In this document: positions 1 to 32,000 of the stretch, piece after piece
How the letters are laid out: each line of letters starts with the position of its first letter
Position numbering within the stretch: the stretch's first letter is position 1
Source: Planctomycetales bacterium
GTDB lineage: Bacteria; 4484-113; JAFGCY01
Length of the DNA stretch: 32,000 nt
Direction of reading: 5' to 3'
NCBI GenBank assembly: GCA_022646745.1
Contig: CP060262.1
Coordinates: 3,600,001 to 3,632,000, forward strand
Program-made: the position numbers and the translations under genes
The notes under the pieces: model-generated
The model's database searches: none
Told to the model about the DNA's origin: nothing
The model's input: the letters and a program-made list of their open reading frames with translations, nothing else

Positions 1-744
1 GCAGTAGGGCCGGTCCTTGCGCAGGTCCATTTCAATGCCGACCGCTCGCAGCAGCGGCCCCATCAGGCCATAGCTGATACAGCGCTCACGCGACATCGGG
101 CCAATGCCCTTGGTGCGCTCCAGCCAGATCGGGTTCTTCGTGAGCAGCCCGTGCAGGCGGTCGATCTCCTTGCCGAAGCCCTCCGCCCAGGTGCGGACCA
201 TCTCGTCGAAGCCCTCAGGCACGTCCTCCTTGCAGCCACCGATGCGGATGTAGCTCGTCATCATGCGCTGGCCGCCGACGAACTCGTAGATGTCCAGCAG
301 CTTCTCGCGCTCCGCGGTGCCGTACATGAAGGCCGTGCTGGCTCCGATGTCCAGCGCGTGGGTGGCAATCCACAACAGGTGGCTCATGCAGCGGGAAATC
401 TCGTGCATGATCACGCGGATGTAGCTCGCCCGTGCCGGGATCTCGCCGCCGATCAGCTTCTCCACCGCCAGGCAGTAGGCCAGCTCATTGTTCATCGGGG
501 CCAGGTAGTCCATCCGGCAGTAGTGTGTGATGTTCTGGGTATAGTTGTGGTGCTCGCTGAGCTTCTCGATGCCGGTGTGCAGGTAGCCGATGTGCGGGAT
601 GCATTTCATCACGCGCTCGCCGTCCAGCTCCAGCACGAGGCGCAGCACGCCGTGTGTGCTCGGGTGCTGCGGGCCCATGTTGATGACCATCAGCTTGCCG
701 GGTTCGTTCTGCTCAATTGTCAGGTTCTGCAGGTCCATCGACAT
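1..744 (-). CDS. nuoD: NADH-quinone oxidoreductase subunit D, N-terminal ~248 codons (3' end runs off the window)
   Basis: Absent from the ORF track because it is truncated. My reverse-complement translation from the ATG at 744-742 reads MSMDLQNLTIEQNEPGKLMVINMGPQHPSTHGVLRLVLELDGERVMKCIPHIGYLHTGIEKL..., the conserved NuoD/49-kDa N-terminus. It starts 8 nt after the nuoC stop. Confidence 0.9.
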   Translation of the reverse strand, partial: MSMDLQNLTIEQNEPGKLMVINMGPQHPSTHGVLRLVLELDGERVMKCIPHIGYLHTGIEKLSEHHNYTQNITHYCRMDYLAPMNNELAYCLAVEKLIGGEIPARASYIRVIMHEISRCMSHLLWIATHALDIGASTAFMYGTAEREKLLDIYEFVGGQRMMTSYIRIGGCKEDVPEGFDEMVRTWAEGFGKEIDRLHGLLTKNPIWLERTKGIGPMSRERCISYGLMGPLLRAVGIEMDLRKDRPYC

Positions 745-752
745 AGCTGCCC

Positions 753-1301
753 CTAGTTCTCCAGGATATCGAACTTCGCTTCCGGCTCGGCCACGCTCGC
801 ACCGAGTTTCCAGACCGGCTTGCCGTCATACGGGTAGTCACGGCGCAGCGGGTGCCCGTCCCAGTTCTCCGGCAGCAGGATGCGCCGCTGGTCGGGATGG
901 CCCTTGAAGTTGATGCCGTACAGGTCGTAGGCCTCACGCTCGTGCCAGTTTGAGGCCATGAAGATGTCGGCGACGCTGTCAATCTCGGGCAGGTCCTTCT
1001 CGCTGCCGGTGTCCGCCAGGCGGCAGCGCACCCGGATGCGGTTGGCAGTGTCCACGCTATACATGTCGTAGACCAGCTCGAAGCGCGGTTCCTGCGGATG
1101 GTAGTCAACCACCGTCATGTAGCTCATCAGGTCAAAGCGCAGTCCGTCGGCATCACGCAGCTTCGTGAGCACCTCGCGGATGCTGCCGGCAGGCACCAGG
1201 ATCGAGAGGTCGCCGGCGGCGGTAGAGCTGTCCATGAGCATGTTGCCAAGTTCGTTCTTCGCCAGCTCTAGCAGCTGGTCGGCTGTCCTGAGGTCCGCCA
1301 T
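753..1301 (-). CDS. nuoC: NADH-quinone oxidoreductase subunit C
   Basis: 182-aa ORF with the NuoC/30-kDa signature (...SNWHEREAYDLYGINFKGHPDQRRILLPENWDGHPLRRDYP...). Its ATG overlaps the nuoB stop (TAATG at 1299-1303). Confidence 0.92.
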   Translation of the reverse strand: MADLRTADQLLELAKNELGNMLMDSSTAAGDLSILVPAGSIREVLTKLRDADGLRFDLMSYMTVVDYHPQEPRFELVYDMYSVDTANRIRVRCRLADTGSEKDLPEIDSVADIFMASNWHEREAYDLYGINFKGHPDQRRILLPENWDGHPLRRDYPYDGKPVWKLGASVAEPEAKFDILEN

Positions 1302-1870
1302 TACTTGCCGTCCATCCTGCCCGAGGGCTCAGCCTTGGGGTTCATGGCACGGCCGGTGCGGATCTTGTTCTGCAGCTTGATCAGGCCGTCCTGCAGCGCT
1401 TCGGGGCGCGGCGGGCAGCCGGGGATGTAGAGGTCAACAGGGATGATGTGGTCCACGCCGGGCACGATGCTGTAGGTCTGGAACACGCCGCCGCAGCTGG
1501 CGCAGGCGCCCATGCTGATCACCCACTTGGGGTGCGGCATCTGCTCGTACAGCTCGCGGATCACGGGAGCCATCTTCCAGCTCAGGCGGCCGGGCACGAT
1601 CATCAGGTCGGCCTGGCGCGGGGAGGCACGGAACACCTCACTGCCGAAGCGGCTCTGGTCGAAGCGCGCCGCACTGGAGGCCATCATCTCGATGGCGCAG
1701 CAGGCCAGGCCGAAAGCCATCGGCCAAAGGCTGTTGGTCTGGGCCACGCGCAACATCCAGTCCAGCTTGGTCATCAGGATTGAGCTGTCGCCGGGATTCC
1801 AGTTGTCAATGTATGGCCGGATGTCCGTGTTCGACGGAGCATTGATCAGCCTCGTATCGGGATTCGTCAT
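1301..1870 (-). CDS. nuoB: NADH-quinone oxidoreductase subunit B
   Basis: Internal Met 93 of the 281-aa ORF (MTNPDTRL...). NuoB/PSST motifs are present: [10 protein letters not shown], cluster-N2 cysteines [18 protein letters not shown]. The ATG at 1870 overlaps the nuoA stop (ATGA). Confidence 0.92.
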
Positions 1871-2283
1871 TGCCTGAGCTCCTTGGGAGGCGGCGGGCCT
1901 TCGTGGCCCCAGTCGAAGATGCCGCTCCTGAGGTCGTACATGTATCCGATCACAAGCACGATGAAGAACGGCGCCATGATGCCCAGCCAGTAGGCGGTGG
2001 CCCCGATCTCCCGGAATTCCTGCGCGGTGACCGCCCAGGGAACGAGGAAGATCGTTTCCACATCGAAGATCACGAACAGGATGCCGACGAGGTAGTAGTG
2101 GATCGGATAGCGGTCCAGCTTGAAGCCCTCGTTGGGCATGCCGCATTCGTAGGGCCGCGACCAGTCATAGGAATCGGACTTGACGGTGATCGCGAAGCGA
2201 TGGCTGACGAGGATCAGCAAGGCGCTGACACCCAGCATCATGGCAAAGAAGATGAAGATTCCCACGTACTCGGATAAATTCAT
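1867..2283 (-). CDS. nuoA: NADH-quinone oxidoreductase subunit A
   Basis: 138-aa, three-TM protein with PYECGMP...[12 protein letters not shown], typical of NuoA/ND3. It is the first gene of the nuoABCD order. Confidence 0.9.
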
Positions 2284-2492
2284 GCCATTCCTCTGCCAGA
2301 AAGCAAATACGGGCCGGTACAGAACTGCACCTTGACCCCGTACTTAGCCATTCCGGTTAGGTCCCGGGGTTAATCGTAACTGCAATTACGATTGCCACCC
2401 CTTTTACTACTTGAATTCAGGACGGCCTGATTATATACGTGATTGCGGAATCAAACAACCGCTTATCCACCTATCTGCCCATTTATTCACAA

Positions 2493-3800
2493 TTAAACGG
2501 TGCCGCTGCGCTCACGCCGGAGCTGCTGCCTGCGCTCTCCTGAGGCGACCAGCATGCTTTCCCGGCTGAGGCTGCGCACCTCCGCCAGCCCAATTGCGAT
2601 GATCAGTGAGACACTGACCATGCTCACGATCAGGCTGGTGCCGCCCACTGAGAAGAATGGCAGGGTCAGTCCACTGTTGGGCACTACATTCGTGGTTACC
2701 GCGATATTTACCATCGCCTGCAGGCAAATCGTGAATCCAATTGCGGCTGCGACTGTCCTGTGGAATGGTTCCCGGCAGCGGCCTGCGAGTTCGGAAGAAA
2801 ACCAGGCGAGGGCCACGAACAGCCCCATCACGAAGATCCCGCCGAGCAAGCCCAGCTCCTCGATGATGATCGGGAAGACGAAGTCGGTGCGTGCGAAGGG
2901 CAGGCGGTTGAGCTTCTGTTCGCTGCGGAGGTAGCCGCGGCCAGCGGTGCCACCATCGATGATCGCACCCATAGACTGGGTGATCTGGAATGAGGCGGCG
3001 TTCTCGTTCTCCATCGGGTTGCGAAAGGTCTCCAGCCGCTGGCTGACGTAGGGCACGAAATACGGCGCCACGTAGAACACGGACAGCCCGAGCACGACCA
3101 GCGTGGCCAGGATGGCAATCTTCTGCATGCGGCTGATGCCGGCGATGAACAGCGTGATCACGCTGGCGGCCACGATGATCGCGGTACTGCCGAGGTCCGG
3201 CTGGATCACGGTGAAGCCCGCTGCAGCCCCGATCGCAAGGAAGGCCAGCAGCGGGGCATGCGGCCAGTTGGGCCGCCTGCTGCTGAGCACCCTGCCCTGT
3301 TCCTTGGCCTTCAGTATCTCCTCAGGCTGGCGACGCCACCAGCACAGCAGCTGGGCAAGGTAGAGGATCAGGAACAGCTTCAGCAGTTCCGACGACTGGA
3401 AGGTGATGCCCATCACCTCGATCGAACGCGTGGCACCGTTGGCGGATACACCAAGGTCCGTCAGGGAAACGAGTGCAACAAGTGAGAGGCTGACCAGGAA
3501 GAACACCGGGATCACGAAGCGCGCCCAGCGGCGGATCGGCGAGAAGGCGACAAAGGCGCTGATGCCGACGAGGCTCAGCACCACGCCGATGCCCATCATC
3601 ATCATGTGGCGGATGAAGTCGCCGTAGGGAGCTTCACCGGCGGCAATGTTCGAGTAGACCGTGGTTGAATAGACCATCGCGGCACCCATCAGCATCAGCA
3701 GGATGAGCACGATGGCAACGCTGCGCACGGAGGCCTGCAGCGCACGGATGCGCGGACGCGCGCTGAGTGCCACTGGAGACGTCTGAGTCTCGTATCCCAC
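2493..3800 (-). CDS. ftsW: SEDS-family peptidoglycan polymerase FtsW (GTG start)
   Basis: 435-aa polytopic membrane protein of the FtsW/RodA/SpoVE type (...QPDLGSTAII..., ...TDFVFPIIIEELGLLGG..., ...GLTLPFFSVGGTSL...). It lies directly downstream of murD in the dcw cluster. Confidence 0.85.
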   Translation of the reverse strand: MGYETQTSPVALSARPRIRALQASVRSVAIVLILLMLMGAAMVYSTTVYSNIAAGEAPYGDFIRHMMMMGIGVVLSLVGISAFVAFSPIRRWARFVIPVFFLVSLSLVALVSLTDLGVSANGATRSIEVMGITFQSSELLKLFLILYLAQLLCWWRRQPEEILKAKEQGRVLSSRRPNWPHAPLLAFLAIGAAAGFTVIQPDLGSTAIIVAASVITLFIAGISRMQKIAILATLVVLGLSVFYVAPYFVPYVSQRLETFRNPMENENAASFQITQSMGAIIDGGTAGRGYLRSEQKLNRLPFARTDFVFPIIIEELGLLGGIFVMGLFVALAWFSSELAGRCREPFHRTVAAAIGFTICLQAMVNIAVTTNVVPNSGLTLPFFSVGGTSLIVSMVSVSLIIAIGLAEVRSLSRESMLVASGERRQQLRRERSGTV

Positions 3801-3827
3801 TGTTCACCTCAAAACCCGGCGGCGTGC

Positions 3828-5195
3828 TCAGCCAAGCTCAAGCGATGCGACGATCTGCTTGAAGTGCTCACCGCGCACGTCGAAACCGGGGTACTGGTCG
3901 AAGCTGGCGCAGGCCGGTGACAACAGCAGTGTTCCACCCTCGCCCGCCAGTTGCCGTACACCCTCACGCACGGCCTGTTCGACGTTATCAACCCTCGAGA
4001 TTCCATTATAACCTGCTGCGCGCAGTTCCTGCTCGAATCTGTCAGCGGCTTCGCCATAGACGATGGCATGCTGCGCCTTCTGCTTCAGCAGCTCAACCAT
4101 CGCAGACAGGTCGGTATTCTTGTCACGACCACCGAGGATGATTGCCAGTGGACCCTCCATCGCCCTGAGCGCGATGATCGTGGCCTCTGGATTGGTGGCC
4201 TTGCTATCGTTGTAGAAGCGGATCCCGCCTGCCTCGCGGCAGAGCTCGATGCGGTGTTCATAGCCGTGGAAGCTGGACAGGCGTTCAATGATCGTCTCAG
4301 CCGTGGCCCCGACCGTCAGGCAGGCGAGGATCGCCGCCATTGCATTCTCCACATTATGCAGGCCCGGGATCTGGATGCAGTCGAGCGGGATCTCCGCCCC
4401 TTCGCTGCCAAGGTCGCAGATGATGCGGTCATTGGCAAGCCAGGCCCCGCGCAGTCGGTTGCCTGGGGTGGAGCGGTACTGCAGGAAGTGCAGGTCCGGC
4501 CGGTTGAACACGTCGGGGTGGAACTCCGGGGTCATGGCGTTCGTGATCACGAAGTCCCCTTCCTGCATGTTGTCGACCATGCGCCGCTTGATGCGGGCGT
4601 ACTCCTCCACGGTGCCGTGGCGGTCCAGGTGGTCCGGCGTCAGGTTTGTATAGATCGCGATGCGGGGCGCGAAGGCATCAATCGCCTCAAGCTGGTAGCT
4701 GGACACCTCCAGCGCGACGAACTCATTGGGCTGGATCTCATCGAGGCTGGCCAGCAGCGGGGAACCGATGTTGCCAAGCACATGGCAGGGGCCGAGCGCC
4801 GAGAGGATGTGCCCGAGCATCACGGTGGTGGTGCTCTTGCCGTTGGTGCCGGTGATGCCGATCAGGTAGCCCTCGCAGTAGCGCGAGGCGAACTCCAGCT
4901 CGGAGATCACGTTCACACCCGCTGCCAGCGCTGCCGACACGTTTTCGTTCGTCAATGGCACGCCGGGGCTGACGATCAGGGTGTCCAGCTCCCTGGCCTG
5001 CTTGAGTGCGTCGTCACCCGCCAGCAGGTCATAGCGGTCCTCGGCCTCCGCCTGCAGTCGTGTGAGATCTTCCGCAGTGGTGTTGTCAACAATCACCAGC
5101 GGGCGCACCATACGCGGCGCGAGGTACTCGACGCAGGCCCTGCCCGTCTTGCCGAGTCCGTAGATGCCAACCTTCTGTCCGAGCCAGTCGTTCAA
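3828..5195 (-). CDS. murD: UDP-N-acetylmuramoylalanine--D-glutamate ligase (TTG start)
   Basis: 455 aa. N-terminal GLGKTG Rossmann-like motif, Mur-ligase P-loop GITGTNGKSTT, C-terminal ...LLSPACASFDQY... Sits at the dcw position between mraY and ftsW. Confidence 0.92.
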   Translation of the reverse strand: MNDWLGQKVGIYGLGKTGRACVEYLAPRMVRPLVIVDNTTAEDLTRLQAEAEDRYDLLAGDDALKQARELDTLIVSPGVPLTNENVSAALAAGVNVISELEFASRYCEGYLIGITGTNGKSTTTVMLGHILSALGPCHVLGNIGSPLLASLDEIQPNEFVALEVSSYQLEAIDAFAPRIAIYTNLTPDHLDRHGTVEEYARIKRRMVDNMQEGDFVITNAMTPEFHPDVFNRPDLHFLQYRSTPGNRLRGAWLANDRIICDLGSEGAEIPLDCIQIPGLHNVENAMAAILACLTVGATAETIIERLSSFHGYEHRIELCREAGGIRFYNDSKATNPEATIIALRAMEGPLAIILGGRDKNTDLSAMVELLKQKAQHAIVYGEAADRFEQELRAAGYNGISRVDNVEQAVREGVRQLAGEGGTLLLSPACASFDQYPGFDVRGEHFKQIVASLELG

Positions 5196-5225
5196 TTTCG
5201 TGTCCGGGAATAATGATTGTGGAAA

Positions 5226-6293
5226 TTATGCAACACGCGTGCGGTATCGCAGCACGAGAAAGATGAAAGACATCACAAGCAGTACGCTGCTGGCGATTCC
5301 GGCTATTGGCCCGACCATGAGCCAGAGCCAGGCACTGAGGCAGCCCCAGGCCTGCAGGGCGGCAAACACGTAGACAACGGTGGTTTCCTTCCAGCCCGCC
5401 AGTTCGAAGTGGTGATGGATCGGTGTCATCAGGAAGATGCGTTTGCCACCGGTGCGTTTGAAGTAAACCACCTGCAGCATCACGCTCAGCACCTCCACCA
5501 CCCAGATGAAGGCGAACAGGCCGAGGTAGAGCCACAGACCGCTGAGCAGCGCCAGGCCGGCCACGAATGCACCAATGCAAAGCGAGCCGCTGTCTCCAAT
5601 GTAGATGCTGGCCGGTTTCCAGTTGAAGTTGAGAAAGGCTATCAACAGGCCAATGATCACTGCTGCAGCTAGGATGTCCGTATCTGGCAGCAATTTCATC
5701 GTGCTGAAGATGAACAGCATTGACAACAGGCTGGCAAGCGTTGTAGTCCCAAGTAATCCGTCCAGACCATCCGTGAAGTTGCTGCCATTGATGGCTCCAA
5801 GCCAGATGAACAGGCCGAGCGCGTAGTACAGCCAGTTGGGCAAATCCAGCACGAAACTGACCCCAGTAATGGTTCCATCCATTATCTGAGTCAGCCCAGC
5901 GGCAATGTCAGGCCTGATGTGGAACAGCAACAGAGCGCCGACCAGCAGCATTGCCGGAAACTTGAAGCGCGCCTTCAGCCCTGCGCTGCCACCCAGCACT
6001 TTGGCCCGGTCATCAACGAAACCCAGCAGTCCCATCAGGGCCGCAGCCAGGCAGACCCAGATCATTGGCTGGTCCGCTCCACCGGAAACAAGGAGGAGAG
6101 ATATGCCCAGCATGCCGATCACAAAGACCAGCCCCGCACCGGTTGGCACCCTGCCCTTCTTCAGGTGATGGCTCGGCCCGTCTTCCCGGAAGGCCTGATT
6201 CATGCGCCCACCGACGATTTTCCTGTAGAGCCAGAACAATCCCAGGCCAACAGCCATCGAGCACAGTGCGACCAGGGTCAGGCTGAACGGCAC
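5226..6293 (-). CDS. mraY: phospho-N-acetylmuramoyl-pentapeptide transferase (GTG start)
   Basis: 355-aa polytopic protein with MraY motifs (...GFVDDRAKV..., NGSNFTDGLDGL, ...IFLMTPIHHHFEL...). Confidence 0.92.
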   Translation of the reverse strand: MPFSLTLVALCSMAVGLGLFWLYRKIVGGRMNQAFREDGPSHHLKKGRVPTGAGLVFVIGMLGISLLLVSGGADQPMIWVCLAAALMGLLGFVDDRAKVLGGSAGLKARFKFPAMLLVGALLLFHIRPDIAAGLTQIMDGTITGVSFVLDLPNWLYYALGLFIWLGAINGSNFTDGLDGLLGTTTLASLLSMLFIFSTMKLLPDTDILAAAVIIGLLIAFLNFNWKPASIYIGDSGSLCIGAFVAGLALLSGLWLYLGLFAFIWVVEVLSVMLQVVYFKRTGGKRIFLMTPIHHHFELAGWKETTVVYVFAALQAWGCLSAWLWLMVGPIAGIASSVLLVMSFIFLVLRYRTRVA

Positions 6294-6295
6294 CG

Positions 6296-8017
6296 TCAGA
6301 CCGCCGTGCCGTTGAGCAGGTCGTTGACGACGCGCTCCAGGTGCAGGGCGCGGCTGCCCTTGACCATCACCACCTTGGGCTTGTCATTGCGGTTGATCGC
6401 GCTGAGCAGTAGGGCACTGAGCTTGCTGGCTGCACGGTCGTCGAGGATAACGGTGTCGCCACGCTGGCGCTGCTCGGCCTGCTGGGCCCGGTTGCCAGCA
6501 CGCATCGGAGCGCCGAATTCGCGTGTGCTGCGCTCACCATGCATCGGCGCACCGAAGCTGCGGTCCTCCGGGCGGAAGCCCATCGAAGCCTCCAGTTCGC
6601 TGCGGCCTTCTATGTAGAACAGCTCCACATCATCCAGGCCCTCCACCTCGTTGAAGGCGTTCATGCGCGGCCCGATCGCATACACCTGCTTGAGCGGCAG
6701 GTTGAGCGTTGTCAGCGCGCACTGGCGGTGCAGCAGGGTCTCGTATTTGCCGAGCTCAAGCATGTCACCGATCACGAGGATCTTCTCAAAGCTGTCGTCA
6801 ATATTGAGCAGCAGCTCCAGGCTGTCACGCACGCTGGCCGGTGAGCTGTTGTAGCAGTCGTCAATCAGGAACAGGTCCTGCCCGAGCTGGAACAGGTTCA
6901 GGCGCTGCGGCGCAGGCAGCAGTTCAGGAGCCGCCTCGGCGATGTCGTCGAGAGTCAGGCCAAGCTTCAGTCCCGCAGTGGCAGCGGCGGTCAGGTTCTC
7001 GATTGCACCGCGACCGAGCATATGCAGGTTGACCTCGACCTTGCCTTCCTTCGTGCAGAGCATGAAGCGGCTGCCGTCGATCCCGAGCAGCTTCACGTCC
7101 TCCAGCCAGACATCGGCCTCCGGCAGGTCCAGCGGCAGCTCGAAGTTGTCATTGCGGGTGATGAAGGGCGGGATACCGCTGTTTCGGTAGGCCTCGGAAG
7201 CATCGAAGTACATGATGTCGTACTCATCACGGTTGGCCTTACGGTTGCCGATCTCCTCGAGGATGCCGAACAGGTTCTCATCGCGGCGGTTGAGCACGAC
7301 GGTACCGCCGGGTACCAGGCCGTCAACGATCTCGCCCTTGGCCTTGTAGACCTCCTCGAAGGAACCAAGCCGGCCCACATGGCTGCCCGATGTATTGGTG
7401 ATCATCGCGATGTTGGGATGTGAGATGCGGGAAAGCAGGCTGATCTCACCTCGGGCGCGCATCGCCATCTCCACCACTGTCATTTCGGTATAGGCATTGA
7501 TGCGACTCAGGGCCAGGGGTACGCCGATCTCGTTGTTGAAGTTCTTCTCGGTGCCGACGGTCTGGAAACGCTTGGCCAGCAGCTGGATCAGCATCTCCTT
7601 GGTGCCGGTCTTGCCGACGGAGCCGGTCACGCCGATCACTTTCGTGTCAAACTGGCGGCGGAACCACTCGGCCATCTTCTGCAGCGAGACCAGCGTGTGG
7701 CGCACCTCGATCACGCAGACATCCTCAAACTCGAGGAAACCGCGCTGCACCTGGGAGCGCAGCCAGCTGAGGATTTCGTGGATCTGGTGGTGGCCGGTGC
7801 GCACGAAGCAAGCCACGGCGCCCTTGCCGATGCTGTCGATGATGAACTGGTGCCCGTCGCGGCTCTGGCCCATCAGCGGCACGAACAGCGTGCGGTGGTC
7901 GACATAACGGCTGTCGATGCAGTAGTTGCCGAAGCGGATGTCCGGGTTGCCATGCAGCAGGCGCCCACCGATGGCAGGCAGCAGCTCGCCGATGGCGAAC
8001 GTGGATTCGTTACCCAT
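6296..8017 (-). CDS. murF: UDP-MurNAc-tripeptide--D-alanyl-D-alanine ligase, unusually long (573 aa)
   Basis: Mur-ligase P-loop GVTGSVGKTGTKEM, C-terminal ...VMVKGSRALHLERVV..., and dcw position. It contains an extra low-complexity block near the C-terminus (see findings). Confidence 0.88.
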   Translation of the reverse strand: MGNESTFAIGELLPAIGGRLLHGNPDIRFGNYCIDSRYVDHRTLFVPLMGQSRDGHQFIIDSIGKGAVACFVRTGHHQIHEILSWLRSQVQRGFLEFEDVCVIEVRHTLVSLQKMAEWFRRQFDTKVIGVTGSVGKTGTKEMLIQLLAKRFQTVGTEKNFNNEIGVPLALSRINAYTEMTVVEMAMRARGEISLLSRISHPNIAMITNTSGSHVGRLGSFEEVYKAKGEIVDGLVPGGTVVLNRRDENLFGILEEIGNRKANRDEYDIMYFDASEAYRNSGIPPFITRNDNFELPLDLPEADVWLEDVKLLGIDGSRFMLCTKEGKVEVNLHMLGRGAIENLTAAATAGLKLGLTLDDIAEAAPELLPAPQRLNLFQLGQDLFLIDDCYNSSPASVRDSLELLLNIDDSFEKILVIGDMLELGKYETLLHRQCALTTLNLPLKQVYAIGPRMNAFNEVEGLDDVELFYIEGRSELEASMGFRPEDRSFGAPMHGERSTREFGAPMRAGNRAQQAEQRQRGDTVILDDRAASKLSALLLSAINRNDKPKVVMVKGSRALHLERVVNDLLNGTAV

Positions 8018-8184
8018 TGTCAGTTACCTCAGTATCAACTTTCCCGGGCGGTCCCGGGTCGCTGCCGGAGCGTGCATCCTATGGGACACCGTGTTCCGCC
8101 ACCGTCGAAAGGAAACATAATGAGTGGCGGTCTGGTTGTCCGGCAGGCCATTATTCTAGGACATAATCCGCATTTCACCGCGGA

Positions 8185-9708
8185 TCAGGTAATGCTACCG
8201 CCCTGCCCTGCAAAATACTTCTCCACTTCCTCAGAGTCTGAGAAATGAATCGTCCGGTCGCGCAGGATCTGGTAGTCCTCGTGGCCCTTGCCGGCGATCA
8301 GCACGAAGTCACCCGCACTGGCCTCAGCCAGGGCGCGCTGGATCGCCTCGCGCCGGTCCTCAACCCGCATCCATGGGCCGCCATCGGGGTCCAGCCCGGC
8401 CAGGATCTCGTCGATGATCGCGGATGGGTCCTCAGTGCGCGGGTTGTCGCTGGTGAAGATGGACAGGCCGCTGCCCTGCTGGGCGATGCGTCCCATCTGC
8501 GGGCGCTTGCTGCGGTCCCGGTCCCCGCCACAGCCGACCACGGTAATCAGTCGATTTCCCTGCGGCACGAGACGGCCCAGTGCACTGACCACGTTGTCCA
8601 CCGCGTCCGGGGTGTGGGCATAATCCACATATACATTTATCCCAGCCGGGTTCGGCACGCGCTGCAGGCGGCCGGGCACGTTGCTGAAGGCCGCCAGTGC
8701 ATCCTTCACCTGGGACAATTCGAGACTTTCCAGCAGGGCCACGCCCACGGCGGCGGTGCAGTTGAAGACCTGGAAGTCTCCCGCCAGGCTGCAGGAAAGG
8801 CAGGCCATGTTCGAATCCTCAGCGAGGCTTGCGGGCCAGATGCCGTTCTTGAGCACCAGTTTCCAGCGCACCCCGCTGGCATCCGCCTGCGGTTCCGAGA
8901 TCACCAGGTTGCTGGCACGTTCGGTGCCGTACTTAAGCAGCAGGCCGTCAAAGCGCGAGGCATATGAACGGCCTGTTTCATCGTCAAGGTTGATCACTGC
9001 ATAGCCGCCCTGTGGGGCAAGGTAGTCCTTGAACAGGATTTCCTTGGCCGCGGCGTAGTCCTGCATGCTGCCATGGTAGTCAAAGTGGTCCTGGCTGAGG
9101 TTGGTGAACACACCGCCGGCGAAGCGGATGCCGGCCACGCGCTGCTGCTGCAGGGCATGGCTGGAGACCTCCATCACGAGGTGCGTAGCTCCTTCCCGCA
9201 CAAGGTTGGCAAGCATCTGCTGGATGTCAGCAGCATCGGGAGTCGTCAGCGAACCGCTGAGGAACTCCGCAGCACCGGGCCGCAGCAGGCCGAGAGTGCC
9301 AAGTACCGCGGCGCGGCGGCCGGCTGAGTTGAGCAGGTGGCCGAGCAGCAGGGCGGTCGATGTCTTGCCGTTCGTGCCCGTGATGCCGATCACGCGCAGC
9401 TTTTCACTCGGGTTGCCGAACATGCGAGCATTCAGCAGCGCGTAGGCCCTGCGGCTGTCGCTGACGCGCACGAAGGAACCTGTTGCATCAGGGTCCAGCG
9501 GCGCACTCTGCACTACCACCGAAGCGCCTGCAGCCAGGGCCTGCGCGATGAAGCGGTGCCCGTCATATTGCGTGCCGGGGATGGCAACGAACACGCTGCC
9601 GGGGACCACCTTCCTGCTGTCGCTGACGACACGGTCAACTTCCATGTCGCCAAACAGGTTCATGTGGTCCAGGGAGTCCATTCCCTCCAGCAGGTCATCA
9701 AGTCTCAT
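8185..9708 (-). CDS. murE: UDP-MurNAc-L-Ala-D-Glu--2,6-diaminopimelate ligase
   Basis: I place the start at internal Met 27 (MRLDDLLEG...). P-loop GITGTNGKTST. The DNPR motif (FTSDNPRTEDP) is characteristic of meso-DAP-adding MurE. Overlaps the ftsI stop by 11 nt. Confidence 0.9.
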   Translation of the reverse strand: MRLDDLLEGMDSLDHMNLFGDMEVDRVVSDSRKVVPGSVFVAIPGTQYDGHRFIAQALAAGASVVVQSAPLDPDATGSFVRVSDSRRAYALLNARMFGNPSEKLRVIGITGTNGKTSTALLLGHLLNSAGRRAAVLGTLGLLRPGAAEFLSGSLTTPDAADIQQMLANLVREGATHLVMEVSSHALQQQRVAGIRFAGGVFTNLSQDHFDYHGSMQDYAAAKEILFKDYLAPQGGYAVINLDDETGRSYASRFDGLLLKYGTERASNLVISEPQADASGVRWKLVLKNGIWPASLAEDSNMACLSCSLAGDFQVFNCTAAVGVALLESLELSQVKDALAAFSNVPGRLQRVPNPAGINVYVDYAHTPDAVDNVVSALGRLVPQGNRLITVVGCGGDRDRSKRPQMGRIAQQGSGLSIFTSDNPRTEDPSAIIDEILAGLDPDGGPWMRVEDRREAIQRALAEASAGDFVLIAGKGHEDYQILRDRTIHFSDSEEVEKYFAGQGGSIT

Positions 9709-11578
9709 TAGGCACCTCTGCTCTCTCTCCGAATGCCAGGTAGCTGATCCGGTCCGTGATCCGCGAGAAGACGGGGGCGGCCACACTGCCGCCGTAGTAG
9801 ACCCCCCTGCGGGGGTGGGAATACATCACAACGATCACATACTGCGGGTCCTTAACCGGGAAGTAGCCGGCGAAGCTCGCCAGGTAGGCATGCTCCTCGT
9901 AACCCTTCCCGTCCTTGCCGGCGATCTGGCCGGTGCCGGTCTTGCCGGCGGGCAGGAAGCGCGGGTTACCACTCTTCAGGTCGCGCTTGCTGGCAAGGGA
10001 CTTCATGTAGCGTTCCGGGATGGCCTTCTTGCCGGTACCCTCCACCACCACGTTGCGCAGCCATTCCTGGGCACGGCGGCAGCCCTGCTCACTGAGCACC
10101 CGGCGCTGTCCACTGTCCAGGTCGAACACGCGTTCATTGCCGTTGTCAACCAGCAGCATGCCGGTCTCGCCATCGACAGCCGTGTCCTCCAGCTCAAGCT
10201 TGAGGGTCGGATGGACCTCATAGCCGCCATTGGCAATCACGCAGTAGGCCGCGGCCAGCTGAAGCGGTGTCATGGAGAAACCCTGGCCGAAGCCGGAGTT
10301 GGCGAGCGAGACCGTCGGCCACTTGATCTCCTCGTCCTGCCAGCTGTTGGGACGGCGGCCAGATGACTCCATCGGCAGCTCCACCCCGGTGCGGCTGAAC
10401 AGGCCGTATGAGCGGTAGGCCTCGAGCACCTGCTCCTGGCCGAGCTTCATGGCGATGCGTGCCATGCCGACATTGCTGCTTTCACGGATGATGTCGGCAA
10501 CCGGCACACCGGAGGAGTCGCCAATGTAGTGCGTGGCCTCGGCCTCGGTGATCCAGTAGCGGCCGATGTTGATCTTCTGGTTGCAGATGAAGCGCTGGCT
10601 ATCCGAGATCCAGCCGCGGTCCACGGCATAGGCCGCCAGCAGCGGCTTGGCTGTGCTGCCGGGCTCTACGAGGAAATGCACCGCCGGGTTCTGCTGGTCG
10701 ATCAGGTTGCCCTGCTCATCAAACAGCTTTCCGGCGACGAAGTTGTTTGGGTCAAAGTCCGGCGCGCTGCTCATGGCCAGCACCTGGCCGGTGTGCGGCT
10801 CCATCACGATCGCCACGCCCCAGTCCGGGTTGTGCTGCTCCATGCCGGCGGCCAGCTCCTCCTCGCAGATCAGCTGGATCGCGGGGTCAAGCGTGGTGCG
10901 CAGGCTGCGGCCTGGCACCTCCTCGGCTACGGTCTGCATTGATCCCGGCAGGCGGTTCTGTGAGCCGTCACGCATGAACTCCCGGCGGCCGGGGATGCCG
11001 CGCAGCTCATTGTGCCAGGCAGCTTCCAGTCCGAGCTGGTGCTCGCGGCTGCTGGAGTAGAACCCGACCGTGGCCGGTGCGCCGTTGTCAGAGCAGGGGT
11101 AATAGCGCTCAAGGTAGTAGAGCGTGGTCACTCCACGGAAGCTGCGGTCGTCGATCTCACGGGCGGAAGCGGCAGGCAGGCCGCGCAGGATCTCGAGCCC
11201 GCGGCTGTCGGATGCGAGCATCCGGCGGCGGATCTCCAGGTCGTTGCCACCGTTGTATTCGGACAGCATACGCACGATGCCATCGATGGCCTCGTCACCG
11301 CCCTCCCGGATCAGCTTCATGTCCAGCACAACGCGTGTCAGGCGGCGGGTGGTTGCCAGCACGCTGCCGTCACGGTAGAGGATGTCTCCACGCCGCCCCT
11401 CGGGGTTCTCCGTGCCCTCCCAGCGGGAATGCACGGCCTTGCTGTAGTAGGCGGTGACCTGCGGGTCGTTCTGCAGAAAATAAATGTGGGCTGCCAGATA
11501 GGCAGCCCCGAGGAGGAAGGCGGAGAAAAATATCCTGTTGTAGACACGCTGGAGCTTGTGCCAACGGTGTTCGTTCAT
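9698..11578 (-). CDS. ftsI: penicillin-binding protein 3-type transpeptidase
   Basis: Class B PBP motifs: SxxK (GSTAKP), SxN (SSNVG), KTG (AGKTGTG). One N-terminal TM. I prefer the ATG at 11578 (MNEHRW...), which has GGAG 7 nt upstream, over the TTG at 11593 used by the ORF track. Confidence 0.88.
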   Translation of the reverse strand: MNEHRWHKLQRVYNRIFFSAFLLGAAYLAAHIYFLQNDPQVTAYYSKAVHSRWEGTENPEGRRGDILYRDGSVLATTRRLTRVVLDMKLIREGGDEAIDGIVRMLSEYNGGNDLEIRRRMLASDSRGLEILRGLPAASAREIDDRSFRGVTTLYYLERYYPCSDNGAPATVGFYSSSREHQLGLEAAWHNELRGIPGRREFMRDGSQNRLPGSMQTVAEEVPGRSLRTTLDPAIQLICEEELAAGMEQHNPDWGVAIVMEPHTGQVLAMSSAPDFDPNNFVAGKLFDEQGNLIDQQNPAVHFLVEPGSTAKPLLAAYAVDRGWISDSQRFICNQKINIGRYWITEAEATHYIGDSSGVPVADIIRESSNVGMARIAMKLGQEQVLEAYRSYGLFSRTGVELPMESSGRRPNSWQDEEIKWPTVSLANSGFGQGFSMTPLQLAAAYCVIANGGYEVHPTLKLELEDTAVDGETGMLLVDNGNERVFDLDSGQRRVLSEQGCRRAQEWLRNVVVEGTGKKAIPERYMKSLASKRDLKSGNPRFLPAGKTGTGQIAGKDGKGYEEHAYLASFAGYFPVKDPQYVIVVMYSHPRRGVYYGGSVAAPVFSRITDRISYLAFGERAEVPNET

Positions 11579-11617
11579 CTCAATTCTCCGCAATTGTCAA
11601 TATTCCGATTACCTGGT

Positions 11618-12112
11618 TCAGGGTTCGATCTTGATCATTTCCCTGCTGAGCGGGTACAGCTCCTCGACCAGCATCTTGCCGCTGGCCTGGCTGATGTTCG
11701 TCAGCACGATGTACTCGGTCGCCGGCTCATAGTTCACCAGCGCCGCCGGCTTGTTGTCACCTGCCAGCAGTTCGTTCTCGCTCTGGATCAGGCCCTGCTG
11801 GGCCTCCTCCATCTGCTGCTCGATGCGTGTTCCAAGGGTCTGGCTGAGCTGCTGGTCCTCATAGGACAGCTGCATGGTCTCGCTGTCAAAAGCCGCCATT
11901 GCCGCAAGCCCGATCACGGCCGCCATGATTCCGAGGATGATTGCCAGCTTGAAGCCGAACAGGCGGACCGCCTTGCCCTTGGCAATCCTGCGCTGCCAGG
12001 CCTTCAGTCCGTTTGGCCGGCGCTCGCCGAACGCCGCACTCAGAATCTTGTACTCGCCGTAACCATAGACCCGGTCGGTGGTGAACCGCGGATCAAGCTT
12101 CGGAACCGCCAT
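11618..12112 (-). CDS. FtsL-like bitopic division protein (assigned by position and architecture only)
   Basis: 164 aa with a single TM (FGFKLAIILGIMAAVIGLAAMAAF) followed by a Q/E-rich coiled-coil-like stretch. It occupies the conserved ftsL slot between rsmH and ftsI. I recognise no sequence motif. Confidence 0.5.
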   Translation of the reverse strand: MAVPKLDPRFTTDRVYGYGEYKILSAAFGERRPNGLKAWQRRIAKGKAVRLFGFKLAIILGIMAAVIGLAAMAAFDSETMQLSYEDQQLSQTLGTRIEQQMEEAQQGLIQSENELLAGDNKPAALVNYEPATEYIVLTNISQASGKMLVEELYPLSREMIKIEP

Positions 12113-12142
12113 CGCATTCGCTCCTCAGATACCTGGCACCGC

Positions 12143-13054
12143 CTACAGCAGGCGCTTCTCATAAACCCGCAGCTTGGCCGAACGGCTGCGCGGATTCCCT
12201 TGCACCTCCTCCTCGTCAGGCTCGATCACCTTGCCCAGCATGTTCACCTGCCAGTCCGTCCGGCCGCCGTGCCGTCCGTATGGCCGCAGTGTCCGCTTGA
12301 CAATGCGTTCCTCCAGGCTGTGGAAGGTGATCACTGCCAGCCTGCCAGAGTGGCTGAGCAGTTCCACAGCCTGCCTGATTCCCTCTTCAATCTGGCGGAC
12401 TTCCCCGCCGACTTCCATCCTGATCGCCTGGAAGCTGCGCGTCGCCGGATGCGACTTGCCGCGCCTGCCAGGCATGGCCTGCTCAATGAGCGTGGCCAGT
12501 TCCAGCGTCCCCGTGATCCGTCCGCCCCTGCGCCTGGCAACGATCGCCGCGGCTATCCGCCTGCTGAAGCGCTCCTCGCCGTACTCGCGCAGGATGTGCT
12601 CCAGGGCTTCTTCCGGGTAGTCGTTGACAACGTCCTCCGCCGTCAGCGTCTGCCGGCGGTCCTGGCGCATGTCCAGCGGACCTTCCCTGAGGAAACTGAA
12701 ACCCCGCCCTGGATCGTCAAGCTGGTCAGAACTGAGGCCGAGATCAAACAGCACCCTGTCGGCGTGCTGCATTCCCACTTTGTGTAAAACCCTCTCTAGC
12801 TCTGCAATCTCACCATGCACGAGGTGCAGTTCGACGCCGTCGAACTCCATCCCCTCAAGCACGGCCCTAGCTCTTTCGATCGCCGATTGATCCCTGTCGA
12901 TGCCGATCGCGATCCCACCTGGAACCAATCGGCCAGCCACCGCGCTGTAGTGGCCCGCCGAGCCCATGGTTCCATCGATGAAGACCAGCCCAGGATCCAG
13001 GGCGAGGCTCTCAATGACTTGCTGTAAAAGTACTGGTCTGTGGCGTGGTTCCAT
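12143..13054 (-). CDS. rsmH: 16S rRNA (cytosine1402-N4)-methyltransferase
   Basis: 303 aa with RsmH/MraW signatures (HRPVLL..., DGTMGSAGH, DLGLSSDQLD, ...SFHSLEERIVK..., ...NPRSRSAKLR...). Confidence 0.92.
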   Translation of the reverse strand: MEPRHRPVLLQQVIESLALDPGLVFIDGTMGSAGHYSAVAGRLVPGGIAIGIDRDQSAIERARAVLEGMEFDGVELHLVHGEIAELERVLHKVGMQHADRVLFDLGLSSDQLDDPGRGFSFLREGPLDMRQDRRQTLTAEDVVNDYPEEALEHILREYGEERFSRRIAAAIVARRRGGRITGTLELATLIEQAMPGRRGKSHPATRSFQAIRMEVGGEVRQIEEGIRQAVELLSHSGRLAVITFHSLEERIVKRTLRPYGRHGGRTDWQVNMLGKVIEPDEEEVQGNPRSRSAKLRVYEKRLL

Positions 13055-13078
13055 CAGGCATCCCTCGCCACCGGCGGC

Positions 13079-13624
13079 CTATTCCCCATCAGGTCCGCCA
13101 TCTCCGTCGGTATCATGCGCGGGGGAATTTTCAGGAGGAGCCGGGCCATTGAACAATTGCTCAAAACCACCCGACTCCTCCCAACGCGCACAGTCAGCTT
13201 CGTAATCCTTGAGCGACCAGAGTTCGACGTACTCGCCGCAACCCACCCAGACGACGTCCTCGTAGAGGTTCATCGCCACGCGCAGGTTCTTCGGCAGCGC
13301 CATGCGGCCCTGGCTGTCAAGGCTCAGCTCGAACTTGTTGCCGAAGAAGGCCCTGCGATCCCTTTGCATCTTGGGATCGAAGAAGTTCCCGGCACCCTTG
13401 CCCGAACTGAAGGACAGACGGCTCATCACCGTCCCGACCACTTTTTCAAAGTTCTCGGGAGTCATCACCTTCAGGTGACGGTCCCATTTGAGGACAACTG
13501 CCTCATCCCCGAACTGCTGGCGCAGGTTCCTGGCAAGACTGACACGTCCCTTGGAGTCGACAGAAGCCTCGTGCTGTCCGAACAGCGACTGGCCGCCTAC
13601 CGATTCCGCATTCACCAGGTTCAC
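13079..13624 (-). CDS. mraZ: transcriptional regulator MraZ (GTG start; true start may be ~12 codons downstream)
   Basis: Two SpoVT/AbrB-type repeats, each with the DxxGR motif (DSKGRVSL and DSQGRMAL). First gene of the dcw cluster. Acidic C-terminal tail. Confidence 0.85.
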   Translation of the reverse strand: MNLVNAESVGGQSLFGQHEASVDSKGRVSLARNLRQQFGDEAVVLKWDRHLKVMTPENFEKVVGTVMSRLSFSSGKGAGNFFDPKMQRDRRAFFGNKFELSLDSQGRMALPKNLRVAMNLYEDVVWVGCGEYVELWSLKDYEADCARWEESGGFEQLFNGPAPPENSPAHDTDGDGGPDGE

Positions 13625-14000
13625 CTGAGCCCCTTTGCAATTTCAGGTCACCGTTGGGAATTTATTCCCCTTTCAGGGACGTTCCTTTCGGTAGCAGCAT
13701 GATATCCGGTTTGAAATCTTCAAACAAGGGCAAATTAGGGACTTTGCTTAGTATCCGTTTAGTTATTGATGGAAAATTTCTGAAATAATTCAGAGGACTA
13801 TCTGTCGCAGTAACTGGCGTAATTGCGCACAATGTGGCTGAATGCAGTGTTGATCAGGCCTCAGGGGCGATCATGCAAGGCCGATCAGTCCCTTGTGCAG
13901 GGTTATCAAGGGACAGTAAGGGAAACATTCCCACAACAGGGCTGAAAAAGGACCGCGCAGAGGATGGCTGGACCTGCTGTACTACATATATATTTGGGCC

Positions 14001-15176
14001 GTGCTGGAATGGCTGGTGATCGGTGGCGGTGTGCAGGGCACCTTCGTGTCCCATGTGCTGTCCGTTCGACTGGGGGTCAGCCGGGATGACATCCGCGTGC
14101 TCGATCCACATGTGAATCCGTTGGCGCGCTGGCAGCAGACCACCGATGCCTGCGGGATGCGCTTCCTGCGCTCACCGGCGGCGCACCACGTCGGGATCCG
14201 TACCAATGAACTGCTCGACTGGACAAGGGCCAACTGCCCGGACTGGCGCAGGGAGTACCTGCAGCCCTACCTGAGACCCTCCCTGGCCTGCTGGAATGCG
14301 CACGCCAAATCAGTGATAGATGAACATCGACTGGAGGAAATGCGCATCCGTGGCAGTGCGCTGGACATCCACCGGAGTGATGACGGCAGCTTCCATGTGC
14401 AGACTTCTGTGGAATCGATCCACTCTAAGCGGATCGTGCTTGCGACCGGTAACAGCCAGCCCCTGCACTACCCCGCCCTGCCGGTGGATTCAGACCTTGC
14501 CGGCGAGCGCATCCGGCACCTGTTCGACCCGGCCTTCAGGCGCAGTGACATCCAGGCGGGTGAGAATGTCGTGATTGTCGGCAGTGGTGTCAGTGCCGCC
14601 CAGCTGGCAATCCGGCTGGCAGGGGAACAGGGCTGCAGGATACAGGTCCTGACTGACGGGATGCCGCAACTGAGCTGGTTTGACAGTGACCCCGGCTGGA
14701 ACGGGCCACGCCTGCTTTCCCGGCTGGCCGCTATTGCCGACCCGGAGGAGCGCCAGCGGATGGTCAGTGAAGCGCGCATCCGCGGTTCATTCCCCGGCGA
14801 CACCGCTGCCAGCCTGCTTGAATGCACCATCCTTGGAAAAATGACAATGCTTACAGGAAGGCTTGAATCCGTCTGTCAAGCCGGCAACTGTGTCCATCTT
14901 CGTTTCAATGATGAACATCTGACAACGGACCGCCTGGTATTCGCCACCGGATTCAGCACTGCAGTACCTGCTGCGCCACTCGTCGGGCAGCTCAGCGCGC
15001 GACTGGGACTACCGGTCTCCTCATGCGGCTGGCCTGTTGTCAACCAGTACTGCGAATGGGCAGCGGGTGTGCTTGTCTGCGGTGCGCTGGCCCAGCTCGA
15101 ACTCGGTCCGGTGTCCCGCAACATCAGCGGCATCCGCAGCTTTGCGCGCAGACTGGTTGAGCGATACAACGCCTGA
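14001..15176 (+). CDS. FAD/NAD(P)-binding oxidoreductase (two-dinucleotide-binding-domain flavoprotein)
   Basis: 391 aa, GTG start. N-terminal GxGxxG (VIGGGVQG), second dinucleotide motif (VIVGSGVSAAQLA), and LATG / FATGF motifs typical of flavoprotein reductases/monooxygenases. Substrate cannot be inferred. Confidence 0.7.
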   Translation: MLEWLVIGGGVQGTFVSHVLSVRLGVSRDDIRVLDPHVNPLARWQQTTDACGMRFLRSPAAHHVGIRTNELLDWTRANCPDWRREYLQPYLRPSLACWNAHAKSVIDEHRLEEMRIRGSALDIHRSDDGSFHVQTSVESIHSKRIVLATGNSQPLHYPALPVDSDLAGERIRHLFDPAFRRSDIQAGENVVIVGSGVSAAQLAIRLAGEQGCRIQVLTDGMPQLSWFDSDPGWNGPRLLSRLAAIADPEERQRMVSEARIRGSFPGDTAASLLECTILGKMTMLTGRLESVCQAGNCVHLRFNDEHLTTDRLVFATGFSTAVPAAPLVGQLSARLGLPVSSCGWPVVNQYCEWAAGVLVCGALAQLELGPVSRNISGIRSFARRLVERYNA

Positions 15177-15282
15177 CAGCCATCCGGCCTCCTGCAGGGC
15201 CAACCCTTGATCACGGCAGGCTCTATAAACAGGAATTTCGAGCCTGGTGAGCACTGATCCACCGGGTATTCACACTAATCCG

Positions 15283-15444
15283 TTATCCACATGCCATACA
15301 ATCCAGAATCACACTTGACACTTAACAAGTGTTGGGGTTACAATCTGGAATGTCAATGGGGTTGTGGATACCAGGGCGGAGAATCTATACGGATGGAAGT
15401 ATGAATCAACCACTTTCATACACTTATCCACAAAGTTATCCCCG
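15283..15444. promoter_or_regulatory. Cluster of DnaA-box motifs upstream of nrdJ
   Basis: TTATCCACA at 15283-15291 (+, 9/9). TGTGGATAC at 15363-15371, which is GTATCCACA on the minus strand (8/9). TTATCCACA at 15424-15432 (+, 9/9). TTATCCCCG at 15436-15444 (7/9). The surrounding region is visibly AT-richer than its flanks. Confidence 0.55.
15318..15332. promoter_or_regulatory. 15-bp palindrome ACACTTAACAAGTGT (candidate operator, NrdR-box-like half-sites)
   Basis: Perfect 7+1+7 inverted repeat ~360 nt upstream of the nrdJ ATG. It is flanked by TACAATCCAGAAT (15297-15309) and TACAATCTGGAAT (15339-15351). Confidence 0.3.
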
Positions 15445-15689
15445 CAACCTATTGAATAGCGCACATGGAAGTGCTATGTTTGTACCTGCGAAGGCTGCCG
15501 GGTTGCTGGACGGTCCGGTTAATGAGGATATTGCTGTGGGGAAGAGCTGTCGGTCGAAAGACCAGCTACCGGTTCCGCGCCGGTCACGGTTCCAACAGCG
15601 GTCCATAACTATTCGCAGGCGGTTTCGGGTCGGCAGAGGGTTGAGTATGGTCCGCCCGACGGGATGAGTATCAGCACCAGAGGTCGTGC

Positions 15690-18600
15690 ATGCGAATCGA
15701 AAGAAGGTTTACTGAAAAGGGACAGTCTCCATACGAGCAGATCGATTGGAGCAGCCGCAACAGCGTGATCTACAACCCGGACGGCAGCGTCGTCTTCGAG
15801 ATGAAGGACGCGCAGATCCCGGCGGACTGGAGCCAGCTGGCAACGGACATCATGGTCTCCAAGTACTTCCGCAAGGCCGGAGTGCCACAGACGGATGCCA
15901 GTGGCAAGCCCCTGCTTGATGCGGATGGCAATCCCGTGCTTGGCCCCGAGAATAGTGCCGCCCAGGTGATCCATCGCCTGACCGGCTGCTGGACGGACTG
16001 GGGACAGCGCTATGGCTACTTCGACACTGAGGAGGATGCCACTGCCTTCCGTGACGAGCTGGCCTGGTCACTGCTGACGCAGATGGCCGCCCCCAACAGC
16101 CCGCAGTGGTTCAACACCGGACTGTACTGGGCCTACGGCATCAACGGCCCCAGCCAGGGACATTACTATGTTGACGCCGACAGCGGTGAACTGCGTGCAT
16201 CCGAGGATGCCTACAGCCATCCGCAGCCACATGCCTGCTTCATCCAGAGCGTACGCGACGACCTCGTGAACGAGGGCGGGATCATGGATCTCTGGGTGCG
16301 TGAGGCACGCCTGTTCAAGTATGGCAGCGGCACCGGCACCAACTTCAGCGCACTGCGCGGTGAGGGTGAGTCCCTCAGTGGCGGCGGCCAGTCCAGCGGA
16401 CTGATGAGCTTCCTCAAGATCGGTGACCGTGCCGCTGGGGCGATCAAGTCCGGCGGCACCACGCGCCGCGCCGCCAAGATGGTCTGCCTGGACGTTGACC
16501 ACCCGGACATCGAGAAGTTCATCAACTGGAAAGTACACGAGGAGGACAAGGTCGCCGCACTCGTCGCCGGTGGCAAGGGCCGCTTCGACACCGCCTTCGA
16601 GGGCGAAGCCTACAGCACCGTCAGCGGACAGAACAGCAACAATTCCGTGCGCCTGACGAATGCCTTCCTCGAGGCCGCTGTCAACAACAGCAGCTGGGAC
16701 CTCATCAACCGCACGAATGGCGATGTCAGCAAGACGATTGACGCCGCCAGCCTCTGGCAGCAGATCGGCTATGCTGCCTGGCGCTGCGCCGATCCCGGCG
16801 TGCAGTTCGACACCACGATCAACGAATGGCATACCTGCCCGCAAAGCGGCCGGATCAATGCCTCCAACCCCTGCAGCGAGTACATGTTCCTTGACGACAC
16901 CGCCTGCAACCTGGCCAGCCTGAACCTGATGAAGTTCATTGACGAGGCCACGGGCGACTTCGACCTGGACAGCTACCGGCACTTCATCCGCCTGTGGACG
17001 ATCGTGCTCGAGATCTCAGTGCTGATGGCGCAGTTCCCCAGCCGCGAGATCGCGCAGAAATCATATGACTTCCGTACGCTCGGCCTCGGTTATGCCAACC
17101 TCGGCACCTGCCTGATGGTGATGGGCATCCCCTATGACAGTGACAAGGGCCGGGCGATCGCTGCCGCGATGACTGCGATCATGACTGGCGATTCCTATGC
17201 CGCCAGTGCCGAAATGGCAGCGGAACTCGGGGCCTTCCCGAAGTATGCGGAGAACCGTGAATCCATGCTGCGCGTGATGCGCAACCACCGCCGCGCTGCC
17301 CATAACAATGCCGCGACTGACTATGAGGGATTGTCAATCAATCCGCAGGGCATCGAGCATGCTAGCTGCCCGGACTACCTCGCCAGCCAGGCGATTGCCA
17401 GCTGGGACCGCGCTTTGGAGCTCGGTGAGCAGCATGGCTACCGCAATGCCCAGACCACTGTGATCGCCCCGACCGGTACCATCGGCCTGCTGATGGACTG
17501 CGACACCACCGGTGTCGAGCCGGACTTCGCGCTCGTCAAGTTCAAGAAGCTGGCGGGCGGCGGCTACTTCAAGATCATCAACCAGAGCATCCCGCTCGCG
17601 CTTGCCAACCTCGGCTATGACCAGAAGCAGATCGGTGAGATCCGCCGCTGGGTGCTGGGCAGCAGCCGACTGGACGACCATTCGATCAATGCCGACAGCC
17701 TGCGTGAGCTGGGCATGAATGACAACGACATTGAGCGCATCGAGGCCCAGCTGCCCGGCGTGTTCGAGCTGCACTTCGCCTTCTCGCCCTTCACCCTCGG
17801 TGAGGAATGCATGCAGCGCATGGGCTTCAAGCCCGAGCAGTACGACGCCCCCGGCTTCAACCTGCTGCGTGCGCTGGGCTACACCGCCGAGCAAATCAGC
17901 CGTGCCAACGACCACATCTGCGGCATGATGACGGTGGAGGGTGCACCGCACCTGCGCGAGGAACACCTGCCGGTGTTCGACTGTGCCAACCGCTGCGGCC
18001 GCCATGGCCAGCGCTTCATCCACCACACCGGGCACATCCGCATGATGGGGGCCGTGCAGCCATTCATCAGCGGTGCGATCAGCAAGACGATCAACATGCC
18101 AAATGAAGTGAGCGTGGAGGACATCCAGGAGTCATACCTGCTGTCCTGGCAACTGGGCCTGAAGAGCAACGCCCTGTACCGTGATGGCTGCAAGCTCAGC
18201 CAGCCGCTGAACACAAAGGCGGATGCGCAGGAGGATGACAGCGAGGTACTGGAGGAGGTTGCCATCGCCGAGCAGGCACTGCAGCCAGAGCAGCATGAAA
18301 GCCTCGTCAACCCGGCGAACTACACCCCTGCGGAGCAGCGCGTGCCGGTCAGCCCGGCCGAGGCCCGCACCCTGCAGATCCACGCCCCGCTGCGCCGCCC
18401 GCTGCCAAGGAAGCGCAAGGGCTTCACCTTCGAGGGCCGCATCGGCGGGCACAAGCTCTACCTGCGCACCGGCGAGTACAGCGACGGCACGCTCGGCGAG
18501 GTCTTCATCGACATGCACAAGGAAGGCGCCGCCTTCCGCAGCCTGATGAACTGCTTCGCGATCGCCGTCAGCAAGGGACTGCAGTACGGCGTACCGCTGG

Positions 18601-19130
18601 AGGAGTTCGTTGACACCTTCGTGTTCACGCGCTTCGAGCCGAGCGGCACCTGCGACCACCCGAACATCAAGATGGCGCAGAGCGTGATCGATTACGTGTT
18701 CCGCGTGCTCGGTATGGAATACCTCGGCCGCACGGACTTCGTGCAGGTCAAACCCGCCGCCGATGAGCTGATCCTCAACCAAAACGAGCGCCAGATCCGC
18801 CTCGAGGCCCAGCCGCTGGTCAGCGCCAGTGAGGCTGCCCGTGCGGACCGCGAAGCCGGTGATGCCCCCCTGCCCCATGGCAACGGCAATGGCGGAAACG
18901 GGCATTCAGTCCATCCGCCCCAGCCGGTGCTCAGTGGCAATGGGAATGGAAACAGCAACGGTAACGGGAATGGCAATGGTGCGCGGCATGCCACCAGCAA
19001 TGCGATGGAGGAGCAGCTCAGCTCAATGATGGGTGACGCCCCCTTCTGCGAATCCTGCGGGCATGTGACGGTGCGCAACGGCTCCTGCTACAAGTGCCTC
19101 AACTGCGGTACCAGCCAGGGCTGCAGCTAG
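15690..19130 (+). CDS. nrdJ: class II (adenosylcobalamin-dependent) ribonucleotide reductase, long form
   Basis: 1146 aa. The N-terminus [23 protein letters not shown]...[12 protein letters not shown] and core motifs (...[21 protein letters not shown]..., ...[32 protein letters not shown]...) are typical of NrdJ. There is a C-terminal CxxC...CxxC zinc-ribbon tail (CESCGH...CYKCLNCG). GAGG lies 7 nt upstream of the ATG. Confidence 0.93.
19103..19128 (+). repeat. Direct repeat copy 1 (last 26 nt of the nrdJ coding sequence)
   Basis: CTGCGGTACCAGCCAGGGCTGCAGCT recurs at 22080-22105 with one mismatch (T/C). Confidence 0.9.
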
Positions 19131-19290
19131 GCAAGAACTAACAGCATTCAGGTATTCCAGCAAATCCCCATTAGTTGGGAAGTCTGTGAAGTCCAGTTAT
19201 ACTCTTCTTGGGTGCTGGACCTGTCCGGCACTGGTTGGAATACAGGAACCCTGTGTTACACCGAAGCGGCTGAATGAACTGGGGGTTTGC

Positions 19291-22071
19291 ATGCGAACAA
19301 TCTTTGTGATTTCGTGCTTACTATTGCTGCAACTTGTTGCCTGTAGCAAAGTTAATACTCCTGAGTTCTCTGCCAGTCCACAGGTACAGCCGACTGGCAT
19401 TCCCGGTTCCCCTGCTTCACCTGATTCGGGTAGCCCAGATGTCTCACCGCAATTTCCGCTGGATCTCAGTCCAGTAGCTGCCAGAAACTCCATCACTTCC
19501 AATACCGGTCCCGGTACATACCAGGTACTTGGGAAAAGCAGCCACTCGGAGTCATTAACAGGTACGACAATTCATGATGCCGCATTGGCCATTGACAGCT
19601 CGATTGACGGGCTGGCTTACGGCATCTGGCGCATCCAGATGAAAGATTCGCAACCCGGCCTGATCCGACTGGATGTCAATCTCCACCAGAATAATGCCGG
19701 ACTGCCTTCTCAGTTCATGGTTGGCATAGCGGACTATTCCAGTGGTCGCTGGAATCTCCAGGGGCCATTTACTGATGGCCATCTTCTTCTTACAACCGCC
19801 GCAGATGTGCTGGCTGGCAGCGACTATCTCTCTCCTGGCAATGCAATGTTTGTTTCCGTGATCTGCTCCGATGACAATCGGCTGGACATGCTGGCGGTCT
19901 GTGCCGCTGAATTGATTGCCGTTGACCAGAGTCCCCCGACGGCGATCAGCGGAGTCAGCGCTACTGCCATTGCTGGTGGAATGTACCTTGAATGGTCGCC
20001 CAACCTCAATCCGGACCTGGCAGGATACAGGCTGCTTTACTCTGAGGTCAGCTTCGAGGATGCTGAAGATCCCAATGTGCAGATCATGCCCAGCCTGGCG
20101 GGAACAACAAGCTACATTGTCAGGCATTCTTCTCCGGAACTGTATGTACGTGTGCAGGCAGTTGACAGGACTGGCAACCTCGGTCCCCTGAGCGAACAGG
20201 TAATGGTACAGCCCCTCCCTGACGAGCCGACGCAGTTGCTGCTGAATGTCGATGCCCCCAGCGGAAAGTCCGGAACGGTCTTCACACTCCAGACTGGCGG
20301 TGCTGCAGAAATTCTGCTGGATCTTGACTACGACGGATTCTTTGACGACGGCAGCTGGGATGGCAATCCAATCAGCATAGATTCATTTGGAAGGACCGGC
20401 ATCCTGAGGTTTCGGGCACTCGGTGAGAATCCTGGCAATGCCGTTTCCATTGCGGAGGTTTCAGTCTTTGTCGATGGCAACGCCAGTCCAGTAGTCGGGC
20501 TCACCGCCAGCGTTTATGCGGGGGACGCCCCACTGCTTGTGGACTTCACCGCAGACGCACATGATAATGAAGACCCGCTGGAAGAACTTACCTTCAAATG
20601 GGACCTTGACGGGGATCATGTGTACGAACTGGAGACCGAATCACCTGAAGTCATCAGTGAATTGTATGAGTTCCCTGGTGTTTACTATGTTTCCTGCCGT
20701 GTTTTCGATACGGATGGCGCATATGGCTATGACGATTTACCGATACATGTCTACGGTGAAGGACTCGAGGACCAAATGCCGGTTGCAGTTTTGTACACGA
20801 ATCCCACAAATTTTGGGATTGCCCCTTGCGAGGCAAACTTCAACGGCTCATCAAGCAGTGACCCAAATGGAACCATAGAACTCTACGAGTACGACTTCGA
20901 AGGGGATGGCATCTACGACGTGCCCACCACTGAATATGACCTCGTTTTCCATATTTATCAGGATCCAGGAACTTACTATCCCAAGCTTCGAGTCACTGAC
21001 AACGACGGATGGCAGGCCGTGGAGCAGAGACCTTTGGAGATAGCAGATCTGGAAGGCTGGTCAACCTACAAGGTCTACGATGGTGAGCAGTATGAATTTG
21101 ATGCAATCAGGCTGGGGATATCCGGCTCAAGTCCGGTGTTTTGCAATATCTGGGAAGATGCACCATTTGTCCGCTTCATAAACAGCCTGGACCCTGGAGG
21201 CAGTTCATGGAGCGATCCCGTAGTGGTCAGTACTGTCAGTCAAGCTGCTGGCGTTTCCATCATGGCAGTAAATGGCCTACCCGCCTTCTCCTTCGAACTG
21301 GACGGTTTTCTCAATTTCGTGCGTGCTGCTGACAATGCCGGATCCACCTGGTTGACTCCAGTACAGGCAGCTCCAATAATTGGTGCCAGTCACGCTTCAA
21401 TGGCGATCGTGGATGGCAATCCGGCAATCGCATTCCAGTACGGATATGATATCAACTGTGAGCTGCACTATGTGCGTGCCGCGGACGCGTCTGGTGACAG
21501 CTGGAATGATGTCGTCGTCGTTGAGAGTGAGATTCGTCCGGGAGGTGCCCCGCACCTGGCCGTGGTTGCCGGCAATCCCGCCATCTGCCACCATGAGTTC
21601 ACATCTTCGGACCTGCTGTACGTCCGTGCACTTGACAGCGAGGGAACCACCTGGGGCAACAGCATTGTGGTGGCCTCTGCTGGCGATGTCGGATTGCAGA
21701 GCAGCATGGAAATTGTCAATGGAAAGCCAGCTATCAGCTTCTACAAGGCGTACTTTGATCTGATGTATGTACGTGCGCAGGATGAGTTCGGTGCAAGCTG
21801 GGGAAGCCCTGTTCTCTTGTCTGAGGATTACACTAAATCCAGGGAGCCGATGAAGCTGATGCTTGTCGATGGGCGTCCTGCTGTTTCATATCCGGACAGG
21901 ATGCTTGGTGTCATGCAATTCCTTCAGGCCGAGGATATGAACGGCGCCAGCTGGAATGAGCCACTGCCTGTTTCCAATTCTATGGGCTCGCAGATGGTTG
22001 TGCTTTCAGACGGCCGTCCGGCATTCTATGAATATTTTGATAATGACATCCTGCTTACAGTCAGGGACTGA
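19291..22071 (+). CDS. secreted lipoprotein with an FN3-like domain, two PKD domains and a C-terminal ~7-blade Asp-box (BNR) beta-propeller
   Basis: I place the start at the ATG at 19291 (MRTIFVISCLLLLQLVAC|SK, a lipobox). FN3-like segment (...GGMYLEWSPNLNPDLAGYRLLY...). Two PKD-like segments (...VDFTADAHD...FKWDLDGD...YYVSCRVFDTDG... and ...ANFNGSSSSDPNG...YDFEGDG...YYPKLRVTDNDG...). Seven G-x-PA...[YF]VRA-x-D-x-x-G-x-x-W repeats. GC is clearly lower than in neighbouring genes. Confidence 0.8.
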   Translation: MRTIFVISCLLLLQLVACSKVNTPEFSASPQVQPTGIPGSPASPDSGSPDVSPQFPLDLSPVAARNSITSNTGPGTYQVLGKSSHSESLTGTTIHDAALAIDSSIDGLAYGIWRIQMKDSQPGLIRLDVNLHQNNAGLPSQFMVGIADYSSGRWNLQGPFTDGHLLLTTAADVLAGSDYLSPGNAMFVSVICSDDNRLDMLAVCAAELIAVDQSPPTAISGVSATAIAGGMYLEWSPNLNPDLAGYRLLYSEVSFEDAEDPNVQIMPSLAGTTSYIVRHSSPELYVRVQAVDRTGNLGPLSEQVMVQPLPDEPTQLLLNVDAPSGKSGTVFTLQTGGAAEILLDLDYDGFFDDGSWDGNPISIDSFGRTGILRFRALGENPGNAVSIAEVSVFVDGNASPVVGLTASVYAGDAPLLVDFTADAHDNEDPLEELTFKWDLDGDHVYELETESPEVISELYEFPGVYYVSCRVFDTDGAYGYDDLPIHVYGEGLEDQMPVAVLYTNPTNFGIAPCEANFNGSSSSDPNGTIELYEYDFEGDGIYDVPTTEYDLVFHIYQDPGTYYPKLRVTDNDGWQAVEQRPLEIADLEGWSTYKVYDGEQYEFDAIRLGISGSSPVFCNIWEDAPFVRFINSLDPGGSSWSDPVVVSTVSQAAGVSIMAVNGLPAFSFELDGFLNFVRAADNAGSTWLTPVQAAPIIGASHASMAIVDGNPAIAFQYGYDINCELHYVRAADASGDSWNDVVVVESEIRPGGAPHLAVVAGNPAICHHEFTSSDLLYVRALDSEGTTWGNSIVVASAGDVGLQSSMEIVNGKPAISFYKAYFDLMYVRAQDEFGASWGSPVLLSEDYTKSREPMKLMLVDGRPAVSYPDRMLGVMQFLQAEDMNGASWNEPLPVSNSMGSQMVVLSDGRPAFYEYFDNDILLTVRD

Positions 22072-22079
22072 ATGCTGAC

Positions 22080-22105
22080 CTGCGGCACCAGCCAGGGCTG
22101 CAGCT
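22080..22105 (+). repeat. Direct repeat copy 2 (orphan copy of the nrdJ 3' end)
   Basis: CTGCGGCACCAGCCAGGGCTGCAGCT followed by GA. In frame it still spells CGTSQGCS-stop, identical to the NrdJ C-terminus. With the 6 preceding nt the match is ~28/32. Confidence 0.9.
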
Positions 22106-22112
22106 GATTCCA

Positions 22113-22140
22113 GGTTGCCGGTTGCAGGGTTCAGGTTGCT
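22113..22140 (+). repeat. GGTTGC short tandem-repeat tract
   Basis: GGTTGCcGGTTGCagGGTTCaGGTTGC immediately after repeat copy 2. The same repeat unit occurs as (GGTTGCT)n at 26639-26668 inside dnaE2. Confidence 0.75.
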
Positions 22141-22234
22141 GTTTACAGCCAAGGCTGGAAAGCAACTGAATCCAGCTTGATTGAGCATGGAAATGCATGT
22201 TCGCCGACCGGTCGGAATGGAATAGAATTCGCTC

Positions 22235-22645
22235 ATGCCTGTTGCATCACCGAGCCCCGTGCTGTTCATCCTTTATGTCTCCGACCAGCAGCGCAGTTGC
22301 GACTTCTACCGCAAGGCACTTGAGCTTGAGCCTGAGCTGGACGTACCGGGGATGACGGAATTCCGGTTGAATAGCGGTGCGATGCTCGGCCTGATGCCTG
22401 AGGCGGGCATCGCGCGGATCATCGGTGACGATCCGGCCCCCGCCAGTGGCAATGGCATTCCGCGTGCCGAACTGTACCTGTCCGTGGATGACCCCGGAGC
22501 TGCGATCGGGCGTGCAATCGAGGCCGGCGCTGTGATGCTCAGTGTGTTGCAGCCACGTAACTGGGGCGACATTGCAGGATACGTACGCGACCCTGACGGC
22601 CATGTGCTGGCCTTCGCAAGTTGCAGCGTCTCATTGACTCAGTGA
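22235..22645 (+). CDS. VOC (glyoxalase/bleomycin-resistance/dioxygenase) family protein
   Basis: 136 aa. The size and pattern (...VLFILYVSDQQRSCDFYRKALELEP...AELYLSVDDPGAAIGRAIEAGA...GYVRDPDGHVLAF) match single-domain VOC proteins. Confidence 0.75.
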   Translation: MPVASPSPVLFILYVSDQQRSCDFYRKALELEPELDVPGMTEFRLNSGAMLGLMPEAGIARIIGDDPAPASGNGIPRAELYLSVDDPGAAIGRAIEAGAVMLSVLQPRNWGDIAGYVRDPDGHVLAFASCSVSLTQ

Positions 22646-22731
22646 CTCCATGACTCTCCTACCTGCTGGAAACCAGCGCTCTGACTGTTCTTACTGTTCA
22701 ACTCCCTCTGCCCCCTGCGAGCTATTTTTAC

Positions 22732-22772
22732 TACACATTTGTATTTTCCACGTTATACTATACACATGTATG
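22732..22772 (+). promoter_or_regulatory. Putative dinB promoter with two operator-like sites
   Basis: -35-like TACACA (22732-22737), 16-nt spacer, -10-like TATACT (22754-22759). Near-palindromes TACACATTTGTA (22732-22743) and TACACATGTATG (22761-22772). The same layout occurs upstream of dnaE2. Confidence 0.45.
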
Positions 22773-22792
22773 GACAAGCGGAAAGAATCATC

Positions 22793-24178
22793 ATGCTGGC
22801 GGACATGGACTGCTTCTTCGTTGAGGTGGAGCGCCTGCACCGGCCGGAGCTGCGTGGCCAGGCCGTGATCATCGGCGGGCAGCCGCACCGGCGCGGCGTG
22901 GTCTCCGCCTGCAGCTATGAGGCACGGCGCTTCGGGGTGCACAGCGCGATGCCGATGGGCGAGGCCTACCGCCGGCTGGGGCTGGACCCCTCCCATCCGC
23001 TGGCCGAGGGGCAGACCATCGAGCGCCGCGGCGTGACGGTCAACTTCCTGCACAGCGGGCTGCATGGCAACTATGGGCTGTACAGCCGCCGCGTGCAGGA
23101 CGTGGTCTCGTCGCTTGTGCCGGTGTTCCGGCCGAAGAGCGTGGACGAGTTCGAGATGGACATCACCGGCTGCGAGACCATCTTCCGGCGCGACTACGGC
23201 GGGATCGTCGAATTCGCCGAGGAGCTGCGCCGCCGGGTGAGAAGCGAGGTCGGCCTGCCGATGTCAATCGGGATCGGCCCCGGGCGGCTCGTCGCCAAGA
23301 TGGCCAGCCGCCACGCCAAGCCCGACGGGGTGTTCCGTGTGCTGCCGCAGGAGGCCGTGTCCTTCCTCGCCCCGCATGATGTGCAGGACGTGCCGGGGAT
23401 CGGCCCGGCCACGGCGGGCACACTGCGCGACATGGGGATCAACCGCGTCGGCCAGCTGCTCCAGCAGGACCAGGCGCTGCTGCGCCAGACCTTCGGGATC
23501 GGGATGTGGAGCCTCGTCAATACGCTGAAGCACGGCGAGGACCGCGCGGTGCCGCCGCCCAACACCGGCGGCGGGATGAGCGAGCATGGCTCGATGGGGC
23601 TGCTGATGCGCGAGGACGGGCATGAGTCGCCGGCGATCGGCTTCGGCCCGGCGCGCGGCAAGCCGAAGAGCATTGGGCATTCGGTGACGCTGGAGCGCGA
23701 CACGCTGGATACGGCGCTGATCAGGCGCACGCTGTGGCGCCTGACGGAGGATGCCTGCCGGCGGCTGCGGGAGAAGGACCTGGCGGCCGGGCATGTTACT
23801 GTCACGATCCGCTACAGCGACTTCCAGACCATCAGCCACGGCGTGATGCTGAATGAACCGACGGACCTCGACCGCGTGGTCTATGAGACGGCGCTGCGAC
23901 TGTTTGACGAGGCGCGCACGCGCCGCCTGCGCATCCGCCTGCTGGGGGTGCGCCTCGAGAAGCTCAAGCCCGGCCTGAGCCAGCTCAGCCTGTTCGAACC
24001 GAAGAGCGTGACGCGTGAGCGCCAACTGACGCATACGCTGGATGCCCTGCGCGAGAAGCACGGCCGCGACGTGGTGCTGCTCGGCCCGGGGGTGAACCAG
24101 ATCGGCAGCGAGCGCATCAGCACGGATAGCCAGGCCGGCGTGTCAGTGAGCATGAGCCCGCAGCGGAGTGCGGTGTAG
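22793..24178 (+). CDS. dinB: DNA polymerase IV (Y-family translesion polymerase)
   Basis: I place the start at Met 19 of the ORF (MLADMDCFFVEVE..., the canonical catalytic DMDxFF motif), with GGAAAGAA upstream. Also SACSYEARRFGV, SIGIGPGRLVAKMAS, VQDVPGIGPATAGTL. 461 aa, longer than typical because of a linker insertion. Confidence 0.9.
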   Translation: MLADMDCFFVEVERLHRPELRGQAVIIGGQPHRRGVVSACSYEARRFGVHSAMPMGEAYRRLGLDPSHPLAEGQTIERRGVTVNFLHSGLHGNYGLYSRRVQDVVSSLVPVFRPKSVDEFEMDITGCETIFRRDYGGIVEFAEELRRRVRSEVGLPMSIGIGPGRLVAKMASRHAKPDGVFRVLPQEAVSFLAPHDVQDVPGIGPATAGTLRDMGINRVGQLLQQDQALLRQTFGIGMWSLVNTLKHGEDRAVPPPNTGGGMSEHGSMGLLMREDGHESPAIGFGPARGKPKSIGHSVTLERDTLDTALIRRTLWRLTEDACRRLREKDLAAGHVTVTIRYSDFQTISHGVMLNEPTDLDRVVYETALRLFDEARTRRLRIRLLGVRLEKLKPGLSQLSLFEPKSVTRERQLTHTLDALREKHGRDVVLLGPGVNQIGSERISTDSQAGVSVSMSPQRSAV

Positions 24179-24190
24179 GGGCGGGGCACT

Positions 24191-24308
24191 GGAGGTCATT
24201 CCCATGGAATGACAGGTTTGCAAGCCCATGGCTTGCAGCAGGCCAGATGTGAAGGGAATGTGCCAATCCATGGCACTGGCCTCCTGCCAGACCGTGGGTC
24301 TGGCCTCC
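24191..24308 (+). repeat. 118-bp nested-palindrome (MITE/REP-like) element, copy 1
   Basis: Four 19-nt hairpins (8-bp stem, 3-nt loop): GTCATTCC-CAT-GGAATGAC (24195-24213), TGCAAGCC-CAT-GGCTTGCA (24219-24237), a degenerate GCCAATCC-ATG-GCACTGGC (24262-24280), and GCCAGACC-GTG-GGTCTGGC (24286-24304). The ends GGAGGTCA... and ...GGCCTCC are inverted. Confidence 0.8.
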
Positions 24309-24333
24309 CCCCTCCCCCGGTTACAATCCATCC

Positions 24334-25416
24334 ATGAACATCCCAAACGGCATCTGCATCGCGGCGCTCTGCTGCCTGCTTGGTTGCGGCGGTGGCTCCA
24401 GCCCCGATCCCGGCAGCAATGGAAATGGCAACGGTAACGGTAATGGCAATGGAAACCAGCCGCCCGCCGGGACGCAGGTCAGCAACAGCCGCCTGCGCAG
24501 TGTGACGGACTGGGTCTACTGGATCCAGGATCCGGATCTCACGGCGCTCGCCGCCGGCGACAGCCAGCTCGTGGTTATTGACTATTCCCAGGACGGCACG
24601 CAGGACACGGCCTTCAGCCCAGCGCAGATCAGCGCGCTCCAGGCCGGCGGGCGGCTCGTGGTCTGCTATCTGAGCATCGGCGAGGCCGAGGACTACCGCT
24701 TCTACTGGGGCCAGCAGGACGGCAGCACGGGGGCGGACTGGGGCAGTGACCCGCCCGCCTGGCTGGGGCCGACCAACCCGGACTGGGCCGGCAACTACAA
24801 GGTGCGCTACTGGGACCCCGGGTGGCAGCAGCTGATCATTGCCAATCCCGGCGGGCATCCCGTGCTGGGGGACGCCCCAAGCTACCTCGACCGGATCATC
24901 GATGCCGGCTTCGACGGGGTCTTCCTCGACATCGTGGACGGCTTCGAGTACTGGGGTCCGGCGGAGGACGGCGGCATTGGACAGCGTGCGCAGGCTGCCT
25001 CTGACATGGCGGACTTCCTCGCGGCGCTGGCAGCGCATGCCCGCAGCCGGGACGCAGACTTCATCATCTGCCAGCAGAACGGCGAGGCCCTGATCAGCGA
25101 TGAGCTGGCCCAGCCACTGGACAGCTCACGGCGCCAGGCTGTGCTTTCGGCGGTGGACTGGCTCAGCGTGGAGGACGTGTTCTACCAGGGCGAGCTGGAT
25201 GCCAACAATCCGCTGGATCCTGACAACTACCGCATCGGCCTGATCGATGCCTACCGCAACGCGGGTGAGTTCGTGAGCATCATCGACTACTTCGATGCCG
25301 CTGAACCTGGCTACAGTGCGGCAGCCGAGGCGGACTTCCTGAACCGCAGCAAGGCCCGCGGCTGGCTGCCCTATGCGGGAGTACGGGCGCTTGACCGCCT
25401 GGGCAGCGGCGGCTGA
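24334..25416 (+). CDS. GH114-like (TM1410/endo-alpha-1,4-polygalactosaminidase-type TIM-barrel) putative glycoside hydrolase lipoprotein
   Basis: 360 aa. Lipobox MNIPNGICIAALCCLLGC|GG followed by a (GN)n linker. The motifs ...VVCYLSIGEAEDYRFYW..., ...YKVRYWDPGWQ..., ...GFDGVFLDIVD... fit my recollection of the GH114/TM1410 family. Confidence 0.7.
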   Translation: MNIPNGICIAALCCLLGCGGGSSPDPGSNGNGNGNGNGNGNQPPAGTQVSNSRLRSVTDWVYWIQDPDLTALAAGDSQLVVIDYSQDGTQDTAFSPAQISALQAGGRLVVCYLSIGEAEDYRFYWGQQDGSTGADWGSDPPAWLGPTNPDWAGNYKVRYWDPGWQQLIIANPGGHPVLGDAPSYLDRIIDAGFDGVFLDIVDGFEYWGPAEDGGIGQRAQAASDMADFLAALAAHARSRDADFIICQQNGEALISDELAQPLDSSRRQAVLSAVDWLSVEDVFYQGELDANNPLDPDNYRIGLIDAYRNAGEFVSIIDYFDAAEPGYSAAAEADFLNRSKARGWLPYAGVRALDRLGSGG

Positions 25417-25426
25417 GGGGAGGCCC

Positions 25427-25544
25427 GGAGGTCATTCCCATGGAATGACAGGCCTGCAAGCCCATGGCTTGCACTTTGAAGTGATTCTGTCCGCGTTGCC
25501 AATCCATGGGATTGGCCTCCTGTCAGGCCATGGGCCTGACCTCC
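25427..25544 (+). repeat. 118-bp nested-palindrome (MITE/REP-like) element, copy 2
   Basis: Same four-hairpin layout: GTCATTCC-CAT-GGAATGAC, TGCAAGCC-CAT-GGCTTGCA, GCCAATCC-ATG-GGATTGGC, GTCAGGCC-ATG-GGCCTGAC. The 26-nt terminal inverted repeats GGAGGTCATTCCCATGGAATGACAGG and CCTGTCAGGCCATGGGCCTGACCTCC match at 22/26 when one is reverse-complemented. Confidence 0.85.
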
Positions 25545-25630
25545 CGCATACCACGTCATTCAGCGCGACCCGGATGCGCTGATGCGCAGCTGCAGCGCTA
25601 GACCGCCGAGTGCTTGCATGAGGCGGCGAA

Positions 25631-28600
25631 TCACACCGGTGCATAGCTCGCGGGCTTGCTGCCCTTGCGGCGGCCGCCCTCGGCATCGTCGGCAACGAGG
25701 CGGTCCAGCTCATCGAGGCGCAGGAGCTTCAGCTCCTGGATTGACAATGTGCAGGTGCCGAACTGCTCCTCCACCTTGCCGGTGATCAAAAACGGCCCGG
25801 TGTAGCGCGTGAGCGGGGCGTAGCGGGCGTACTTGTCAGCGCGCAGGGTGCATTCGAAGGTGCCGGTCAGGTCCTCCATGCTCATGAACTTCATCGAGTT
25901 GCCGGGCCCGATGAATCCTCCCATCGTATGCGAGTCCGTCCCGCGGTTGCGGGACGGTGAGGTACCAGGGACCTGGGACCCGGGACCGGAAGAGGTTTCG
26001 GGTTTCGGGTTTCGGGTTTCGGTACCCGTAGCGGCGGCTTCCAGCCGCCGTCCGGCAGTTGCCGGTAGTGAGTTGTCAGTTTCAGCAAATCCATGGGATT
26101 GGCCTCCTGTCAGGCCATGGGCCTGACCTCCTACTCCCTCCTGACTCTTGCCAGTTCCCCGTTCCCCGTTCCCTGTTCCATCCCCGCGGCCCACGGCCCA
26201 GTCGTCGGTCATGCCGCCGCGCCTGACCAGGCCGAGGTCGGCCGCTGTGTCATTCAGCTCGTAGTCCTCGTCGCCACCGATGCCGCTCACGCTCAGTTCA
26301 TCCTCGTCGGCGGTGTACTGCTCCGGGTCATCATGGTTGGCAGCCTGCAGCTCGATCATGTCCTGCACCTGCCGGCGGCGCGAGAGGTCGACGCGCTTGG
26401 TGGCGATGCACCAGCCGAGCATCCGCACCCAGCGCCCGGCGTAGCGCGGCATCTCGCGGGCGTCGACAAGCCCGCTGACGAGGTTGGCATACAGGCTCAG
26501 GGGGTGGCGGCGCACCAGCATGCCGTAATGCTTCAGCTCGAGCGCGCAGAGCTTCAGCTCGTCGTAGTCATCGAGCCGTCCGGCCATGCGGCGGCGGAAC
26601 TCCTCAAGGCGAGCCGTCTCGTCGAATGGCAACTGGGAGGTTACTGGTTGCTGGTTGCTGGTTGCTGGTACTCCGGCAGCCGGCCCGTTTGACATCCCCA
26701 CCCGTGGATCTCCTTCGTCGATCCCCTCCCGGGATGTCCGGCTGCCAGGATAGGGATCAGAGATGCGGGATGCGGGATGAGCATTCCTGACACGCTCATT
26801 GCTCATTGCTCCCTGCTCATTGCCGGAGGAGTAATTGTCAGCTTCAGGGCTGACCTCCGTTCCATGGTCCCCGATCCCCGGTCCCCGGTCCCTGACCCGT
26901 CGCTTCGGCGTCGAATGCCGCAGTCCCGCTTTCCTCTCCTGCTGGGCCAGCCAGAGCAGCTCCGGGCGGCTCATGCCGAGGCTGTCCAGCGCCCCGGCCA
27001 GAACCAGCAGGTCGAGCTCCGACTCCGAGGGCCCGCAGCGGCGGATGAAGTCCGGCAGGCTGCGGAAGGGGCCATGCCCGCGGGCGGAAACGATGCGCTC
27101 GGTGATGGCAATCGGCAGGCCCTTGATGACTACGAGGGGCAGACGGATTGAGGAGCTTGGAGGTTGGAGTGTGGAGGTTGGAGCAGATGAGGGACCAGGG
27201 ACCCGGGACCCGGGACCAGAAGAGATTGGAGCTTGGAGGTTTGAGGTTGCAGTAGCGGCGGCTTCCAGCCGCCGGCTGGAGGGATGAGCAGTCCCGCCAC
27301 GCTCCTTGCTCATTGCTGCCTGCTCATTGCTCTGTGTCCTCTGTGCCTCTGTGGTTGACAATATGTGTTGTGCGGCTTGCACCGCACCTCCATCCTGGTC
27401 CCCGGTCCCCGATCCCTGATCCCTGTTGTCAGCCTCACGGCTGGGCTCCGCTGCCAATCCATGGGATTGGCCTCCTGTCAGGCCACGGGCCTGACCTCCT
27501 TCTCCCATCCCACATCCCCCATCCCGCATCCCGCATTCCGCACTGTAGTTCAGCCCCGAATGGTTGACATCCGGTGGCAGGATCGACAGGCCGAGTCGCT
27601 CGCATTCACTGATGTAGGCCCGCGCGCCGTAGAAGCCGCCGCCGTTGTCAAGCACCGCCGCCATGAACTGCGCCGGGTAGTGCGCCTTCAGCCAGGCCAC
27701 CTGGTAGCTCAGCGTGGCGAAGCTCGCCGAATGCGCCTTGCAGAAGCTGTAGCCGCTGAAGCTCGCCAGCTGCCGCCAGATCTCCAGCGCACTCGCCGTA
27801 TCCATCCCGCGCGCCTCGCAGCCGCTGACGAACTTCTCGCCCAGCGCCAGCATGCCGTCATGACGGTGCGGCTTGCTCATCACGCGGCGCATCAGGTCGG
27901 CATCGCTGCGTGACAACCCGGCCAGCTCATGCGCCACGCGGATCACATCCTCCTGGTAGATCATCACCCCATGCGTCTCCGGCAGCAGCTCCAGCATGCG
28001 CGGATGCGTGCGCAGCTCATGACGCGCCCCGTTCACACGGCGGATGTACTCCTGCATCATCCCGCTCTCCGCCACGCCAGGGCGGATCACGCTGGATGCC
28101 GCCGTCAGGCCGAGGAAGTCGCGCACGCCCAGCCGCTTCAGCAGCTGGCGCATGGCCGGGCTTTCGATGTAGAAGCAGCCCATCGTTTCGCCATGCCTGA
28201 CGAGCGCGTTCGTGGCCGGGTCCTGCGAGACCTGCTCGTGGTCCGTCAGGTCCGGCTTCAGGCCCTGTTCCCTGAGCGTTGCCAGGGTGTCCTCCAGCAC
28301 GCCGAGGCTGCGGTTGCCCAAGAGGTCGATCTTGATCAGCCCGACGGCCTCCACCGGGTGCATGTCGTACTGCGTGACGACGAAGCCCTTGGCGGCGCGC
28401 TGCAGACCGGTGAAGTAGTCCACATGGTTCGGCGCGATCACGATCCCGCCGCAGTGGATGCCGAGGTGCCGTGGCCGTCCGGCGAGCCGCGTTGCCAGCG
28501 GCAGCACGTGGCAGTATGGTTCGCTGTGCAGGTCCACGCCGCGCATCTCCGGGAAGTCGCGCACCACGCTGTCCAGCCCCGAGGCGCGGATGTTCGGCAG

Positions 28601-29908
28601 GAAGCGGCTGATGGTGCTGATCTCGCGGTCGCCGAGGCCATAGACCTTGGCAACCTCGCGCAGGGCCGAGCGTGCGCGGAAGGTCACGTGCGTGCTGATC
28701 ATGGCGACACGCTCATGGCCCCAGCGGTCGTAGACGTACTGCACGATCTCATCGCGCCGCCGCCAGTTGAAGTCGATGTCGATGTCCGGCGGGCTCTTGC
28801 GCGCCGGGTTGAGGAAGCGCTCGAAGTACATGTCGTAGCGGATCGGATCCACCGGTGTGAGGCCCAAAAGCCAGCTCACGAGCGAGTTGGCGGCCGAACC
28901 GCGCCCGAGGCAGGGGATGCGGCGGCGGCGGGACTCGCGCACGATGTCGTACACAGCGAGGAAGTAGCTGGTGTAGCCCAGCCGGTCGATCGCACCGAGC
29001 TCCATCTCGAGGCGCGCGAGGTACTCCTCCGTGGGGTGGCCGAACTTCAGGTCCAGGCTGCGGCGGCACAGGCCATGCAGCGCACGCGCCGGGTCGCCAC
29101 CGCCGGGCAGTTCGTAATGCGGGAACAGCCACTTGCCGTACTCGAACTCCACGTTCGTGGCCATTGCCAGCTTGCGGGCGTTGTCAAGCGCCTGCGGGCA
29201 GTCGTAGTAGTAGCCGCCCAGTTCCGTCGGTGCGCCGAGGTAGTGCCAGTTGCGGCGCACGCCGCGCGCAGTGTCCATCCCGCTGTTCTGCCCGATCGCG
29301 CGCAGCACGTGGTGCACCGGCTGGTCCTGCGGTCGCAGGAAGTGCACGTCGGTGCAGGCCACCGGGTGCAGCTTCAGCTCGCGGGCCAGCTTGAGCTGGC
29401 GGATCTGGCGCGCGCGCAGCTGCTCGCCGTAGTCCGGGGAGCAGCGCATGAACACGCGGTTGGGGCCAAGGCGCTTGAGCAGGATGCGCAGCAGCTCGTC
29501 GCGGTCACTGATGATCCAGCAGTGCTCGGTGTTGCCAAGCAGGGCGCGGGCCAGGTTGAACTGCGGGTCAAGCTGCCTGAGCGTGGCCAGCCGGCACAGC
29601 TCGCCGTAGCCGTCACGGTCGCGCGCGATCACCAGTGCGGCGGAGGCAGTCGGATCGGCGATGCCGGCCTCCAGCGAACGCCGCCCGGCCTGGGCCTTCA
29701 GTTCCTGCGGGTCGGTGAGGCTGATGCCGAGGACGGGGTGGATGCCGCACTTCAGGGCTGCGCGGTGGAAATGCAGCAGGCCATAGCAGCCGTCGGTATC
29801 GGCGATGCCGAAGGCCTCGAAGCCCAGCTCCGCCGCCTGCACGCAGAGATCCTCGGGGGCGCTGACCCCGTCATGGAAGCTGTACCAGCTGTGCGCGTCG
29901 AGATGCAC
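25631..29908 (-). CDS. dnaE2: DnaE2-type (error-prone, ImuC-like) DNA polymerase III alpha-subunit homologue with three in-frame insertions
   Basis: 1425 aa, GTG start. N-terminal PHP domain (HLDAHSWYSFHDGVS...IADTDGCYG), palm/fingers motifs (...PDIDIDFNWRRRDEI..., ...HCGGIVIAP..., ...GLIKIDLLGNRSL..., ...FCKAHSASFA...), and a C-terminal OB-fold region (...MKFMSMEDLTGTFECTL...). Removing the ~390 inserted codons leaves ~1035 aa, within the size range I recall for DnaE2. Confidence 0.85.
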   Translation of the reverse strand: MHLDAHSWYSFHDGVSAPEDLCVQAAELGFEAFGIADTDGCYGLLHFHRAALKCGIHPVLGISLTDPQELKAQAGRRSLEAGIADPTASAALVIARDRDGYGELCRLATLRQLDPQFNLARALLGNTEHCWIISDRDELLRILLKRLGPNRVFMRCSPDYGEQLRARQIRQLKLARELKLHPVACTDVHFLRPQDQPVHHVLRAIGQNSGMDTARGVRRNWHYLGAPTELGGYYYDCPQALDNARKLAMATNVEFEYGKWLFPHYELPGGGDPARALHGLCRRSLDLKFGHPTEEYLARLEMELGAIDRLGYTSYFLAVYDIVRESRRRRIPCLGRGSAANSLVSWLLGLTPVDPIRYDMYFERFLNPARKSPPDIDIDFNWRRRDEIVQYVYDRWGHERVAMISTHVTFRARSALREVAKVYGLGDREISTISRFLPNIRASGLDSVVRDFPEMRGVDLHSEPYCHVLPLATRLAGRPRHLGIHCGGIVIAPNHVDYFTGLQRAAKGFVVTQYDMHPVEAVGLIKIDLLGNRSLGVLEDTLATLREQGLKPDLTDHEQVSQDPATNALVRHGETMGCFYIESPAMRQLLKRLGVRDFLGLTAASSVIRPGVAESGMMQEYIRRVNGARHELRTHPRMLELLPETHGVMIYQEDVIRVAHELAGLSRSDADLMRRVMSKPHRHDGMLALGEKFVSGCEARGMDTASALEIWRQLASFSGYSFCKAHSASFATLSYQVAWLKAHYPAQFMAAVLDNGGGFYGARAYISECERLGLSILPPDVNHSGLNYSAECGMRDGGCGMGEGGQARGLTGGQSHGLAAEPSREADNRDQGSGTGDQDGGAVQAAQHILSTTEAQRTQSNEQAAMSKERGGTAHPSSRRLEAAATATSNLQAPISSGPGSRVPGPSSAPTSTLQPPSSSIRLPLVVIKGLPIAITERIVSARGHGPFRSLPDFIRRCGPSESELDLLVLAGALDSLGMSRPELLWLAQQERKAGLRHSTPKRRVRDRGPGIGDHGTEVSPEADNYSSGNEQGAMSNERVRNAHPASRISDPYPGSRTSREGIDEGDPRVGMSNGPAAGVPATSNQQPVTSQLPFDETARLEEFRRRMAGRLDDYDELKLCALELKHYGMLVRRHPLSLYANLVSGLVDAREMPRYAGRWVRMLGWCIATKRVDLSRRRQVQDMIELQAANHDDPEQYTADEDELSVSGIGGDEDYELNDTAADLGLVRRGGMTDDWAVGRGDGTGNGERGTGKSQEGVGGQAHGLTGGQSHGFAETDNSLPATAGRRLEAAATGTETRNPKPETSSGPGSQVPGTSPSRNRGTDSHTMGGFIGPGNSMKFMSMEDLTGTFECTLRADKYARYAPLTRYTGPFLITGKVEEQFGTCTLSIQELKLLRLDELDRLVADDAEGGRRKGSKPASYAPV
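25900..26390. repeat. dnaE2 in-frame insertion 3 (inside the OB-fold loop); modular repeats at 25935-26179
   Basis: Modules in order: hairpin CCGTCCCGC-GGTT-GCGGGACGG; GGGACC tract 25966-25989; (GGGTTTC)4 25994-26022; 23-nt GTAGCGGCGGCTTCCAGCCGCCG 26028-26050; half-element (hairpins C+D) 26085-26131; (GTTCCCC)3 26154-26179. Boundaries are approximate. Confidence 0.75.
26635..26925. repeat. dnaE2 in-frame insertion 2 (linker before the OB fold)
   Basis: Modules in order: (GGTTGCT)n 26639-26668; long hairpin GGCAGCCGG...CCGGCTGCC; (GATGCGG)n 26762-26782; 51-nt module 26774-26824; hairpin GTCAGC-TTCAGG-GCTGAC flanked by GGAGG/CCTCC; (GGTCCCC)n 26867-26898. Boundaries are approximate. Confidence 0.75.
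27149..27540. repeat. dnaE2 in-frame insertion 1 (between ...DVNHSGLNYSAE and IRLPLVVIKGL...)
   Basis: Modules in order: GGAGNTTGGAGGTT tracts 27152-27184 and 27226-27250; GGGACC tract 27191-27218; 23-nt GTAGCGGCGGCTTCCAGCCGCCG 27252-27274; 51-nt module 27281-27331; CTCTGTG repeats; hairpin GTGCGG-CTTGCA-CCGCAC; inverted GGTCCCC tract 27397-27425; half-element 27453-27499; CATCCC tract 27506-27540. Confidence 0.8.
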
Positions 29909-29957
29909 GGCTCAGCCCCGCCTTGCCCCGGGGGCCGGCCCCTCCGCCGTCCTCTTA

Positions 29958-29996
29958 TACACATGTGTAGTATAACAGAAAGACTATACGTGTGTT
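29958..29996 (-). promoter_or_regulatory. Putative dnaE2 promoter with two operator-like sites
   Basis: Perfect 12-bp palindrome TACACATGTGTA (29958-29969) abuts a -10-like TATACT (minus strand, 29969-29974). A 16-nt spacer separates it from a -35-like AACACA (29991-29996), which lies within the degenerate site AACACACGTATA (29985-29996). It aligns position for position with the dinB upstream region. Confidence 0.45.
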
Positions 29997-30006
29997 TATT
30001 GCGTAG

Positions 30007-30057
30007 GGCAGCACCTCTGCGTGCTGCCAAAGAATGGCAGGGCGTGGAAGCCCTGCC
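30007..30057 (-). terminator. Twin perfect hairpins downstream of the lyase gene (possible terminator or REP-like pair)
   Basis: GGCAGCAC-CTCTGC-GTGCTGCC (30007-30028) and GGCAGGGC-GTGGAA-GCCCTGCC (30036-30057), each with an 8-bp stem and 6-nt loop. They lie 50-100 nt after the stop at 30107. On the minus strand only a weak TTCTTT run follows the first hairpin. Confidence 0.3.
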
Positions 30058-30106
30058 CTACATTATTCATTTCACCGCCGGCAATACCCCGAGCCTCCCC
30101 GCTCCC

Positions 30107-31558
<1,452 letters not shown>

Positions 31559-31574
31559 TCAAATTACCAATTAC

Positions 31575-31598
31575 TGATATCACCTATATGATATCACC
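31575..31598. promoter_or_regulatory. Tandem 10-bp repeat TGATATCACC x2 (each containing the 8-bp palindrome TGATATCA) upstream of the lyase gene
   Basis: TGATATCACC-TATA-TGATATCACC, 14-bp period, 26-49 nt upstream of the ATG at 31549. Confidence 0.35.
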
Positions 31599-31657
31599 GT
31601 TTTGCAATCAGGCACCTACATGAGAATTGTGTAATTCCCCTAAAACGGGCAAACAGC

Positions 31658-32000
31658 TTAATGTTTGCGCGTATGCAGCAGGTTCGGCTTGCCCTCGCTG
31701 GCCAGCCTCTCCTGGATTTCCCAGTAACTCTTGCGGCTGGAGCTGTAGAAGCTGATCCCGTAAAGGCTGTTATATGGCACACGGGCCCACTCACGGTTCT
31801 CGGCATAGATCACCGGATCGTTGAACTCCAGTTCCAGCCCTTCCCCACCCATCAGGTACATGTTGAATGACTGCAGGCCGATCCGCAGGTCCTCAAAGGA
31901 TGTGTACTCCGGCGGGCAGATCTCAAAGAAGATGTCACCAGGTCCGAGTTGTGTGATGTCCGTACTGACAACCAGCGGTTGCCACTCATTCAGCGGGTTG
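31658..32000 (-). CDS. hypothetical protein, C-terminal 113 codons (5' end outside the window)
   Basis: My translation of the minus strand in the frame of ORF 31658-31861 stays open to the window edge (NPLNEWQPLVVSTDITQLGPGDIFFEICPPEYTSFEDLRIGLQSFNMYLMGGEGLELEFNDPVIYAENREW...). I recognise no family. Confidence 0.45.
   Translation of the reverse strand, partial: NPLNEWQPLVVSTDITQLGPGDIFFEICPPEYTSFEDLRIGLQSFNMYLMGGEGLELEFNDPVIYAENREWARVPYNSLYGISFYSSSRKSYWEIQERLASEGKPNLLHTRKH

Follow-up and report, generated by a model that had tools for sequence, protein, structure and literature searches.

A 2.95-kb foreign segment bracketed by a duplicated nrdJ 3' end in an uncultured bacterial lineage

Organization of the nrdJ locus

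The window (the whole 32-kb stretch of DNA analyzed) belongs to an uncultured host lineage, represented by UBP7 / "Planctomycetales" MAGs. It carries the essential gene nrdJ, which encodes a class II (B12-dependent) ribonucleotide reductase with a Cys-rich C-terminal tail, followed by a low-GC segment and by a gene of the glyoxalase/VOC family. The features concerned are as follows.

15690..19130, + strand: nrdJ, 1146 aa; Pfam Ribonuc_red_lgC (4e-127), Ribonuc_red_2_N, and TSCPD
19103..19128, + strand: left direct-repeat copy CTGCGGTACCAGCCAGGGCTGCAGCT, attL-like; functional nrdJ 3' end, with similarity reaching back to 19098
19129..22079, + strand: inserted foreign segment, 2951 nt, 52.9% GC; missing from the relatives L003, L002, L177, L178, and L180
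19131..19290, + strand: left spacer of the insert, 50% GC; predicted promoter/leader region
19142..19151, no strand assigned: left arm CAGCATTCAG of a perfect 10-nt inverted repeat, 13 nt inside the left repeat copy
19291..22071, + strand: lipoprotein cargo gene, 926 aa; signal peptide, lipobox LVAC, GC3 0.56
22068..22077, no strand assigned: right arm CTGAATGCTG of the same inverted repeat, 2 nt inside the right copy and overlapping the lipoprotein stop codon
22080..22105, + strand: right direct-repeat copy CTGCGGCACCAGCCAGGGCTGCAGCT, attR-like; orphaned ancestral nrdJ end with a TGA stop at 22105-22107, similarity reaching back to 22075
22108..22234, + strand: ancestral nrdJ downstream flank, homologous to the post-stop sequence in L002, L003, L177, L178, and L180
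22235..22645, + strand: glyoxalase/VOC-family gene, the native right neighbor of nrdJ in the empty-site relatives

The initial annotation had reported that a second copy of the final 26 nt of nrdJ, differing at one position, lies at 22080-22105, that the orphan copy still encodes CGTSQGCS and a stop, and that the bracketed DNA holds a single lipoprotein gene and no integrase, and all of these observations were borne out. The two copies differ only by a T/C mismatch (19109/22086), have in common the identical 19-nt block ACCAGCCAGGGCTGCAGCT, and lie within an extended repeat of 31 nt (19098-19128 versus 22075-22105) that is identical at 28 of 31 positions. They are the only two matches to the nrdJ-end repeat in the window at ≤3 mismatches, and none of 100 dinucleotide-preserving shuffles yielded two matches, which argues against a chance repeat. 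The orphan copy reads TGC GGC ACC AGC CAG GGC TGC AGC TGA, that is, CGTSQGCS followed by a stop. The two ends differ in their stops: functional nrdJ terminates with TAG and continues into unrelated low-GC DNA, whereas the orphan keeps the ancestral TGA and the ancestral flank, which contains GGTTGC-type short repeats and a long imperfect hairpin.

NrdJ of the window is 99% identical at the amino acid level to its counterpart in L003 and 91% identical to that in L001; an exact protein look-up returned no record for it. A metagenome scan with its C-terminal 300 aa, used only as a background set, gave matches of ≤59% identity and no close relatives, and a protein search with the C-terminus returned chiefly fragments; of its matches, P0006 (86% identical) was traced to no locus, and P0108 and P0084 lie in other contexts.

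Composition and cargo of the insert

The insert is bounded by the sequences CAGCT/AGGCAAG on the left and GCTGAC/CTGCGG on the right (slashes mark the boundaries). Its GC content is 0.529 (19131-22079), compared with 0.616 to its left (1-19130), 0.648 to the right of the orphan copy (22106-32000), and 0.628 in nrdJ, so that the earlier spot counts of 48-53% against ≥58% in nrdJ were about right. Codon usage, likewise proposed as a check, also sets the insert apart: the lipoprotein gene has a GC3 of 0.56, as opposed to 0.69-0.90 in 17 neighboring genes, and no other gene in the window has a larger codon-usage distance. The insert is tightly packed, with 162 nt 5' of the gene and 8 nt 3' of it, and the gene makes up 94% of its length. 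The left spacer contains (i) a sigma-70-like site, TTGGGA-17-TATACT, at 19175-19203 (a consensus match only) and (ii) an imperfect 28-nt inverted repeat (19141-19168 / 19227-19254), and it is likely to serve as the lipoprotein gene's own promoter and leader. The insert, including its alternative frames, and the main ORFs of the 32-kb window yielded no recombinase, integrase, excisionase, transposase, or remnant of one, and Rfam and tRNA scans of the window returned nothing.

The lipoprotein gene is the sole credible gene in the bracketed DNA, and Pfam gave no matches for the alternative-frame ORFs within it. Its product starts with a domain of a small uncharacterized family, followed by an Fn3-like region and PKD domains, and six Asp-box-like repeats at residues 632-888 suggest a six-bladed β-propeller. 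The cargo probably changes the strain's cell surface or its handling of glycans. No close homolog was found, the protein being essentially unique among 5.8-15 billion proteins; PADLOC and NCBIfam gave nothing meaningful for it, and neither a source nor further copies of the insert were present in the viral contigs, plasmids, and phages searched.

Empty sites in relatives and recurrence of the junctions

In five relatives (L003, L002, L177, L178, and L180) the nrdJ stop is followed directly by a homolog of the sequence that lies after 22105 in the window, as the initial annotation had anticipated for an unoccupied site. These genomes span 79-96% nucleotide identity to the window, from L003 at the same species level (95.7%) to outgroups at 79-85%. 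Because the nrdJ stop in these relatives is joined directly to the post-orphan flank, the orphan copy represents the original terminus of nrdJ, and the TAG arrived with the inserted DNA, which now supplies or adjoins the last nrdJ codons and this stop. In a recent ancestor of the strain, a foreign 2.95-kb segment with one lipoprotein gene entered nrdJ within its last 20-30 nt and duplicated the gene end: the insert gives the end now used, and the original survives, untranslated, 2.95 kb downstream on its native flank. The earlier proposal of an element integrated at the nrdJ 3' end that supplies a replacement end is thus supported by the empty sites, the stop codons, and the composition. With the empty sites as controls, the locus records a gene gain that is recent and at strain level, in a lineage without characterized mobile elements.

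An assembly artifact had been raised as an alternative source of the repeat, and the sequence is apparently metagenome-derived, in which case short repeats may mislead assemblers. However, at least five independent metagenome assemblies (L164-L167 and L081) show the same sequence at both junctions and in both repeat copies, and the right junction occurs in five further assemblies. Since the junctions recur in this way, the insertion is not an assembly artifact, and flank homology with the relatives accounts for the orphan copy; the probability of an artifact or a chance repeat is negligible. Among 10 of the 17 contigs that carry the lipoprotein gene, no excised site was found.

The initial annotation had named ancestry of the lipoprotein gene at this site as the finding that would count against an insertion; on such a reading, relatives would have lost the gene, for instance by recombination between the 26-mers. 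In L001 the gap between nrdJ and the glyoxalase gene likewise contains a distant lipoprotein homolog (N-terminal 500 aa, 32% identity), and a precise inter-repeat deletion would give exactly the L003 sequence (GGT, TGA, and flank). Against this, (i) the five empty-site genomes include outgroups, (ii) the GC3 of the gene is far beyond the native range, (iii) the L001 gene is only 32% identical although the flanks are 87-91% identical at the nucleotide level, and its gap differs in its junctions and extra genes and lacks an orphan repeat (the best local score for an orphan nrdJ end in the L001 insertion fell inside the shuffle null), and (iv) a duplicated nrdJ end still needs an insertion. Ancestry of the gene is very improbable on these grounds: the nrdJ-glyoxalase gap is a variable hotspot, and the L001 homolog does not make the window gene ancestral.

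Further duplicated or orphaned nrdJ ends

A second bacterial case, independent of the window insert, was found in L010, where a duplicated nrdJ end of 137 nt surrounds 2 kb of low-GC cargo that includes a candidate defense gene; no integrase is present, and L004 provides the empty site. Its polarity is the same as in the window: copy 1 resembles L004 in its left part and copy 2 in its stop, a crossover placement that relies on a proxy 86% identical.

Moreover, the viral contig L198 (= L186) carries a 147-nt orphan NrdJ tail without a NrdJ body, which is 74-82% identical at the nucleotide level to bacterial nrdJ ends and is flanked by a phage replication initiator on one side and, 0.59 kb downstream, by a tyrosine integrase on the other. 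By its anatomy this tail is a candidate attP, and its place beside an integrase makes it plausible that a specificity for the nrdJ end exists. The phage is unrelated to the window lineage, and its anatomy does not tie such a specificity to the window insert. No integrase-bearing element was found at nrdJ in approximately 100 bacterial loci (Pfam on 125 downstream ORFs, which excludes only families with at least three ORF matches), and the clade yielded neither a parent nor a partner element of the same att specificity. A regular-expression screen for recombinases downstream of nrdJ was dropped as insensitive, having given almost no matches even across 2.4 Mb.

The window, L010, and the L198 phage agree in pointing to the nrdJ 3' end as an attachment site, for which a literature text search returned no report.

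Site-specific integration as the preferred explanation

We assign a probability of roughly 60% to site-specific integration at the nrdJ 3' end, of which the insert would now be an integrase-less remnant resembling a cis-mobilizable element (CIME). By this mechanism, a circular element whose attP resembles the nrdJ end would have entered at that end (attB) through a reciprocal, Campbell-type crossover within the 19-nt block, catalyzed by a site-specific, probably tyrosine, recombinase whose gene was deleted later or always acted from another element. The segment would now be fixed and would move only with help in trans, as a CIME does. The Cys-rich terminal tail of NrdJ is required for turnover of class II ribonucleotide reductases, and insertions would be expected to survive only where they restore it.

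The repeat copies carry the signature of a reciprocal crossover, in that the left copy has T at 19109 (GGT), as does its closest relative L003, and the right copy has the TGA and flank of the relatives; the placement of this crossover depends on one informative mismatch, at which the orphan copy has GGC. Further, only two of the final 89 nt of nrdJ differ from L003 (98% identity), so the exchange was confined to ∼19-31 nt, a length usual in site-specific recombination but short for a RecA-dependent exchange. Sliding-window identity against L003, L001, and L002 revealed no clear foreign tract within nrdJ; the 3' region is only slightly more divergent and is of low complexity.

These data also bear on a homology-driven insertion without a site-specific recombinase, that is, (i) RecA-mediated Campbell integration, through its nrdJ-like end, of a circular or linear fragment from another strain with the cargo already 3' of nrdJ or (ii) homology-facilitated illegitimate recombination that left a residual duplicate of arbitrary length. 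Such an origin would fit repeat lengths of 26-31 nt in the window and 137 nt in L010 as the amount of nrdJ that each donor carried, the lack of an integrase at both loci, and a supplied end with its own, different stop codon, as expected of a foreign nrdJ allele; nrdJ-lipoprotein donors are plausible, given that a lipoprotein gene lies natively 3' of nrdJ in L001. However, the exchanged ∼19-31 nt are at or below the minimum for efficient RecA recombination, the upstream 89 nt contain no donor-type tract, and no donor was found among the viral contigs, plasmids, phages, and proteins searched. The illegitimate version further predicts a purely recipient-type orphan (GGT, as in L003), whereas the orphan has GGC. 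We consider a homology-driven origin unlikely, and the evidence leans toward a site-specific recombinase that acted from elsewhere or has since been lost.

Several observations weigh against site-specific integration: the window and L010 both lack an integrase; the scan of approximately 100 nrdJ loci, within its limits, gave no integrase-bearing element; the repeat lengths in the window and L010 (26 and 137 nt) are also explicable by a mechanism without a fixed site; the crossover placement depends on one mismatch in the window and on a proxy in L010; and, because the insert is so tightly packed, its origin by decay would need very clean deletions.

Comparison with known mobile elements

In Escherichia coli, e14 and phage 21 integrate into the 3' end of icd, a gene of an essential pathway, supplying a replacement end and leaving the C-terminal fragment as the pseudogene icdC at the far end (PMC13626634). 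The window insert resembles them in restoring the 3' end of a protein gene and orphaning the original, with direct repeats of the target end, a restored gene, and an empty attB in relatives. Their anatomy is closely matched by L010 (137-nt duplicate) and L198 (147-nt tail beside an integrase). Unlike e14 and phage 21, which target icd, have their own integrase, and measure at least 15 kb, the window insert targets nrdJ and has 2.95 kb, a single gene, a 26-31-nt duplicate, and no recombinase; an integrase beside the att site was absent from the insert, its alternative frames, and the 32-kb window.

Streptococcal CIMEs at the 3' ends of fda, rpsI, and rpmG are 1.2-13 kb long and contain cargo, attL, and attR, but no integration or transfer genes (PMC5704250; PMC7563491). 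The window insert likewise retains attL and attR, invariant across assemblies at the sequence level, and has no integration, excision, or transfer genes. CIMEs are derivatives of ICEs or IMEs and are usually recognized where a functional ICE or IME of matching specificity lies in tandem, whereas the window insert has no known parent or partner.

The insert is also similar to SCC-type cassettes in lying at the very 3' terminus of a conserved housekeeping gene, in its bounding repeats, and in the existence of recombinase-less variants. These cassettes occupy the 3' end of staphylococcal rlmH (orfX), have short direct repeats containing the gene end at their borders, and depend on large serine recombinases (Ccr) for movement, with some ccr-less pseudo-SCC elements among them. 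They differ from the window insert in that no Ccr-type recombinase or related sequence was seen at the window.

An IS element or transposon, which would have a transposase gene, inverted repeats at its very ends, and an exact target duplication of 2-14 bp, is not indicated: there is no transposase, the duplication is 26-31 nt long, mismatched, and followed by different stops, and the inverted repeat is only a subterminal one of 10 nt. IMEX elements occupy 28-bp dif-like sites (11-6-11) at the dif locus. The imperfect palindrome formed by the 26-mer itself is a weak resemblance to them, but the repeat is the coding end of nrdJ, which argues against IMEX.

Integron cassettes share with the insert one tightly packed gene, a short recombination site, and no recombinase of their own; they differ in residing in cassette arrays rather than in a protein-gene end. 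No attC structure (R''/L''-L'/R') or boundary GTTRRRY was found, nor any intI or attI in the window. A related possibility is a minimal, purpose-built cassette, consisting of one gene and a folded site that mimics the nrdJ end, which never had its own integrase and would depend on a host recombinase or one acting in trans, as do integron cassettes and Xer-exploiting elements. Such a cassette would fit the packing of the insert (94% gene, with the stop 8 nt from the repeat), the 10-nt inverted repeat just within both ends (a length reached by 11 of 5000 random 60-nt segment pairs), a hairpin at the reconstructed circular junction (DNA fold, -16.2 kcal/mol, z = -2.4), the palindromic 26-mer, and the lack of an integrase in both the window and L010. 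However, the inverted repeat and the fold are post hoc observations, and inverted repeats of 10-12 nt are common in this region; L010 has no comparable terminal inverted repeat; the boundaries lack a GTTRRRY-type core and attC architecture; and no second copy was found of an insert whose lipoprotein is essentially unique. On balance, we regard a purpose-built cassette as quite improbable. The terminal inverted repeat and the hairpin, without an equivalent in L010, stand as an unexplained observation.

A broader proposal, which we rate as rather unlikely, is that the nrdJ 3' end serves as a dedicated docking site for undescribed, minimal, integrase-less cassettes, each with one or two accessory genes and a NrdJ-tail mimic, shuttled by a phage-encoded (such as that of L198) or host-encoded recombinase; if true, it would make the nrdJ end a cassette-exchange hotspot in an uncultured phylum. 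Returning to site-specific integration, the window insert is a clean, fairly ordinary integration footprint of a known kind from which the recombinase is missing. With L010 it forms a small data set of two bacterial cases on integrase-less islets, bearing on decay versus mobilization in trans, and the 19-nt core with the orphan-tail signature offers a simple handle for searching genomes for such insertions.

A repeated nrdJ end brackets one gene of outlying composition

The terminal 26 nt of nrdJ (CTGCGGTACCAGCCAGGGCTGCAGCT, 19103-19128) reappear at 22080-22105 with a single mismatch (T at 19109 vs C at 22086), as the initial annotation had proposed, and no further match with up to three mismatches occurs in the whole window. 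Two matches were obtained in none of 100 dinucleotide-preserving shuffles. The ungapped similarity of the copies spans 31 nt, 28 of them identical (19098-19128 and 22075-22105), and the orphan copy does encode CGTSQGCS followed by a stop, TGA. An 11-codon mini-ORF directly after the lipoprotein stop (22069-22107; TGA ATG CTG ACC TGC GGC ... TGA) places the orphan copy in frame with the lipoprotein gene, which is probably a coincidence. The window is core chromosome, arranged as follows.

Left of the insert: nuoB/C; the dcw cluster (mraZ, mraW, ftsI, murE, murF, mraY, murD, ftsW); a pyridine-nucleotide oxidoreductase gene; nrdJ
15690-19130: nrdJ, 1146 aa, class II ribonucleotide reductase by Pfam
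19129-22079: insert, with the lipoprotein (cargo) gene at 19291-22071
22080-22105: orphan copy of the nrdJ end
Right of the insert: glyoxalase/VOC gene (22235-22645), dinB-like polymerase, GH114 hydrolase, dnaE, beta-eliminating lyase

Between the copies lies one credible gene, and ORFs in other frames within the insert have no Pfam match, which upholds the earlier description of a single lipoprotein gene in this DNA. The lower GC reported for the segment was confirmed by direct measurement (0.529 over 19131-22079 vs 0.616 in the left flank and 0.648 in the right flank). The cargo gene itself is outlying both in GC3 (0.56 vs 0.69-0.90 in all 17 other window genes) and in codon-usage distance from the pooled genes, where its value of 1.60 is the window maximum and the other long genes score 0.34-0.54. 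Noncoding DNA in the insert amounts to stretches of 162 nt and 8 nt only, so that it is tightly packed. The 32-kb window was found to contain neither integrase nor transposase genes and no tRNA or Rfam family, and the integrase absence noted previously holds across its main ORFs.

Relatives carry the empty site

The closest relatives were found by scanning one genome per species, and three further loci (L177, L178, and L180) came from a look-up of relatives of the glyoxalase gene.

Relatives identified by the genome scan
L003, 'UBP7 HKST-UBA01': NrdJ 99% aa identity; 95.7% nt identity over 7.1 kb; same species level
L001, AC1.30: NrdJ 91% aa identity
L002, 'Planctomycetales' Ww346: NrdJ 86% aa identity
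L004 and L010: NrdJ 70% aa identity

The nrdJ end of L002 and L003 joins directly to the homolog of window 22106-22139, which is the sequence after the orphan copy; in L177, L178, and L180 (nrdJ 79-81% nt identity), the glyoxalase gene follows nrdJ immediately. The empty sites sought by the initial annotation are therefore present in five relatives. The nrdJ stop is TGA in five of the six relatives compared and TAG in L177, and a CAGGTTGCC-like flank follows nrdJ in all six (diverged in L177 and L001), as it follows the orphan copy. By contrast, the functional nrdJ of the window ends in TAG and runs into sequence unrelated to the relatives' flank. Since the relatives' stop and flank match the orphan copy, sequence comparison places the ancestral nrdJ end and flank in the orphan copy and everything rightward of it, and marks 19129-22079 as an insertion. 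Given these empty sites and the ancestral orphan flank, it is very unlikely that the cargo gene is ancestral here and was lost multiple times. L003 has no glyoxalase/VOC gene, which follows nrdJ in all other relatives, and only 245 nt separate its nrdJ from the dinB-like gene (L003:13430-13674).

An exact-protein look-up of the glyoxalase returned 17 contigs, which come from no fewer than 10 metagenome assemblies and all share the same arrangement; metagenomes with this strain include ERZ28655783 and ERZ27309117. Five contigs (L164-L167 and L081) span both junctions with both repeat copies unchanged, which makes an assembly artefact very unlikely, and L164 is identical to the window from 18846 to 24712.

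Polarity of the mismatch and a proposed mechanism

At the single mismatch, the left copy reads GGT, matching the closest relative L003, and the right copy reads GGC, yet retains the relatives' TGA and flank. Only two of the 89 nt ahead of the nrdJ stop differ from L003, and a sliding comparison of nrdJ found no foreign tract in the gene. Together, these two results suggest, on one informative site, that the exchange required no more than ∼19-31 nt of identity. On the same single site, the mismatch pattern is what a reciprocal (Campbell-type) crossover within the repeat would predict.

We therefore propose, with a probability of roughly 0.6, that a circular element with an attP resembling the nrdJ end was integrated at the nrdJ 3' end by a site-specific, probably tyrosine, recombinase, whose gene is now absent from the insert. 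The crossover point would lie within ACCAGCCAGGGCTGCAGCT, the left copy would combine target-left with element-right sequence, and the right copy would combine element-left with target-right sequence. Excision by such a recombinase would yield a circular junction joining 22079 to 19129 and a restored attB, in which nrdJ (...GGT...GCAGCT) is joined to GATTCCAGG. The empty sites, the ancestral orphan end, and the foreign composition all support the original suggestion of integration into a gene 3' end with a replacement end; the insertion is recent and strain-specific, and it now lacks a recombinase. The remnant resembles a cis-mobilizable element (CIME), in that it retains att-like sites without integration or transfer genes; 'classical' CIMEs span 1.2-13 kb, carry cargo, and occupy the 3' ends of fda, rpsI, and rpmG (PMC5704250, PMC7563491).

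A second bacterial case

A screen of ∼157 nrdJ loci for a repeat of the gene's own 3' end further downstream identified just two, the window and L010. The L010 duplicate measures 137 nt (13307-13443 and 15386-15522, 93% identical) and encloses 2 kb of DNA with 45-55% GC, against 65% for the genome. GC3 is 0.50 and 0.53 in the two ORFs of this insert vs 0.90 in nrdJ, and one ORF has a PADLOC match to the candidate defence family PDC-M14A (2.7e-15). Copy 1 resembles the corresponding empty site, L004 (nrdJ 86% nt identical), at its left, and copy 2 has the L004 stop codon; the polarity is the same as in the window, which is only suggestive, L004 being an 86% proxy. In both cases, copy identity stops inside the stop codon, and both inserts supplied a complete nrdJ end with a different terminator. 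Recombination, either homology-driven or illegitimate, with a donor in which the cargo lay downstream of nrdJ would account for the variable repeat length. The very short exchange tract and the GGC of the orphan copy weaken this explanation, and we regard it as unlikely.

A purpose-built cassette without an integrase, mobilized through a folded recombination site, was considered because a perfect 10-nt inverted repeat lies just within the insert ends (19142-19151 and 22068-22077, CAGCATTCAG and CTGAATGCTG), a length reached by 11 of 5000 random pairs, and because the reconstructed circular junction is predicted to form a hairpin around the 26-mer (z = -2.4). However, both features were noticed post hoc and are of uncertain significance, similar inverted repeats are frequent in this region, and L010 has neither, which leaves this origin improbable, more so than a donor carrying nrdJ. 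No integrase was found in the L010 insertion either, and the integrase absence in both known cases, along with the tight packing of the window's insert, argues against simple decay. Cassettes without an integrase at nrdJ may be decay products or may reflect a mobilization strategy.

Directly beyond the L010 orphan copy (15523-16870) lie a REP-associated tyrosine transposase gene (15618-16070, minus strand; NCBIfam 77.8 bits, cut-off 80) and a cluster of GGGTAGGGCCGA-type, REP-like repeats; both are missing from L004.

A candidate phage attachment site

Searching viral contigs with the NrdJ tail gave 24 loci, 23 with full-length viral nrdJ and one with an orphan tail (IMGVR_UViG_3300031949_000086; region L198:3338-4781 = L186:8579-10022). 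This tail (L198:3338-3484) comprises 49 codons without an NrdJ body, and its nt identity to the 3' ends of bacterial nrdJ genes is 74-82%. A tyrosine integrase gene begins 0.59 kb downstream (Pfam Phage_integrase 1e-27; phrog_216), and a phage replication-initiator gene lies on the other side. Among the ORFs of 17 distinct loci, at most one integrase-family match, that of L198 itself, falls within 4.5 kb downstream of the tail. The anatomy, with a gene-tail replacement near an integrase, resembles that of e14 at icd, an element that targets a gene 3' end and carries its replacement (PMC13626634); by this analogy, the L198 region is a candidate attP that would target the nrdJ 3' end and carry a replacement. 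A text search found no report of nrdJ as an attachment site, and the insert occupies it in an uncultured lineage; nrdJ-end targeting is supported by one parallel bacterial case and this one candidate phage attP. Elsewhere among the viral loci, NrdJ similarity in L187:1864-5913 is broken at residue 395 by ∼1.1 kb of unmatched sequence, which suggests an intein or intron.

The cargo lipoprotein and its distant homolog in L001

The cargo product (926 aa; lipoprotein signal …LLLQLVAC) contains a family-specific N-terminal domain, an Fn3-like stretch, and PKD domains (Pfam PKD_4 1e-15), and its PDB matches are confined to PKD modules of collagenase and endoglucanase. Six Asp-box-like motifs spaced by 47-51 residues suggest a sialidase/BNR-type propeller with six blades, and a role in surface glycan binding or degradation is a reasonable guess. 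The left spacer contains a sigma-70-like site, recognized by consensus match only, which suggests that the insert carries its own promoter. The N-terminal domain (residues 60-215, window 19468-19935) defines a small uncharacterized family, with 158 representatives among 1.84 billion clusters and none >45% identical to the query; nearly all members are 800-1100 aa long, with the domain at residues 75-220.

In L001, 4.5 kb separate nrdJ from the glyoxalase gene (13454-17936), and this gap encodes a lipoprotein of 953 aa. Its N-terminal 500 aa share only 32% identity with the window's lipoprotein, and it bears a PQQ-type propeller instead. The L001 insertion, which starts a few tens of nt past the nrdJ stop and in which no orphan nrdJ end was found, also encodes a zinc-ribbon protein, a YbjQ-family protein, and a membrane protein. 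The nrdJ-glyoxalase gap is a hotspot, and because the N-terminal-domain family is small, a shared location of distant homologs by chance is not trivial. Related cassettes may favor the same insertion site, or the gap may have long been a variable locus.

Other repeats in the window

A composite repeat of ∼60-150 nt, built from CCATGG-centered palindromes (e.g., GGTCATTCCCATGGAATGACAGG and TGCAAGCCCATGGCTTGCA), occurs in three copies that are 75-82% identical (24170-24319, 25406-25555, and 26084-26142). The copies flank the GH114 gene and precede dnaE, one unit is found in L003 too, and they resemble REP or MITE-like elements. Near-identical 12-nt tandem units of the AATGGCAACGG type lie at 18877-18979 and 24406-24452 (35 nt at 91%), where they encode Asn-Gly runs (NGNGNGN) in the NrdJ linker and the GH114 protein.

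What the first reader, a model, noticed from the sequence alone, without database searches (positions are those of the whole stretch)
22729..22772. dinB and dnaE2 share a position-for-position promoter/operator built on TACACA|TGTGTA (candidate SOS box)
dinB sense strand: TACACATTTGTAttttccacGTTATACTATACACATGTATgg. dnaE2 sense strand: AACACACGTATAgtctttctGTTATACTACACATGTGTATaa. Both have a -35-like (T/A)ACACA, a 16-nt spacer and an identical GTTATACTA containing a -10-like TATACT. Both also carry a palindromic site at or just after the -10. That site is a perfect TACACATGTGTA for dnaE2 and 10/12 for dinB. A second related site overlaps the -35 (11/12 for dinB, 9/12 for dnaE2). Two translesion polymerase genes are the classic core of LexA regulons. 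As far as I recall, this 12-bp motif does not match the LexA boxes described for E. coli (CTGT-N8-ACAG), Gram-positives (GAAC-N4-GTTC) or alphaproteobacteria (GTTC-N7-GTTC). It may therefore be a lineage-specific SOS operator or the site of a different damage-responsive repressor.
Basis: partly seen in the sequence, partly recalled or inferred. Interest (0 to 1): 0.7.

Follow-up and report, generated by a model that had tools for sequence, protein, structure and literature searches.

The report
Conserved SOS-type operator on polymerase promoters
Two DNA-damage-tolerance polymerase genes of an uncultured bacterium (candidate phylum UBP7/4484-113) share a conserved palindromic repressor site that overlaps their promoters; it is most likely a previously undescribed variant of the LexA "SOS box".

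Summary
Thirty orthologous or paralogous promoters from about 18 relatives define a 14-16 bp palindrome, (C)TAYAC-AYRT-GTRTA(G).

Site O2 is always in one register: its first T is the last T of the -10 hexamer (TATACT). A second copy, O1, lies 27-30 bp upstream over the -35 in about two thirds of promoters. The dinB start codon sits at box positions 8-10, 6 nt after the -10, so the mRNA is probably leaderless.

In relatives the same box precedes an alkB-family gene and the class II ribonucleotide reductase gene nrdJ. dinB and the PolIII-alpha-like gene are often one operon. A near-identical palindrome, CCACACAWWTGTGTGG, lies between the -35 and -10 of lexA itself in Omnitrophota lexA-dinB operons and in one other lineage.

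Best reading: a lineage-specific LexA-type operator (confidence about 0.65). No lexA or recA locus of this lineage could be retrieved, so the repressor's identity remains inferred. It is a new variant of a known kind, of moderate interest.

The parts
22732..22745 (+). dinB upstream operator O1 (TACACATTTGTATT), overlapping the -35 region, 27 bp upstream of O2
   Evidence: 9 of 10 arm positions match. Scores 19.8 bits with a matrix trained on other genomes. Conserved in L003, L006 and L012-L014.
22754..22759 (+). -10 hexamer TATACT of dinB (inferred); its last T is box position 1 of O2
   Evidence: Found by the promoter scan. All 30 related promoters keep TAnnnT at this position.
22759..22772 (+). 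dinB operator O2 (TATACACATGTATG), spanning the end of the -10, the inferred +1 and codons 1-3
   Evidence: Scores 23.8 bits. Present in the same register in 30 of 30 promoters.
22766..24178 (+). dinB (Y-family DNA polymerase, 470 aa). Start ATG 22766-22768 lies at box positions 8-10, so the mRNA is probably leaderless.
   Evidence: Pfam IMS, IMS_C and IMS_HHH. In 15 of 18 orthologs box positions 8-10 are ATG or GTG in frame with DinB, and in 14 of them this is 6-12 codons before the LAD(L/M)DCFF motif. Gene callers chose this start in P0001-P0003.
29985..29998 (-). PolIII-alpha-like gene upstream operator O1 (TAAACACACGTATA on the minus strand), 29 bp upstream of O2
   Evidence: 10 of 10 arm positions match. 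Scores 21.7 bits.
29969..29974 (-). -10 hexamer TATACT of the PolIII-alpha-like gene, preceded by TG (extended -10)
29956..29969 (-). PolIII-alpha-like gene operator O2 (TACACATGTGTATA on the minus strand)
   Evidence: 10 of 10 arm positions match. Scores 20.0 bits. Orthologous sites are present in L003, L010, L011, L012-L014 and L019.
29912..29962 (-). Possible leaderless 16-codon upstream ORF (VYKRTAEGPAPGARRG*). It starts at box positions 8-10 and ends 3 nt before the main GTG.
   Evidence: L003 has the same layout; it is absent in L010, L011 and L019, so its function is unproven.
25631..29908 (-). PolIII-alpha family polymerase (1425 aa), DnaE2-like by context
   Evidence: Pfam PHP, DNA_pol3_alpha, finger and HHH_6. 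Below the NCBIfam cut-offs for both DnaE and the error-prone polymerase. It directly follows dinB as an operon in L008, L131, L132 and L133.
15321..15336 (+). Degenerate box (CTTAACAAGTGTTGGG) between the -35 TTGACA (15315-15320) and the -10 TACAAT (15339-15344) of nrdJ
   Evidence: Scores 10.9 bits, not significant on its own. The orthologous position carries good boxes in L012 (TATACACATGTTTG) and L003 (TATACGCATGTTTA). L131 has two boxes upstream of nrdJ.

Best explanation
The element is a pair of operators for a dimeric, DNA-damage-responsive repressor, most probably this lineage's LexA.

Proposed mechanism:
- The primary site O2, (C)TAYAC-AYRT-GTRTA(G), begins at the last base of the -10 hexamer and runs across the transcription start. 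A bound repressor would therefore exclude RNA polymerase.
- A second site, O1, 27-30 bp upstream, covers the -35 and would strengthen repression.
- After DNA damage the repressor would be inactivated. For LexA this happens by RecA-stimulated self-cleavage.
- dinB would then be transcribed as a leaderless mRNA that starts at its own ATG/GTG inside the box, and the DnaE2-like polymerase gene would be transcribed as well.
- In relatives the same regulon includes an alkB-family dioxygenase gene and nrdJ.

Shown here: the motif, its fixed register, its conservation, the set of genes it precedes, and a related motif in lexA promoters of other lineages.

Inferred: the transcription start, repression, and LexA as the binding protein.
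For: 1. Conservation. O2 is present in the same register in 30 of 30 dinB, dnaE2-like and alkB promoters from about 18 genomes whose DinB is only 42-99% identical. O1 is present in 21 of 30. In 37 distinct sites A4 and C5 are invariant, G10 is kept in 36 and T11 in 34. A6 is kept in 31 and T9 in 32.

2. Specificity. The relaxed pattern occurs only 3 times in 960 kb of unrelated loci. The window sites score 19.8-23.8 bits against a null maximum of 17.0.

3. Not a coding or RNA constraint. The right arm is kept both inside the dinB coding sequence and in the non-coding dnaE2 leader. The left arm and O1 lie upstream of the inferred +1.

4. Gene content. The box precedes dinB, a PolIII-alpha-like gene (often in a dinB-dnaE operon), an AlkB-family ORF whose GTG lies at box positions 8-10 (L022), and nrdJ in L003, L012 and L131. 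An SRAP gene sits directly upstream of dinB in L132.

5. Link to LexA. In 17 of 18 Omnitrophota loci, CCACACAWWTGTGTGG sits between the -35 and -10 upstream of lexA-dinB; in 16 it lies directly before lexA, and in L032 another gene intervenes. CCACTCAGGTGTGTGG sits in the same position before lexA in L135-L138. These differ from the UBP7 box mainly at the outermost arm base. Intermediate forms exist within the clade (L053 O1 is CTACACAAACGTGTGG).

6. Architecture. The 5-N4-5 layout with an AC-N4-GT core is that of Gram-positive-type LexA boxes. An EMSA-validated LexA motif with TACACA/TACATA half-sites exists in Balneolaeota (PMC7739468).
Against: - No lexA, recA or uvrA locus of this lineage could be retrieved. 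There is no LexA-like ORF in 348 kb of clade loci. Autoregulation and the classic core regulon are therefore untested in the same genomes.
- The Omnitrophota DinB is only 22-27% identical to this one, so the operator similarity could be convergent.
- The nrdJ site in the window itself is degenerate (10.9 bits).
- The transcription start and repression are inferred from sequence only.
Confidence: 0.65

Rival explanations
1. This is an operator for a different, non-LexA repressor that controls a damage-tolerance regulon. Candidates are an XRE/ImmR-DdrO-type repressor, a WYL-type repressor, or a BlaI/MecI/CopY-family winged-helix repressor whose sites contain TACA-NN-TGTA.
For: - No lexA was found near any of about 20 clade dinB loci.
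- Several lineages are known to have replaced LexA with other repressors (PMC8565304).
- Six of 37 sites contain TACA-NN-TGTA in the central register.
Against: - The closest motif found anywhere sits in front of lexA itself in two other lineages.
- The cop-box core is present in only 6 of 37 sites, while the conserved positions lie outside it (T1, A2, T13, A14 and the flanking C/G).
- No candidate regulator gene recurs next to the boxes (gene lists).
Confidence: 0.2
2. There is no repressor. The shared sequence is only a strong promoter plus a leaderless start context (TG-n-TATACT-N6-ATG), inherited by both genes when an ancestral dinB-dnaE operon promoter was duplicated.
For: - GTTATACT also occurs at a third promoter-like site (19196-19203) that has no box.
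- The start codon 6 nt after the -10 accounts for box positions 8-10.
- dinB and dnaE form one operon in many relatives, so promoter duplication is plausible.
Against: - It does not explain the dyad symmetry, averaging 5.3 of 7 complementary pairs in O2.
- It does not explain retention of the right arm in the non-coding dnaE leader.
- It does not explain the second copy, O1, upstream.
- It does not explain a box placed between the -35 and -10 at nrdJ.
- It does not explain the same box at alkB, where the -10 is different (TAAGCT).
Confidence: 0.07
3. These are NrdR boxes, the operators of the ribonucleotide-reductase repressor, extended here to replication and repair genes.
For: - The box occurs in nrdJ promoters of L003, L012 and L131.
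- Sites come in pairs about 3 helical turns apart.
- The half-site ACTATA resembles the NrdR consensus acaCwAtATaTwGtgt (recalled from Rodionov and Gelfand 2005, not checked here).
Against: - The half-site spacing differs by 6 bp from the NrdR box.
- In the three close relatives of the window, nrdJ carries only one box, and in the window it is degenerate; only L131 has two.
- The best and most constant sites are at TLS-polymerase genes, not at nrd genes.
Confidence: 0.03

Closest known systems
LexA (SOS/Cheo) boxes of the 5-N4-5 class, e.g. Gram-positive GAAC-N4-GTTC
   Same: It is a 14-bp palindrome with a fixed 4-bp spacer and an AC-N4-GT core. It overlaps the core promoter of translesion-polymerase genes and is sometimes present in two copies.
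   Different: The outer arm bases are TA(Y), not CGA. None of 37 sites contains GAAC-N4-GTTC. The centre is constrained to A-Y-R-T. Binding by LexA has not been shown.
CCACACAWWTGTGTGG palindrome in lexA promoters of Omnitrophota and of L135-L138
   Same: It has the same length, the same ACA-N2-TGT centre and the same A/C pattern in the arms. It overlaps the promoter, with the start codon about 7 nt after the -10. In Omnitrophota it controls dinB through a lexA-dinB operon.
   Different: The outermost arm base is C/G instead of T/A, and position 3 is fixed as C. It lies between the -35 and -10 rather than across the -10 and +1. It belongs to a different phylum, whose DinB is 22-27% identical.
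Balneolaeota LexA motif TTACACATATTTTWTACATA (PMC7739468, EMSA-validated)
   Same: It uses TACACA/TACATA-type half-sites and controls translesion polymerases.
   Different: It is a direct repeat, not an inverted repeat, and the spacing differs.
imuA-imuB-dnaE2 mutagenesis cassette and its ImuA-less PolY-DnaE2 variants (PMC6511836)
   Same: A Y-family polymerase gene is coupled to a second PolIII-alpha gene, often in one operon, under a damage-type operator.
   Different: No imuA or imuB-C was seen. The Y-family member keeps the catalytic-type DxD...E context (LADMDCFFVEVE). The polymerase falls below the NCBIfam cut-off for the error-prone family.
BlaI/MecI/CopY operators (TACA-NN-TGTA), recalled from memory
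   Same: The central TACA..TGTA appears in some sites, and the site overlaps the promoter.
   Different: Only 6 of 37 sites contain it. The conserved positions extend well beyond it. No BlaI/BlaR-type gene is nearby.

Membership tests
LexA operator (SOS box) | Bound specifically by the organism's LexA (S24 peptidase with a winged-helix DNA-binding domain) | not testable with these tools
   No lexA of the lineage was retrieved. EMSA is needed.
LexA operator (SOS box) | Present in the promoter of lexA itself (autoregulation) in the same lineage | not tested
   lexA loci of UBP7/4484-113 could not be fetched. A closely related palindrome is in lexA promoters of Omnitrophota (directly before lexA in 16 of 18 loci, with another gene between in a 17th) and of L135-L138.
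LexA operator (SOS box) | Fixed-spacer dyad (or repeat) conserved across orthologous promoters | tested here: met
   30 of 30 promoters carry TAYAC-N4-GTRTA in one register.
LexA operator (SOS box) | Located upstream of core SOS genes | tested here: inconclusive
   Met for translesion polymerases (dinB, the DnaE2-like gene), and the box also precedes alkB and nrdJ.
LexA operator (SOS box) | Overlaps the core promoter so that binding represses transcription | tested here: met
   O2 shares its first base with the -10 hexamer and spans the inferred +1. O1 covers the -35. Repression itself is inferred.
Gram-positive-type LexA box GAAC-N4-GTTC | Consensus CGAAC-N4-GTTCG | tested here: not met
   0 of 37 sites match. 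Only the AC-N4-GT core is shared, in 33 of 37.
E. coli-type LexA box | CTGT-N8-ACAG | tested here: not met
   Read directly from the four window sites and the consensus.
NrdR box | 16-bp acaCwAtATaTwGtgt, tandem boxes at nrd promoters | tested here: not met
   The consensus and half-site spacing differ. The nrdJ box is single in L003 and L012 and degenerate in the window, though L131 has two. The NrdR consensus is recalled from memory.
BlaI/MecI/CopY operator | TACA-NN-TGTA core; cognate repressor/sensor genes | tested here: not met
   The core is in 6 of 37 sites. No such genes appear in the gene lists.
DnaE2 (error-prone PolIII alpha, ImuC) | Scores above the family threshold; linked to imuA-imuB or a PolY gene; a second copy exists beside the replicative DnaE | tested here: inconclusive
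   NF004225 scores 570-621 bits against a cut-off of 939, and NF004226 (DnaE) scores 625-701 against 1002. Linkage to a PolY gene is met. The existence of a separate replicative dnaE was not checked.

The most novel reading that the evidence does not exclude
The box may not be bound by LexA at all. It could be the operator of an unidentified damage-responsive repressor in a candidate phylum whose SOS-like regulon (a dinB-dnaE2 mutasome, alkB, nrdJ) is built entirely on leaderless transcripts, with the operator's right half doubling as the first three codons (M/V-Y-S/R).
Probability: 0.2. Interest if true: 0.7.

Novelty: new variant of a known kind. Interest (0 to 1): 0.5.

Why it matters
LexA-binding motifs have diverged repeatedly, and each new one helps reconstruct how the SOS network evolved.

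- This result gives a candidate SOS operator for an uncultured phylum (UBP7/4484-113).
- It connects that operator to a sister motif in front of lexA in Omnitrophota and at least one more lineage. I found neither motif in the searchable literature.
- It points to a compact damage regulon centred on a dinB-DnaE2-like polymerase pair without imuA or imuB.
- It shows an unusual economy: the -10, the operator, the transcription start and the start codon are packed into about 20 bp.
- With the weight matrix, the regulon can be predicted in any MAG of these phyla.

Tried and rejected
Rejected: its TACA-N4-TGTA skeleton is in only 5 of 37 sites, and it forces a 2-bp register shift between dinB and dnaE.
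- RNA element. Rfam finds nothing in the window. The left arm and O1 lie upstream of the inferred +1, and a 5-bp A/U-rich stem would be marginal.
- Known motifs. The Bacteroidetes non-canonical LexA motifs (GGA-N5-TCC, CTAA-N5-TTAG) do not match. Literature string searches for the UBP7 and Omnitrophota motifs returned nothing relevant.
- Hunting lexA of the lineage:
  - A homology search with an Omnitrophota LexA returned only Omnitrophota.
  - A representative search, followed by a profile of mid/high-GC LexAs sharing the STGTVRD recognition helix, gave no contig-length match to known clade contigs.
  - The one locus fetched (P0404, L135) carries the CCAC-type box, and its phylum is unknown.
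  - The cluster look-up gave no useful names.
- Database-wide motif scan. Judged infeasible, because a 16-bp degenerate motif gives thousands of chance hits per terabase. The stricter -10-plus-box pattern in viral contigs gave 6 hits, about the chance expectation, and none was from this lineage.
- One contig (P0009) had no DNA available.

Full report
**Observation.** GTTATACTA occurs only at these two places (0.00 expected). TACA-N4-TGTA also occurs only there (0.04 expected).

**Source organism.** The closest DinB relatives come from uncultured MAGs labelled 'UBP7', 'bacterium' or, loosely, 'Planctomycetales bacterium'. One ENA bin is named Bacteria_4484_113_JAFGCY0, that is GTDB phylum 4484-113. 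I collected about 20 non-redundant loci of this clade (DinB 42-99% identical, 348 kb in total) with the look-up of encoding contigs and the search for related loci.

**What is conserved.**
- Across 30 promoters (dinB, a dinB paralog, the PolIII-alpha-like gene, an alkB-family gene), one element is always present in the same register: TAYAC-N4-GTRTA. Its first T is the last T of a TAnnnT hexamer, usually TATACT and often preceded by TG.
- A symmetrised count over 33 sites gives aCTAyACAyrTGTrTAGt. In 37 distinct sites A4 and C5 are invariant, G10 is kept in 36 and T11 in 34. A6 is kept in 31 and T9 in 32.
- A second copy, O1, lies 27-30 bp upstream over the -35 in 19 promoters, and 16 bp upstream in 2. 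Nine promoters have none.
Its skeleton is present in only 5 of 37 sites.
- A matrix trained on other genomes only scores the four window sites at 19.8-23.8 bits, against a null maximum of 17.0.
- A relaxed pattern occurs 3 times in 960 kb of unrelated loci.

**Promoter anatomy.**
- In 15 of 18 dinB orthologs, box positions 8-10 are ATG or GTG in frame with DinB. In 14 of these the start lies only 6-12 codons before the catalytic LAD(L/M)DCFF motif; L007 has a long N-terminal extension. Gene callers picked that start. L131 and L133 read the same way.
- The start codon is therefore 6 nt after the -10, at the usual distance of a transcription start. I infer a leaderless dinB mRNA. This is not shown experimentally.
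- The right operator arm then encodes residues 1-3 (M/V-Y/F-S/R/G).
- At the PolIII-alpha-like gene the same positions are followed by a roughly 50-nt leader. In the window and in L003 this leader contains a 16-codon ORF ending 3 nt before the main start. The ORF is absent in more distant relatives, so I leave it as an unexplained detail.
- GTTATACT also occurs at a third promoter-like site (19196-19203) without a box. The -10 context is therefore generic and the dyad is the specific part.

**Genes carrying the box.**
- dinB and the PolIII-alpha-like gene are neighbours in nearly every genome. They are contiguous, as an operon, in L008, L131, L132 and L133. In the window lineage they are separate and each has its own O1-O2 pair.
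- In L022 the box precedes a 2OG-Fe(II) oxygenase of the AlkB family whose GTG again sits at box positions 8-10; the -10 there is TAAGCT.
- The class II ribonucleotide reductase gene nrdJ has a good box between its -35 and -10 in L003 and L012, and two boxes in L131. In the window and in L014 the orthologous site is degenerate at 10.9 bits.
- An SRAP (SOS-response-associated peptidase) gene sits just upstream of dinB in L132.
- This is a DNA-damage and replication-stress gene set.

**Link to LexA.**
- None of the clade loci contains a LexA-like ORF.
- The same genome scan returned 18 Omnitrophota loci in which lexA lies directly upstream of a distant dinB homolog. In 17 of them the palindrome CCACACAWWTGTGTGG lies between a TTGACA -35 and a TATAT(c) -10; in 16 the lexA start follows about 7 nt after the -10, and in L032 another gene lies between the box and lexA. 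Sources annotate those proteins as LexA.
- A LexA with the same recognition-helix sequence (FGFRSTGTVRDHL), from a mid-G+C lineage of unknown phylum, has CCACTCAGGTGTGTGG in the same position.
- lexA is almost universally autoregulated (established knowledge), so this palindrome is very likely the LexA box of those lineages.
- It differs from the UBP7 box essentially at the outermost arm base (C/G versus T/A). Intermediates occur inside the clade (L053 O1 is CTACACAAACGTGTGG).
- The 5-N4-5 layout with an AC-N4-GT core is that of Gram-positive-type LexA boxes. LexA of Balneolaeota has been shown by EMSA to bind TACACA/TACATA repeats (PMC7739468).
- Taken together, these points make LexA the most likely binder. 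It remains an inference by homology.

**What could not be done.** I could not fetch lexA, recA or uvrA of this lineage. Protein searches return the relatives closest to the query, not to the phylum. A 16-bp degenerate motif cannot be scanned across terabase collections without thousands of chance hits. A stricter pattern in viral contigs gave only chance-level hits.

**Comparison with known systems.**
- The element works like an SOS box.
- It is not the E. coli, Gram-positive, alphaproteobacterial or Bacteroidetes motif.
- It is not an NrdR box, because the half-site spacing differs.
- It is not a BlaI/CopY site, because that core is in only 6 of 37 sites.
- I found no description of either the UBP7 or the Omnitrophota motif in the searchable literature.
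- The coupling of an apparently active PolY with DnaE2, without ImuA or ImuB-C, resembles variants described in Bacteroidetes and Streptomyces (PMC6511836).
- The label 'dnaE2' is contextual. The protein falls below the NCBIfam cut-offs for both DnaE (625-701 against 1002 bits) and the error-prone polymerase (570-621 against 939 bits). Its shortest ortholog (L132) stops short of the DnaE C-terminal tail.

**Verdict.**
- Best explanation: a lineage-specific LexA-type dual operator on leaderless damage-inducible promoters (confidence 0.65).
- Main rival: a non-LexA repressor (0.2).
- It is a new variant of a known kind, with interest about 0.5.

Noticed in passing
window 15283-15291, 15424-15432, 15437-15445: Two perfect DnaA boxes (TTATCCACA) and one near-perfect box flank the nrdJ promoter and lie in its roughly 345-nt leader. 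Similar boxes are in L012 and L131. This suggests DnaA control of the class II ribonucleotide reductase. The leader has no Rfam match.
   Followed up: partly
window 29912-29962 (-): A leaderless 16-codon upstream ORF (VYKRTAEGPAPGARRG*) ends 3 nt before the GTG of the PolIII-alpha-like gene. L003 has the same layout; L010, L011 and L019 do not. It may allow termination-reinitiation coupling.
   Followed up: partly
L032-L049 (e.g. L034 9004-9017); L135 10009-10022: The palindrome CCACACAWWTGTGTGG sits between the -35 and -10 of lexA in Omnitrophota lexA-dinB operons, and a variant sits before lexA of a mid-GC lineage. It is probably an undescribed LexA box. Those LexAs share the helix FGF(K/R)STGTVRD(Y/H)L.
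   Followed up: partly
L056 about 6560-6600; L061 about 8985-9015: Two other lexA-dinB loci have a different shared upstream motif (GATATC ... (C/G)TATAGT) before lexA. This may be another LexA-box type.
   Followed up: no
window 25631-29908 (-): The PolIII-alpha-like protein (1425 aa) carries three lineage-specific insertions relative to its 1069-1179-aa orthologs, at roughly residues 790-910, 990-1090 and 1230-1340.
   Followed up: no
window 19175-19203: A third GTTATACT promoter-like site (TTGGGA-17-TATACT) lies upstream of the PKD-domain protein gene and has no box. This suggests that GTTATACT is this organism's generic strong -10 context.
   Followed up: partly
L139, L143, L144 (IMG/VR contigs): Three related phage contigs (GC about 0.5) carry TATACTACACA(T/C)GTGTGTA in a conserved region next to a divergently oriented gene. 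This may be a phage operator of similar design in another host.
   Followed up: no
window 13982-13997: A weak box-like sequence (CTACATATATATTTGG, 9.9 bits) lies just upstream of the flavin/NAD oxidoreductase ORF at 14001. It is not significant on its own.
   Followed up: no
P0278, P0319, P0341, P0387: Some LexA representatives from low-GC uncultured bacteria are fused at the C-terminus to a DNA-methyltransferase-like domain.
   Followed up: no

Follow-up and report, generated by a model that had tools for sequence, protein, structure and literature searches.

Paired hairpin composites in an uncultured bacterial lineage are very probably REPIN/BIME-like members of a RAYT-associated REP family

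Two copies of a 118-nt, hairpin-rich element bracket a lipoprotein gene in the window (i.e., the whole 32,000-nt stretch of DNA analysed here), and raise the question of what kind of element they are. A preliminary description left the choice between a MITE and a REP/BIME-like family. The anatomy of the elements, the covariation of their stems, their restriction to one lineage, the absence of target-site duplications (TSDs) and the pairing of RAYT transposase genes with REP units together argue strongly for REPIN/BIME-like composites belonging to a RAYT-associated REP family of one uncultured lineage.

Inspection of the sequence agrees with the layout previously claimed for the two copies: two hairpins, a spacer and two further hairpins in the opposite orientation (Table 1), with the outer 26 nt of each copy forming inverted repeats. 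The spacer is 24 nt long in both copies and is not conserved, and the inner hairpins (B and C) carry a weaker tag, AGGNN. Each copy had been described as containing four hairpins with 8-bp stems. This is true of copy 2, in which all four are perfect, and untrue of hairpin C in copy 1. The latter reads GCCAATCC-ATG-GCACTGGC, pairs at 6 of its 8 stem positions, and is absent from the list of units drawn up with at most one mismatch. Its left arm is the 'gccaatcc' variant and its right arm the 'gccagtgc' variant; the pairing is incomplete because the arms derive from two different variants.

Table 1. Positions of the hairpin composites, neighbouring genes and in-frame units in the window.
Feature	Position	Strand	Remarks
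DinB (Pol IV) gene	22739-24178	+	Stop codon 13 nt before copy 1
REPIN-like composite, copy 1	24191-24308		From sequence, motif scan and folding
Copy 1, hairpin A (outer unit)	24191-24214	+	GGAG tag
Copy 1, hairpin B (inner unit)	24215-24237	+	Tag AGGTT
Copy 1, spacer	24238-24261		
Copy 1, hairpin C (inner unit)	24262-24284	-	Degenerate, 6/8 pairs
Copy 1, hairpin D (outer unit)	24285-24308	-	
GH114 lipoprotein gene	24334-25416	+	Bracketed by copies 1 and 2
REPIN-like composite, copy 2	25427-25544		4/4 hairpins perfect
Copy 2, hairpin A	25427-25450		
Copy 2, hairpin B	25451-25473		
Copy 2, spacer	25474-25497		
Copy 2, hairpin C	25498-25520		
Copy 2, hairpin D	25521-25544		
DnaE-like Pol III alpha ORF	25631-29908	-	1425 aa; PHP, Pol III alpha, finger and HhH domains; open through all three inserts
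dnaE insert 3	25922-26194	-	
Type I tandem doublet, insert 3	26084-26131	-	Half copy (C+D only); in frame GGQAHGLT-GGQSHGFA
dnaE insert 2	26639-26905	-	
Type II-like unit, insert 2	26837-26858	-	GGAG-GTCAGCC-ctga-AGCTGAC, 1 mismatch
dnaE insert 1	27155-27538	-	
Sister-type unit, insert 1	27368-27391	-	GGAG-GTGCGGT-gcaa-GCCGCAC, 1 mismatch; in frame GGAVQAAQ
Type I tandem doublet, insert 1	27452-27499	-	Half copy (C+D only); in frame GGQARGLT-GGQSHGLA

The full hairpin motif GGAGGTCANNCCCATGGNNTGACAGG (three mismatches or fewer) has seven matches in the window and none in 100 dinucleotide shuffles. By itself the CCCATGG core shows no enrichment there (13 occurrences observed, 10.3 expected); only the full hairpin motif is specific. 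Two extra half copies that the preliminary description does not contain lie within an ORF (the type I tandem doublets of Table 1). Folding supports the proposed structure: the full copies fold with z-scores of -5.3 to -7.5 on both strands, and 0 of 200 shuffles fold equally well. The flanks of copies 1 and 2 were compared for a TSD and, as had been reported, neither copy is bounded by a direct repeat.

The 118-nt composite that was originally taken as the element is real; the basic repeat is a 24-nt unit. This unit, hereafter type I, consists of a GGAG tag, an 8-bp stem, a CAT loop, the 8-bp 3' arm and a final A. The inner two stem pairs are C-G, and the loop reads ATG on the opposite strand. 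Type I units occur as (i) singlets, (ii) tandem doublets and triplets in 24-nt register, (iii) long direct arrays, and (iv) inverted doublets with spacers of 20-200 nt. The 118-nt element is thus an inverted doublet of doublets, a composite of 24-nt units. Inverted doublets with a spacer are present at both window copies and at seven other loci (L004, L005, L017, L043, L056, L065 and L074).

Type I is one of three hairpin types in the lineage, all of them GGAG-tagged: type II has a 7-bp stem and a 4-nt loop, and type III an 8-bp stem and a CTTGN loop. GGAG is the invariant tetranucleotide at the foot of the hairpin. A second tetranucleotide, GTAG, precedes 17 of 69 outer units by 10 nt or less (1.2 expected), where the invariant tag is still GGAG; the dinB stop codon falls within such a GTAG. 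At one locus of the genome AC1.30 (L029, 5660-6080), some 17 GGAG-hairpin units of mixed types follow directly after a stop codon as a direct tandem array in 24-25-nt register; in the UBA03 orthologue (L027) the array is much shorter. It can also be seen that the GGAGG tag equals the Shine-Dalgarno core and, in type I, is followed 8 nt further on by the ATG of the CCCATGG core (e.g., 24191-24207), while the opposite strand of the tag reads CCUCC and is anti-Shine-Dalgarno-like. Transcripts of REP units might conceivably, with such a tag, titrate or pause ribosomes.

The preliminary description pointed to compensatory substitutions and, from them, to a constraint on structure. The difference between the D hairpins of the two window copies is exactly as described (GTCAGGCC/GGCCTGAC versus GCCAGACC/GGTCTGGC). 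However, both D variants prove to be the two commonest master variants across the genomes, which argues that the two copies carry different, pre-existing unit variants rather than changes compensated in place. Evidence for the constraint itself comes from the family as a whole. A set of 39 distinct units was picked by tag, CC/GG core and loop only, so that the outer six stem positions were left unconstrained. Standard pairs fill 93.3% of cells in this set, compared with 78.0% in column shuffles, and cells with a double change number 54, compared with 20.6; 500 shuffles produced no value as high in either measure. When the register is slid, pairing falls to 16-43%. Stem positions 2, 5 and 6 switch between alternative pairs (U-A/C-G, G-C/U-A/A-U and U-A/G-C/A-U, respectively). 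This family-wide covariation shows that the hairpin matters, although compensatory patterns in DNA palindromes can also arise without selection, by hairpin-templated repair or gene conversion.

An exact-pattern scan with GGAGGYCANNCCCRYGGNNTGRCA over one genome per species (185,579 species genomes) returned 76 loci, 53 of which come from four related MAGs: UBP7 HKST-UBA01, UBP7 HKST-UBA03, bacterium AC1.30 and 'Planctomycetales' bacterium Ww346, with 11-27 exact matches per genome. The remaining 23 loci are scattered over unrelated genomes; 21 have a single match, and the hits are by our estimate at about the level of chance. The element is therefore not peculiar to the window; the family is real, dispersed and lineage-restricted, with a modest copy number in the tens per genome. 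Genes flanking the elements in the window are 96-98% identical to those of UBA01 and 90-94% identical to those of AC1.30, while Ww346 is more distant (72-85% nucleotide identity). The lineage bears the labels UBP7 and '4484-113'.

Both window copies lie 11-13 nt past stop codons, with neighbours that are co-directional or, for copy 2, convergent. Copy 1 ends 25 nt before the GH114 start codon, and copy 2 begins 11 nt past the GH114 stop codon. REPs have been described in such positions (PMC3733652). Orthologous sites keep their units even though the intergenic flanks are unalignable, and the number of units differs between orthologues (e.g., AC1.30 has one additional hairpin at the copy 1 site). 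No clean pair of filled and empty sites was found for a type I unit among the loci, because these were all ascertained by the presence of the motif. In the same neighbourhood, the GH114 cassette (24179-25630 region) is present in AC1.30 (L008) and replaced by two other ORFs in UBA01 (L042), from which the gene for a PKD-domain protein (19186-22071, in the 19131-22725 region) is also missing; REP copies are hence found at synteny breakpoints between near-identical genomes.

The absence of a transposase from the window, as originally noted, is borne out for RAYTs by tblastn searches with E. coli RayT, an IS200 TnpA and ten clade RAYTs, which gave only weak matches in the window (E of 0.017 or above). 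Relatives do encode such enzymes. With E. coli RayT as the query, tblastn identified a 207-aa ORF in UBA01 (L004, 1402-2025, minus strand) that matches Pfam Y1_Tnp and scores 106.6 bits against NF047646, the NCBIfam model 'REP-associated tyrosine transposase' (curated cutoff, 80 bits). Its best PDB match is 4ER8 (TnpA-REP), the best match of clade member P0001. Across clade RAYTs, NF047646 scores are 98.5, 100.4, 93.9, 95.1 and 106.6 bits, and the IS200 model stays below its cutoff. The UBA01 ORF belongs to a cassette of low GC content with inverted GGAG-GCGCGCAA-cttgt-TTGCGCGC hairpins at its borders; the orthologous AC1.30 site has two inverted hairpins and no gene. This type III cassette (L004, 1330-2100) abuts a truncated type I unit (GTAGCGGAGGTCAGGCC|CGGAGGCGCGC), and its AC1.30 counterpart (L017, 2370-2460) consists of the REPIN-like hairpin pair only.

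The flanks of clade RAYTs were surveyed by homologue search followed by inspection of the encoding contigs, leaving out P0005, whose contig was not located. On the located contigs every clade RAYT is flanked by inverted arrays of GGAG hairpins, each RAYT by its own type. Type II hairpins flank P0010, P0241 and P0243 (AC1.30), P0245 (Ww346) and P0011; type III hairpins flank P0001 and P0004; and type I hairpins, those of the window, flank P0008 (L084/L085) and P0009 (L090). The search for a RAYT/IS200-type transposase that the preliminary description had recommended thus leads to two RAYT genes, both scoring 98-100 bits against NF047646 and hence above its cutoff. Around P0008 (L084), units at 1798, 1822 and 1846 (plus strand) precede the gene at 2001-2600, and four units follow it at 2670-2794 (minus strand); P0009 has the same layout. 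Among the units flanking P0008 are GGAGGTCATTCCCATGGAATGAC, which is window hairpin A exactly, and GGAGGCCAGACCCACGGTCTGGCAGG, which is exactly the reverse complement of hairpin D in copy 1. The P0008 contig is an ENA entry labelled Bacteria_4484_113_JAFGCY0. Its genome is a relative, as judged by a syntenic AspRS-HAD-RAYT arrangement and an AspRS that is 88% identical in amino acids to that of UBA01.

Closer to the window, in about 440 kb sampled from the four closest genomes, no RAYT flanked by type I units was found. The AC1.30 protein nearest to P0008 and P0009 is P0264 (58% and 66% identity, respectively), encoded by a gene that is truncated at its N-terminal end and retains a single type-I-stem hairpin downstream. 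This suggests that the type I RAYT may be decaying in the sub-lineage of the window, where type I units may now be immobile.

REP units also occur inside a gene. The DnaE-like ORF next to copy 2 contains three inserts (Table 1), which are mosaics of REP units and heptamer microrepeats (GGGTTTC, CTGGTTG, GATGCGG and GGTCCCC/GATCCCT); GGQAHGLTGGQSHGF is an example of a predicted peptide. The sister-type unit of insert 1 fits neither type II nor type III cleanly, with a type III-like stem and a type II-like 4-nt loop. Alignment to E. coli DnaE skips query residues ~788-925, and excision of the inserts turns three HMM stretches into a single collinear one. Even then only the superfamily model TIGR00594 scores above its cutoff, which gives no assignment to DnaE1 or DnaE2. 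Between about one fifth and one quarter of the protein consists of insert sequence: excision gives about 305 of its 1425 residues, and alignment gives 373. Clade members have DnaE proteins of 1077-1443 aa, compared with ~1010-1070 aa in other phyla. The closest homologues share the same three insert sites with varying insert lengths, and distant ones have extra sites, in some cases up to nine. The inserts turn over rapidly between close relatives, and the ORF still remains open.

Coding units are always read in the GGA-GGN frame, giving GGQxHGLx (type I), GGPEQSGQ (type II) or GGAxQAAQ (type III). Type I units in the same frame are found in an ABC ATPase gene (three in AC1.30, two in UBA03). 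Among 67 unit clusters, only those in dnaE and the ABC ATPase gene fall in real ORFs; candidate ORFs over other clusters (L010, L026, L041, L044, L048, L065 and others) were rejected because they lack coding-like GC3 or run antisense. One might imagine that REP units are a routine source of protein sequence in this lineage, a proposal that we regard as doubtful; the frame-biased, hypervariable linkers could be selected (e.g., for tuning an error-prone polymerase), or could arise as a by-product of RAYTs acting at replication forks. In AC1.30, the dnaE orthologue (L073, 1114-6816, minus strand) has a second, degenerate C-terminal copy with stop codons, lying between the N-terminal part and the intact C-terminal copy; this is either a decaying duplication or a long-read assembly error.

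How would such a family spread? By analogy with E. coli TnpA-REP and the IS200/IS605 transposases, a RAYT would bind the hairpin extruded in single-stranded DNA and read the tag at the foot of the stem. It would cut and rejoin single strands, such that units and inverted doublets would be copied without a TSD, the inverted doublet presumably being the copied unit (PMC3479197, PMC3337134). Inserted copies would then remain at orthologous sites over long times, most of them directly past genes, with which they are probably co-transcribed; their RNA may act as a 3' hairpin or stabilise 3' ends. Units landing in frame in tolerant protein loops would survive as extra peptide segments, as seen in the DnaE-like polymerase and the ABC ATPase.

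Several features of the composites are open to other readings. Inverted repeats over the outer 26 nt and a length of 118 nt, which is within the size range of MITEs, bring to mind a classical MITE, that is, a deletion derivative of an insertion sequence with a DDE transposase, bearing 26-nt terminal inverted repeats and inserted with a TSD. Such an origin is very unlikely given that a TSD is seen at neither copy, that the 24-nt units also occur alone, in direct arrays and in other combinations, that a multi-copy insertion sequence is absent among the sampled loci, and that the same units flank Y1/HUH RAYT genes instead. It is because RAYT genes in relatives are flanked by the same units that we place the elements in a REPIN/BIME-like REP family. 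The REP/BIME half of the preliminary choice has accordingly been kept, on the grounds of a dispersed family, covariation, lack of a TSD and a cognate RAYT; the MITE half, with its terminal repeats, TSD and DDE transposase, has been dropped. A structured RNA element (a 3' UTR stabiliser or attenuator, an sRNA or a riboregulator), selected at the RNA level and spread by recombination, would explain why both copies lie just past stop codons and fold strongly, and why each unit has GGAGG and ATG separated by 8 nt in a Shine-Dalgarno-like arrangement; many REPs have, moreover, been argued to act as RNA (PMC3733652). This reading is also improbable, if less so than a MITE: the whole window has no Rfam match at gathering thresholds (neither CRISPR nor another RNA family), a scan of 23900-25900 for intrinsic terminators and promoters found none at the elements, nor a T tract of the terminator kind, folding is equally good on both strands, and units are found in both orientations, within ORFs and around RAYT genes. 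An RNA role is plausible as a secondary one and disfavoured as the origin or primary identity of the elements.

That the elements are at heart a protein-coding repeat (a GGQxHGLx module under selection at the protein level, with the intergenic copies as decayed gene fragments) would account for the GGx frame shared by all verified coding copies. We consider this highly improbable, since real ORFs cover the units only in dnaE and the ABC ATPase gene, variation among units keeps base pairing and not codons, and the best-preserved copies are intergenic. Least credible of all is an assembly artefact, in which collapsed or chimeric repeats would have created the copies. MAG assemblies are error-prone at repeats, and the AC1.30 dnaE region looks disordered; nevertheless, independent assemblies hold the same elements, with L008 carrying copy 1 and the beginning of copy 2 at the orthologous position, the dnaE doublet also present in UBA01 (L042), and an identical 1425-aa DnaE in another assembly (P0121). 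A CRISPR array was likewise rejected, as the units abut in 24-nt register without unique spacers and the Rfam search gave no CRISPR match.

The closest known counterpart to the proposed REP family is the REP/REPIN-RAYT system of E. coli (TnpA-REP, 4ER8) and P. fluorescens SBW25 (GI-GIII) (PMC3116915, PMC3337134, PMC3479197). Shared features are (i) a short palindrome as the unit, with a conserved tetranucleotide at the hairpin foot, (ii) inverted doublets around a spacer, mostly extragenic and downstream of genes and without a TSD, (iii) RAYT genes between inverted copies of their own REP type, with several RAYT/REP pairs per lineage, and (iv) one RAYT at a syntenic position (AspRS-HAD-RAYT). 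The present family differs in its tag (GGAG rather than GTAG), in having two hairpins per arm and a strict 24-nt module, in its long direct tandem arrays of mixed hairpin types, and in its host, an uncultured lineage rather than Proteobacteria. Within the GTAG REP superfamily, some REPs are intragenic, lying in the ORFs of genes for replication and repair, such as those of error-prone DnaE2 and of the R. conorii DnaE (Di Nocera et al. 2013, PMC3733652). The same work reports that intragenic REP dimers and clusters encode tens of residues, that GTAG often gives a TAG stop codon, and that intragenic REPs compare with the Rickettsia palindromic elements (RPEs). The units described here resemble that superfamily in being intragenic in a DnaE-like gene and in the dinB stop that falls in GTAG; they differ in that GTAG is only enriched near outer units (17/69), and in that the DnaE inserts are much larger and vary in length among orthologues. 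RPEs have no known dedicated transposase, and RPE-1 insertions are longer than REP units (PMC3733652). Like the present units, RPEs are palindromic repeats in frame within functional protein genes, but their sequence is unrelated and their tag is CGTC instead of GGAG. E. coli BIMEs, too, lie between genes and are mosaics in which several REP variants cluster with short linkers. In BIMEs, Y and Z REPs alternate in orientation, with defined linker motifs and binding of IHF or gyrase, whereas the arrays described here are direct.

With this family, a well-delimited REP/RAYT system not described before comes to light in an uncultured lineage of phylum level. Its pairing is unusually clear—three hairpin types with one tag and one module length, each with its own RAYT paralogue—and it therefore offers a natural system for studying hairpin discrimination by RAYTs. 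In one genome the type I RAYT appears to have been lost and the REPs to have stayed, which is relevant to the debate on REPINs as parasites or as partners inherited vertically over the long term. Intragenic REPs in dnaE and dnaE2 are already known (PMC3733652) and it is their extent that stands out here; a DnaE-like gene so heavily colonised in frame extends the earlier view that REPs have a preference for genes of replication and repair. In annotation, the family accounts for over-long, low-complexity DnaE proteins and for 'orphan' intergenic palindromes in these MAGs.

Two further kinds of repeat were seen in the window. Dispersed repeats of ~60 nt at 25559-25618 and 26681-26740 are unrelated to the hairpin units and recur as modules in L030, L034, L042, L051, L063, L073 and L074; the 26681-26740 module is intergenic in UBA01 and lies in frame within dnaE as SRTSREGIDEGDPRVGMS. 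Finally, (AATGGN)n repeats at 18933-18979 and 24406-24452 encode GNGNGN linkers, the former near the C-terminus of an ORF with class II ribonucleotide reductase domains (15690-19130), and the latter just after the lipoprotein signal peptide of the GH114 protein.

Follow-up and report, generated by a model that had tools for sequence, protein, structure and literature searches.

The polymerase gene described here carries three in-frame insertions made of hairpin repeats and heptanucleotide arrays that also occur in the intergenic DNA of its lineage. Our favored reading, to which we give a probability of roughly 0.7, is that these inserts are REP/MITE-like hairpin repeats and heptamers that are translated within the polymerase, and that build up and are replaced over time within loops of the protein that tolerate them. 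The analysis concerns a stretch of 32,000 nt (32 kb), hereafter the window, to which coordinates and strands refer unless another locus is named.

The gene (25631..29908, minus strand) belongs to the DnaE family, is DNA polymerase III alpha-like and spans 1425 codons, as the initial annotation had reported. Its product contains PHP, pol III alpha NTPase, finger and HHH_6 domains (Pfam). DnaE2/ImuC is the error-prone polymerase of imuA-imuB-dnaE2 cassettes, in which imuB encodes an inactive Y-family polymerase. The gene had been labeled as an error-prone dnaE2, a label that we regard as unproven: the protein fits the DnaE1 model (625 bits in full and 666 without the inserts, cut-off 1002) better than the error-prone model (NCBIfam NF004225; 576 and 609 bits, respectively, cut-off 939), and thus remains below both NCBIfam cut-offs with and without inserts, while neither imuA nor imuB was found near the gene in the window or in the neighborhoods of its relatives. 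What resembles DnaE2 is the architecture alone, given that the protein lacks the tau-binding C-terminal domain. The polymerase, which measures ~1050 aa minus its inserts, stops directly after the OB fold; its match to the DnaE1 model ends at position 1062 of 1146, while that to the error-prone model spans positions 9-1034 of 1047, end to end. The gene is flanked by a beta-eliminating lyase, a GH114 gene and a DinB-like gene. As with DnaE2/ImuC, close as well as distant relatives have a gene for a Y-family polymerase no more than a few kb away; the linked gene has intact DMDCFF...SVDE motifs, and since it keeps the catalytic D-D-E motifs it is DinB-like rather than ImuB-like.

The limits of the inserts were set by aligning the polymerase to 20 homologues. 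Insert 1 (ins1; 27152..27538, minus strand; aa 795-919, ~125-129 codons) extends from the end of the fingers domain to the HhH region and aligns between E. coli alpha residues ~820 and 836; its upper edge is uncertain by ~5 codons, the aligned limit being 27526 and the heptamer array running onward to 27542. Insert 2 (ins2; 26633..26911, minus strand; aa 1000-1092, 93 codons) occupies the linker between HhH and OB fold, and ends just ahead of a conserved LPFDE motif. Insert 3 (ins3; 25919..26212, minus strand; aa 1233-1330, 98 codons) lies in the OB-fold loop ...ATKRV / MKFMSMED, with edges (MTDDWAVGRG and SPSRNRGTDSHTMG) that are kept in the close clade. Together the inserts account for 316 codons (948 nt), or 22% of the protein, and not for the ~390 codons (~1.17 kb) first estimated. 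The third of the blocks originally proposed is indeed an insert at 25919-26212, but its remainder, 26213-26386 (minus strand; aa 1175-1232, 58 codons, LSRRRQ...LGLVRRGG), is a native clade-conserved OB-fold loop without repeat origin. This acidic segment is conserved in the alignment across the wider clade (P0006-P0023), has a coding-type GC3 of 0.86, and contains no repeat modules according to Tandem Repeats Finder and a module search.

Several lines of evidence separate the inserts from the rest of the gene. Their GC3 is 0.54-0.62, compared with 0.90 for the remainder. In each of the three, the dnaE frame is the only one of six without stops, the other five having 1-5 stops each, which bears out the claim that all three are in frame and stop-free. 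In the AlphaFold model, which agrees with solved Pol III alpha and OB folds, residues 798-914, 1016-1092 and 1195-1331 have pLDDT values below 50 and no secondary structure, while the neighboring domains exceed 90. The inserts are thus modeled as disordered loops flanked by HhH and OB domains of high confidence, and both model and alignment agree with the placement originally suggested (before the HhH region, between HhH and OB, and in the OB loop, as surface loops or linkers). Finally, sites 1 and 2 comprise 1-10 residues in the DnaEs of outgroups, and site 3 comprises either ~5 or ~55-65; the blocks are missing from these proteins and are therefore lineage-specific insertions, as had been proposed, and not native domains.

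What are the inserts made of? The best-defined intergenic element, of 119 nt and with the structure A-B-spacer-C-D, is found at 25427..25545 (plus strand; folding energy -35.3 kcal/mol, z -4.9). Its hairpin A pairs with D, and B and C form local hairpins, giving a long hairpin overall; the element is an inverted doublet of hairpin units, much as in a REPIN. A second intergenic copy is present at 24191..24309 (plus strand; z -4.1), and the two copies are direct repeats flanking the GH114 gene. The C+D half of this element, a pair of 24-nt GGAGG-hairpin units, recurs inside the polymerase gene at 27453..27499 (minus strand; GGQARGLTGGQSHG; -16.8 kcal/mol, z -4.1) and at 26085..26131 (minus strand; translated as GGQAHGLTGGQSHG; z -2.2), in the two blocks and with the two translations initially described. 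These pairs are 96-100% identical to intergenic positions 25498-25544 and 84% identical to 24262-24308. With up to 3 mismatches allowed, the 46-nt C+D pattern was observed in 3 copies, whereas 100 shuffles gave an expectation of 0.00. A search for the exact motif yielded only 7 loci in 3 MAGs, which speaks against the favored reading.

Other modules complete the mosaic, all on the minus strand. A GC-rich hairpin, CGGCGGCTGGAAGCCGCCG, is present at 27252..27276 and again at 26028..26053 (fold z -4.0), translated in both cases as RRLEAAAT. A palindromic element of ~70-80 nt (GCCGGACATCCCGGG...CCACGGGTGGGGATGTC; translated as SRTSREGIDEGDPRVGMSN) occupies 26676..26745 in ins2 and was also found in intergenic DNA in L003, L005 and L008. 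Modules of the GCAATGAGC type lie at 26774..26824 (translated as GNEQGAMSNERVRNAHP) and, in a 90% identical second copy, at 27281..27330 (NEQAAMSKERGGTAHP). The latter adjoins a ATTGTCAACC(CACAGAGG)n module (27330..27364; translated as ILSTTEAQRTQS), which is intergenic in L005 at positions 1430-1480 of that locus. Single hairpin units are found at 26834..26858 (a 24-nt GGAGG-hairpin unit, translated as EVSPEADN) and 27425..27448 (EPSREADN); every hairpin unit of the 24-nt family has the GGAGG leader. The palindrome, the CACAGAGG module, GGAGG-hairpin units and heptamer pairs are all present in the intergenic DNA of relatives, and most module copies in the loci examined are intergenic, with further copies inside two genes, dnaE and one for an ABC ATPase. 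The palindromic elements (A-B-spacer-C-D and the palindrome of 70-80 nt) are complete in intergenic DNA, and dnaE has halves. On inspection, the linker of dinB (23540-23670) contained no modules. We also considered whether the GGAGG-N8-ATG arrangement of hairpins A, C and D, which resembles a Shine-Dalgarno sequence, provides internal starts, and rejected this candidate: none of the ATGs is in frame, and they are absent from other variants of the hairpin.

The second component is the heptanucleotide arrays. Tandem Repeats Finder detected 14 period-7 arrays in the window, of which 13 lie within 25960-27542 and the other is intergenic (24304-24318); together with the hairpin modules, they substantiate the hairpin and 7-nt repeat content noticed at the outset. 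The 13 arrays, all on the minus strand, are (CATCCCG)x5.3 at 27506..27542 (sense GCGGGAT, with a G4 motif); a 4.6-copy array at 27394..27425 (sense GGGATCA/GGGGACC, with a sense-strand G4 motif); (GCTCATT)x4.6 at 27301..27332; (GAGGTTG)x4.0 at 27222..27249; (AGGGACC)x4.3 at 27190..27219 (SGPGSRVPGP; G4 motif on the plus strand); (GGAGGTT)x4.6 at 27152..27183; (GGTCCCC)x3.9 at 26866..26892 (sense-strand G4 motif); (GCTCATT)x4.3 at 26794..26823; (GATGCGG)x2.6 at 26762..26779, inverted with respect to the array at 27506-27542; (GGTTGCT)x4.4 at 26639..26669 (translated as ATSNQQPVTS); (GTTCCCC)x3.7 at 26154..26179 (GTGNGERGTG); (GGTTTCG)x4.1 at 25994..26022 (ETRNPKPET); and (AGGGACC)x4.0 at 25960..25987 (SGPGSQVPG). 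Copy numbers thus range from 2.6 to 5.3, and are 3.7-4.6 in 11 of the 13; arrays of orthologues mostly have about four copies as well, with one array of 12.4 in L010. The pattern (G3+N1-7)x4 was matched by 4 of the 13 arrays, the others being put down as without GGG tracts, and all canonical G4 motifs of the window fall in ins1 and ins2. In a sample of 164,936 nt of lineage DNA with ~69 putative coding ORFs, 50 of the 51 period-7 arrays found within these ORFs belong to dnaE orthologues, and the remaining one falls where an ORF has been extended 5' into non-coding DNA. Another 20 arrays of this sample are intergenic, often beginning at stop codons.

The modules are not restricted to one host gene. 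In a linker of an ABC ATPase, orthologues at 79-98% identity contain from 0 to 5 in-frame 24-nt hairpin units, whose stems show compensatory changes. A DNA alignment of the filled and empty ABC ATPase sites revealed no target-site duplication, and the units abut as a tandem array. The presence of modules elsewhere in the lineage, a point on which the first interpretation depended, is therefore established both for intergenic DNA and for a second coding sequence. None of the outcomes that this interpretation had itself named as refuting it was observed.

Comparison with relatives shows how fast the inserts change. At least five related genomes encode orthologues whose inserts occupy the three sites known from the window; in the window and P0002-P0005, sites 1, 2 and 3 contain 81-127, 33-95 and 143-224 residues, respectively. 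The three sites are filled in every close orthologue, and relatives at 53-63% identity have shorter inserts. In AC1.30, the flanks are 94% identical to those of the window and the module sets are entirely different at all three sites; one ~85-aa composite is shared by its ins1 and ins3, and a C+D pair is present in its ins2. Shared sites combined with wholesale replacement of their content indicate old permissive sites with continuing turnover and not three recent hits, so the initial description of a gene hit three times falls short. HKST-UBA01, on the other hand, shares ins2 and ins3 of the window without gaps. Outside the inserts, 36 codons of these two genes differ synonymously and 3 non-synonymously, the polymerase being under purifying selection; the corresponding values in ins3 are 3 and 3, and the insert amino-acid sequence is weakly constrained. 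Moreover, ins2 is 100% identical in two genomes (0 differences in 279 nt between the window and L005) whose flanks differ by 2.4-8.5%, a pattern that simple decay fails to explain and that needs recent exchange or homogenization. A further 1.4 kb of AC1.30 initially appeared to offer a broken dnaE as a natural 'OFF' allele. This candidate was discarded: the extra sequence is a copy at 83% identity, interrupted by 146 gap positions and clean nowhere but in its repeat modules, as one expects of an unpolished assembly duplicate.

How could such inserts arise? They are composed of the intergenic repeat families of the lineage, namely the 24-nt GGAGG units, the 70-80-nt palindrome, the GC-rich hairpin and the heptamers. 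The 24-nt units, with their GGAGG and hairpin, occur both as REPIN-like inverted doublets and as tandem arrays. We propose that small hairpin repeats of the REP/REPIN or MITE type, themselves non-autonomous, and heptamers prone to slippage would enter, duplicate and nest, with places already holding repeats being favored, and that the inserts would then be remodeled quickly as repeats slip, recombine unequally and swap entire composite blocks. Purifying selection on the polymerase would eliminate variants that shift the frame or bear stops, and the surviving product would be a hydrophilic, disordered loop rich in Gly, Ser, Thr, Pro and Gln that the fold tolerates. The mobilizing enzyme and the direction of copying are parts of this scheme that we infer, as is translation of the inserts, for which the evidence is evolutionary. 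The modules are always read in a single orientation and frame, although 4-5 of their 6 frames are open, and this could reflect copying among coding sites and not repeated entry from intergenic DNA.

This uniform reading frame would also be expected if native low-complexity linkers had grown in place by slippage, the likeness to intergenic DNA being due to a shared mutational process or to copies leaving the gene. The clade-wide occupation of the three sites, the lack of both target-site duplications and a transposase in the loci examined, and the minisatellite-like behavior of the ABC ATPase array are also compatible with this idea. We nevertheless consider it unlikely: coding and intergenic stretches of 44-51 nt are 96-100% identical, for which convergence is impossible; it is intergenic DNA that has the complete palindromic elements, of which dnaE has halves; replacement of whole cassettes at 94% flank identity is not stepwise; and the flat GC3 of the inserts speaks against a long residence in coding DNA. 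Quite improbable, in our opinion, is that the inserts are functional hypervariable cassettes or contingency loci, in which heptamers switch the C-terminal DNA- or clamp-binding part of the enzyme or the loops act as partner-binding tethers. Seven is not a multiple of three, several arrays are G4-prone, all canonical G4 motifs of the window are within ins1 and ins2, dnaE is the sole CDS of the sample with heptamer arrays, the sites are retained clade-wide, and ins2 is identical between two diverged genomes. However, array copy numbers are the same in the window and in HKST-UBA01, the single broken allele (AC1.30) lies in what appears to be an unpolished assembly duplicate, insert content differs between relatives, and the equal numbers of synonymous and non-synonymous changes in ins3 point to weak constraint.

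That the inserts are intervening sequences outside the mature protein, removed as an intron or intein or skipped by translational bypass, is very improbable. They are rich in hairpins and have no coding-type codon composition, but among 5 orthologues each of at least 15 different insert alleles keeps the frame and has no stop, the ORF being intact in P0001-P0005 despite differing insert contents, and with 1-5 stops in each of the other five frames this is expected only with ribosome read-through. In addition, Rfam and tRNA scans of the window gave no match, so that no intron (group I or group II) or known RNA family accounts for the hairpins, and Pfam revealed no intein, Hint or homing-endonuclease domain in the polymerase. 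An assembly artefact, with repeats collapsed or chimerically joined, could be suspected from the metagenomic source of the genome and from the likely artefactual duplicate in AC1.30, another assembly of the same gene. This is hardly credible given that a polymerase from an independent ENA assembly (P0001) is 100% identical over all 1425 aa, that HKST-UBA01 has the same ins2 and ins3 without gaps, and that four further assemblies have intact dnaE ORFs in which these three sites are likewise filled by inserts.

The search for a mobilizing gene covered ~180 kb of lineage DNA, including the ORFs beside repeat clusters, and yielded no transposase, RAYT or IS200-like Y1 gene; the neighbors of these clusters are UPF0102, transaldolase, amidotransferase and HRDC-domain proteins, and unknowns. 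Viral contigs had no match (0) in our scans, and thus nothing points to phages as the source. Scans of metagenomes with the C+D motif and the 70-80-nt palindrome returned 0 matches, the collection evidently being without these samples. The L009 orthologue derives from a JGI sample. A word-indexed search with the ins1 peptide gave no scores and also missed the parent protein, presumably through low-complexity masking, and an exhaustive HMMER search of 1.84 billion representatives matched P0002 alone, the ~15-aa modules being too short for significance; all that this result shows is that the insert does not represent a conserved domain.

Among known repeat systems, the phenomenon most resembles, by analogy, the Rickettsia palindromic elements (RPEs), and we would not call it a new kind of system. 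RPEs are small palindromic repeats of discrete size (~100-150 bp), each with a conserved peptide and usually one per gene, that are found in obligate intracellular alpha-proteobacteria both between genes and in frame within unrelated housekeeping genes, where they are translated as extra peptide segments if the fold allows; they have no transposase of their own (PMC10969869). The palindromic repeats of the window likewise occur both between genes and in frame in protein genes, which upholds the precedent invoked initially, though as an analogy only: since the host belongs to the UBP7 phylum, sequence homology is not expected. In contrast to RPEs, the inserts of the window are 280-390-nt mosaics of 24-nt units, the 70-80-nt palindrome and heptamer arrays, and a single gene has three of them, hypervariable among close relatives, in a free-living candidate phylum. 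REP/REPIN sequences, hairpin units in inverted doublets that are mobilized by RAYT and are essentially extragenic (PMC3116915), are similar to our 119-nt elements, which are inverted doublets with long folds (z -4.1 and -4.9). Clusters formed by insertion beside or into existing copies, compensatory stem changes and tandem arrays (e.g., 4 copies with a 48-nt period in L006) add to the likeness. Unlike REPINs, the units of this lineage are also in frame in coding DNA, each has a GGAGG leader, and no cognate RAYT flanked by repeats lies in the ~180 kb of lineage DNA.

The heptamers have their own parallel in the tandem heptanucleotides of cyanobacteria and the GGGNATC-type G4 repeats of Xanthomonas and Nostoc, which are reported to be under-represented inside coding regions (PMC4692102; Rehm et al. 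2015). Both share the 7-nt unit in about four tandem copies and intergenic copies that begin at or just past stop codons, and in both a subset with G tracts may form G4s; here, however, a single gene contains 13 arrays with many unit sequences that are, we infer, translated. Prokaryotic MITEs with in-frame fusions include ERIC, Coxiella QMITE1 and the Anabaena MITEs (PMC10969869, PMC5896051). As non-autonomous sequences with inverted-repeat ends that are able to add residues to host proteins, they recall the terminal inverted repeats of the 119-nt element and of the 70-80-nt palindrome; however, the ABC ATPase sites have no target-site duplication, the loci examined have no parent IS, and the inserts of the window are composite and modular where MITEs are single elements.

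It is tempting to speculate further that the 3' half of the gene is a self-reinforcing landing pad whose heptamers act as contingency switches or whose loops were adopted as tethers, although we hold this to be improbable. In one variant, frame-breaking, G4-prone heptamers would switch the HhH/OB part of a damage-linked polymerase within populations; in the other, the disordered loops would stand in for the missing tau/clamp interaction modules. Either would mean that selfish intergenic repeats have been domesticated within a replication/repair enzyme. If the favored reading is right, with translated repeats turning over in permissive loops, 22% of a working DNA polymerase would be translated 'junk' throughout a clade of the uncultured phylum UBP7, with inserts that turn over faster than the surrounding synonymous sites. 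The RPE phenomenon would thereby be extended to a free-living host, to REP-like hairpin units and to heptanucleotide arrays that do not preserve the frame, and the orthologues would provide a natural allele series for asking how folded proteins take in sequence derived from non-coding DNA. In practical terms, annotation pipelines place the protein under the family cut-offs, and its scores rise without the inserts but stay under them. The predicted tryptic peptides of the translated inserts include EGIDEGDPR, VGMSNGPAAGVPATSNQQPVTSQLPFDETAR and LEAAATGTETR.

Within the window, an ORF called on the minus strand (25631..29908) encodes a DnaE-family polymerase of 1425 codons, in which Pfam places a PHP domain (aa 2-120), the pol III alpha NTPase domain (aa 277-531), the finger domain (aa 537-700) and HHH_6 (aa 913-983). 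An independent ENA assembly holds an exact copy of this protein (P0001), while P0002-P0005 are 86-71% identical to it and 1294-1443 aa long; other homologues are mostly of 1000-1130 aa. A 21-sequence alignment and a table of lengths per site locate the excess. Site 1 spans 1-10 aa in outgroups and 81-127 aa in the close clade, site 2 3-8 and 33-95 aa, and site 3 143-224 aa in the close clade against ~5 aa in outgroups, or ~55-65 aa in a wider clade. The repeat-derived inserts (ins1, ins2 and ins3) occupy aa 795-919, 1000-1092 and 1233-1330, a total of 316 codons or 948 nt. The initial annotation, which had read three in-frame repeat blocks in this gene, holds for its third block over aa 1233-1330; the part covering aa 1175-1232 (nt 26213-26386) also occurs in the wider clade, contains no repeat module, shows a GC3 of 0.86 and is a native expansion of the OB loop. 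More divergent DnaE relatives (P0006, P0007 and P0009, 53-61% identical) carry low-complexity inserts at other sites, namely a PHP-domain loop and a segment that we label thumb/finger (aa 554-566 of the window protein), with GTGNREQGTGKREG-type peptides resembling translated heptamers, so insert-rich DnaE proteins reach past the close clade.

The description of the blocks as hairpins and 7-nt repeats proved correct. Tandem Repeats Finder reports 14 period-7 arrays in the 32 kb, 13 of them in 25960-27542, and repeat finding with self-BLAST shows that the three blocks have modules in common with one another and with the two intergenic regions flanking the GH114 gene, and with no other part of the window. 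These modules include the C+D pair of 24-nt GGAGG-hairpin units (26085-26131 and 27453-27499 in dnaE; 25498-25544 and 24262-24308 in intergenic DNA), a GC-rich hairpin (26028-26053 and 27252-27276) and a GCAATGAGC-type module (26774-26824 and 27281-27330), both in dnaE inserts, and GGGACC-type heptamers. The 46-nt C+D pattern, allowing <=3 mismatches, has 3 matches versus 0.00 expected from shuffles. On folding, the intergenic 119-nt A-B-spacer-C-D elements form a long hairpin with A paired to D (z -4.9 and -4.1), and the C+D halves within dnaE form two local hairpins. Hairpins A and D (24191-24216, 25427-25452, 26110-26131 and 27478-27499) read GGAGG-N8-ATG-NNN-TGA, in which a Shine-Dalgarno-like motif precedes a start codon that a single codon separates from a stop; the GGAGG leader recurs in every hairpin family of the lineage, and its opposite strand, CCTCC, is the anti-SD sequence.

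The GC of the inserts is flat over the three codon positions (GC3 of 0.54, 0.62 and 0.59, against 0.90 in the rest of the gene), and their overall GC of 0.62-0.64 equals that of the adjacent intergenic DNA. The encoded residues are enriched in G, S, T, P, Q and N and depleted in L, I, F, Y and W. For each insert the dnaE frame alone is free of stops, each of the other five containing 1-5; single modules are mostly open in 4-5 frames, so it is selection that keeps the complete mosaic open, and not a property of the repeats themselves. All canonical G-quadruplex motifs, (G3+N1-7)x4, of the 32-kb window lie in ins1 and ins2 (26869-26898, 27191-27214, 27400-27423 and 27504-27532), on the sense strand at three of the four sites. 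Residues 700-1425 were modelled with AlphaFold2 from an alignment of 63 sequences. Confidence is high (pLDDT >90) over the HhH domain, the OB fold and the helices in the middle; aa 798-914, 1016-1092 and 1195-1331 stay at pLDDT <50 and show no secondary structure. The model matches Pol III alpha from three species (M. tuberculosis, Thermus aquaticus and E. coli) and, in its OB part, the OB folds of RPA and tRNA-synthetase. Aligned by sequence, ins1 lies between residues ~820 and ~836 of E. coli alpha and ins2 starts directly past residue ~912, which would place it next to the internal beta-clamp-binding motif (920-924); in the model, ins3 separates the OB-fold strands GRWVRMLGWCIATKRV and MKFMSMED.

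Three MAGs, HKST-UBA01 and HKST-UBA03 (both labelled UBP7) and AC1.30 ('bacterium'), together contain 7 loci with the exact C+D motif; one orthologous contig bears the GTDB-style label 4484-113. The same locus as in the window is present in HKST-UBA01 (L005, 96% identity) and AC1.30 (L007, 94%), L008, L009 and L010 encode P0004, P0005 and P0003, and L011 is more distant. Compared with HKST-UBA01, the window has no indel over ins2 and ins3, and ins2 (26633-26911 versus L005 118-396) has 0 differences in 279 nt while flanking coding DNA differs by 2.4-8.5%, which suggests that this block was recently exchanged or homogenised. Outside the inserts, 36 codons have changed synonymously and 3 non-synonymously; in ins3 the counts are 3 and 3. 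In AC1.30, with flanks 94% identical, module content differs at all three sites: AC1.30 carries in ins2 the RRxxAAAT hairpin and the C+D pair that the window has in ins1 and ins3, and its own ins1 and ins3 both hold one ~85-aa composite (SDNRDxG - STTETQRAQ - SREGIDAGD - ETRNPKPETSS - PGSQVPGP). L008-L010 present further, different mosaics, with one L010 array of up to 12.4 copies. Many inserts end 3' with one heptamer pair, (GAAACCN)n then (GGTCCCN)n, which in L008 lies inverted directly past the dnaE stop codon.

Intergenic DNA of related genomes is densely filled with the same families: a 70-80-nt palindrome, GCCGCCGGnC..TTGACATCCCC.CCCGTGG...CCACCCGGGATGTCCGGCGGC (L003, L005 and L008), in one case with another hairpin nested in its loop; a ATTGTCAACC(CACAGAGG)n module (L005); chains of hairpin-CCTCC units (L008); a tandem array of four C+D-like units with a 48-nt period (L006); and heptamer arrays of up to 17 copies. 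Across 164,936 nt of lineage DNA with ~69 putative coding ORFs, 50 of the 51 period-7 arrays within ORFs are in dnaE orthologues and the other is in a non-coding ORF extension; 20 more are intergenic, as are all five in a further 13-kb locus selected independently of dnaE. Intergenic heptamer arrays of the lineage often start on a stop codon or no more than a few bases from one (L013 3365-3430, L014 2008-2035, L006 6168-6219, L008 14081-14119 and L011 13388-13439), a placement also reported for the GGGNATC repeats of Xanthomonas and Nostoc (PMC4692102).

A second gene hosts the hairpin units. The ABC-2-type ATPase has 381-446 aa in this lineage versus ~334 aa in most bacteria, and DNA-level alignment of close relatives shows 0 (P0124), 2 (P0122), 3 (P0123), 2 plus two partial (P0121, locus L006) or 5 (L004) 24-nt GGAGG-hairpin units in its linker, with no target-site duplication. 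The units translate as GGQxxxLx and their stems show compensatory changes. Because each is 24 nt long, gain or loss keeps the frame, a property that the heptamers, unlike this unit, do not have.

We consider it likely, at a probability of about 0.7, that hairpin and heptamer repeats build up in three permissive loops of the polymerase under selection for an open frame, and that the ribosome translates them into disordered loops. The hairpin repeats would be REP/REPIN- or MITE-like; together with the heptamer arrays they would collect at these loops, nest and recombine there, and be retained where the frame stays open. The mechanism of spread is one that we infer, and no transposase was found among genes neighbouring the repeat clusters of the examined loci. 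Slippage in place, acting alone, is an unlikely source, given the 96-100% identity of inserts to intergenic copies and the replacement of whole cassettes. Still less probable is a functional or contingency role. The sole broken allele, that of AC1.30, is most likely an assembly artefact. There, a 1.4-kb tandem duplicate of the dnaE 3' part (L007 ~3060-4380) interrupts the ORF within ins1; at 83% identity and with 146 gap positions, it has repeat modules that are 100% identical and unique parts that are riddled with insertions, so we read it as unpolished assembly and not as a pseudogene.

Introns or inteins are very improbable, receiving no support from Rfam or Pfam and being at odds with at least 15 different in-frame alleles. 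Misassembly, a concern raised with the initial annotation, is the least credible source, since six independent assemblies uphold the inserts. The accumulation of repeats in permissive loops would follow the same mode of working as Rickettsia palindromic elements, the precedent first proposed, and other in-frame MITE fusions (PMC10969869), and the building blocks resemble REPINs (PMC3116915) and heptameric simple repeats (PMC4692102). The window inserts differ from those fusions in being composite, hypervariable and three in one gene, and in including repeats that are not frame-preserving.

The host polymerase looks active. Its PDIDIDF and KIDLLG residues do not vary across the 21 aligned sequences, and we take them to carry the catalytic aspartates, which in E. 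coli Pol III alpha are D401, D403 and D555. With inserts, the protein scores 625 bits against the DnaE1 model NF004226 (cut-off 1002) and 576 bits against the error-prone model NF004225 (cut-off 939); without them, 666 bits (model positions 188-1062 of 1146) and 609 bits (9-1034 of 1047). The same behaviour is seen in P0032 and P0069, relatives of other phyla that lack inserts, so the protein belongs to a group of short DnaE proteins whose architecture is DnaE2-like. The name dnaE2 is thus best treated as a hypothesis: the NF004225 cut-off is missed, no imuA/imuB partners lie beside the gene, and the architecture alone is DnaE2-like.

Upstream of dnaE is a beta-eliminating lyase gene; downstream are GH114 (24334-25416) and a DinB-type Y-family polymerase gene (22739-24178), which is convergent with dnaE and retains the DMDCFF and SVDE motifs. 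The window is completed by a cell-division/cell-wall (dcw) cluster and by genes for a PKD-domain protein and a class II ribonucleotide reductase. Orthologous loci keep the order lyase - dnaE - GH114 ... dinB, and even in L011 a Y-family polymerase gene lies ~4.7 kb from dnaE. Two direct copies of the 119-nt element (24191-24309 and 25427-25545) bracket GH114. HKST-UBA01, with flanks 96% identical, has no GH114 and instead an HRDC-domain gene and a 525-aa gene of unknown function, flanked by inverted (CACAGAGG)n copies (L005 ~1430-1480 and ~3790-3820); Pfam and NCBIfam find no transposase domain in the 525-aa protein. All three genes are present in L009, and the repeat-rich junctions around GH114 look like deletion or recombination hot spots. 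The PKD-domain gene (19186-22071) is missing from the otherwise collinear HKST-UBA01 locus, where only ~250 nt separate the ribonucleotide reductase and dinB genes. Finally, (AATGGN)n hexamer arrays encoding Asn-Gly repeats occur in two unrelated proteins: the class II ribonucleotide reductase, in its C-terminal tail (18933-18979), and GH114, at its N-terminus (24406-24455).

Follow-up and report, generated by a model that had tools for sequence, protein, structure and literature searches.

The window, a stretch of 32,000 nucleotides of a Planctomycetales genome, carries an ORF of 1425 aa for a DnaE2/ImuC-like DNA polymerase of the Pol III alpha family (25631..29908, minus strand), which is open across all three insertions described below. 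In profile searches, the ORF matches TIGR00594 above the cut-off. Its scores with NF004225 (576 bits) and NF004226 (625 bits) are both below the cut-off, so that DnaE1 and DnaE2 are not separated by these profiles. The Pfam domains PHP, DNA_pol3_alpha, finger and HHH_6 are present. Without the insertions, the polymerase core comprises ~1050 aa, in the range of ordinary relatives (1000-1070 aa), and its dN/dS is 0.06-0.16. Proteins of the DnaE2/ImuC type are recognized by a Pol III alpha core without the tau-binding C-terminal domain and by a linked imuB-like Y-family gene. Such an imuB-like gene lies directly upstream of dnaE2 in two relatives (L131 and L132); in this genome, a DinB-like gene is located 1.5 kb from dnaE2 on the opposite strand.

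The repeat blocks pointed out in the earlier note fall in frame in this long ORF, on the strand opposite to the one that was read. Insertion 1 (aa 792-920; 27149..27535, minus strand, with a repeat tract extending to 27542) is located between the fingers domain and the HhH motif, insertion 2 (aa 998-1092; 26633..26917, minus strand) in the linker after the HhH domain, and insertion 3 (aa 1238-1330; 25919..26197, minus strand) in a loop of the C-terminal OB-like domain. An alignment showed insertions at the identical three linker sites in five orthologues, with differing module content. When aligned to 4jom, the insertion sites correspond to inter-domain linkers of E. coli Pol III alpha. AlphaFold predicts coil with pLDDT < 50 for the insertions, insertion 3 included, and pLDDT values of 88-98 for the flanking domains; these predictions would place the insertions where the polymerase fold tolerates them. 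Across 18 inserts from six genomes (5160 nt), no stop codon occurs in the frame that is used, compared to 27-65 stops in each of the other five frames. For the five genomes tested, the shuffle probability of finding no stop is 0.008 in one (L007) and <=2e-4 in each of the others. This frame conservation suggests that the inserts are translated. A split gene with intergenic spacers was ruled out because every insert is in frame and free of stops. Neither the sequence nor the Pfam and Rfam results gave a hint of an intein, an intron or a CRISPR, and an Rfam scan of positions 24000-28000 with E values up to 1 returned no family. When the peptide of insertion 3 was compared with a protein database to detect other genes with these modules, there were no hits, the host protein itself included, probably owing to composition filtering.

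Insertion 3 contains an older palindrome, CCGTCCCGC-GGTT-GCGGGACGG (25936..25957; DNA fold -13.1 kcal/mol, z -6.0), which encodes SPSRNRGTD and was found in all five orthologues in the alignment. The block used for comparison (25958-26190) carries a G-rich heptamer array (AGGGACC)4 (25960..25987, plus strand; TRF period 7, ~4 copies; repeat family D3), the motif AAGAG (25990-25994) and a second heptamer array, (GGTTTCG)4.1 (25994..26022, plus strand; TRF, 100% matches). A REP singlet, GTAGCGGCGGCTTCCAGCCGCCG (26028..26050, plus strand), has the antisense orientation relative to the gene, in which it is translated in silico as RRLEAAAT. A 46-nt double hairpin unit (26086..26131, minus strand) is sense to the gene and read as GGQAHGLTGGQSHG. 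A C-rich heptamer array, (GTTCCCC)3.7 (26154..26179, plus strand; TRF), is inverted relative to the G-rich arrays at the opposite end and forms their counterpart. In the predicted RNA fold of the block, the G-rich and C-rich ends pair into a long stem (z -3.8).

According to the earlier note, insertions 3 and 1 share one ordered set of modules, and this resemblance is ordered and real. The GGGACC tract with AAGAG, the 23-mer, the 46-nt double hairpin and the C-rich heptamers occur in the same order and in the same orientation in both insertions. With blastn, three collinear matches between insertion 3 and insertion 1 were obtained on the same strand and in the same frame (51 nt at 96%, 23 nt at 100% and 37 nt at 92% identity). 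In insertion 1, the array (AGGGACC)4.3 (27190..27219, plus strand; TRF period 7, ~4 copies; families D3 and D7) and AAGAG (~27221-27225) are enclosed by a GGAGGTT-type heptamer array (27152-27183 and 27222-27249; TRF). The units at 27222-27249 are of the GGAGCTT/GGAGGTT type and form the counterpart of (GGTTTCG)4.1 in insertion 3, in agreement with the reported difference in the first tandem tract. The 23-mer of insertion 3 recurs exactly at 27252..27274 (plus strand). Both copies are intragenic singlets, and no third copy with <=3 mismatches is present in the window (0 expected from 100 shuffles). Exact 27-nt matches of the hairpin pair are present at 26090 and 27458, with a third one at 25503 (0 expected); the second intragenic copy of the unit spans 27453..27499 (minus strand). 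The T(A/T)CTCC motif appears as TACTCC at 26132 and as TTCTCC at 27500. As had been noted, the final C-rich tract also differs, with (CATCCCG)5.3 (27506..27542, plus strand; TRF) in insertion 1. A TTGTCAG-containing spacer is indeed present in both insertions, but the two spacers are not equivalent, with 37 nt in insertion 3 and ~180 nt in insertion 1. The longer spacer contains at least five further modules. These extra modules (27281..27450) have no counterpart in insertion 3 and include a block shared with insertion 2 at 90% (27281-27330), 8-mers (27330-27353), (GCTCATT)n, two hairpins (27370-27391 and ~27426-27450) and the heptamer array (GGTCCCC/GATCCCT)n (27394-27425).

Insertion 2 carries heptamer arrays at 26639-26669, 26762-26779, 26794-26823 and 26866-26892, a 63-nt palindrome (26681-26743) and a hairpin (26837-26858). 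Similar mosaics are found outside the gene. Between the convergent genes lies a mosaic at 25427..25545, with a GGAG hairpin 11 nt past the stop codon of a GH114-like gene (25427-25449, plus strand), a hairpin at 25457-25471 and a copy of the double hairpin unit 87 nt past the dnaE2 stop codon (25498-25544, minus strand). A second intergenic mosaic (24191..24308) belongs to the same hairpin family, with hairpins at 24191-24213 (plus strand) and two at 24260-24308 (minus strand).

REP elements are defined by a 5' GT(A/G)G followed by a short GC-rich hairpin, by flanking a cognate RAYT gene, and by a dispersed, mainly extragenic distribution with inverted doublets. The 23-mer consists of GTAG, an 8-bp stem and a 3-nt loop (DNA fold, ~-11 kcal/mol, z ~-5). 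It was found in >120 unrelated metagenome contigs with GC contents of 0.45-0.68, where the other modules do not adjoin it, and 45 of 138 metagenome copies have an inverted partner within 80 nt. In one contig (L027), a Y1_Tnp/RAYT gene (PF01797) is flanked by the exact 23-mer and by inverted copies, and RAYT homologues adjoin the 23-mer in three others (L075, L045 and L022). The 23-mer is therefore a REP element of a widespread RAYT-associated family, one identical REP being common to very diverse environmental bacteria. The flanking of RAYT genes was seen in other organisms only; in this genome, a RAYT may have been involved as well. REPINs, their proximity to RAYTs and insertion beside existing REPINs have been described (PMC3116915). 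Like these, the 23-mer is dispersed, often in inverted doublets, and flanks genes for RAYTs (Y1, IS200-like transposases) in other organisms. However, REPs are by definition extragenic, whereas the two singlets here lie in frame within a gene and antisense to it. The BIMEs of E. coli are mosaics of palindromic units with short conserved linkers. The mosaic described here, in which palindromic units likewise come with short conserved linkers, recalls this arrangement. In contrast to REPs and BIMEs, the REP is mixed here with a second family of (GGAG) hairpins and with heptamer arrays.

The GGAG hairpins are ~23 nt long and are usually found just past stop codons. One fixed pair of them makes up the 46-nt unit, which reads GGAG-GTCAGGCC-CAT-GGCCTGAC-A-GGAG-GCCAATCC-CAT-GGATTTGC on the minus strand in insertion 3. 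When matches were collected with a pattern that does not require pairing, the variable dinucleotides were complementary in 27 of 28 matches, in five variants; the stems keep pairing via compensatory changes. The 46-nt double hairpin is a discrete dispersed unit; its ends are sharp, and the sequences that flank its four intergenic copies are unrelated. All copies of the hairpin family outside the gene are intergenic in the ~150 kb surveyed.

Between 25960 and 27542, thirteen heptamer arrays of 2.6-5.3 copies each were detected by TRF, and 13 of the 14 period-7 arrays in the window lie within this one ORF. They are arranged as inverted pairs of G-rich and C-rich arrays around hairpins. Intergenic heptamer arrays exist at related loci, and in L131 the imuB-like gene and dnaE2 both carry arrays while the neighbouring genes do not. 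Heptamers of Xanthomonas (GGGAATC) and Nostoc (GGGGAYT) have GGGANNN-type units, mostly ~4 copies and frequent convergent pairs; they lie a few tens of nt past the upstream ORF and vary between close species, and 89-93% of the arrays are intergenic (PMC4692102). The tracts described here share the 7-nt unit, the G-rich strand, the low number of ~4 copies and the convergent pairing of G-rich and C-rich arrays with this class of G-rich heptameric repeats (SSR, cyanobacterial STRR), but not the mainly intergenic location. They are in frame within an ORF, many heptamer types are mixed, and they flank REP-type hairpins. The SDR elements of the Nostocaceae, said to have been described by Elhai et al. 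in 2008, are reportedly hairpins of 21-27 nt with compensatory changes, often nested and within tandem heptamers. They belong to another lineage and have other sequences, and an intragenic in-frame location is not known from them.

A comparison with a sister strain (L128) revealed strain-level turnover. The polymerase cores are 95.4% identical (95% over the first 2.4 kb of the gene). Insertion 2 is identical at 285 of 285 positions and insertion 3 at 97%, and insertion 1, where it can be aligned, reaches only 74% identity, with gaps in 195 columns. Among this strain, L128 and L004, insertion 2 does not vary and insertion 3 varies by substitutions alone. Three patches of insertion 1 match insertion 3, and they are interleaved with sequence homologous to insertion 1 of L128. 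At different sites and in different lineages, modules are 92-98% identical despite a dS of ~0.5. The region evolves rapidly, as had been proposed for its repeat tracts. The idea that the repeat tracts are replaceable cassettes holds for one clean swap, in which 26 nt of GGTCCC type in this strain take the place of 26 nt of CTGACCA type in the sister strain between identical flanks. The differences between this strain and L128 are not polarized; P0002 has a GGTCCC-like tract at that place. The heptamer tracts are, on the other hand, not dedicated slots, as any module and not the heptamers alone varies between strains. A further genome (L129) has ~200 nt in common between insertions 1 and 3 at ~99% identity, the strongest similarity observed within one genome, in an assembly of poor quality that shows a frameshift and a degenerated duplication. 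A reading of this sequence as a natural allele, frameshifted or disrupted and with an insertion of 1.5 kb, was rejected in favour of a noisy, partly duplicated copy of dnaE2. Only its intact downstream ORF was used, with caution.

Our preferred explanation, to which we assign a probability of about 0.7, is that in-frame mosaics of non-coding-type repeats have colonized three flexible linkers and are turned over by insertion and recombination. The building blocks would be a RAYT-type REP, GGAG hairpins and arrays of ~4 G-rich heptamers in inverted pairs around hairpins. The mosaics would be translated as disordered loops, and selection would purge only variants that break the frame or bear a stop. 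Modules could be gained, lost and exchanged quickly, both when new ones insert beside repeats that are already present and when sites that carry repeats recombine. In the lineage of this strain, insertion 1 would have come to match insertion 3 in three patches, of which one comprises heptamers and the double hairpin, another the REP, and the last the GGTCCC/GGGACC tract together with CTCTTC. The intervening sequence, to which the ‘swapped’ heptamers belong, would represent the older backbone of insertion 1. Since the patches that match insertion 3 lie on a backbone shared with L128, they point to patchy copying between paralogous mosaics rather than to one scaffold. Patchy ectopic gene conversion or template switching may have produced these patches; alternatively, modules that are currently active may have inserted repeatedly at both sites. 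The GCAAAT mutation, which insertion 3 already carried before the strains split, is missing from the double hairpin of insertion 1. Therefore, this patch was not simply copied from the present insertion 3, and a more fitting source is a consensus copy, for example that located 87 nt past the dnaE2 stop codon.

The closest precedent for the in-frame location is given by the Rickettsia palindromic elements (RPE), palindromic repeats that have inserted into protein genes without loss of frame, are read in one fixed frame and presumably occupy positions that are tolerated by the fold (PMC10969869). The repeats described here leave the reading frame unbroken, are read in a constant frame and lie at predicted linkers; they have no match in Rfam and are probably unrelated to RPEs in sequence. 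RPEs are single elements of ~150 bp across many genes. Here, in contrast, a single gene has short modules piled up at three sites as hypervariable mosaics, and in L131 the imuB-like gene has them too. The mosaics are a variant of known repeat classes, i.e. REP/BIME elements, heptamer arrays and in-frame elements of the Rickettsia type.

The earlier note favoured a mobile scaffold with variable slots. In such a model, a single composite mobile element, a scaffold of ~200 nt, would have inserted at both sites, and its internal heptamer slots would be replaced or evolve fast. A collinear composite of ~170 nt, consisting of the double hairpin, a spacer, the REP, (GAAACCC)n, CTCTTCC and (GGTCCCN)n, does occur at site 3 in this strain, L128 and L004, and at site 2 in L129 with ~88% identity. 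The same architecture is found in L131 and partly in an intergenic copy of L001. Additionally, the inverted G-rich and C-rich end arrays recall terminal inverted repeats, and a single long stem is predicted for the fold of the block. However, no whole copy was found outside dnaE2 in the ~150 kb surveyed, and the parts are found separately with unrelated flanks. The match in insertion 1 is split into three patches by L128-homologous sequence. Of the features expected for a MITE or a single composite transposon (terminal inverted repeats, target-site duplications and full-length copies), only TIR-like ends were found; no target-site duplication was seen, and the composite occurs only within dnaE2. 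The note had made its proposal depend on whether other copies keep the module order. Individual modules elsewhere do not keep it, whereas the ~170-nt composite does. We regard one mobile scaffold as unlikely, and the parts travel separately.

It seems doubtful that the inserts are selected protein features, such as disordered linkers or interaction motifs, with the nucleotide repeats as a by-product. The frame is strictly kept, the inserts have lasted at the same three sites over lineages with a dS of ~0.5, and modules common to different sites are read in the same frame in 53 cases and in a different frame in 19, the latter mostly heptamer arrays, so that modules other than heptamers nearly always keep one frame. 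On the other hand, the same modules are present untranslated in intergenic DNA, compensatory changes in the stems alter the peptide, the content of the insertions differs between strains that are 95% identical, and the predicted structure is a featureless coil. It is still more doubtful that mutasome genes are selected hosts, in which the arrays and recombining hairpins would make dnaE2, and imuB in relatives, hypervariable or phase-variable.

Heptamers could also act as a phase-variable contingency locus, as 7 is not a multiple of 3 and slippage would switch the error-prone polymerase on and off. The thirteen arrays in a single ORF would fit such a role, as would the arrays in the imuB-like gene and dnaE2 of L131 but not in the neighbouring genes, and the dnaE2 of L129 loses its frame where insertion 1 begins. 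This is, however, highly improbable. The arrays are short (~4 units) and imperfect, and their unit number is not polymorphic in insertions 2 and 3 among this strain, L128 and L004, contrary to the frame-shifting polymorphism between close strains expected of such a locus. All assemblies except L129 are in frame, and this sole frameshifted copy comes from a visibly misassembled or noisy sequence. Finally, repeat-rich regions misassemble easily, with L129 as an example, but an assembly artefact or a dead pseudogene is hardly credible given the identical protein encoded by a 4.11-Mb contig and by independent assemblies of ENA and NCBI, the near-identical L004, the low dN/dS and the lack of in-frame stops.

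REPs and heptamer arrays are regarded as purely extragenic elements, and here they pile up in frame in a conserved polymerase. The locus makes it possible to study, in a natural setting, how DNA repeats of a selfish or structural kind become disordered protein loops. For annotation, it means that repeat mosaics, and not new domains, lie behind long ‘DnaE’ proteins and contig breaks in MAGs of this kind. If the restriction to mutasome genes holds genome-wide, the question arises why these genes serve as hosts. Should they indeed be selected as hosts, populations would hold on, off and altered versions of an error-prone polymerase, and the repeats would constitute a mutability switch in an uncultured phylum.

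The modules that the earlier note had listed for 25966-26179 and for a partner near 27190-27542 are all present in the two blocks, in insertion 3 (25958-26190) and insertion 1 (27149-27542). Each block carries a GGGACC heptamer tract (25960-25987 and 27190-27219) followed by AAGAG. The heptamer tract behind AAGAG is unlike between the blocks, with (GGTTTCG)4 in insertion 3 and units of the GGAGCTT/GGAGGTT type in insertion 1. Exact copies of the 23-mer GTAGCGGCGGCTTCCAGCCGCCG were found at 26028-26050 and 27252-27274. Common to both blocks is also a hairpin pair, which is followed by TACTCC or TTCTCC, and both end in a C-rich heptamer tract. By chance, fewer than one occurrence each would be expected for the 23-mer and the hairpin pair. 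In a blastn comparison of the two insertions in gene orientation, three collinear segments matched without a change of reading frame, measuring 51 nt (96% identity), 23 nt (100%) and 37 nt (92%). The spacer from the 23-mer to the hairpins measures 37 nt in insertion 3, whereas that of insertion 1 spans ~180 nt and contains a block in common with insertion 2, 8-mer repeats, two further hairpins and an additional heptamer array.

The earlier note had missed the gene context of these blocks: all three insertions lie inside a single ORF (25631-29908, - strand) that encodes a DNA polymerase III alpha-family protein of 1425 aa. This protein is identical to UNM08082.1, encoded on a 4.11-Mb contig, and its ordinary relatives have a length of 1000-1070 aa. 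In five orthologues (71-100% identity), extra sequence of differing length and content was observed at the same three sites, after DVNHSGLNYSAE (site 1), QQERKAGLR (site 2) and TDDW (site 3). When the protein is aligned to Pol III alpha of E. coli, site 1 (E. coli 822-837) falls between the fingers domain and the HhH motif, site 2 behind the HhH domain and site 3 in the C-terminal OB-like region. In an AlphaFold2 model of residues 701-1425, based on a 43-sequence alignment, the domains reach a pLDDT of 88-98 and the three inserts are all predicted as coil with a pLDDT below 50. Because an imuB-like Y-family gene is located directly upstream of the polymerase gene in two more distant relatives (L131 and L132), the host is best called DnaE2/ImuC-like, with NCBIfam undecided between DnaE1 and DnaE2 for this protein.

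Purifying selection acts on the core gene (dN/dS 0.06-0.16). In a set of 18 inserts taken from six genomes (5160 nt in total), no stop codon occurs in the used frame, compared with 27-65 in each of the other five. Of five genomes tested, four had shuffled inserts that remained stop-free at all three sites in at most 2 of 10,000 cases; for the fifth, the orthologous locus L007, the figure was 8 of 1000. Since the used frame is free of stops in comparison to the other frames and the shuffles, the inserts are kept readable, and we infer from the sequence that they are translated.

The host gene region is neighboured by a DinB/Pol IV-like Y-family polymerase gene (22739-24178, + strand) and a tyrosine phenol-lyase/tryptophanase gene (30107-31354, - strand). 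In three orthologous loci (L005-L007) synteny is kept, with a beta-eliminating lyase upstream and a GH114-like gene convergent downstream. An ORF of 93 aa at 25432-25713 (- strand) overlaps an intergenic repeat mosaic and the dnaE2 end; Pfam gave no match for it, and it is most likely spurious.

The 23-mer consists of GTAG and a GC-rich hairpin (DNA fold -11 kcal/mol, z -5). Among the matches listed, it occurs in more than 120 metagenome contigs (contig GC 0.45-0.68) of soil, lake and hot-spring origin; an inverted partner at a distance of up to 80 nt accompanies 45 of the 138 copies (REPIN arrangement). For one identical REP, this GC range is unusually wide. In the metagenome contig L027 (3779-4740), a Y1_Tnp gene (IS200-like, RAYT-type) has the exact 23-mer and several inverted copies at its flanks, and RAYT homologues adjoin the 23-mer in three further contigs (L075, L045 and L022). 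By its structure and its RAYT association, the latter seen in other contigs, the 23-mer qualifies as a REP. No GGGACC tract, AAGAG or hairpin pair was found beside the metagenome copies among the matches listed, and a heptamer array was near at two loci only.

The hairpin pair is a discrete unit of 46 nt, GCCAATCC...CTGACCTCC. Eight copies align perfectly within this unit and the likeness ends at its borders, except where two copies are part of the same larger composite. The unit is a member of a broader hairpin family, in which GGAG is followed by a 7-8 bp stem, a short loop, the return stem and an A. With a search pattern in which pairing was not required, the variable dinucleotides were complementary in 27 of 28 matches, with five variants, and thus the stem is maintained. 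Intergenic hairpin copies lie directly behind stop codons. Outside the polymerase gene, module copies are all intergenic in ~150 kb of related sequence; 13 of the 14 period-7 arrays of the window lie inside it. In most of these heptamer arrays one strand is G-rich, and the units (GGGACCN, GGGTTTC, GGGGAAC, GGGATGC and GGGGACC among them) number about four per array; G-rich arrays at one end stand opposite C-rich arrays at the other end. The RNA fold of insertion 3 pairs the two ends around the hairpins (z -3.8). There are longer palindromes as well, among them a 63-nt unit in insertion 2. The spacer between the DinB-like and GH114-like genes (24179-24333) shows the same architecture of facing halves, with one GGAG hairpin on the + and two on the - strand. 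As both genes run in the same direction, the inverted arrangement is a property of the element and not of convergent transcription. GGG runs spaced 4 nt apart occur in (GGGACCN)4(GGGTTTC)4 on the template strand (25960-26022, + strand) and in (GGGGAAC)3-4 on the mRNA strand (26154-26190, - strand); such runs agree with the G-quadruplex motif that has been considered for the heptamers of Xanthomonas.

In Nostocaceae, small dispersed repeats (described by Elhai et al. in 2008) are reportedly short hairpin elements nested in heptamer arrays, and the hairpins nested in heptamer arrays here recall them. The arrays also match the heptamer repeats of Xanthomonas and Nostoc, which have GGGANTN units in mostly four copies and 70-75 convergent pairs (PMC4692102). 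The exception is the intragenic placement, as those repeats lie ~28 nt behind the upstream ORF and are intragenic in 7-11% (PMC4692102).

Modules common to different sites and lineages show 92-98% nucleotide identity; the host gene has a synonymous divergence of ~0.5 between those lineages, with third positions only ~70% identical. Compared with the sister strain L128, identity is 95.4% in the core (first 2.4 kb), 97% in insertion 3 and 74% over the alignable part of insertion 1, with 195 gap columns. Insertion 2 (26633-26917) is identical at 285 of 285 positions versus a 2-5% difference in the flanking coding sequence (dS 0.17), which suggests recent between-strain recombination or strong nucleotide-level constraint on the mosaic. 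For insertion 1, the two strains have a backbone of two hairpins, 8-mers and heptamers in common; a partial third strain (L130) begins as this strain does and diverges thereafter. In the alignment with L128, three patches of this strain's insertion 1 match its own insertion 3. The first comprises the 5′ heptamers and the 46-nt unit, and the second is the REP, whose loop is as in insertion 3, with another loop in L128. The third is a 26-nt GGTCCC array exactly in place of the 26-nt CTGACCA array of L128, with identical flanks.

In strain L129, whose assembly is noisy and includes a frameshift as well as a partial, degenerate duplication, insertions 1 and 3 have ~200 nt in common at ~99% identity, and insertion 2 contains the insertion-3-type composite of this strain (~88% over ~170 nt, one stem with a compensatory change). 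The order of the composite is 46-nt unit, spacer, REP, (GAAACCC)n, CTCTTCC and (GGTCCCN)n. At L129:6445-7830, the gene is interrupted at insertion 1 by the frameshift and by a partial duplicate, rich in indels, of the 1.3 kb that follow. The shared modules probably gave rise to an assembly artefact here, a real rearrangement being less likely.

The blocks had been proposed to represent one mobile scaffold with replaceable heptamer slots. This proposal is borne out in two points: the ~170-nt composite is able to recur as a whole, and one genuine cassette swap was observed. However, variation is not limited to the heptamer slots but affects other parts too, and the parts that stay constant are elements in their own right. 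The patch pattern speaks for ectopic conversion in patches or template switching between the two sites, or for modules that are currently active having arrived repeatedly; it does not speak for one scaffold with dedicated slots. The two blocks are best read as paralogous mosaics, which look alike since both draw on the same small repeat families and exchange material. The 46-nt unit of insertion 1 is free of a mutation that insertion 3 carried already before the strain split. A consensus copy, for example that located 87 nt past the stop of the host gene, would therefore be the source of at least this patch.

Palindromic repeats that keep the reading frame of a gene have been described in Rickettsia (PMC10969869), but those are single elements of ~150 bp over many genes, whereas hypervariable piles occupy three sites of one gene here. 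The 23-mer REP also sits in frame within genes of two unrelated metagenome contigs, one a radical-SAM gene (L057:2-847), where it forms an inverted doublet RSGGFQPPTTNRRLEAAAT right behind CxxxCxxC, and the other a GH3-family gene (L015:383-1753). The polymerase is thus not alone in its in-frame tolerance. In L131, heptamer arrays and REP hairpins of the GTAG type are present in frame in the imuB-like Y-family gene (3862-5607) as well as in dnaE2 (5856-10100), with some hairpins forming inverted pairs between complementary arrays such as (ACAGGGA)5 ... (CTGTTCC)4; neither was found in the remaining genes of this 16-kb contig. In L132, a gene with bAvd / 23S_rRNA_IVP Pfam hits (DGR accessory protein family) lies at 2551-2922 between the imuB-like gene and dnaE2. 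More distant homologues (P0006-P0009) have further low-complexity insertions elsewhere, in the PHP domain region and thumb/fingers (columns 76-190 and 690-760 of alignment A1), and these other positions indicate that the polymerase was colonised long ago and widely within the clade.

Follow-up and report, generated by a model that had tools for sequence, protein, structure and literature searches.

How does one short sequence come to lie twice within the coding region of a single DNA polymerase gene? The window analysed here is a 32,000-nucleotide stretch of contig CP060262.1, and an initial annotation of it had described a 51-nt module shared by two insertions in a dnaE2 gene, proposing that a second type of mobile element was nested within a first (type I) scaffold by MITE-into-MITE insertion. 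We find that the 51-nt repeat is a real duplicate and probably a local one, lying in a mosaic of short modules that takes up around a fifth of the gene.

The gene in question is an intact 1425-amino acid ORF on the minus strand (25631–29908), which encodes a DnaE-family, DnaE2-like polymerase and holds all three of the inserts found. Pfam places PHP, DNA_pol3_alpha, finger and HHH_6 domains within it and the catalytic motif PDIDIDF is conserved. The name dnaE2 is no more than plausible: scores of 576 bits with the NCBIfam DnaE2 model NF004225 (cut-off 939) and 625 bits with the DnaE model NF004226 (cut-off 1002) place the protein under the cut-offs of the DnaE and error-prone models alike. A Y-family polymerase gene lies 1.5 kb from dnaE in the window, and in locus L076 such a gene is found directly upstream of dnaE in the same orientation. 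A motif scan identified an operator-like palindrome, TATACTACACATGTGTA, upstream of dnaE (29953–29974, minus strand) and again upstream of the Y-family polymerase gene (22727–22770). Four matches to this type of motif are present in the window where 0.02 would be expected, all at the promoters of dnaE and the Y-family polymerase gene, and the motif is found again in relatives. The DnaE2-like polymerase gene appears to be damage-regulated. The host is an uncultured bacterium, the contigs of its relatives being labelled UBP7 and 4484-113. The same 1425-amino acid ORF is found in independent assemblies: protein P0122 (UNM08082.1), whose longest contig is 4.1 Mb, agrees with the translated window ORF wherever the alignment compares the two, and an exact look-up of the translation led to the MAG contig JAGRNS010000011.1 (L078). 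A further contig (L023), that of protein P0002, was obtained via the genome scan.

The three inserts make up ~22% of the ORF, adding ~300 residues, and consist of tandem heptamers of around four units, REP-like hairpins and other short modules. Protein and DNA alignments place insert 1 (~127 amino acids; 27155–27535) between the fingers region and the HhH domain, insert 2 (~94 amino acids; 26636–26917) right after the HhH domain and ahead of the conserved LPFDE motif, and insert 3 (~98 amino acids; 25919–26212, with its repeat-bearing part at 25950–26190) in a loop of the C-terminal region, all on the minus strand; sites 1 and 2 are only ~240 nt apart. The sites fall between Pfam domains, in regions of variable length among homologues, and the inserts are predicted to occupy three putative surface loops of the polymerase, in frame. 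Homologues of 1058–1128 amino acids lack all three, and insert 1 appears as a gap in P0011, P0014, P0018 and P0023 in the protein alignment. Insert 1 is very different in a relative whose DNA is ~96% identical, and insert 3 of P0121 is the same as that of the window at the protein level. The sequence of the inserts is repetitive and of low complexity, and it varies from strain to strain.

Within the inserts the dnaE frame contains no stop codons, with one to five in each of the other five frames and two to four expected per frame. The M1, M2, M3, REP and CCATGG-hairpin modules described below each give the same peptide wherever they are placed in dnaE, predicted insert peptides including SRTSREGIDEGDPR and NEQGAMSNER, and the full-length orthologues are all in frame. 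A search of 24000–28000 against Rfam gave no match at E ≤ 1, and introns and known RNA motifs are thereby ruled out. Selection on the polymerase would let only stop-free, in-frame arrangements persist, and the inserts would then be translated into additional peptides forming loops or linkers. The idea that the modules are better conserved than the core of the gene was rejected, the window and UBA03 being 88–92% identical across modules and 89–93% across the core. When the peptides of the three inserts were concatenated and searched against proteins there were no matches, but the search missed the parent protein also, probably owing to a word-index limit, and carries no evidential weight.

The 51-nt repeat itself stood up to reanalysis. 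Copy A (26774–26824) and copy B (27281–27331) are identical at 45 of 51 positions, a repeat-family search giving 90% over 50 nt, and a degenerate pattern covering both copies matches exactly these two sites in the window and nothing in 100 shuffles. Copy A begins with a head of 24 nt and continues as a (GCTCATT)n heptamer tract that has decayed; the non-repetitive head is identical between copies at 21 of 24 positions, and homology breaks off abruptly on either side of the 51 nt. The two copies would be paralogues of one short module, M2, and both read as peptides inside the minus-strand dnaE ORF (GNEQGAMSNERVRNAHP and SNEQAAMSKERGGTAHP), just as the initial annotation had stated. M2 lacks terminal inverted repeats and a REP tag, and its fold is no better than that of shuffled sequences (z = −0.92 for copy A, +0.32 for copy B), with only a 10-nt head able to pair with the heptamer run. 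Neither window copy is flanked by a direct repeat of the kind left as a target-site duplication.

The surroundings of the two copies were also correctly described. Copy A is followed by a hairpin (26835–26858) and a (GGTCCCC)n tract (26866–26892), copy B likewise by a hairpin (27370–27387) and a (GGTCCCC)n tract (27394–27425), and in insert 1 M2 does lie between a 23-mer (27252–27274) and CCATGG hairpins (27449–27506). The hairpins following the two copies differ in sequence, and in insert 1 module M3 (27330–27358) intervenes between M2 and the hairpin. The suggestion that M2, hairpin and (GGTCCCC)n tract form one unit does not hold together, since M3 is found elsewhere with its hairpin but on its own; in addition, the insert-1 (GGTCCCC)n tract is the inverted partner of an (AGGGACC)n tract belonging to the type I scaffold. 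M2 is seen with two left neighbours, heptamers plus M1 or the GTAG hairpin, and with two right neighbours, the TTGTCAG hairpin or M3.

What, then, are these neighbours? M1 (26673–26745) is a 73-nt structured palindromic module (fold z = −3.2) that reads SRTSREGIDEGDPRVGMSN and whose outer stem shows compensatory changes. It reads SRTSREGID...GMSN in at least six placements, the window copy being open in all three sense frames on manual translation, and intergenic solo copies are found in relatives (L001 20040–20109 and 20733–20799; L018 3682–3753). M3 with its hairpin spans 27330–27387: a CTCTGTG-rich stretch reading STTEAQRTQ is followed by the GGAG-tagged hairpin GTGCGGCTTGCACCGCAC (27370–27387), with solo copies at L018 1418–1470, L001 18088–18130 and L002 17885–17924. 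The 23-mer is a GTAG-tagged REP-like hairpin (GTAG followed by CGGCGGC TTCCA GCCGCCG), present identically in insert 1 (27252–27274) and insert 3 (26028–26050); a solo intergenic copy with a compensatory stem change is found in UBA01 (L018 5416–5438). Two GTAG-tagged hairpins in opposite orientation, a REP dimer with the GTAG ends outside, lie in the spacer upstream of dnaE (30003–30061), and L076 carries ten GTAG hairpins. The CCATGG hairpins belong to a 118-nt element, an inverted doublet of GGAG-tagged hairpins with the ends GGAGGTCA...TGACCTCC, found in full in intergenic DNA at 25427–25544 (z = −5.2) and at 24191–24308, upstream of a GH114-like gene. Half copies, each of two CCATGG-centred hairpins in the case of insert 1, lie in insert 1 (27449–27506) and insert 3 (26075–26138), and there is an empty site for the full element in UBA03, which lacks any spacer where the window has 214 nt containing the element. 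Finally, the hairpin that follows copy A of M2, TTGTCAGC..GCTGAC and then CTCC (26835–26858), has a copy in insert 1 (27426–27450), 84% identical in the repeat-family search. The 118-nt doublet, M1, M3 with its hairpin and the GTAG REP are thus repeats of the dispersed kind: they have solo copies in intergenic DNA and are present in some relatives but absent from others. They are probably mobile components, presumably moved by a trans-acting enzyme, and no gene for a RAYT (IS200/IS605-type tyrosine transposase) was seen in the sampled loci.

The remaining ingredient is the tandem heptamer array. Thirteen arrays, with a median of ~4.3 units, are found between 25960 and 27542, all of them within the three inserts: 27152–27183, 27190–27219, 27222–27249, 27301–27332, 27394–27425, 27506–27542, 26639–26669, 26762–26779, 26794–26823, 26866–26892, 25960–25987, 25994–26022 and 26154–26179. 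Across five loci there are 61 arrays, again with a median of 4.3 units, and 45 of 62 lie in dnaE, which makes up 19% of the DNA (binomial p = 2e−19). Arrays are also found in the neighbouring Y-family polymerase gene of a relative. The dnaE of L077 has an array of 12 units, and the arrays shared in insert 2 are equal in copy number in the aligned DNA of UBA01, UBA03 and the window. An arrangement in which tandem (AATGAGN)n units precede a loop and inverted heptamers is seen repeatedly across many phyla.

M2 behaves differently from its dispersed neighbours in that, in everything searched, dnaE inserts were the only places where it turned up. Two copies are present in the window and one each in UBA01 and UBA03, in both of these in insert 2; the copy in L001 is diverged and lies in insert 1, and P0121, a cluster member with ~95% protein identity, has a partial copy in insert 1 that was seen as protein only. 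A 22-base degenerate pattern, which also matches the diverged M2 of L001, gave one match in each of two related species-representative genomes, both in dnaE insert 2; this genome scan tolerated no mismatch at 22 positions and would overlook solo copies that have diverged. No solo M2 was detected by nhmmer in ~130 kb of related loci, and a search of 1.84 billion representative proteins found the insert-2 peptide in no other protein; the only other matches in that search, P0126 and P0127, are unrelated repetitive proteins. A scan of JGI metagenomes for CACGCTCNTTGCTCATTGC returned 40 matches, mostly gene starts of MSKER/MSNER type and all due to chance (at most 18 of 51 positions identical to M2), but this negative says little because the dnaE copies were missed too, the host species being probably absent there. 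Viral contigs, whose testimony carries little weight, contained neither M2 nor the CCATGG-hairpin element, and the 55 matches in them to a 15-base arm of M1 all lacked the second arm. Solo copies of each element type had been the suggested check: they exist for the parts of the type I scaffold (the CCATGG element, the GTAG hairpins and the 23-mer), whilst for M2 there were none anywhere tested. Since no solo M2 was found, an outcome that the initial annotation had itself said would point to duplication within the gene, the data favour a local duplication in dnaE.

Local duplication of a block within the gene, or ectopic recombination, is the origin for M2 that fits best and that we consider on balance probable. 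M2 would form part of a larger composite block, whose order on the coding strand is heptamers, GGAG-tagged hairpin, M2, further heptamers and finally M1. The second copy would have arisen by duplication or ectopic recombination (gene conversion) of this block between insert sites 1 and 2, with decay and module replacement following the copying. In the window, as in UBA01 and UBA03, the block hairpin–M2–heptamers–M1 occupies site 2, whereas L001 has a similar block at site 1, and at site 1 of P0121 M2′ is followed by M1′. That recombination was the copying mechanism is suggested by UBA03, whose M2 is a mosaic at the six sites that distinguish the window copies (B, B, B, A, A, B) and is joined to M3, as in insert 1 of the window, and to heptamers plus M1, as in insert 2. 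Two observations count against local duplication, however: relatives whose DNA is 88–96% identical differ in what lies between the 23-mer (GTAG hairpin) and M3, and the sharp ends of M2, with its two left and two right neighbours, are also what would be expected of an independently mobile module.

The chief alternative is accordingly that M2, alone or together with the hairpin and (GGTCCCC)n tract, is an independent tiny mobile element (MITE-, SDR- or REP-like) that was inserted twice into existing scaffolds. The sharply bounded 51-nt homology with unrelated flanks speaks for this, as do the varying neighbours on both sides, the fact that at the position of M2 in insert 1 of the window UBA03 has another cassette and P0121 a different, longer one, the clear dispersal of the adjoining modules and the recurrence of (AATGAGN)n tracts with loop and inverted heptamers in many phyla. 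Yet a solo copy was absent from every search, including the genome scan with its exact match at 22 positions, and M2 has no terminal inverted repeats, no target-site duplication and a fold within the range of shuffled sequences. Nor is there a clean empty site: the corresponding junction in insert 3 holds a different 22 nt and UBA03 has a 77-nt replacement. The supposed larger unit fares no better, given that M3 and its hairpin stand alone elsewhere. We therefore regard an independently mobile M2 as doubtful, and nested transposition of a second type of MITE into a first as less likely than intragenic duplication or recombination. What survives of the nesting proposal is that the inserts are a mosaic of more than one kind of short module; M2 as an independent element is not supported. 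Similarly, empty type I sites were to be looked for, and the position in UBA03 that lacks both the spacer and the 118-nt element is one, but insert 1 of UBA03 has instead a replacement cassette.

Might the encoded peptide itself be what is kept? On such a reading the duplication would be one of a protein motif, NEQxAMSxER...HP, and not of a repeat at the level of DNA, both M2 copies being retained for its function. Both are indeed in the same frame, like all other modules in dnaE, and the dnaE frame alone is stop-free in the inserts. Orthologues with 53–76% identity, however, lack the motif or have other modules at the same sites, homologues of 1058–1128 amino acids manage without any insert, one insert is wholly different between relatives ~96% identical in DNA, and the peptide occurs in no other protein. 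With the identity lying at the DNA level and the periodicity of the tracts being 7 nt rather than 3 nt, selection for a peptide is highly improbable.

Slippage in the heptamer tracts offers another way of reading the locus, as a phase-variable contingency locus in which gain or loss of one 7-nt unit shifts the frame and toggles an error-prone polymerase, M2 being one such tract. The length of the unit is not divisible by three and the repeats sit within an ORF, with 13 arrays here and almost none elsewhere in the sampled DNA; one cluster member (P0123, from a 617-kb contig) stops at 814 amino acids, not far into insert 1, and the dnaE of one relative (L077) has the 12-unit array. Against this, the arrays are short at around four units, those shared in insert 2 do not differ in copy number between the window, UBA01 and UBA03, and insert 3 of P0121 is the same as in the window protein. 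The differences seen are replacements of whole modules, not slippage of units, and every full-length orthologue is in frame, making phase variation a remote prospect. That the repeat is an assembly artefact, or a chance likeness of two independently expanded heptamer tracts, is scarcely credible: although metagenome-type assemblies are prone to mis-assembly at repeats and about half of M2 is a heptamer run that could have converged, the 1425-amino acid ORF recurs in independent assemblies, including the 4.1-Mb contig, there are orthologous M2 copies in UBA01 and UBA03, the 24-nt heads share 21 of 24 positions and shuffled sequences yield zero pattern matches.

How does the mosaic that local duplication would have helped to build compare with known systems? 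Intragenic REPs tagged with GTAG or CGTC can lie in frame within ORFs and encode extra peptides; many REP-tagged ORFs are DNA synthesis or repair genes, error-prone DnaE2 polymerases being named among them, and DnaE2 ORFs are sometimes the only REP-tagged ORFs of a genome (Di Nocera et al. 2013; PMC3733652). Members of the GTAG superfamily are there defined by a stem of 5–13 bp, a loop of 2–20 nt and an unpaired GTAG at one end; they form dispersed families of many copies, frequently paired as oppositely oriented dimers, and are associated with a RAYT gene. By this definition the 23-mer at 26028–26050 and 27252–27274 and the two further hairpins at 30003–30061 belong, whereas M2 (no tag, no significant hairpin) and the CCATGG hairpins (tag GGAG) do not. 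The likeness lies in the 23-mer, a GTAG-tagged stem-loop of 7–8 bp with an outward-facing dimer upstream and solo copies in relatives. The differences are of scale and kind: ~300 extra residues at three sites here as against typically 20–30 amino acids and at most 43–82 in that study, most hairpins tagged GGAG rather than GTAG or CGTC and interleaved with 13 heptamer arrays, M2 without a tagged palindrome, and a host lineage (UBP7/4484-113) outside that study's coverage. Because in-frame REPs in DnaE2 genes have already been described (Di Nocera et al. 2013), the gene adds one more case, if an extreme one, to a phenomenon already known.

The palindromic elements of Rickettsia (RPEs) are likewise found in frame in unrelated genes, where they encode a family-specific peptide and are thought to be compatible with fold and function (PMC10969869). 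Each module here is similarly read in one fixed frame in an intact ORF, but RPEs are single units of ~100–150 bp spread over many genes, whereas here many small modules are gathered in one gene (two in a relative). The genome here is also GC-rich and presumably that of a free-living bacterium, and the likeness drawn here is one of arrangement.

Cyanobacterial STRR and SDR repeats are said to combine nested structured elements of 21–27 nt with the heptamer arrays in which they are embedded, compensatory changes supporting the fold. For heptamer repeats of the GGGNATC type in Xanthomonas and Nostoc, Rehm et al. (2015; PMC4692102) report a marked preference for around four units and under-representation in coding regions. 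The arrays here are like those repeats, and like STRRs, in being head-to-tail 7-nt units with about four per array (median 4.3). They differ in being almost confined to one ORF, the cyanobacterial repeats being mostly intergenic, and in phylum. As the four-unit preference here holds for GGTTGCT and GCTCATT, neither of them G-rich, G-quadruplex formation is not a general reason for it. The 118-nt element for its part resembles REPINs and BIME-like REP clusters, which are mobilised by RAYTs (Bertels and Rainey 2011; PMC3116915), in being an inverted hairpin doublet with one long fold (z = −5.2), and it recalls REPIN doublets and REP singlets in being full in intergenic DNA and present as half copies elsewhere; its tag, however, is GGAG and several copies are intragenic.

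One bolder proposal is that translesion-polymerase genes (dnaE2-like, and Y-family in a relative) are specific targets of small-repeat insertion or recombination, with 7-nt arrays (7 = 1 mod 3) acting as frame adaptors or switches and hypervariable cassettes tuning or switching a mutagenic polymerase between strains, beyond what relaxed selection would give. We think this improbable but, were it true, the mosaic would be a contingency locus for mutagenesis. The wider interest of the gene does not depend on it. That genes for replication and repair, DnaE2 genes especially, carry palindromic repeats in frame was called too frequent to be fortuitous in 2013 and has never been explained. The present gene is an extreme case, with around a fifth of the ORF a repeat mosaic that differs between near-identical strains and with heptamers nearly confined to dnaE and, in a relative, the neighbouring Y-family polymerase gene. 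A closed genome has been reported for the organism, making it testable whether small modules of this kind spread by transposition or by recombination, and whether the elements target these polymerase genes or are merely tolerated there.

The two copies of the 51-nt module M2, at 26774-26824 (copy A, in insert 2) and 27281-27331 (copy B, in insert 1), are identical at 45 of 51 bases, as reported in the initial annotation, and a degenerate pattern that spans both finds only these two sites in the window and none in 100 shuffles. Both lie within one minus-strand ORF of 1425 codons (25631-29908), where they translate, as had also been stated, to GNEQGAMSNERVRNAHP and SNEQAAMSKERGGTAHP. The ORF encodes a DnaE-family polymerase with Pfam PHP, DNA_pol3_alpha, finger and HHH_6 domains and, in a homologue alignment, an intact PDIDIDF catalytic motif; the same ORF is found in independent assemblies, including one 4.1-Mb contig. 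Against the NCBIfam models for DnaE and for the error-prone DnaE2 it scores about equally, under both cut-offs. Going by the names of relatives' contigs, the organism belongs to an uncultured lineage that carries the label UBP7 or 4484-113.

Alignment with homologues delimits three inserts on the minus strand: insert 1 (27155-27535, ~127 residues), insert 2 (26636-26917, ~94 residues) and insert 3 (25919-26212, ~98 residues), which make up ~22% of the ORF. None of the three is present in homologues of 1058-1128 amino acids, and closer relatives carry inserts of different content in the same three loops. The inserts contain no stops in the dnaE frame and between one and five in each of the other five frames, composition predicting two to four per frame, and every module has a fixed single reading frame wherever it is present in dnaE. 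The intact catalytic motif and the stop-free frame together show that selection acts on the gene; most likely the inserts are translated and form loop or linker peptides. In principle, gain or loss of one heptamer unit would shift the frame by one, and adjoining arrays could restore it after rearrangement. Copy numbers are identical in those insert 2 arrays that are common to the window and to UBA01 and UBA03, the genomes of two related species. Insert 1 is hypervariable among close relatives. In the ~95% identical protein P0121, inserts 2 and 3 are the same as in the window but insert 1 is completely different (alignment columns 790-960): it lacks CCATGG hairpins, has a module resembling the repeat M1 together with a partial M2, and the protein is 22 amino acids longer. 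A second related protein, P0123 (814 amino acids, on a 617-kb contig), stops shortly past the start of insert 1; it may represent a frameshifted or truncated allele or else reflect an error of assembly.

M2 has two parts, a head of 24 nt and, behind it, a decayed (GCTCATT)n run. It was found only within dnaE inserts: two copies in the window, one each in insert 2 of UBA01 and UBA03, one in diverged form in insert 1 of the related locus L001 and the partial copy in P0121, which was seen at the protein level only. When one genome per species was scanned with a 22-base degenerate pattern, made to match even the diverged copy, two related genomes gave one match each, in dnaE; the remaining matches were (AATGAGN)n tracts in other phyla. 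No solo M2 was found outside dnaE by nhmmer in ~130 kb of related loci, and when the insert 2 peptide was run with HMMER in full against 1.84 billion representative proteins, the only hits were the orthologue in UBA03 and two repetitive proteins that are unrelated. M2 was also absent from a viral contig scan and from a metagenome scan, the latter a weak result as the host species is seemingly missing from the collection. The module has neither inverted ends nor a flanking duplication, and its fold is not above that of shuffles.

The other short modules, which like M2 are set among the heptamer arrays of the inserts, are of a different character. A 118-nt CCATGG-hairpin element with ends GGAGGTCA...TGACCTCC is present as two full intergenic copies (25427-25544 and 24191-24308) that flank a GH114-like gene and as half copies within the inserts (26075-26138 and 27449-27506); it folds far better than shuffles (z = -5.2), and UBA03, with no spacer where the window has the 25427-25544 copy, provides an empty site. 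M1 (73 nt, 26673-26745) has intergenic copies in relatives (L001 20040-20109 and 20733-20799; L018, the UBA01 locus, 3682-3753) and also folds well (z = -3.2). Its arms TTTGACATCCCC...GGGATGTC are conserved, three outer-stem pairs show compensatory changes, and the inner hairpin varies in sequence with pairing kept (window 26668-26750 and eight other copies), which suggests constraint on M1 as a single-stranded DNA or RNA structure. The CTCTGTG-rich M3, with its hairpin (27330-27387), occurs solo in L018, L001 and L002. The GTAG-tagged hairpin, the 23-mer of the initial annotation (26028-26050 and 27252-27274), has a solo copy in UBA01 with a compensatory stem change; GTAG hairpins also form an outward-facing dimer upstream of dnaE (30003-30061) and are present ten times in L076, the locus of a more distant relative. 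These four behave like REP- or MITE-type dispersed repeats. TTGTCAG hairpins lie at 26835-26858 and 27426-27450. Upstream of perfect window hairpins of at least 7 bp, GGAG is the commonest tetranucleotide (9 of 90 hairpin strands), with GTAG and TCCT tied for second at four each.

How, then, did insert 1 acquire its M2? The initial annotation had proposed a second element type nested in the first, by MITE-into-MITE insertion. The dispersal of the 118-nt element, M1, M3 and the GTAG hairpins, with solo or intergenic copies, fits this proposal, but the absence of M2 outside dnaE in the searches above and its lack of terminal features do not. Each M2 copy is indeed followed by a hairpin and then a (GGTCCCC)n tract, although the hairpin sequences differ and insert 1 has an extra module between M2 and hairpin. 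That tract, which had been assigned to the second element, is also the inverted partner of the first scaffold's (AGGGACC)n tract, so the two types are not cleanly separable. One clean nested insertion fits less well than duplication or ectopic recombination of a composite block, a preference that rests on block placement and on UBA03. On the coding strand, the block GGAG hairpin-M2-heptamers-M1 stands at site 2, the position of insert 2, in the window, UBA01 and UBA03; at site 1, L001 has a similar block and P0121 has M2' then M1', and only ~240 nt of core sequence separate the two sites. At the six positions that distinguish copies A and B, the UBA03 M2 reads B,B,B,A,A,B, and it joins M3 as window insert 1 does and heptamers and M1 as window insert 2 does. 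Insert 1 of UBA03 has a different 77-nt cassette in place of the window M2 and shares with window insert 1 M3, its hairpin, the (GGTCCCC)n tract and the TTGTCAG hairpin. A composite block would have been duplicated, or ectopically recombined, between neighbouring repeat clusters, with subsequent decay and replacement of modules. The most likely origin of the second copy is thus local duplication or recombination of such a block within a REP-and-heptamer mosaic that is tolerated in frame in a DnaE2-like gene.

The heptamer component of this mosaic is strongly biased in location. All 13 period-7 tandem arrays of the ORF are inside the three inserts, and the rest of the 32-kb window has one further array, a two-unit run. 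Across five non-redundant loci, dnaE holds 45 of 62 arrays in 19% of the DNA (binomial p = 2e-19), with counts inside versus outside dnaE of 13 and 1 in the window, 10 and 0 in L002 and 6 and 0 in L077. Twelve of the 17 arrays outside dnaE lie in or beside the L076 Y-family polymerase gene (2331-4449), which carries in-frame heptamer inserts (581 amino acids versus 479 in the window), and three lie at most 130 nt from the L001 dnaE stop. Near-confinement to dnaE holds in every locus sampled (window, L001, L002, L076, L077 and L078, a MAG contig with the window ORF). Median array size is 4.3 units (~30 nt) regardless of unit, the non-G-rich GGTTGCT and GCTCATT included (window 25960-27542; L001, L002, L076, L077), so G-quadruplex formation alone cannot account for the four-unit preference here. 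Elsewhere, an (AATGAGN)n tract, a short loop and an inverted (CTCATTN)n tract form hairpins made of tandem heptamers, an architecture that recurs across phyla in Chloroflexota, Bacteroidota, Acidobacteriota, Spirochaetota and other genomes (L004, L005, L009, L014, L015, L026, L029, L031, L032 and others). Small structured repeats nested in heptamer arrays were reportedly described in cyanobacteria by Elhai in 2008.

The genomic context suggests, but does not prove, that the window DnaE has a damage-inducible, DnaE2-like role. A Y-family polymerase gene (22739-24178) lies 1.5 kb from dnaE and, in L076, directly upstream of it in the same orientation. Both genes are preceded by an operator-like palindrome, TATACTACACATGTGTA with core TACACATGTGTA, which has four window matches against 0.02 expected, confined to these two promoters (29953-29974 and 22727-22770), and is conserved upstream of orthologues in relatives (9933-9950 in L002, L077 and L078; L076 2574-2591; L023 4844-4861). 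In this lineage, the palindrome may serve as the SOS-type operator.

Other features lie around the locus. The spacer between dnaE and the Y-family polymerase gene differs in gene content between relatives ~96% identical in DNA, being ~2.5 kb in UBA01 (L018 1396-3911) and ~1.5 kb in the window (25634-24176, with the GH114-like gene). A low-GC (52-54%) PKD-domain gene (19186-22071), flanked by a 26-nt direct repeat (19103-19128 and 22080-22105, 96% identical), lies in a segment absent from UBA01 (~96% identical in DNA; L018 5374-5621). The segment seems to have been gained by recent insertion, or else lost through deletion between the direct repeats. A 35-nt hexamer repeat (18945-18979 and 24418-24452, 91% identical) is shared by two unrelated genes and encodes an Asn-Gly run in each, near the C-terminus of a class II ribonucleotide reductase and after the lipoprotein-like signal peptide of the GH114-like protein.

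GTAG- and CGTC-tagged REPs within genes were described by Di Nocera et al.; many are in replication and repair genes, DnaE2 explicitly among them, and these are sometimes the genome's only REP-tagged ORFs (PMC3733652). The window mosaic is of the same kind as these, as the RPEs of Rickettsia, the classic in-frame palindromic inserts (PMC10969869), and as the tandem heptamers with a four-unit preference in Xanthomonas and Nostoc (PMC4692102). It is unusual in its extent, its GGAG tag, its combination of hairpins and heptamer arrays inside an ORF, and its lineage. The bias of heptamer arrays toward dnaE is in line with the bias, as yet unexplained, that was reported in 2013 (PMC3733652) and defines it more sharply, and the main value of the locus is as an extreme, testable case of repeat colonisation of repair polymerase genes.
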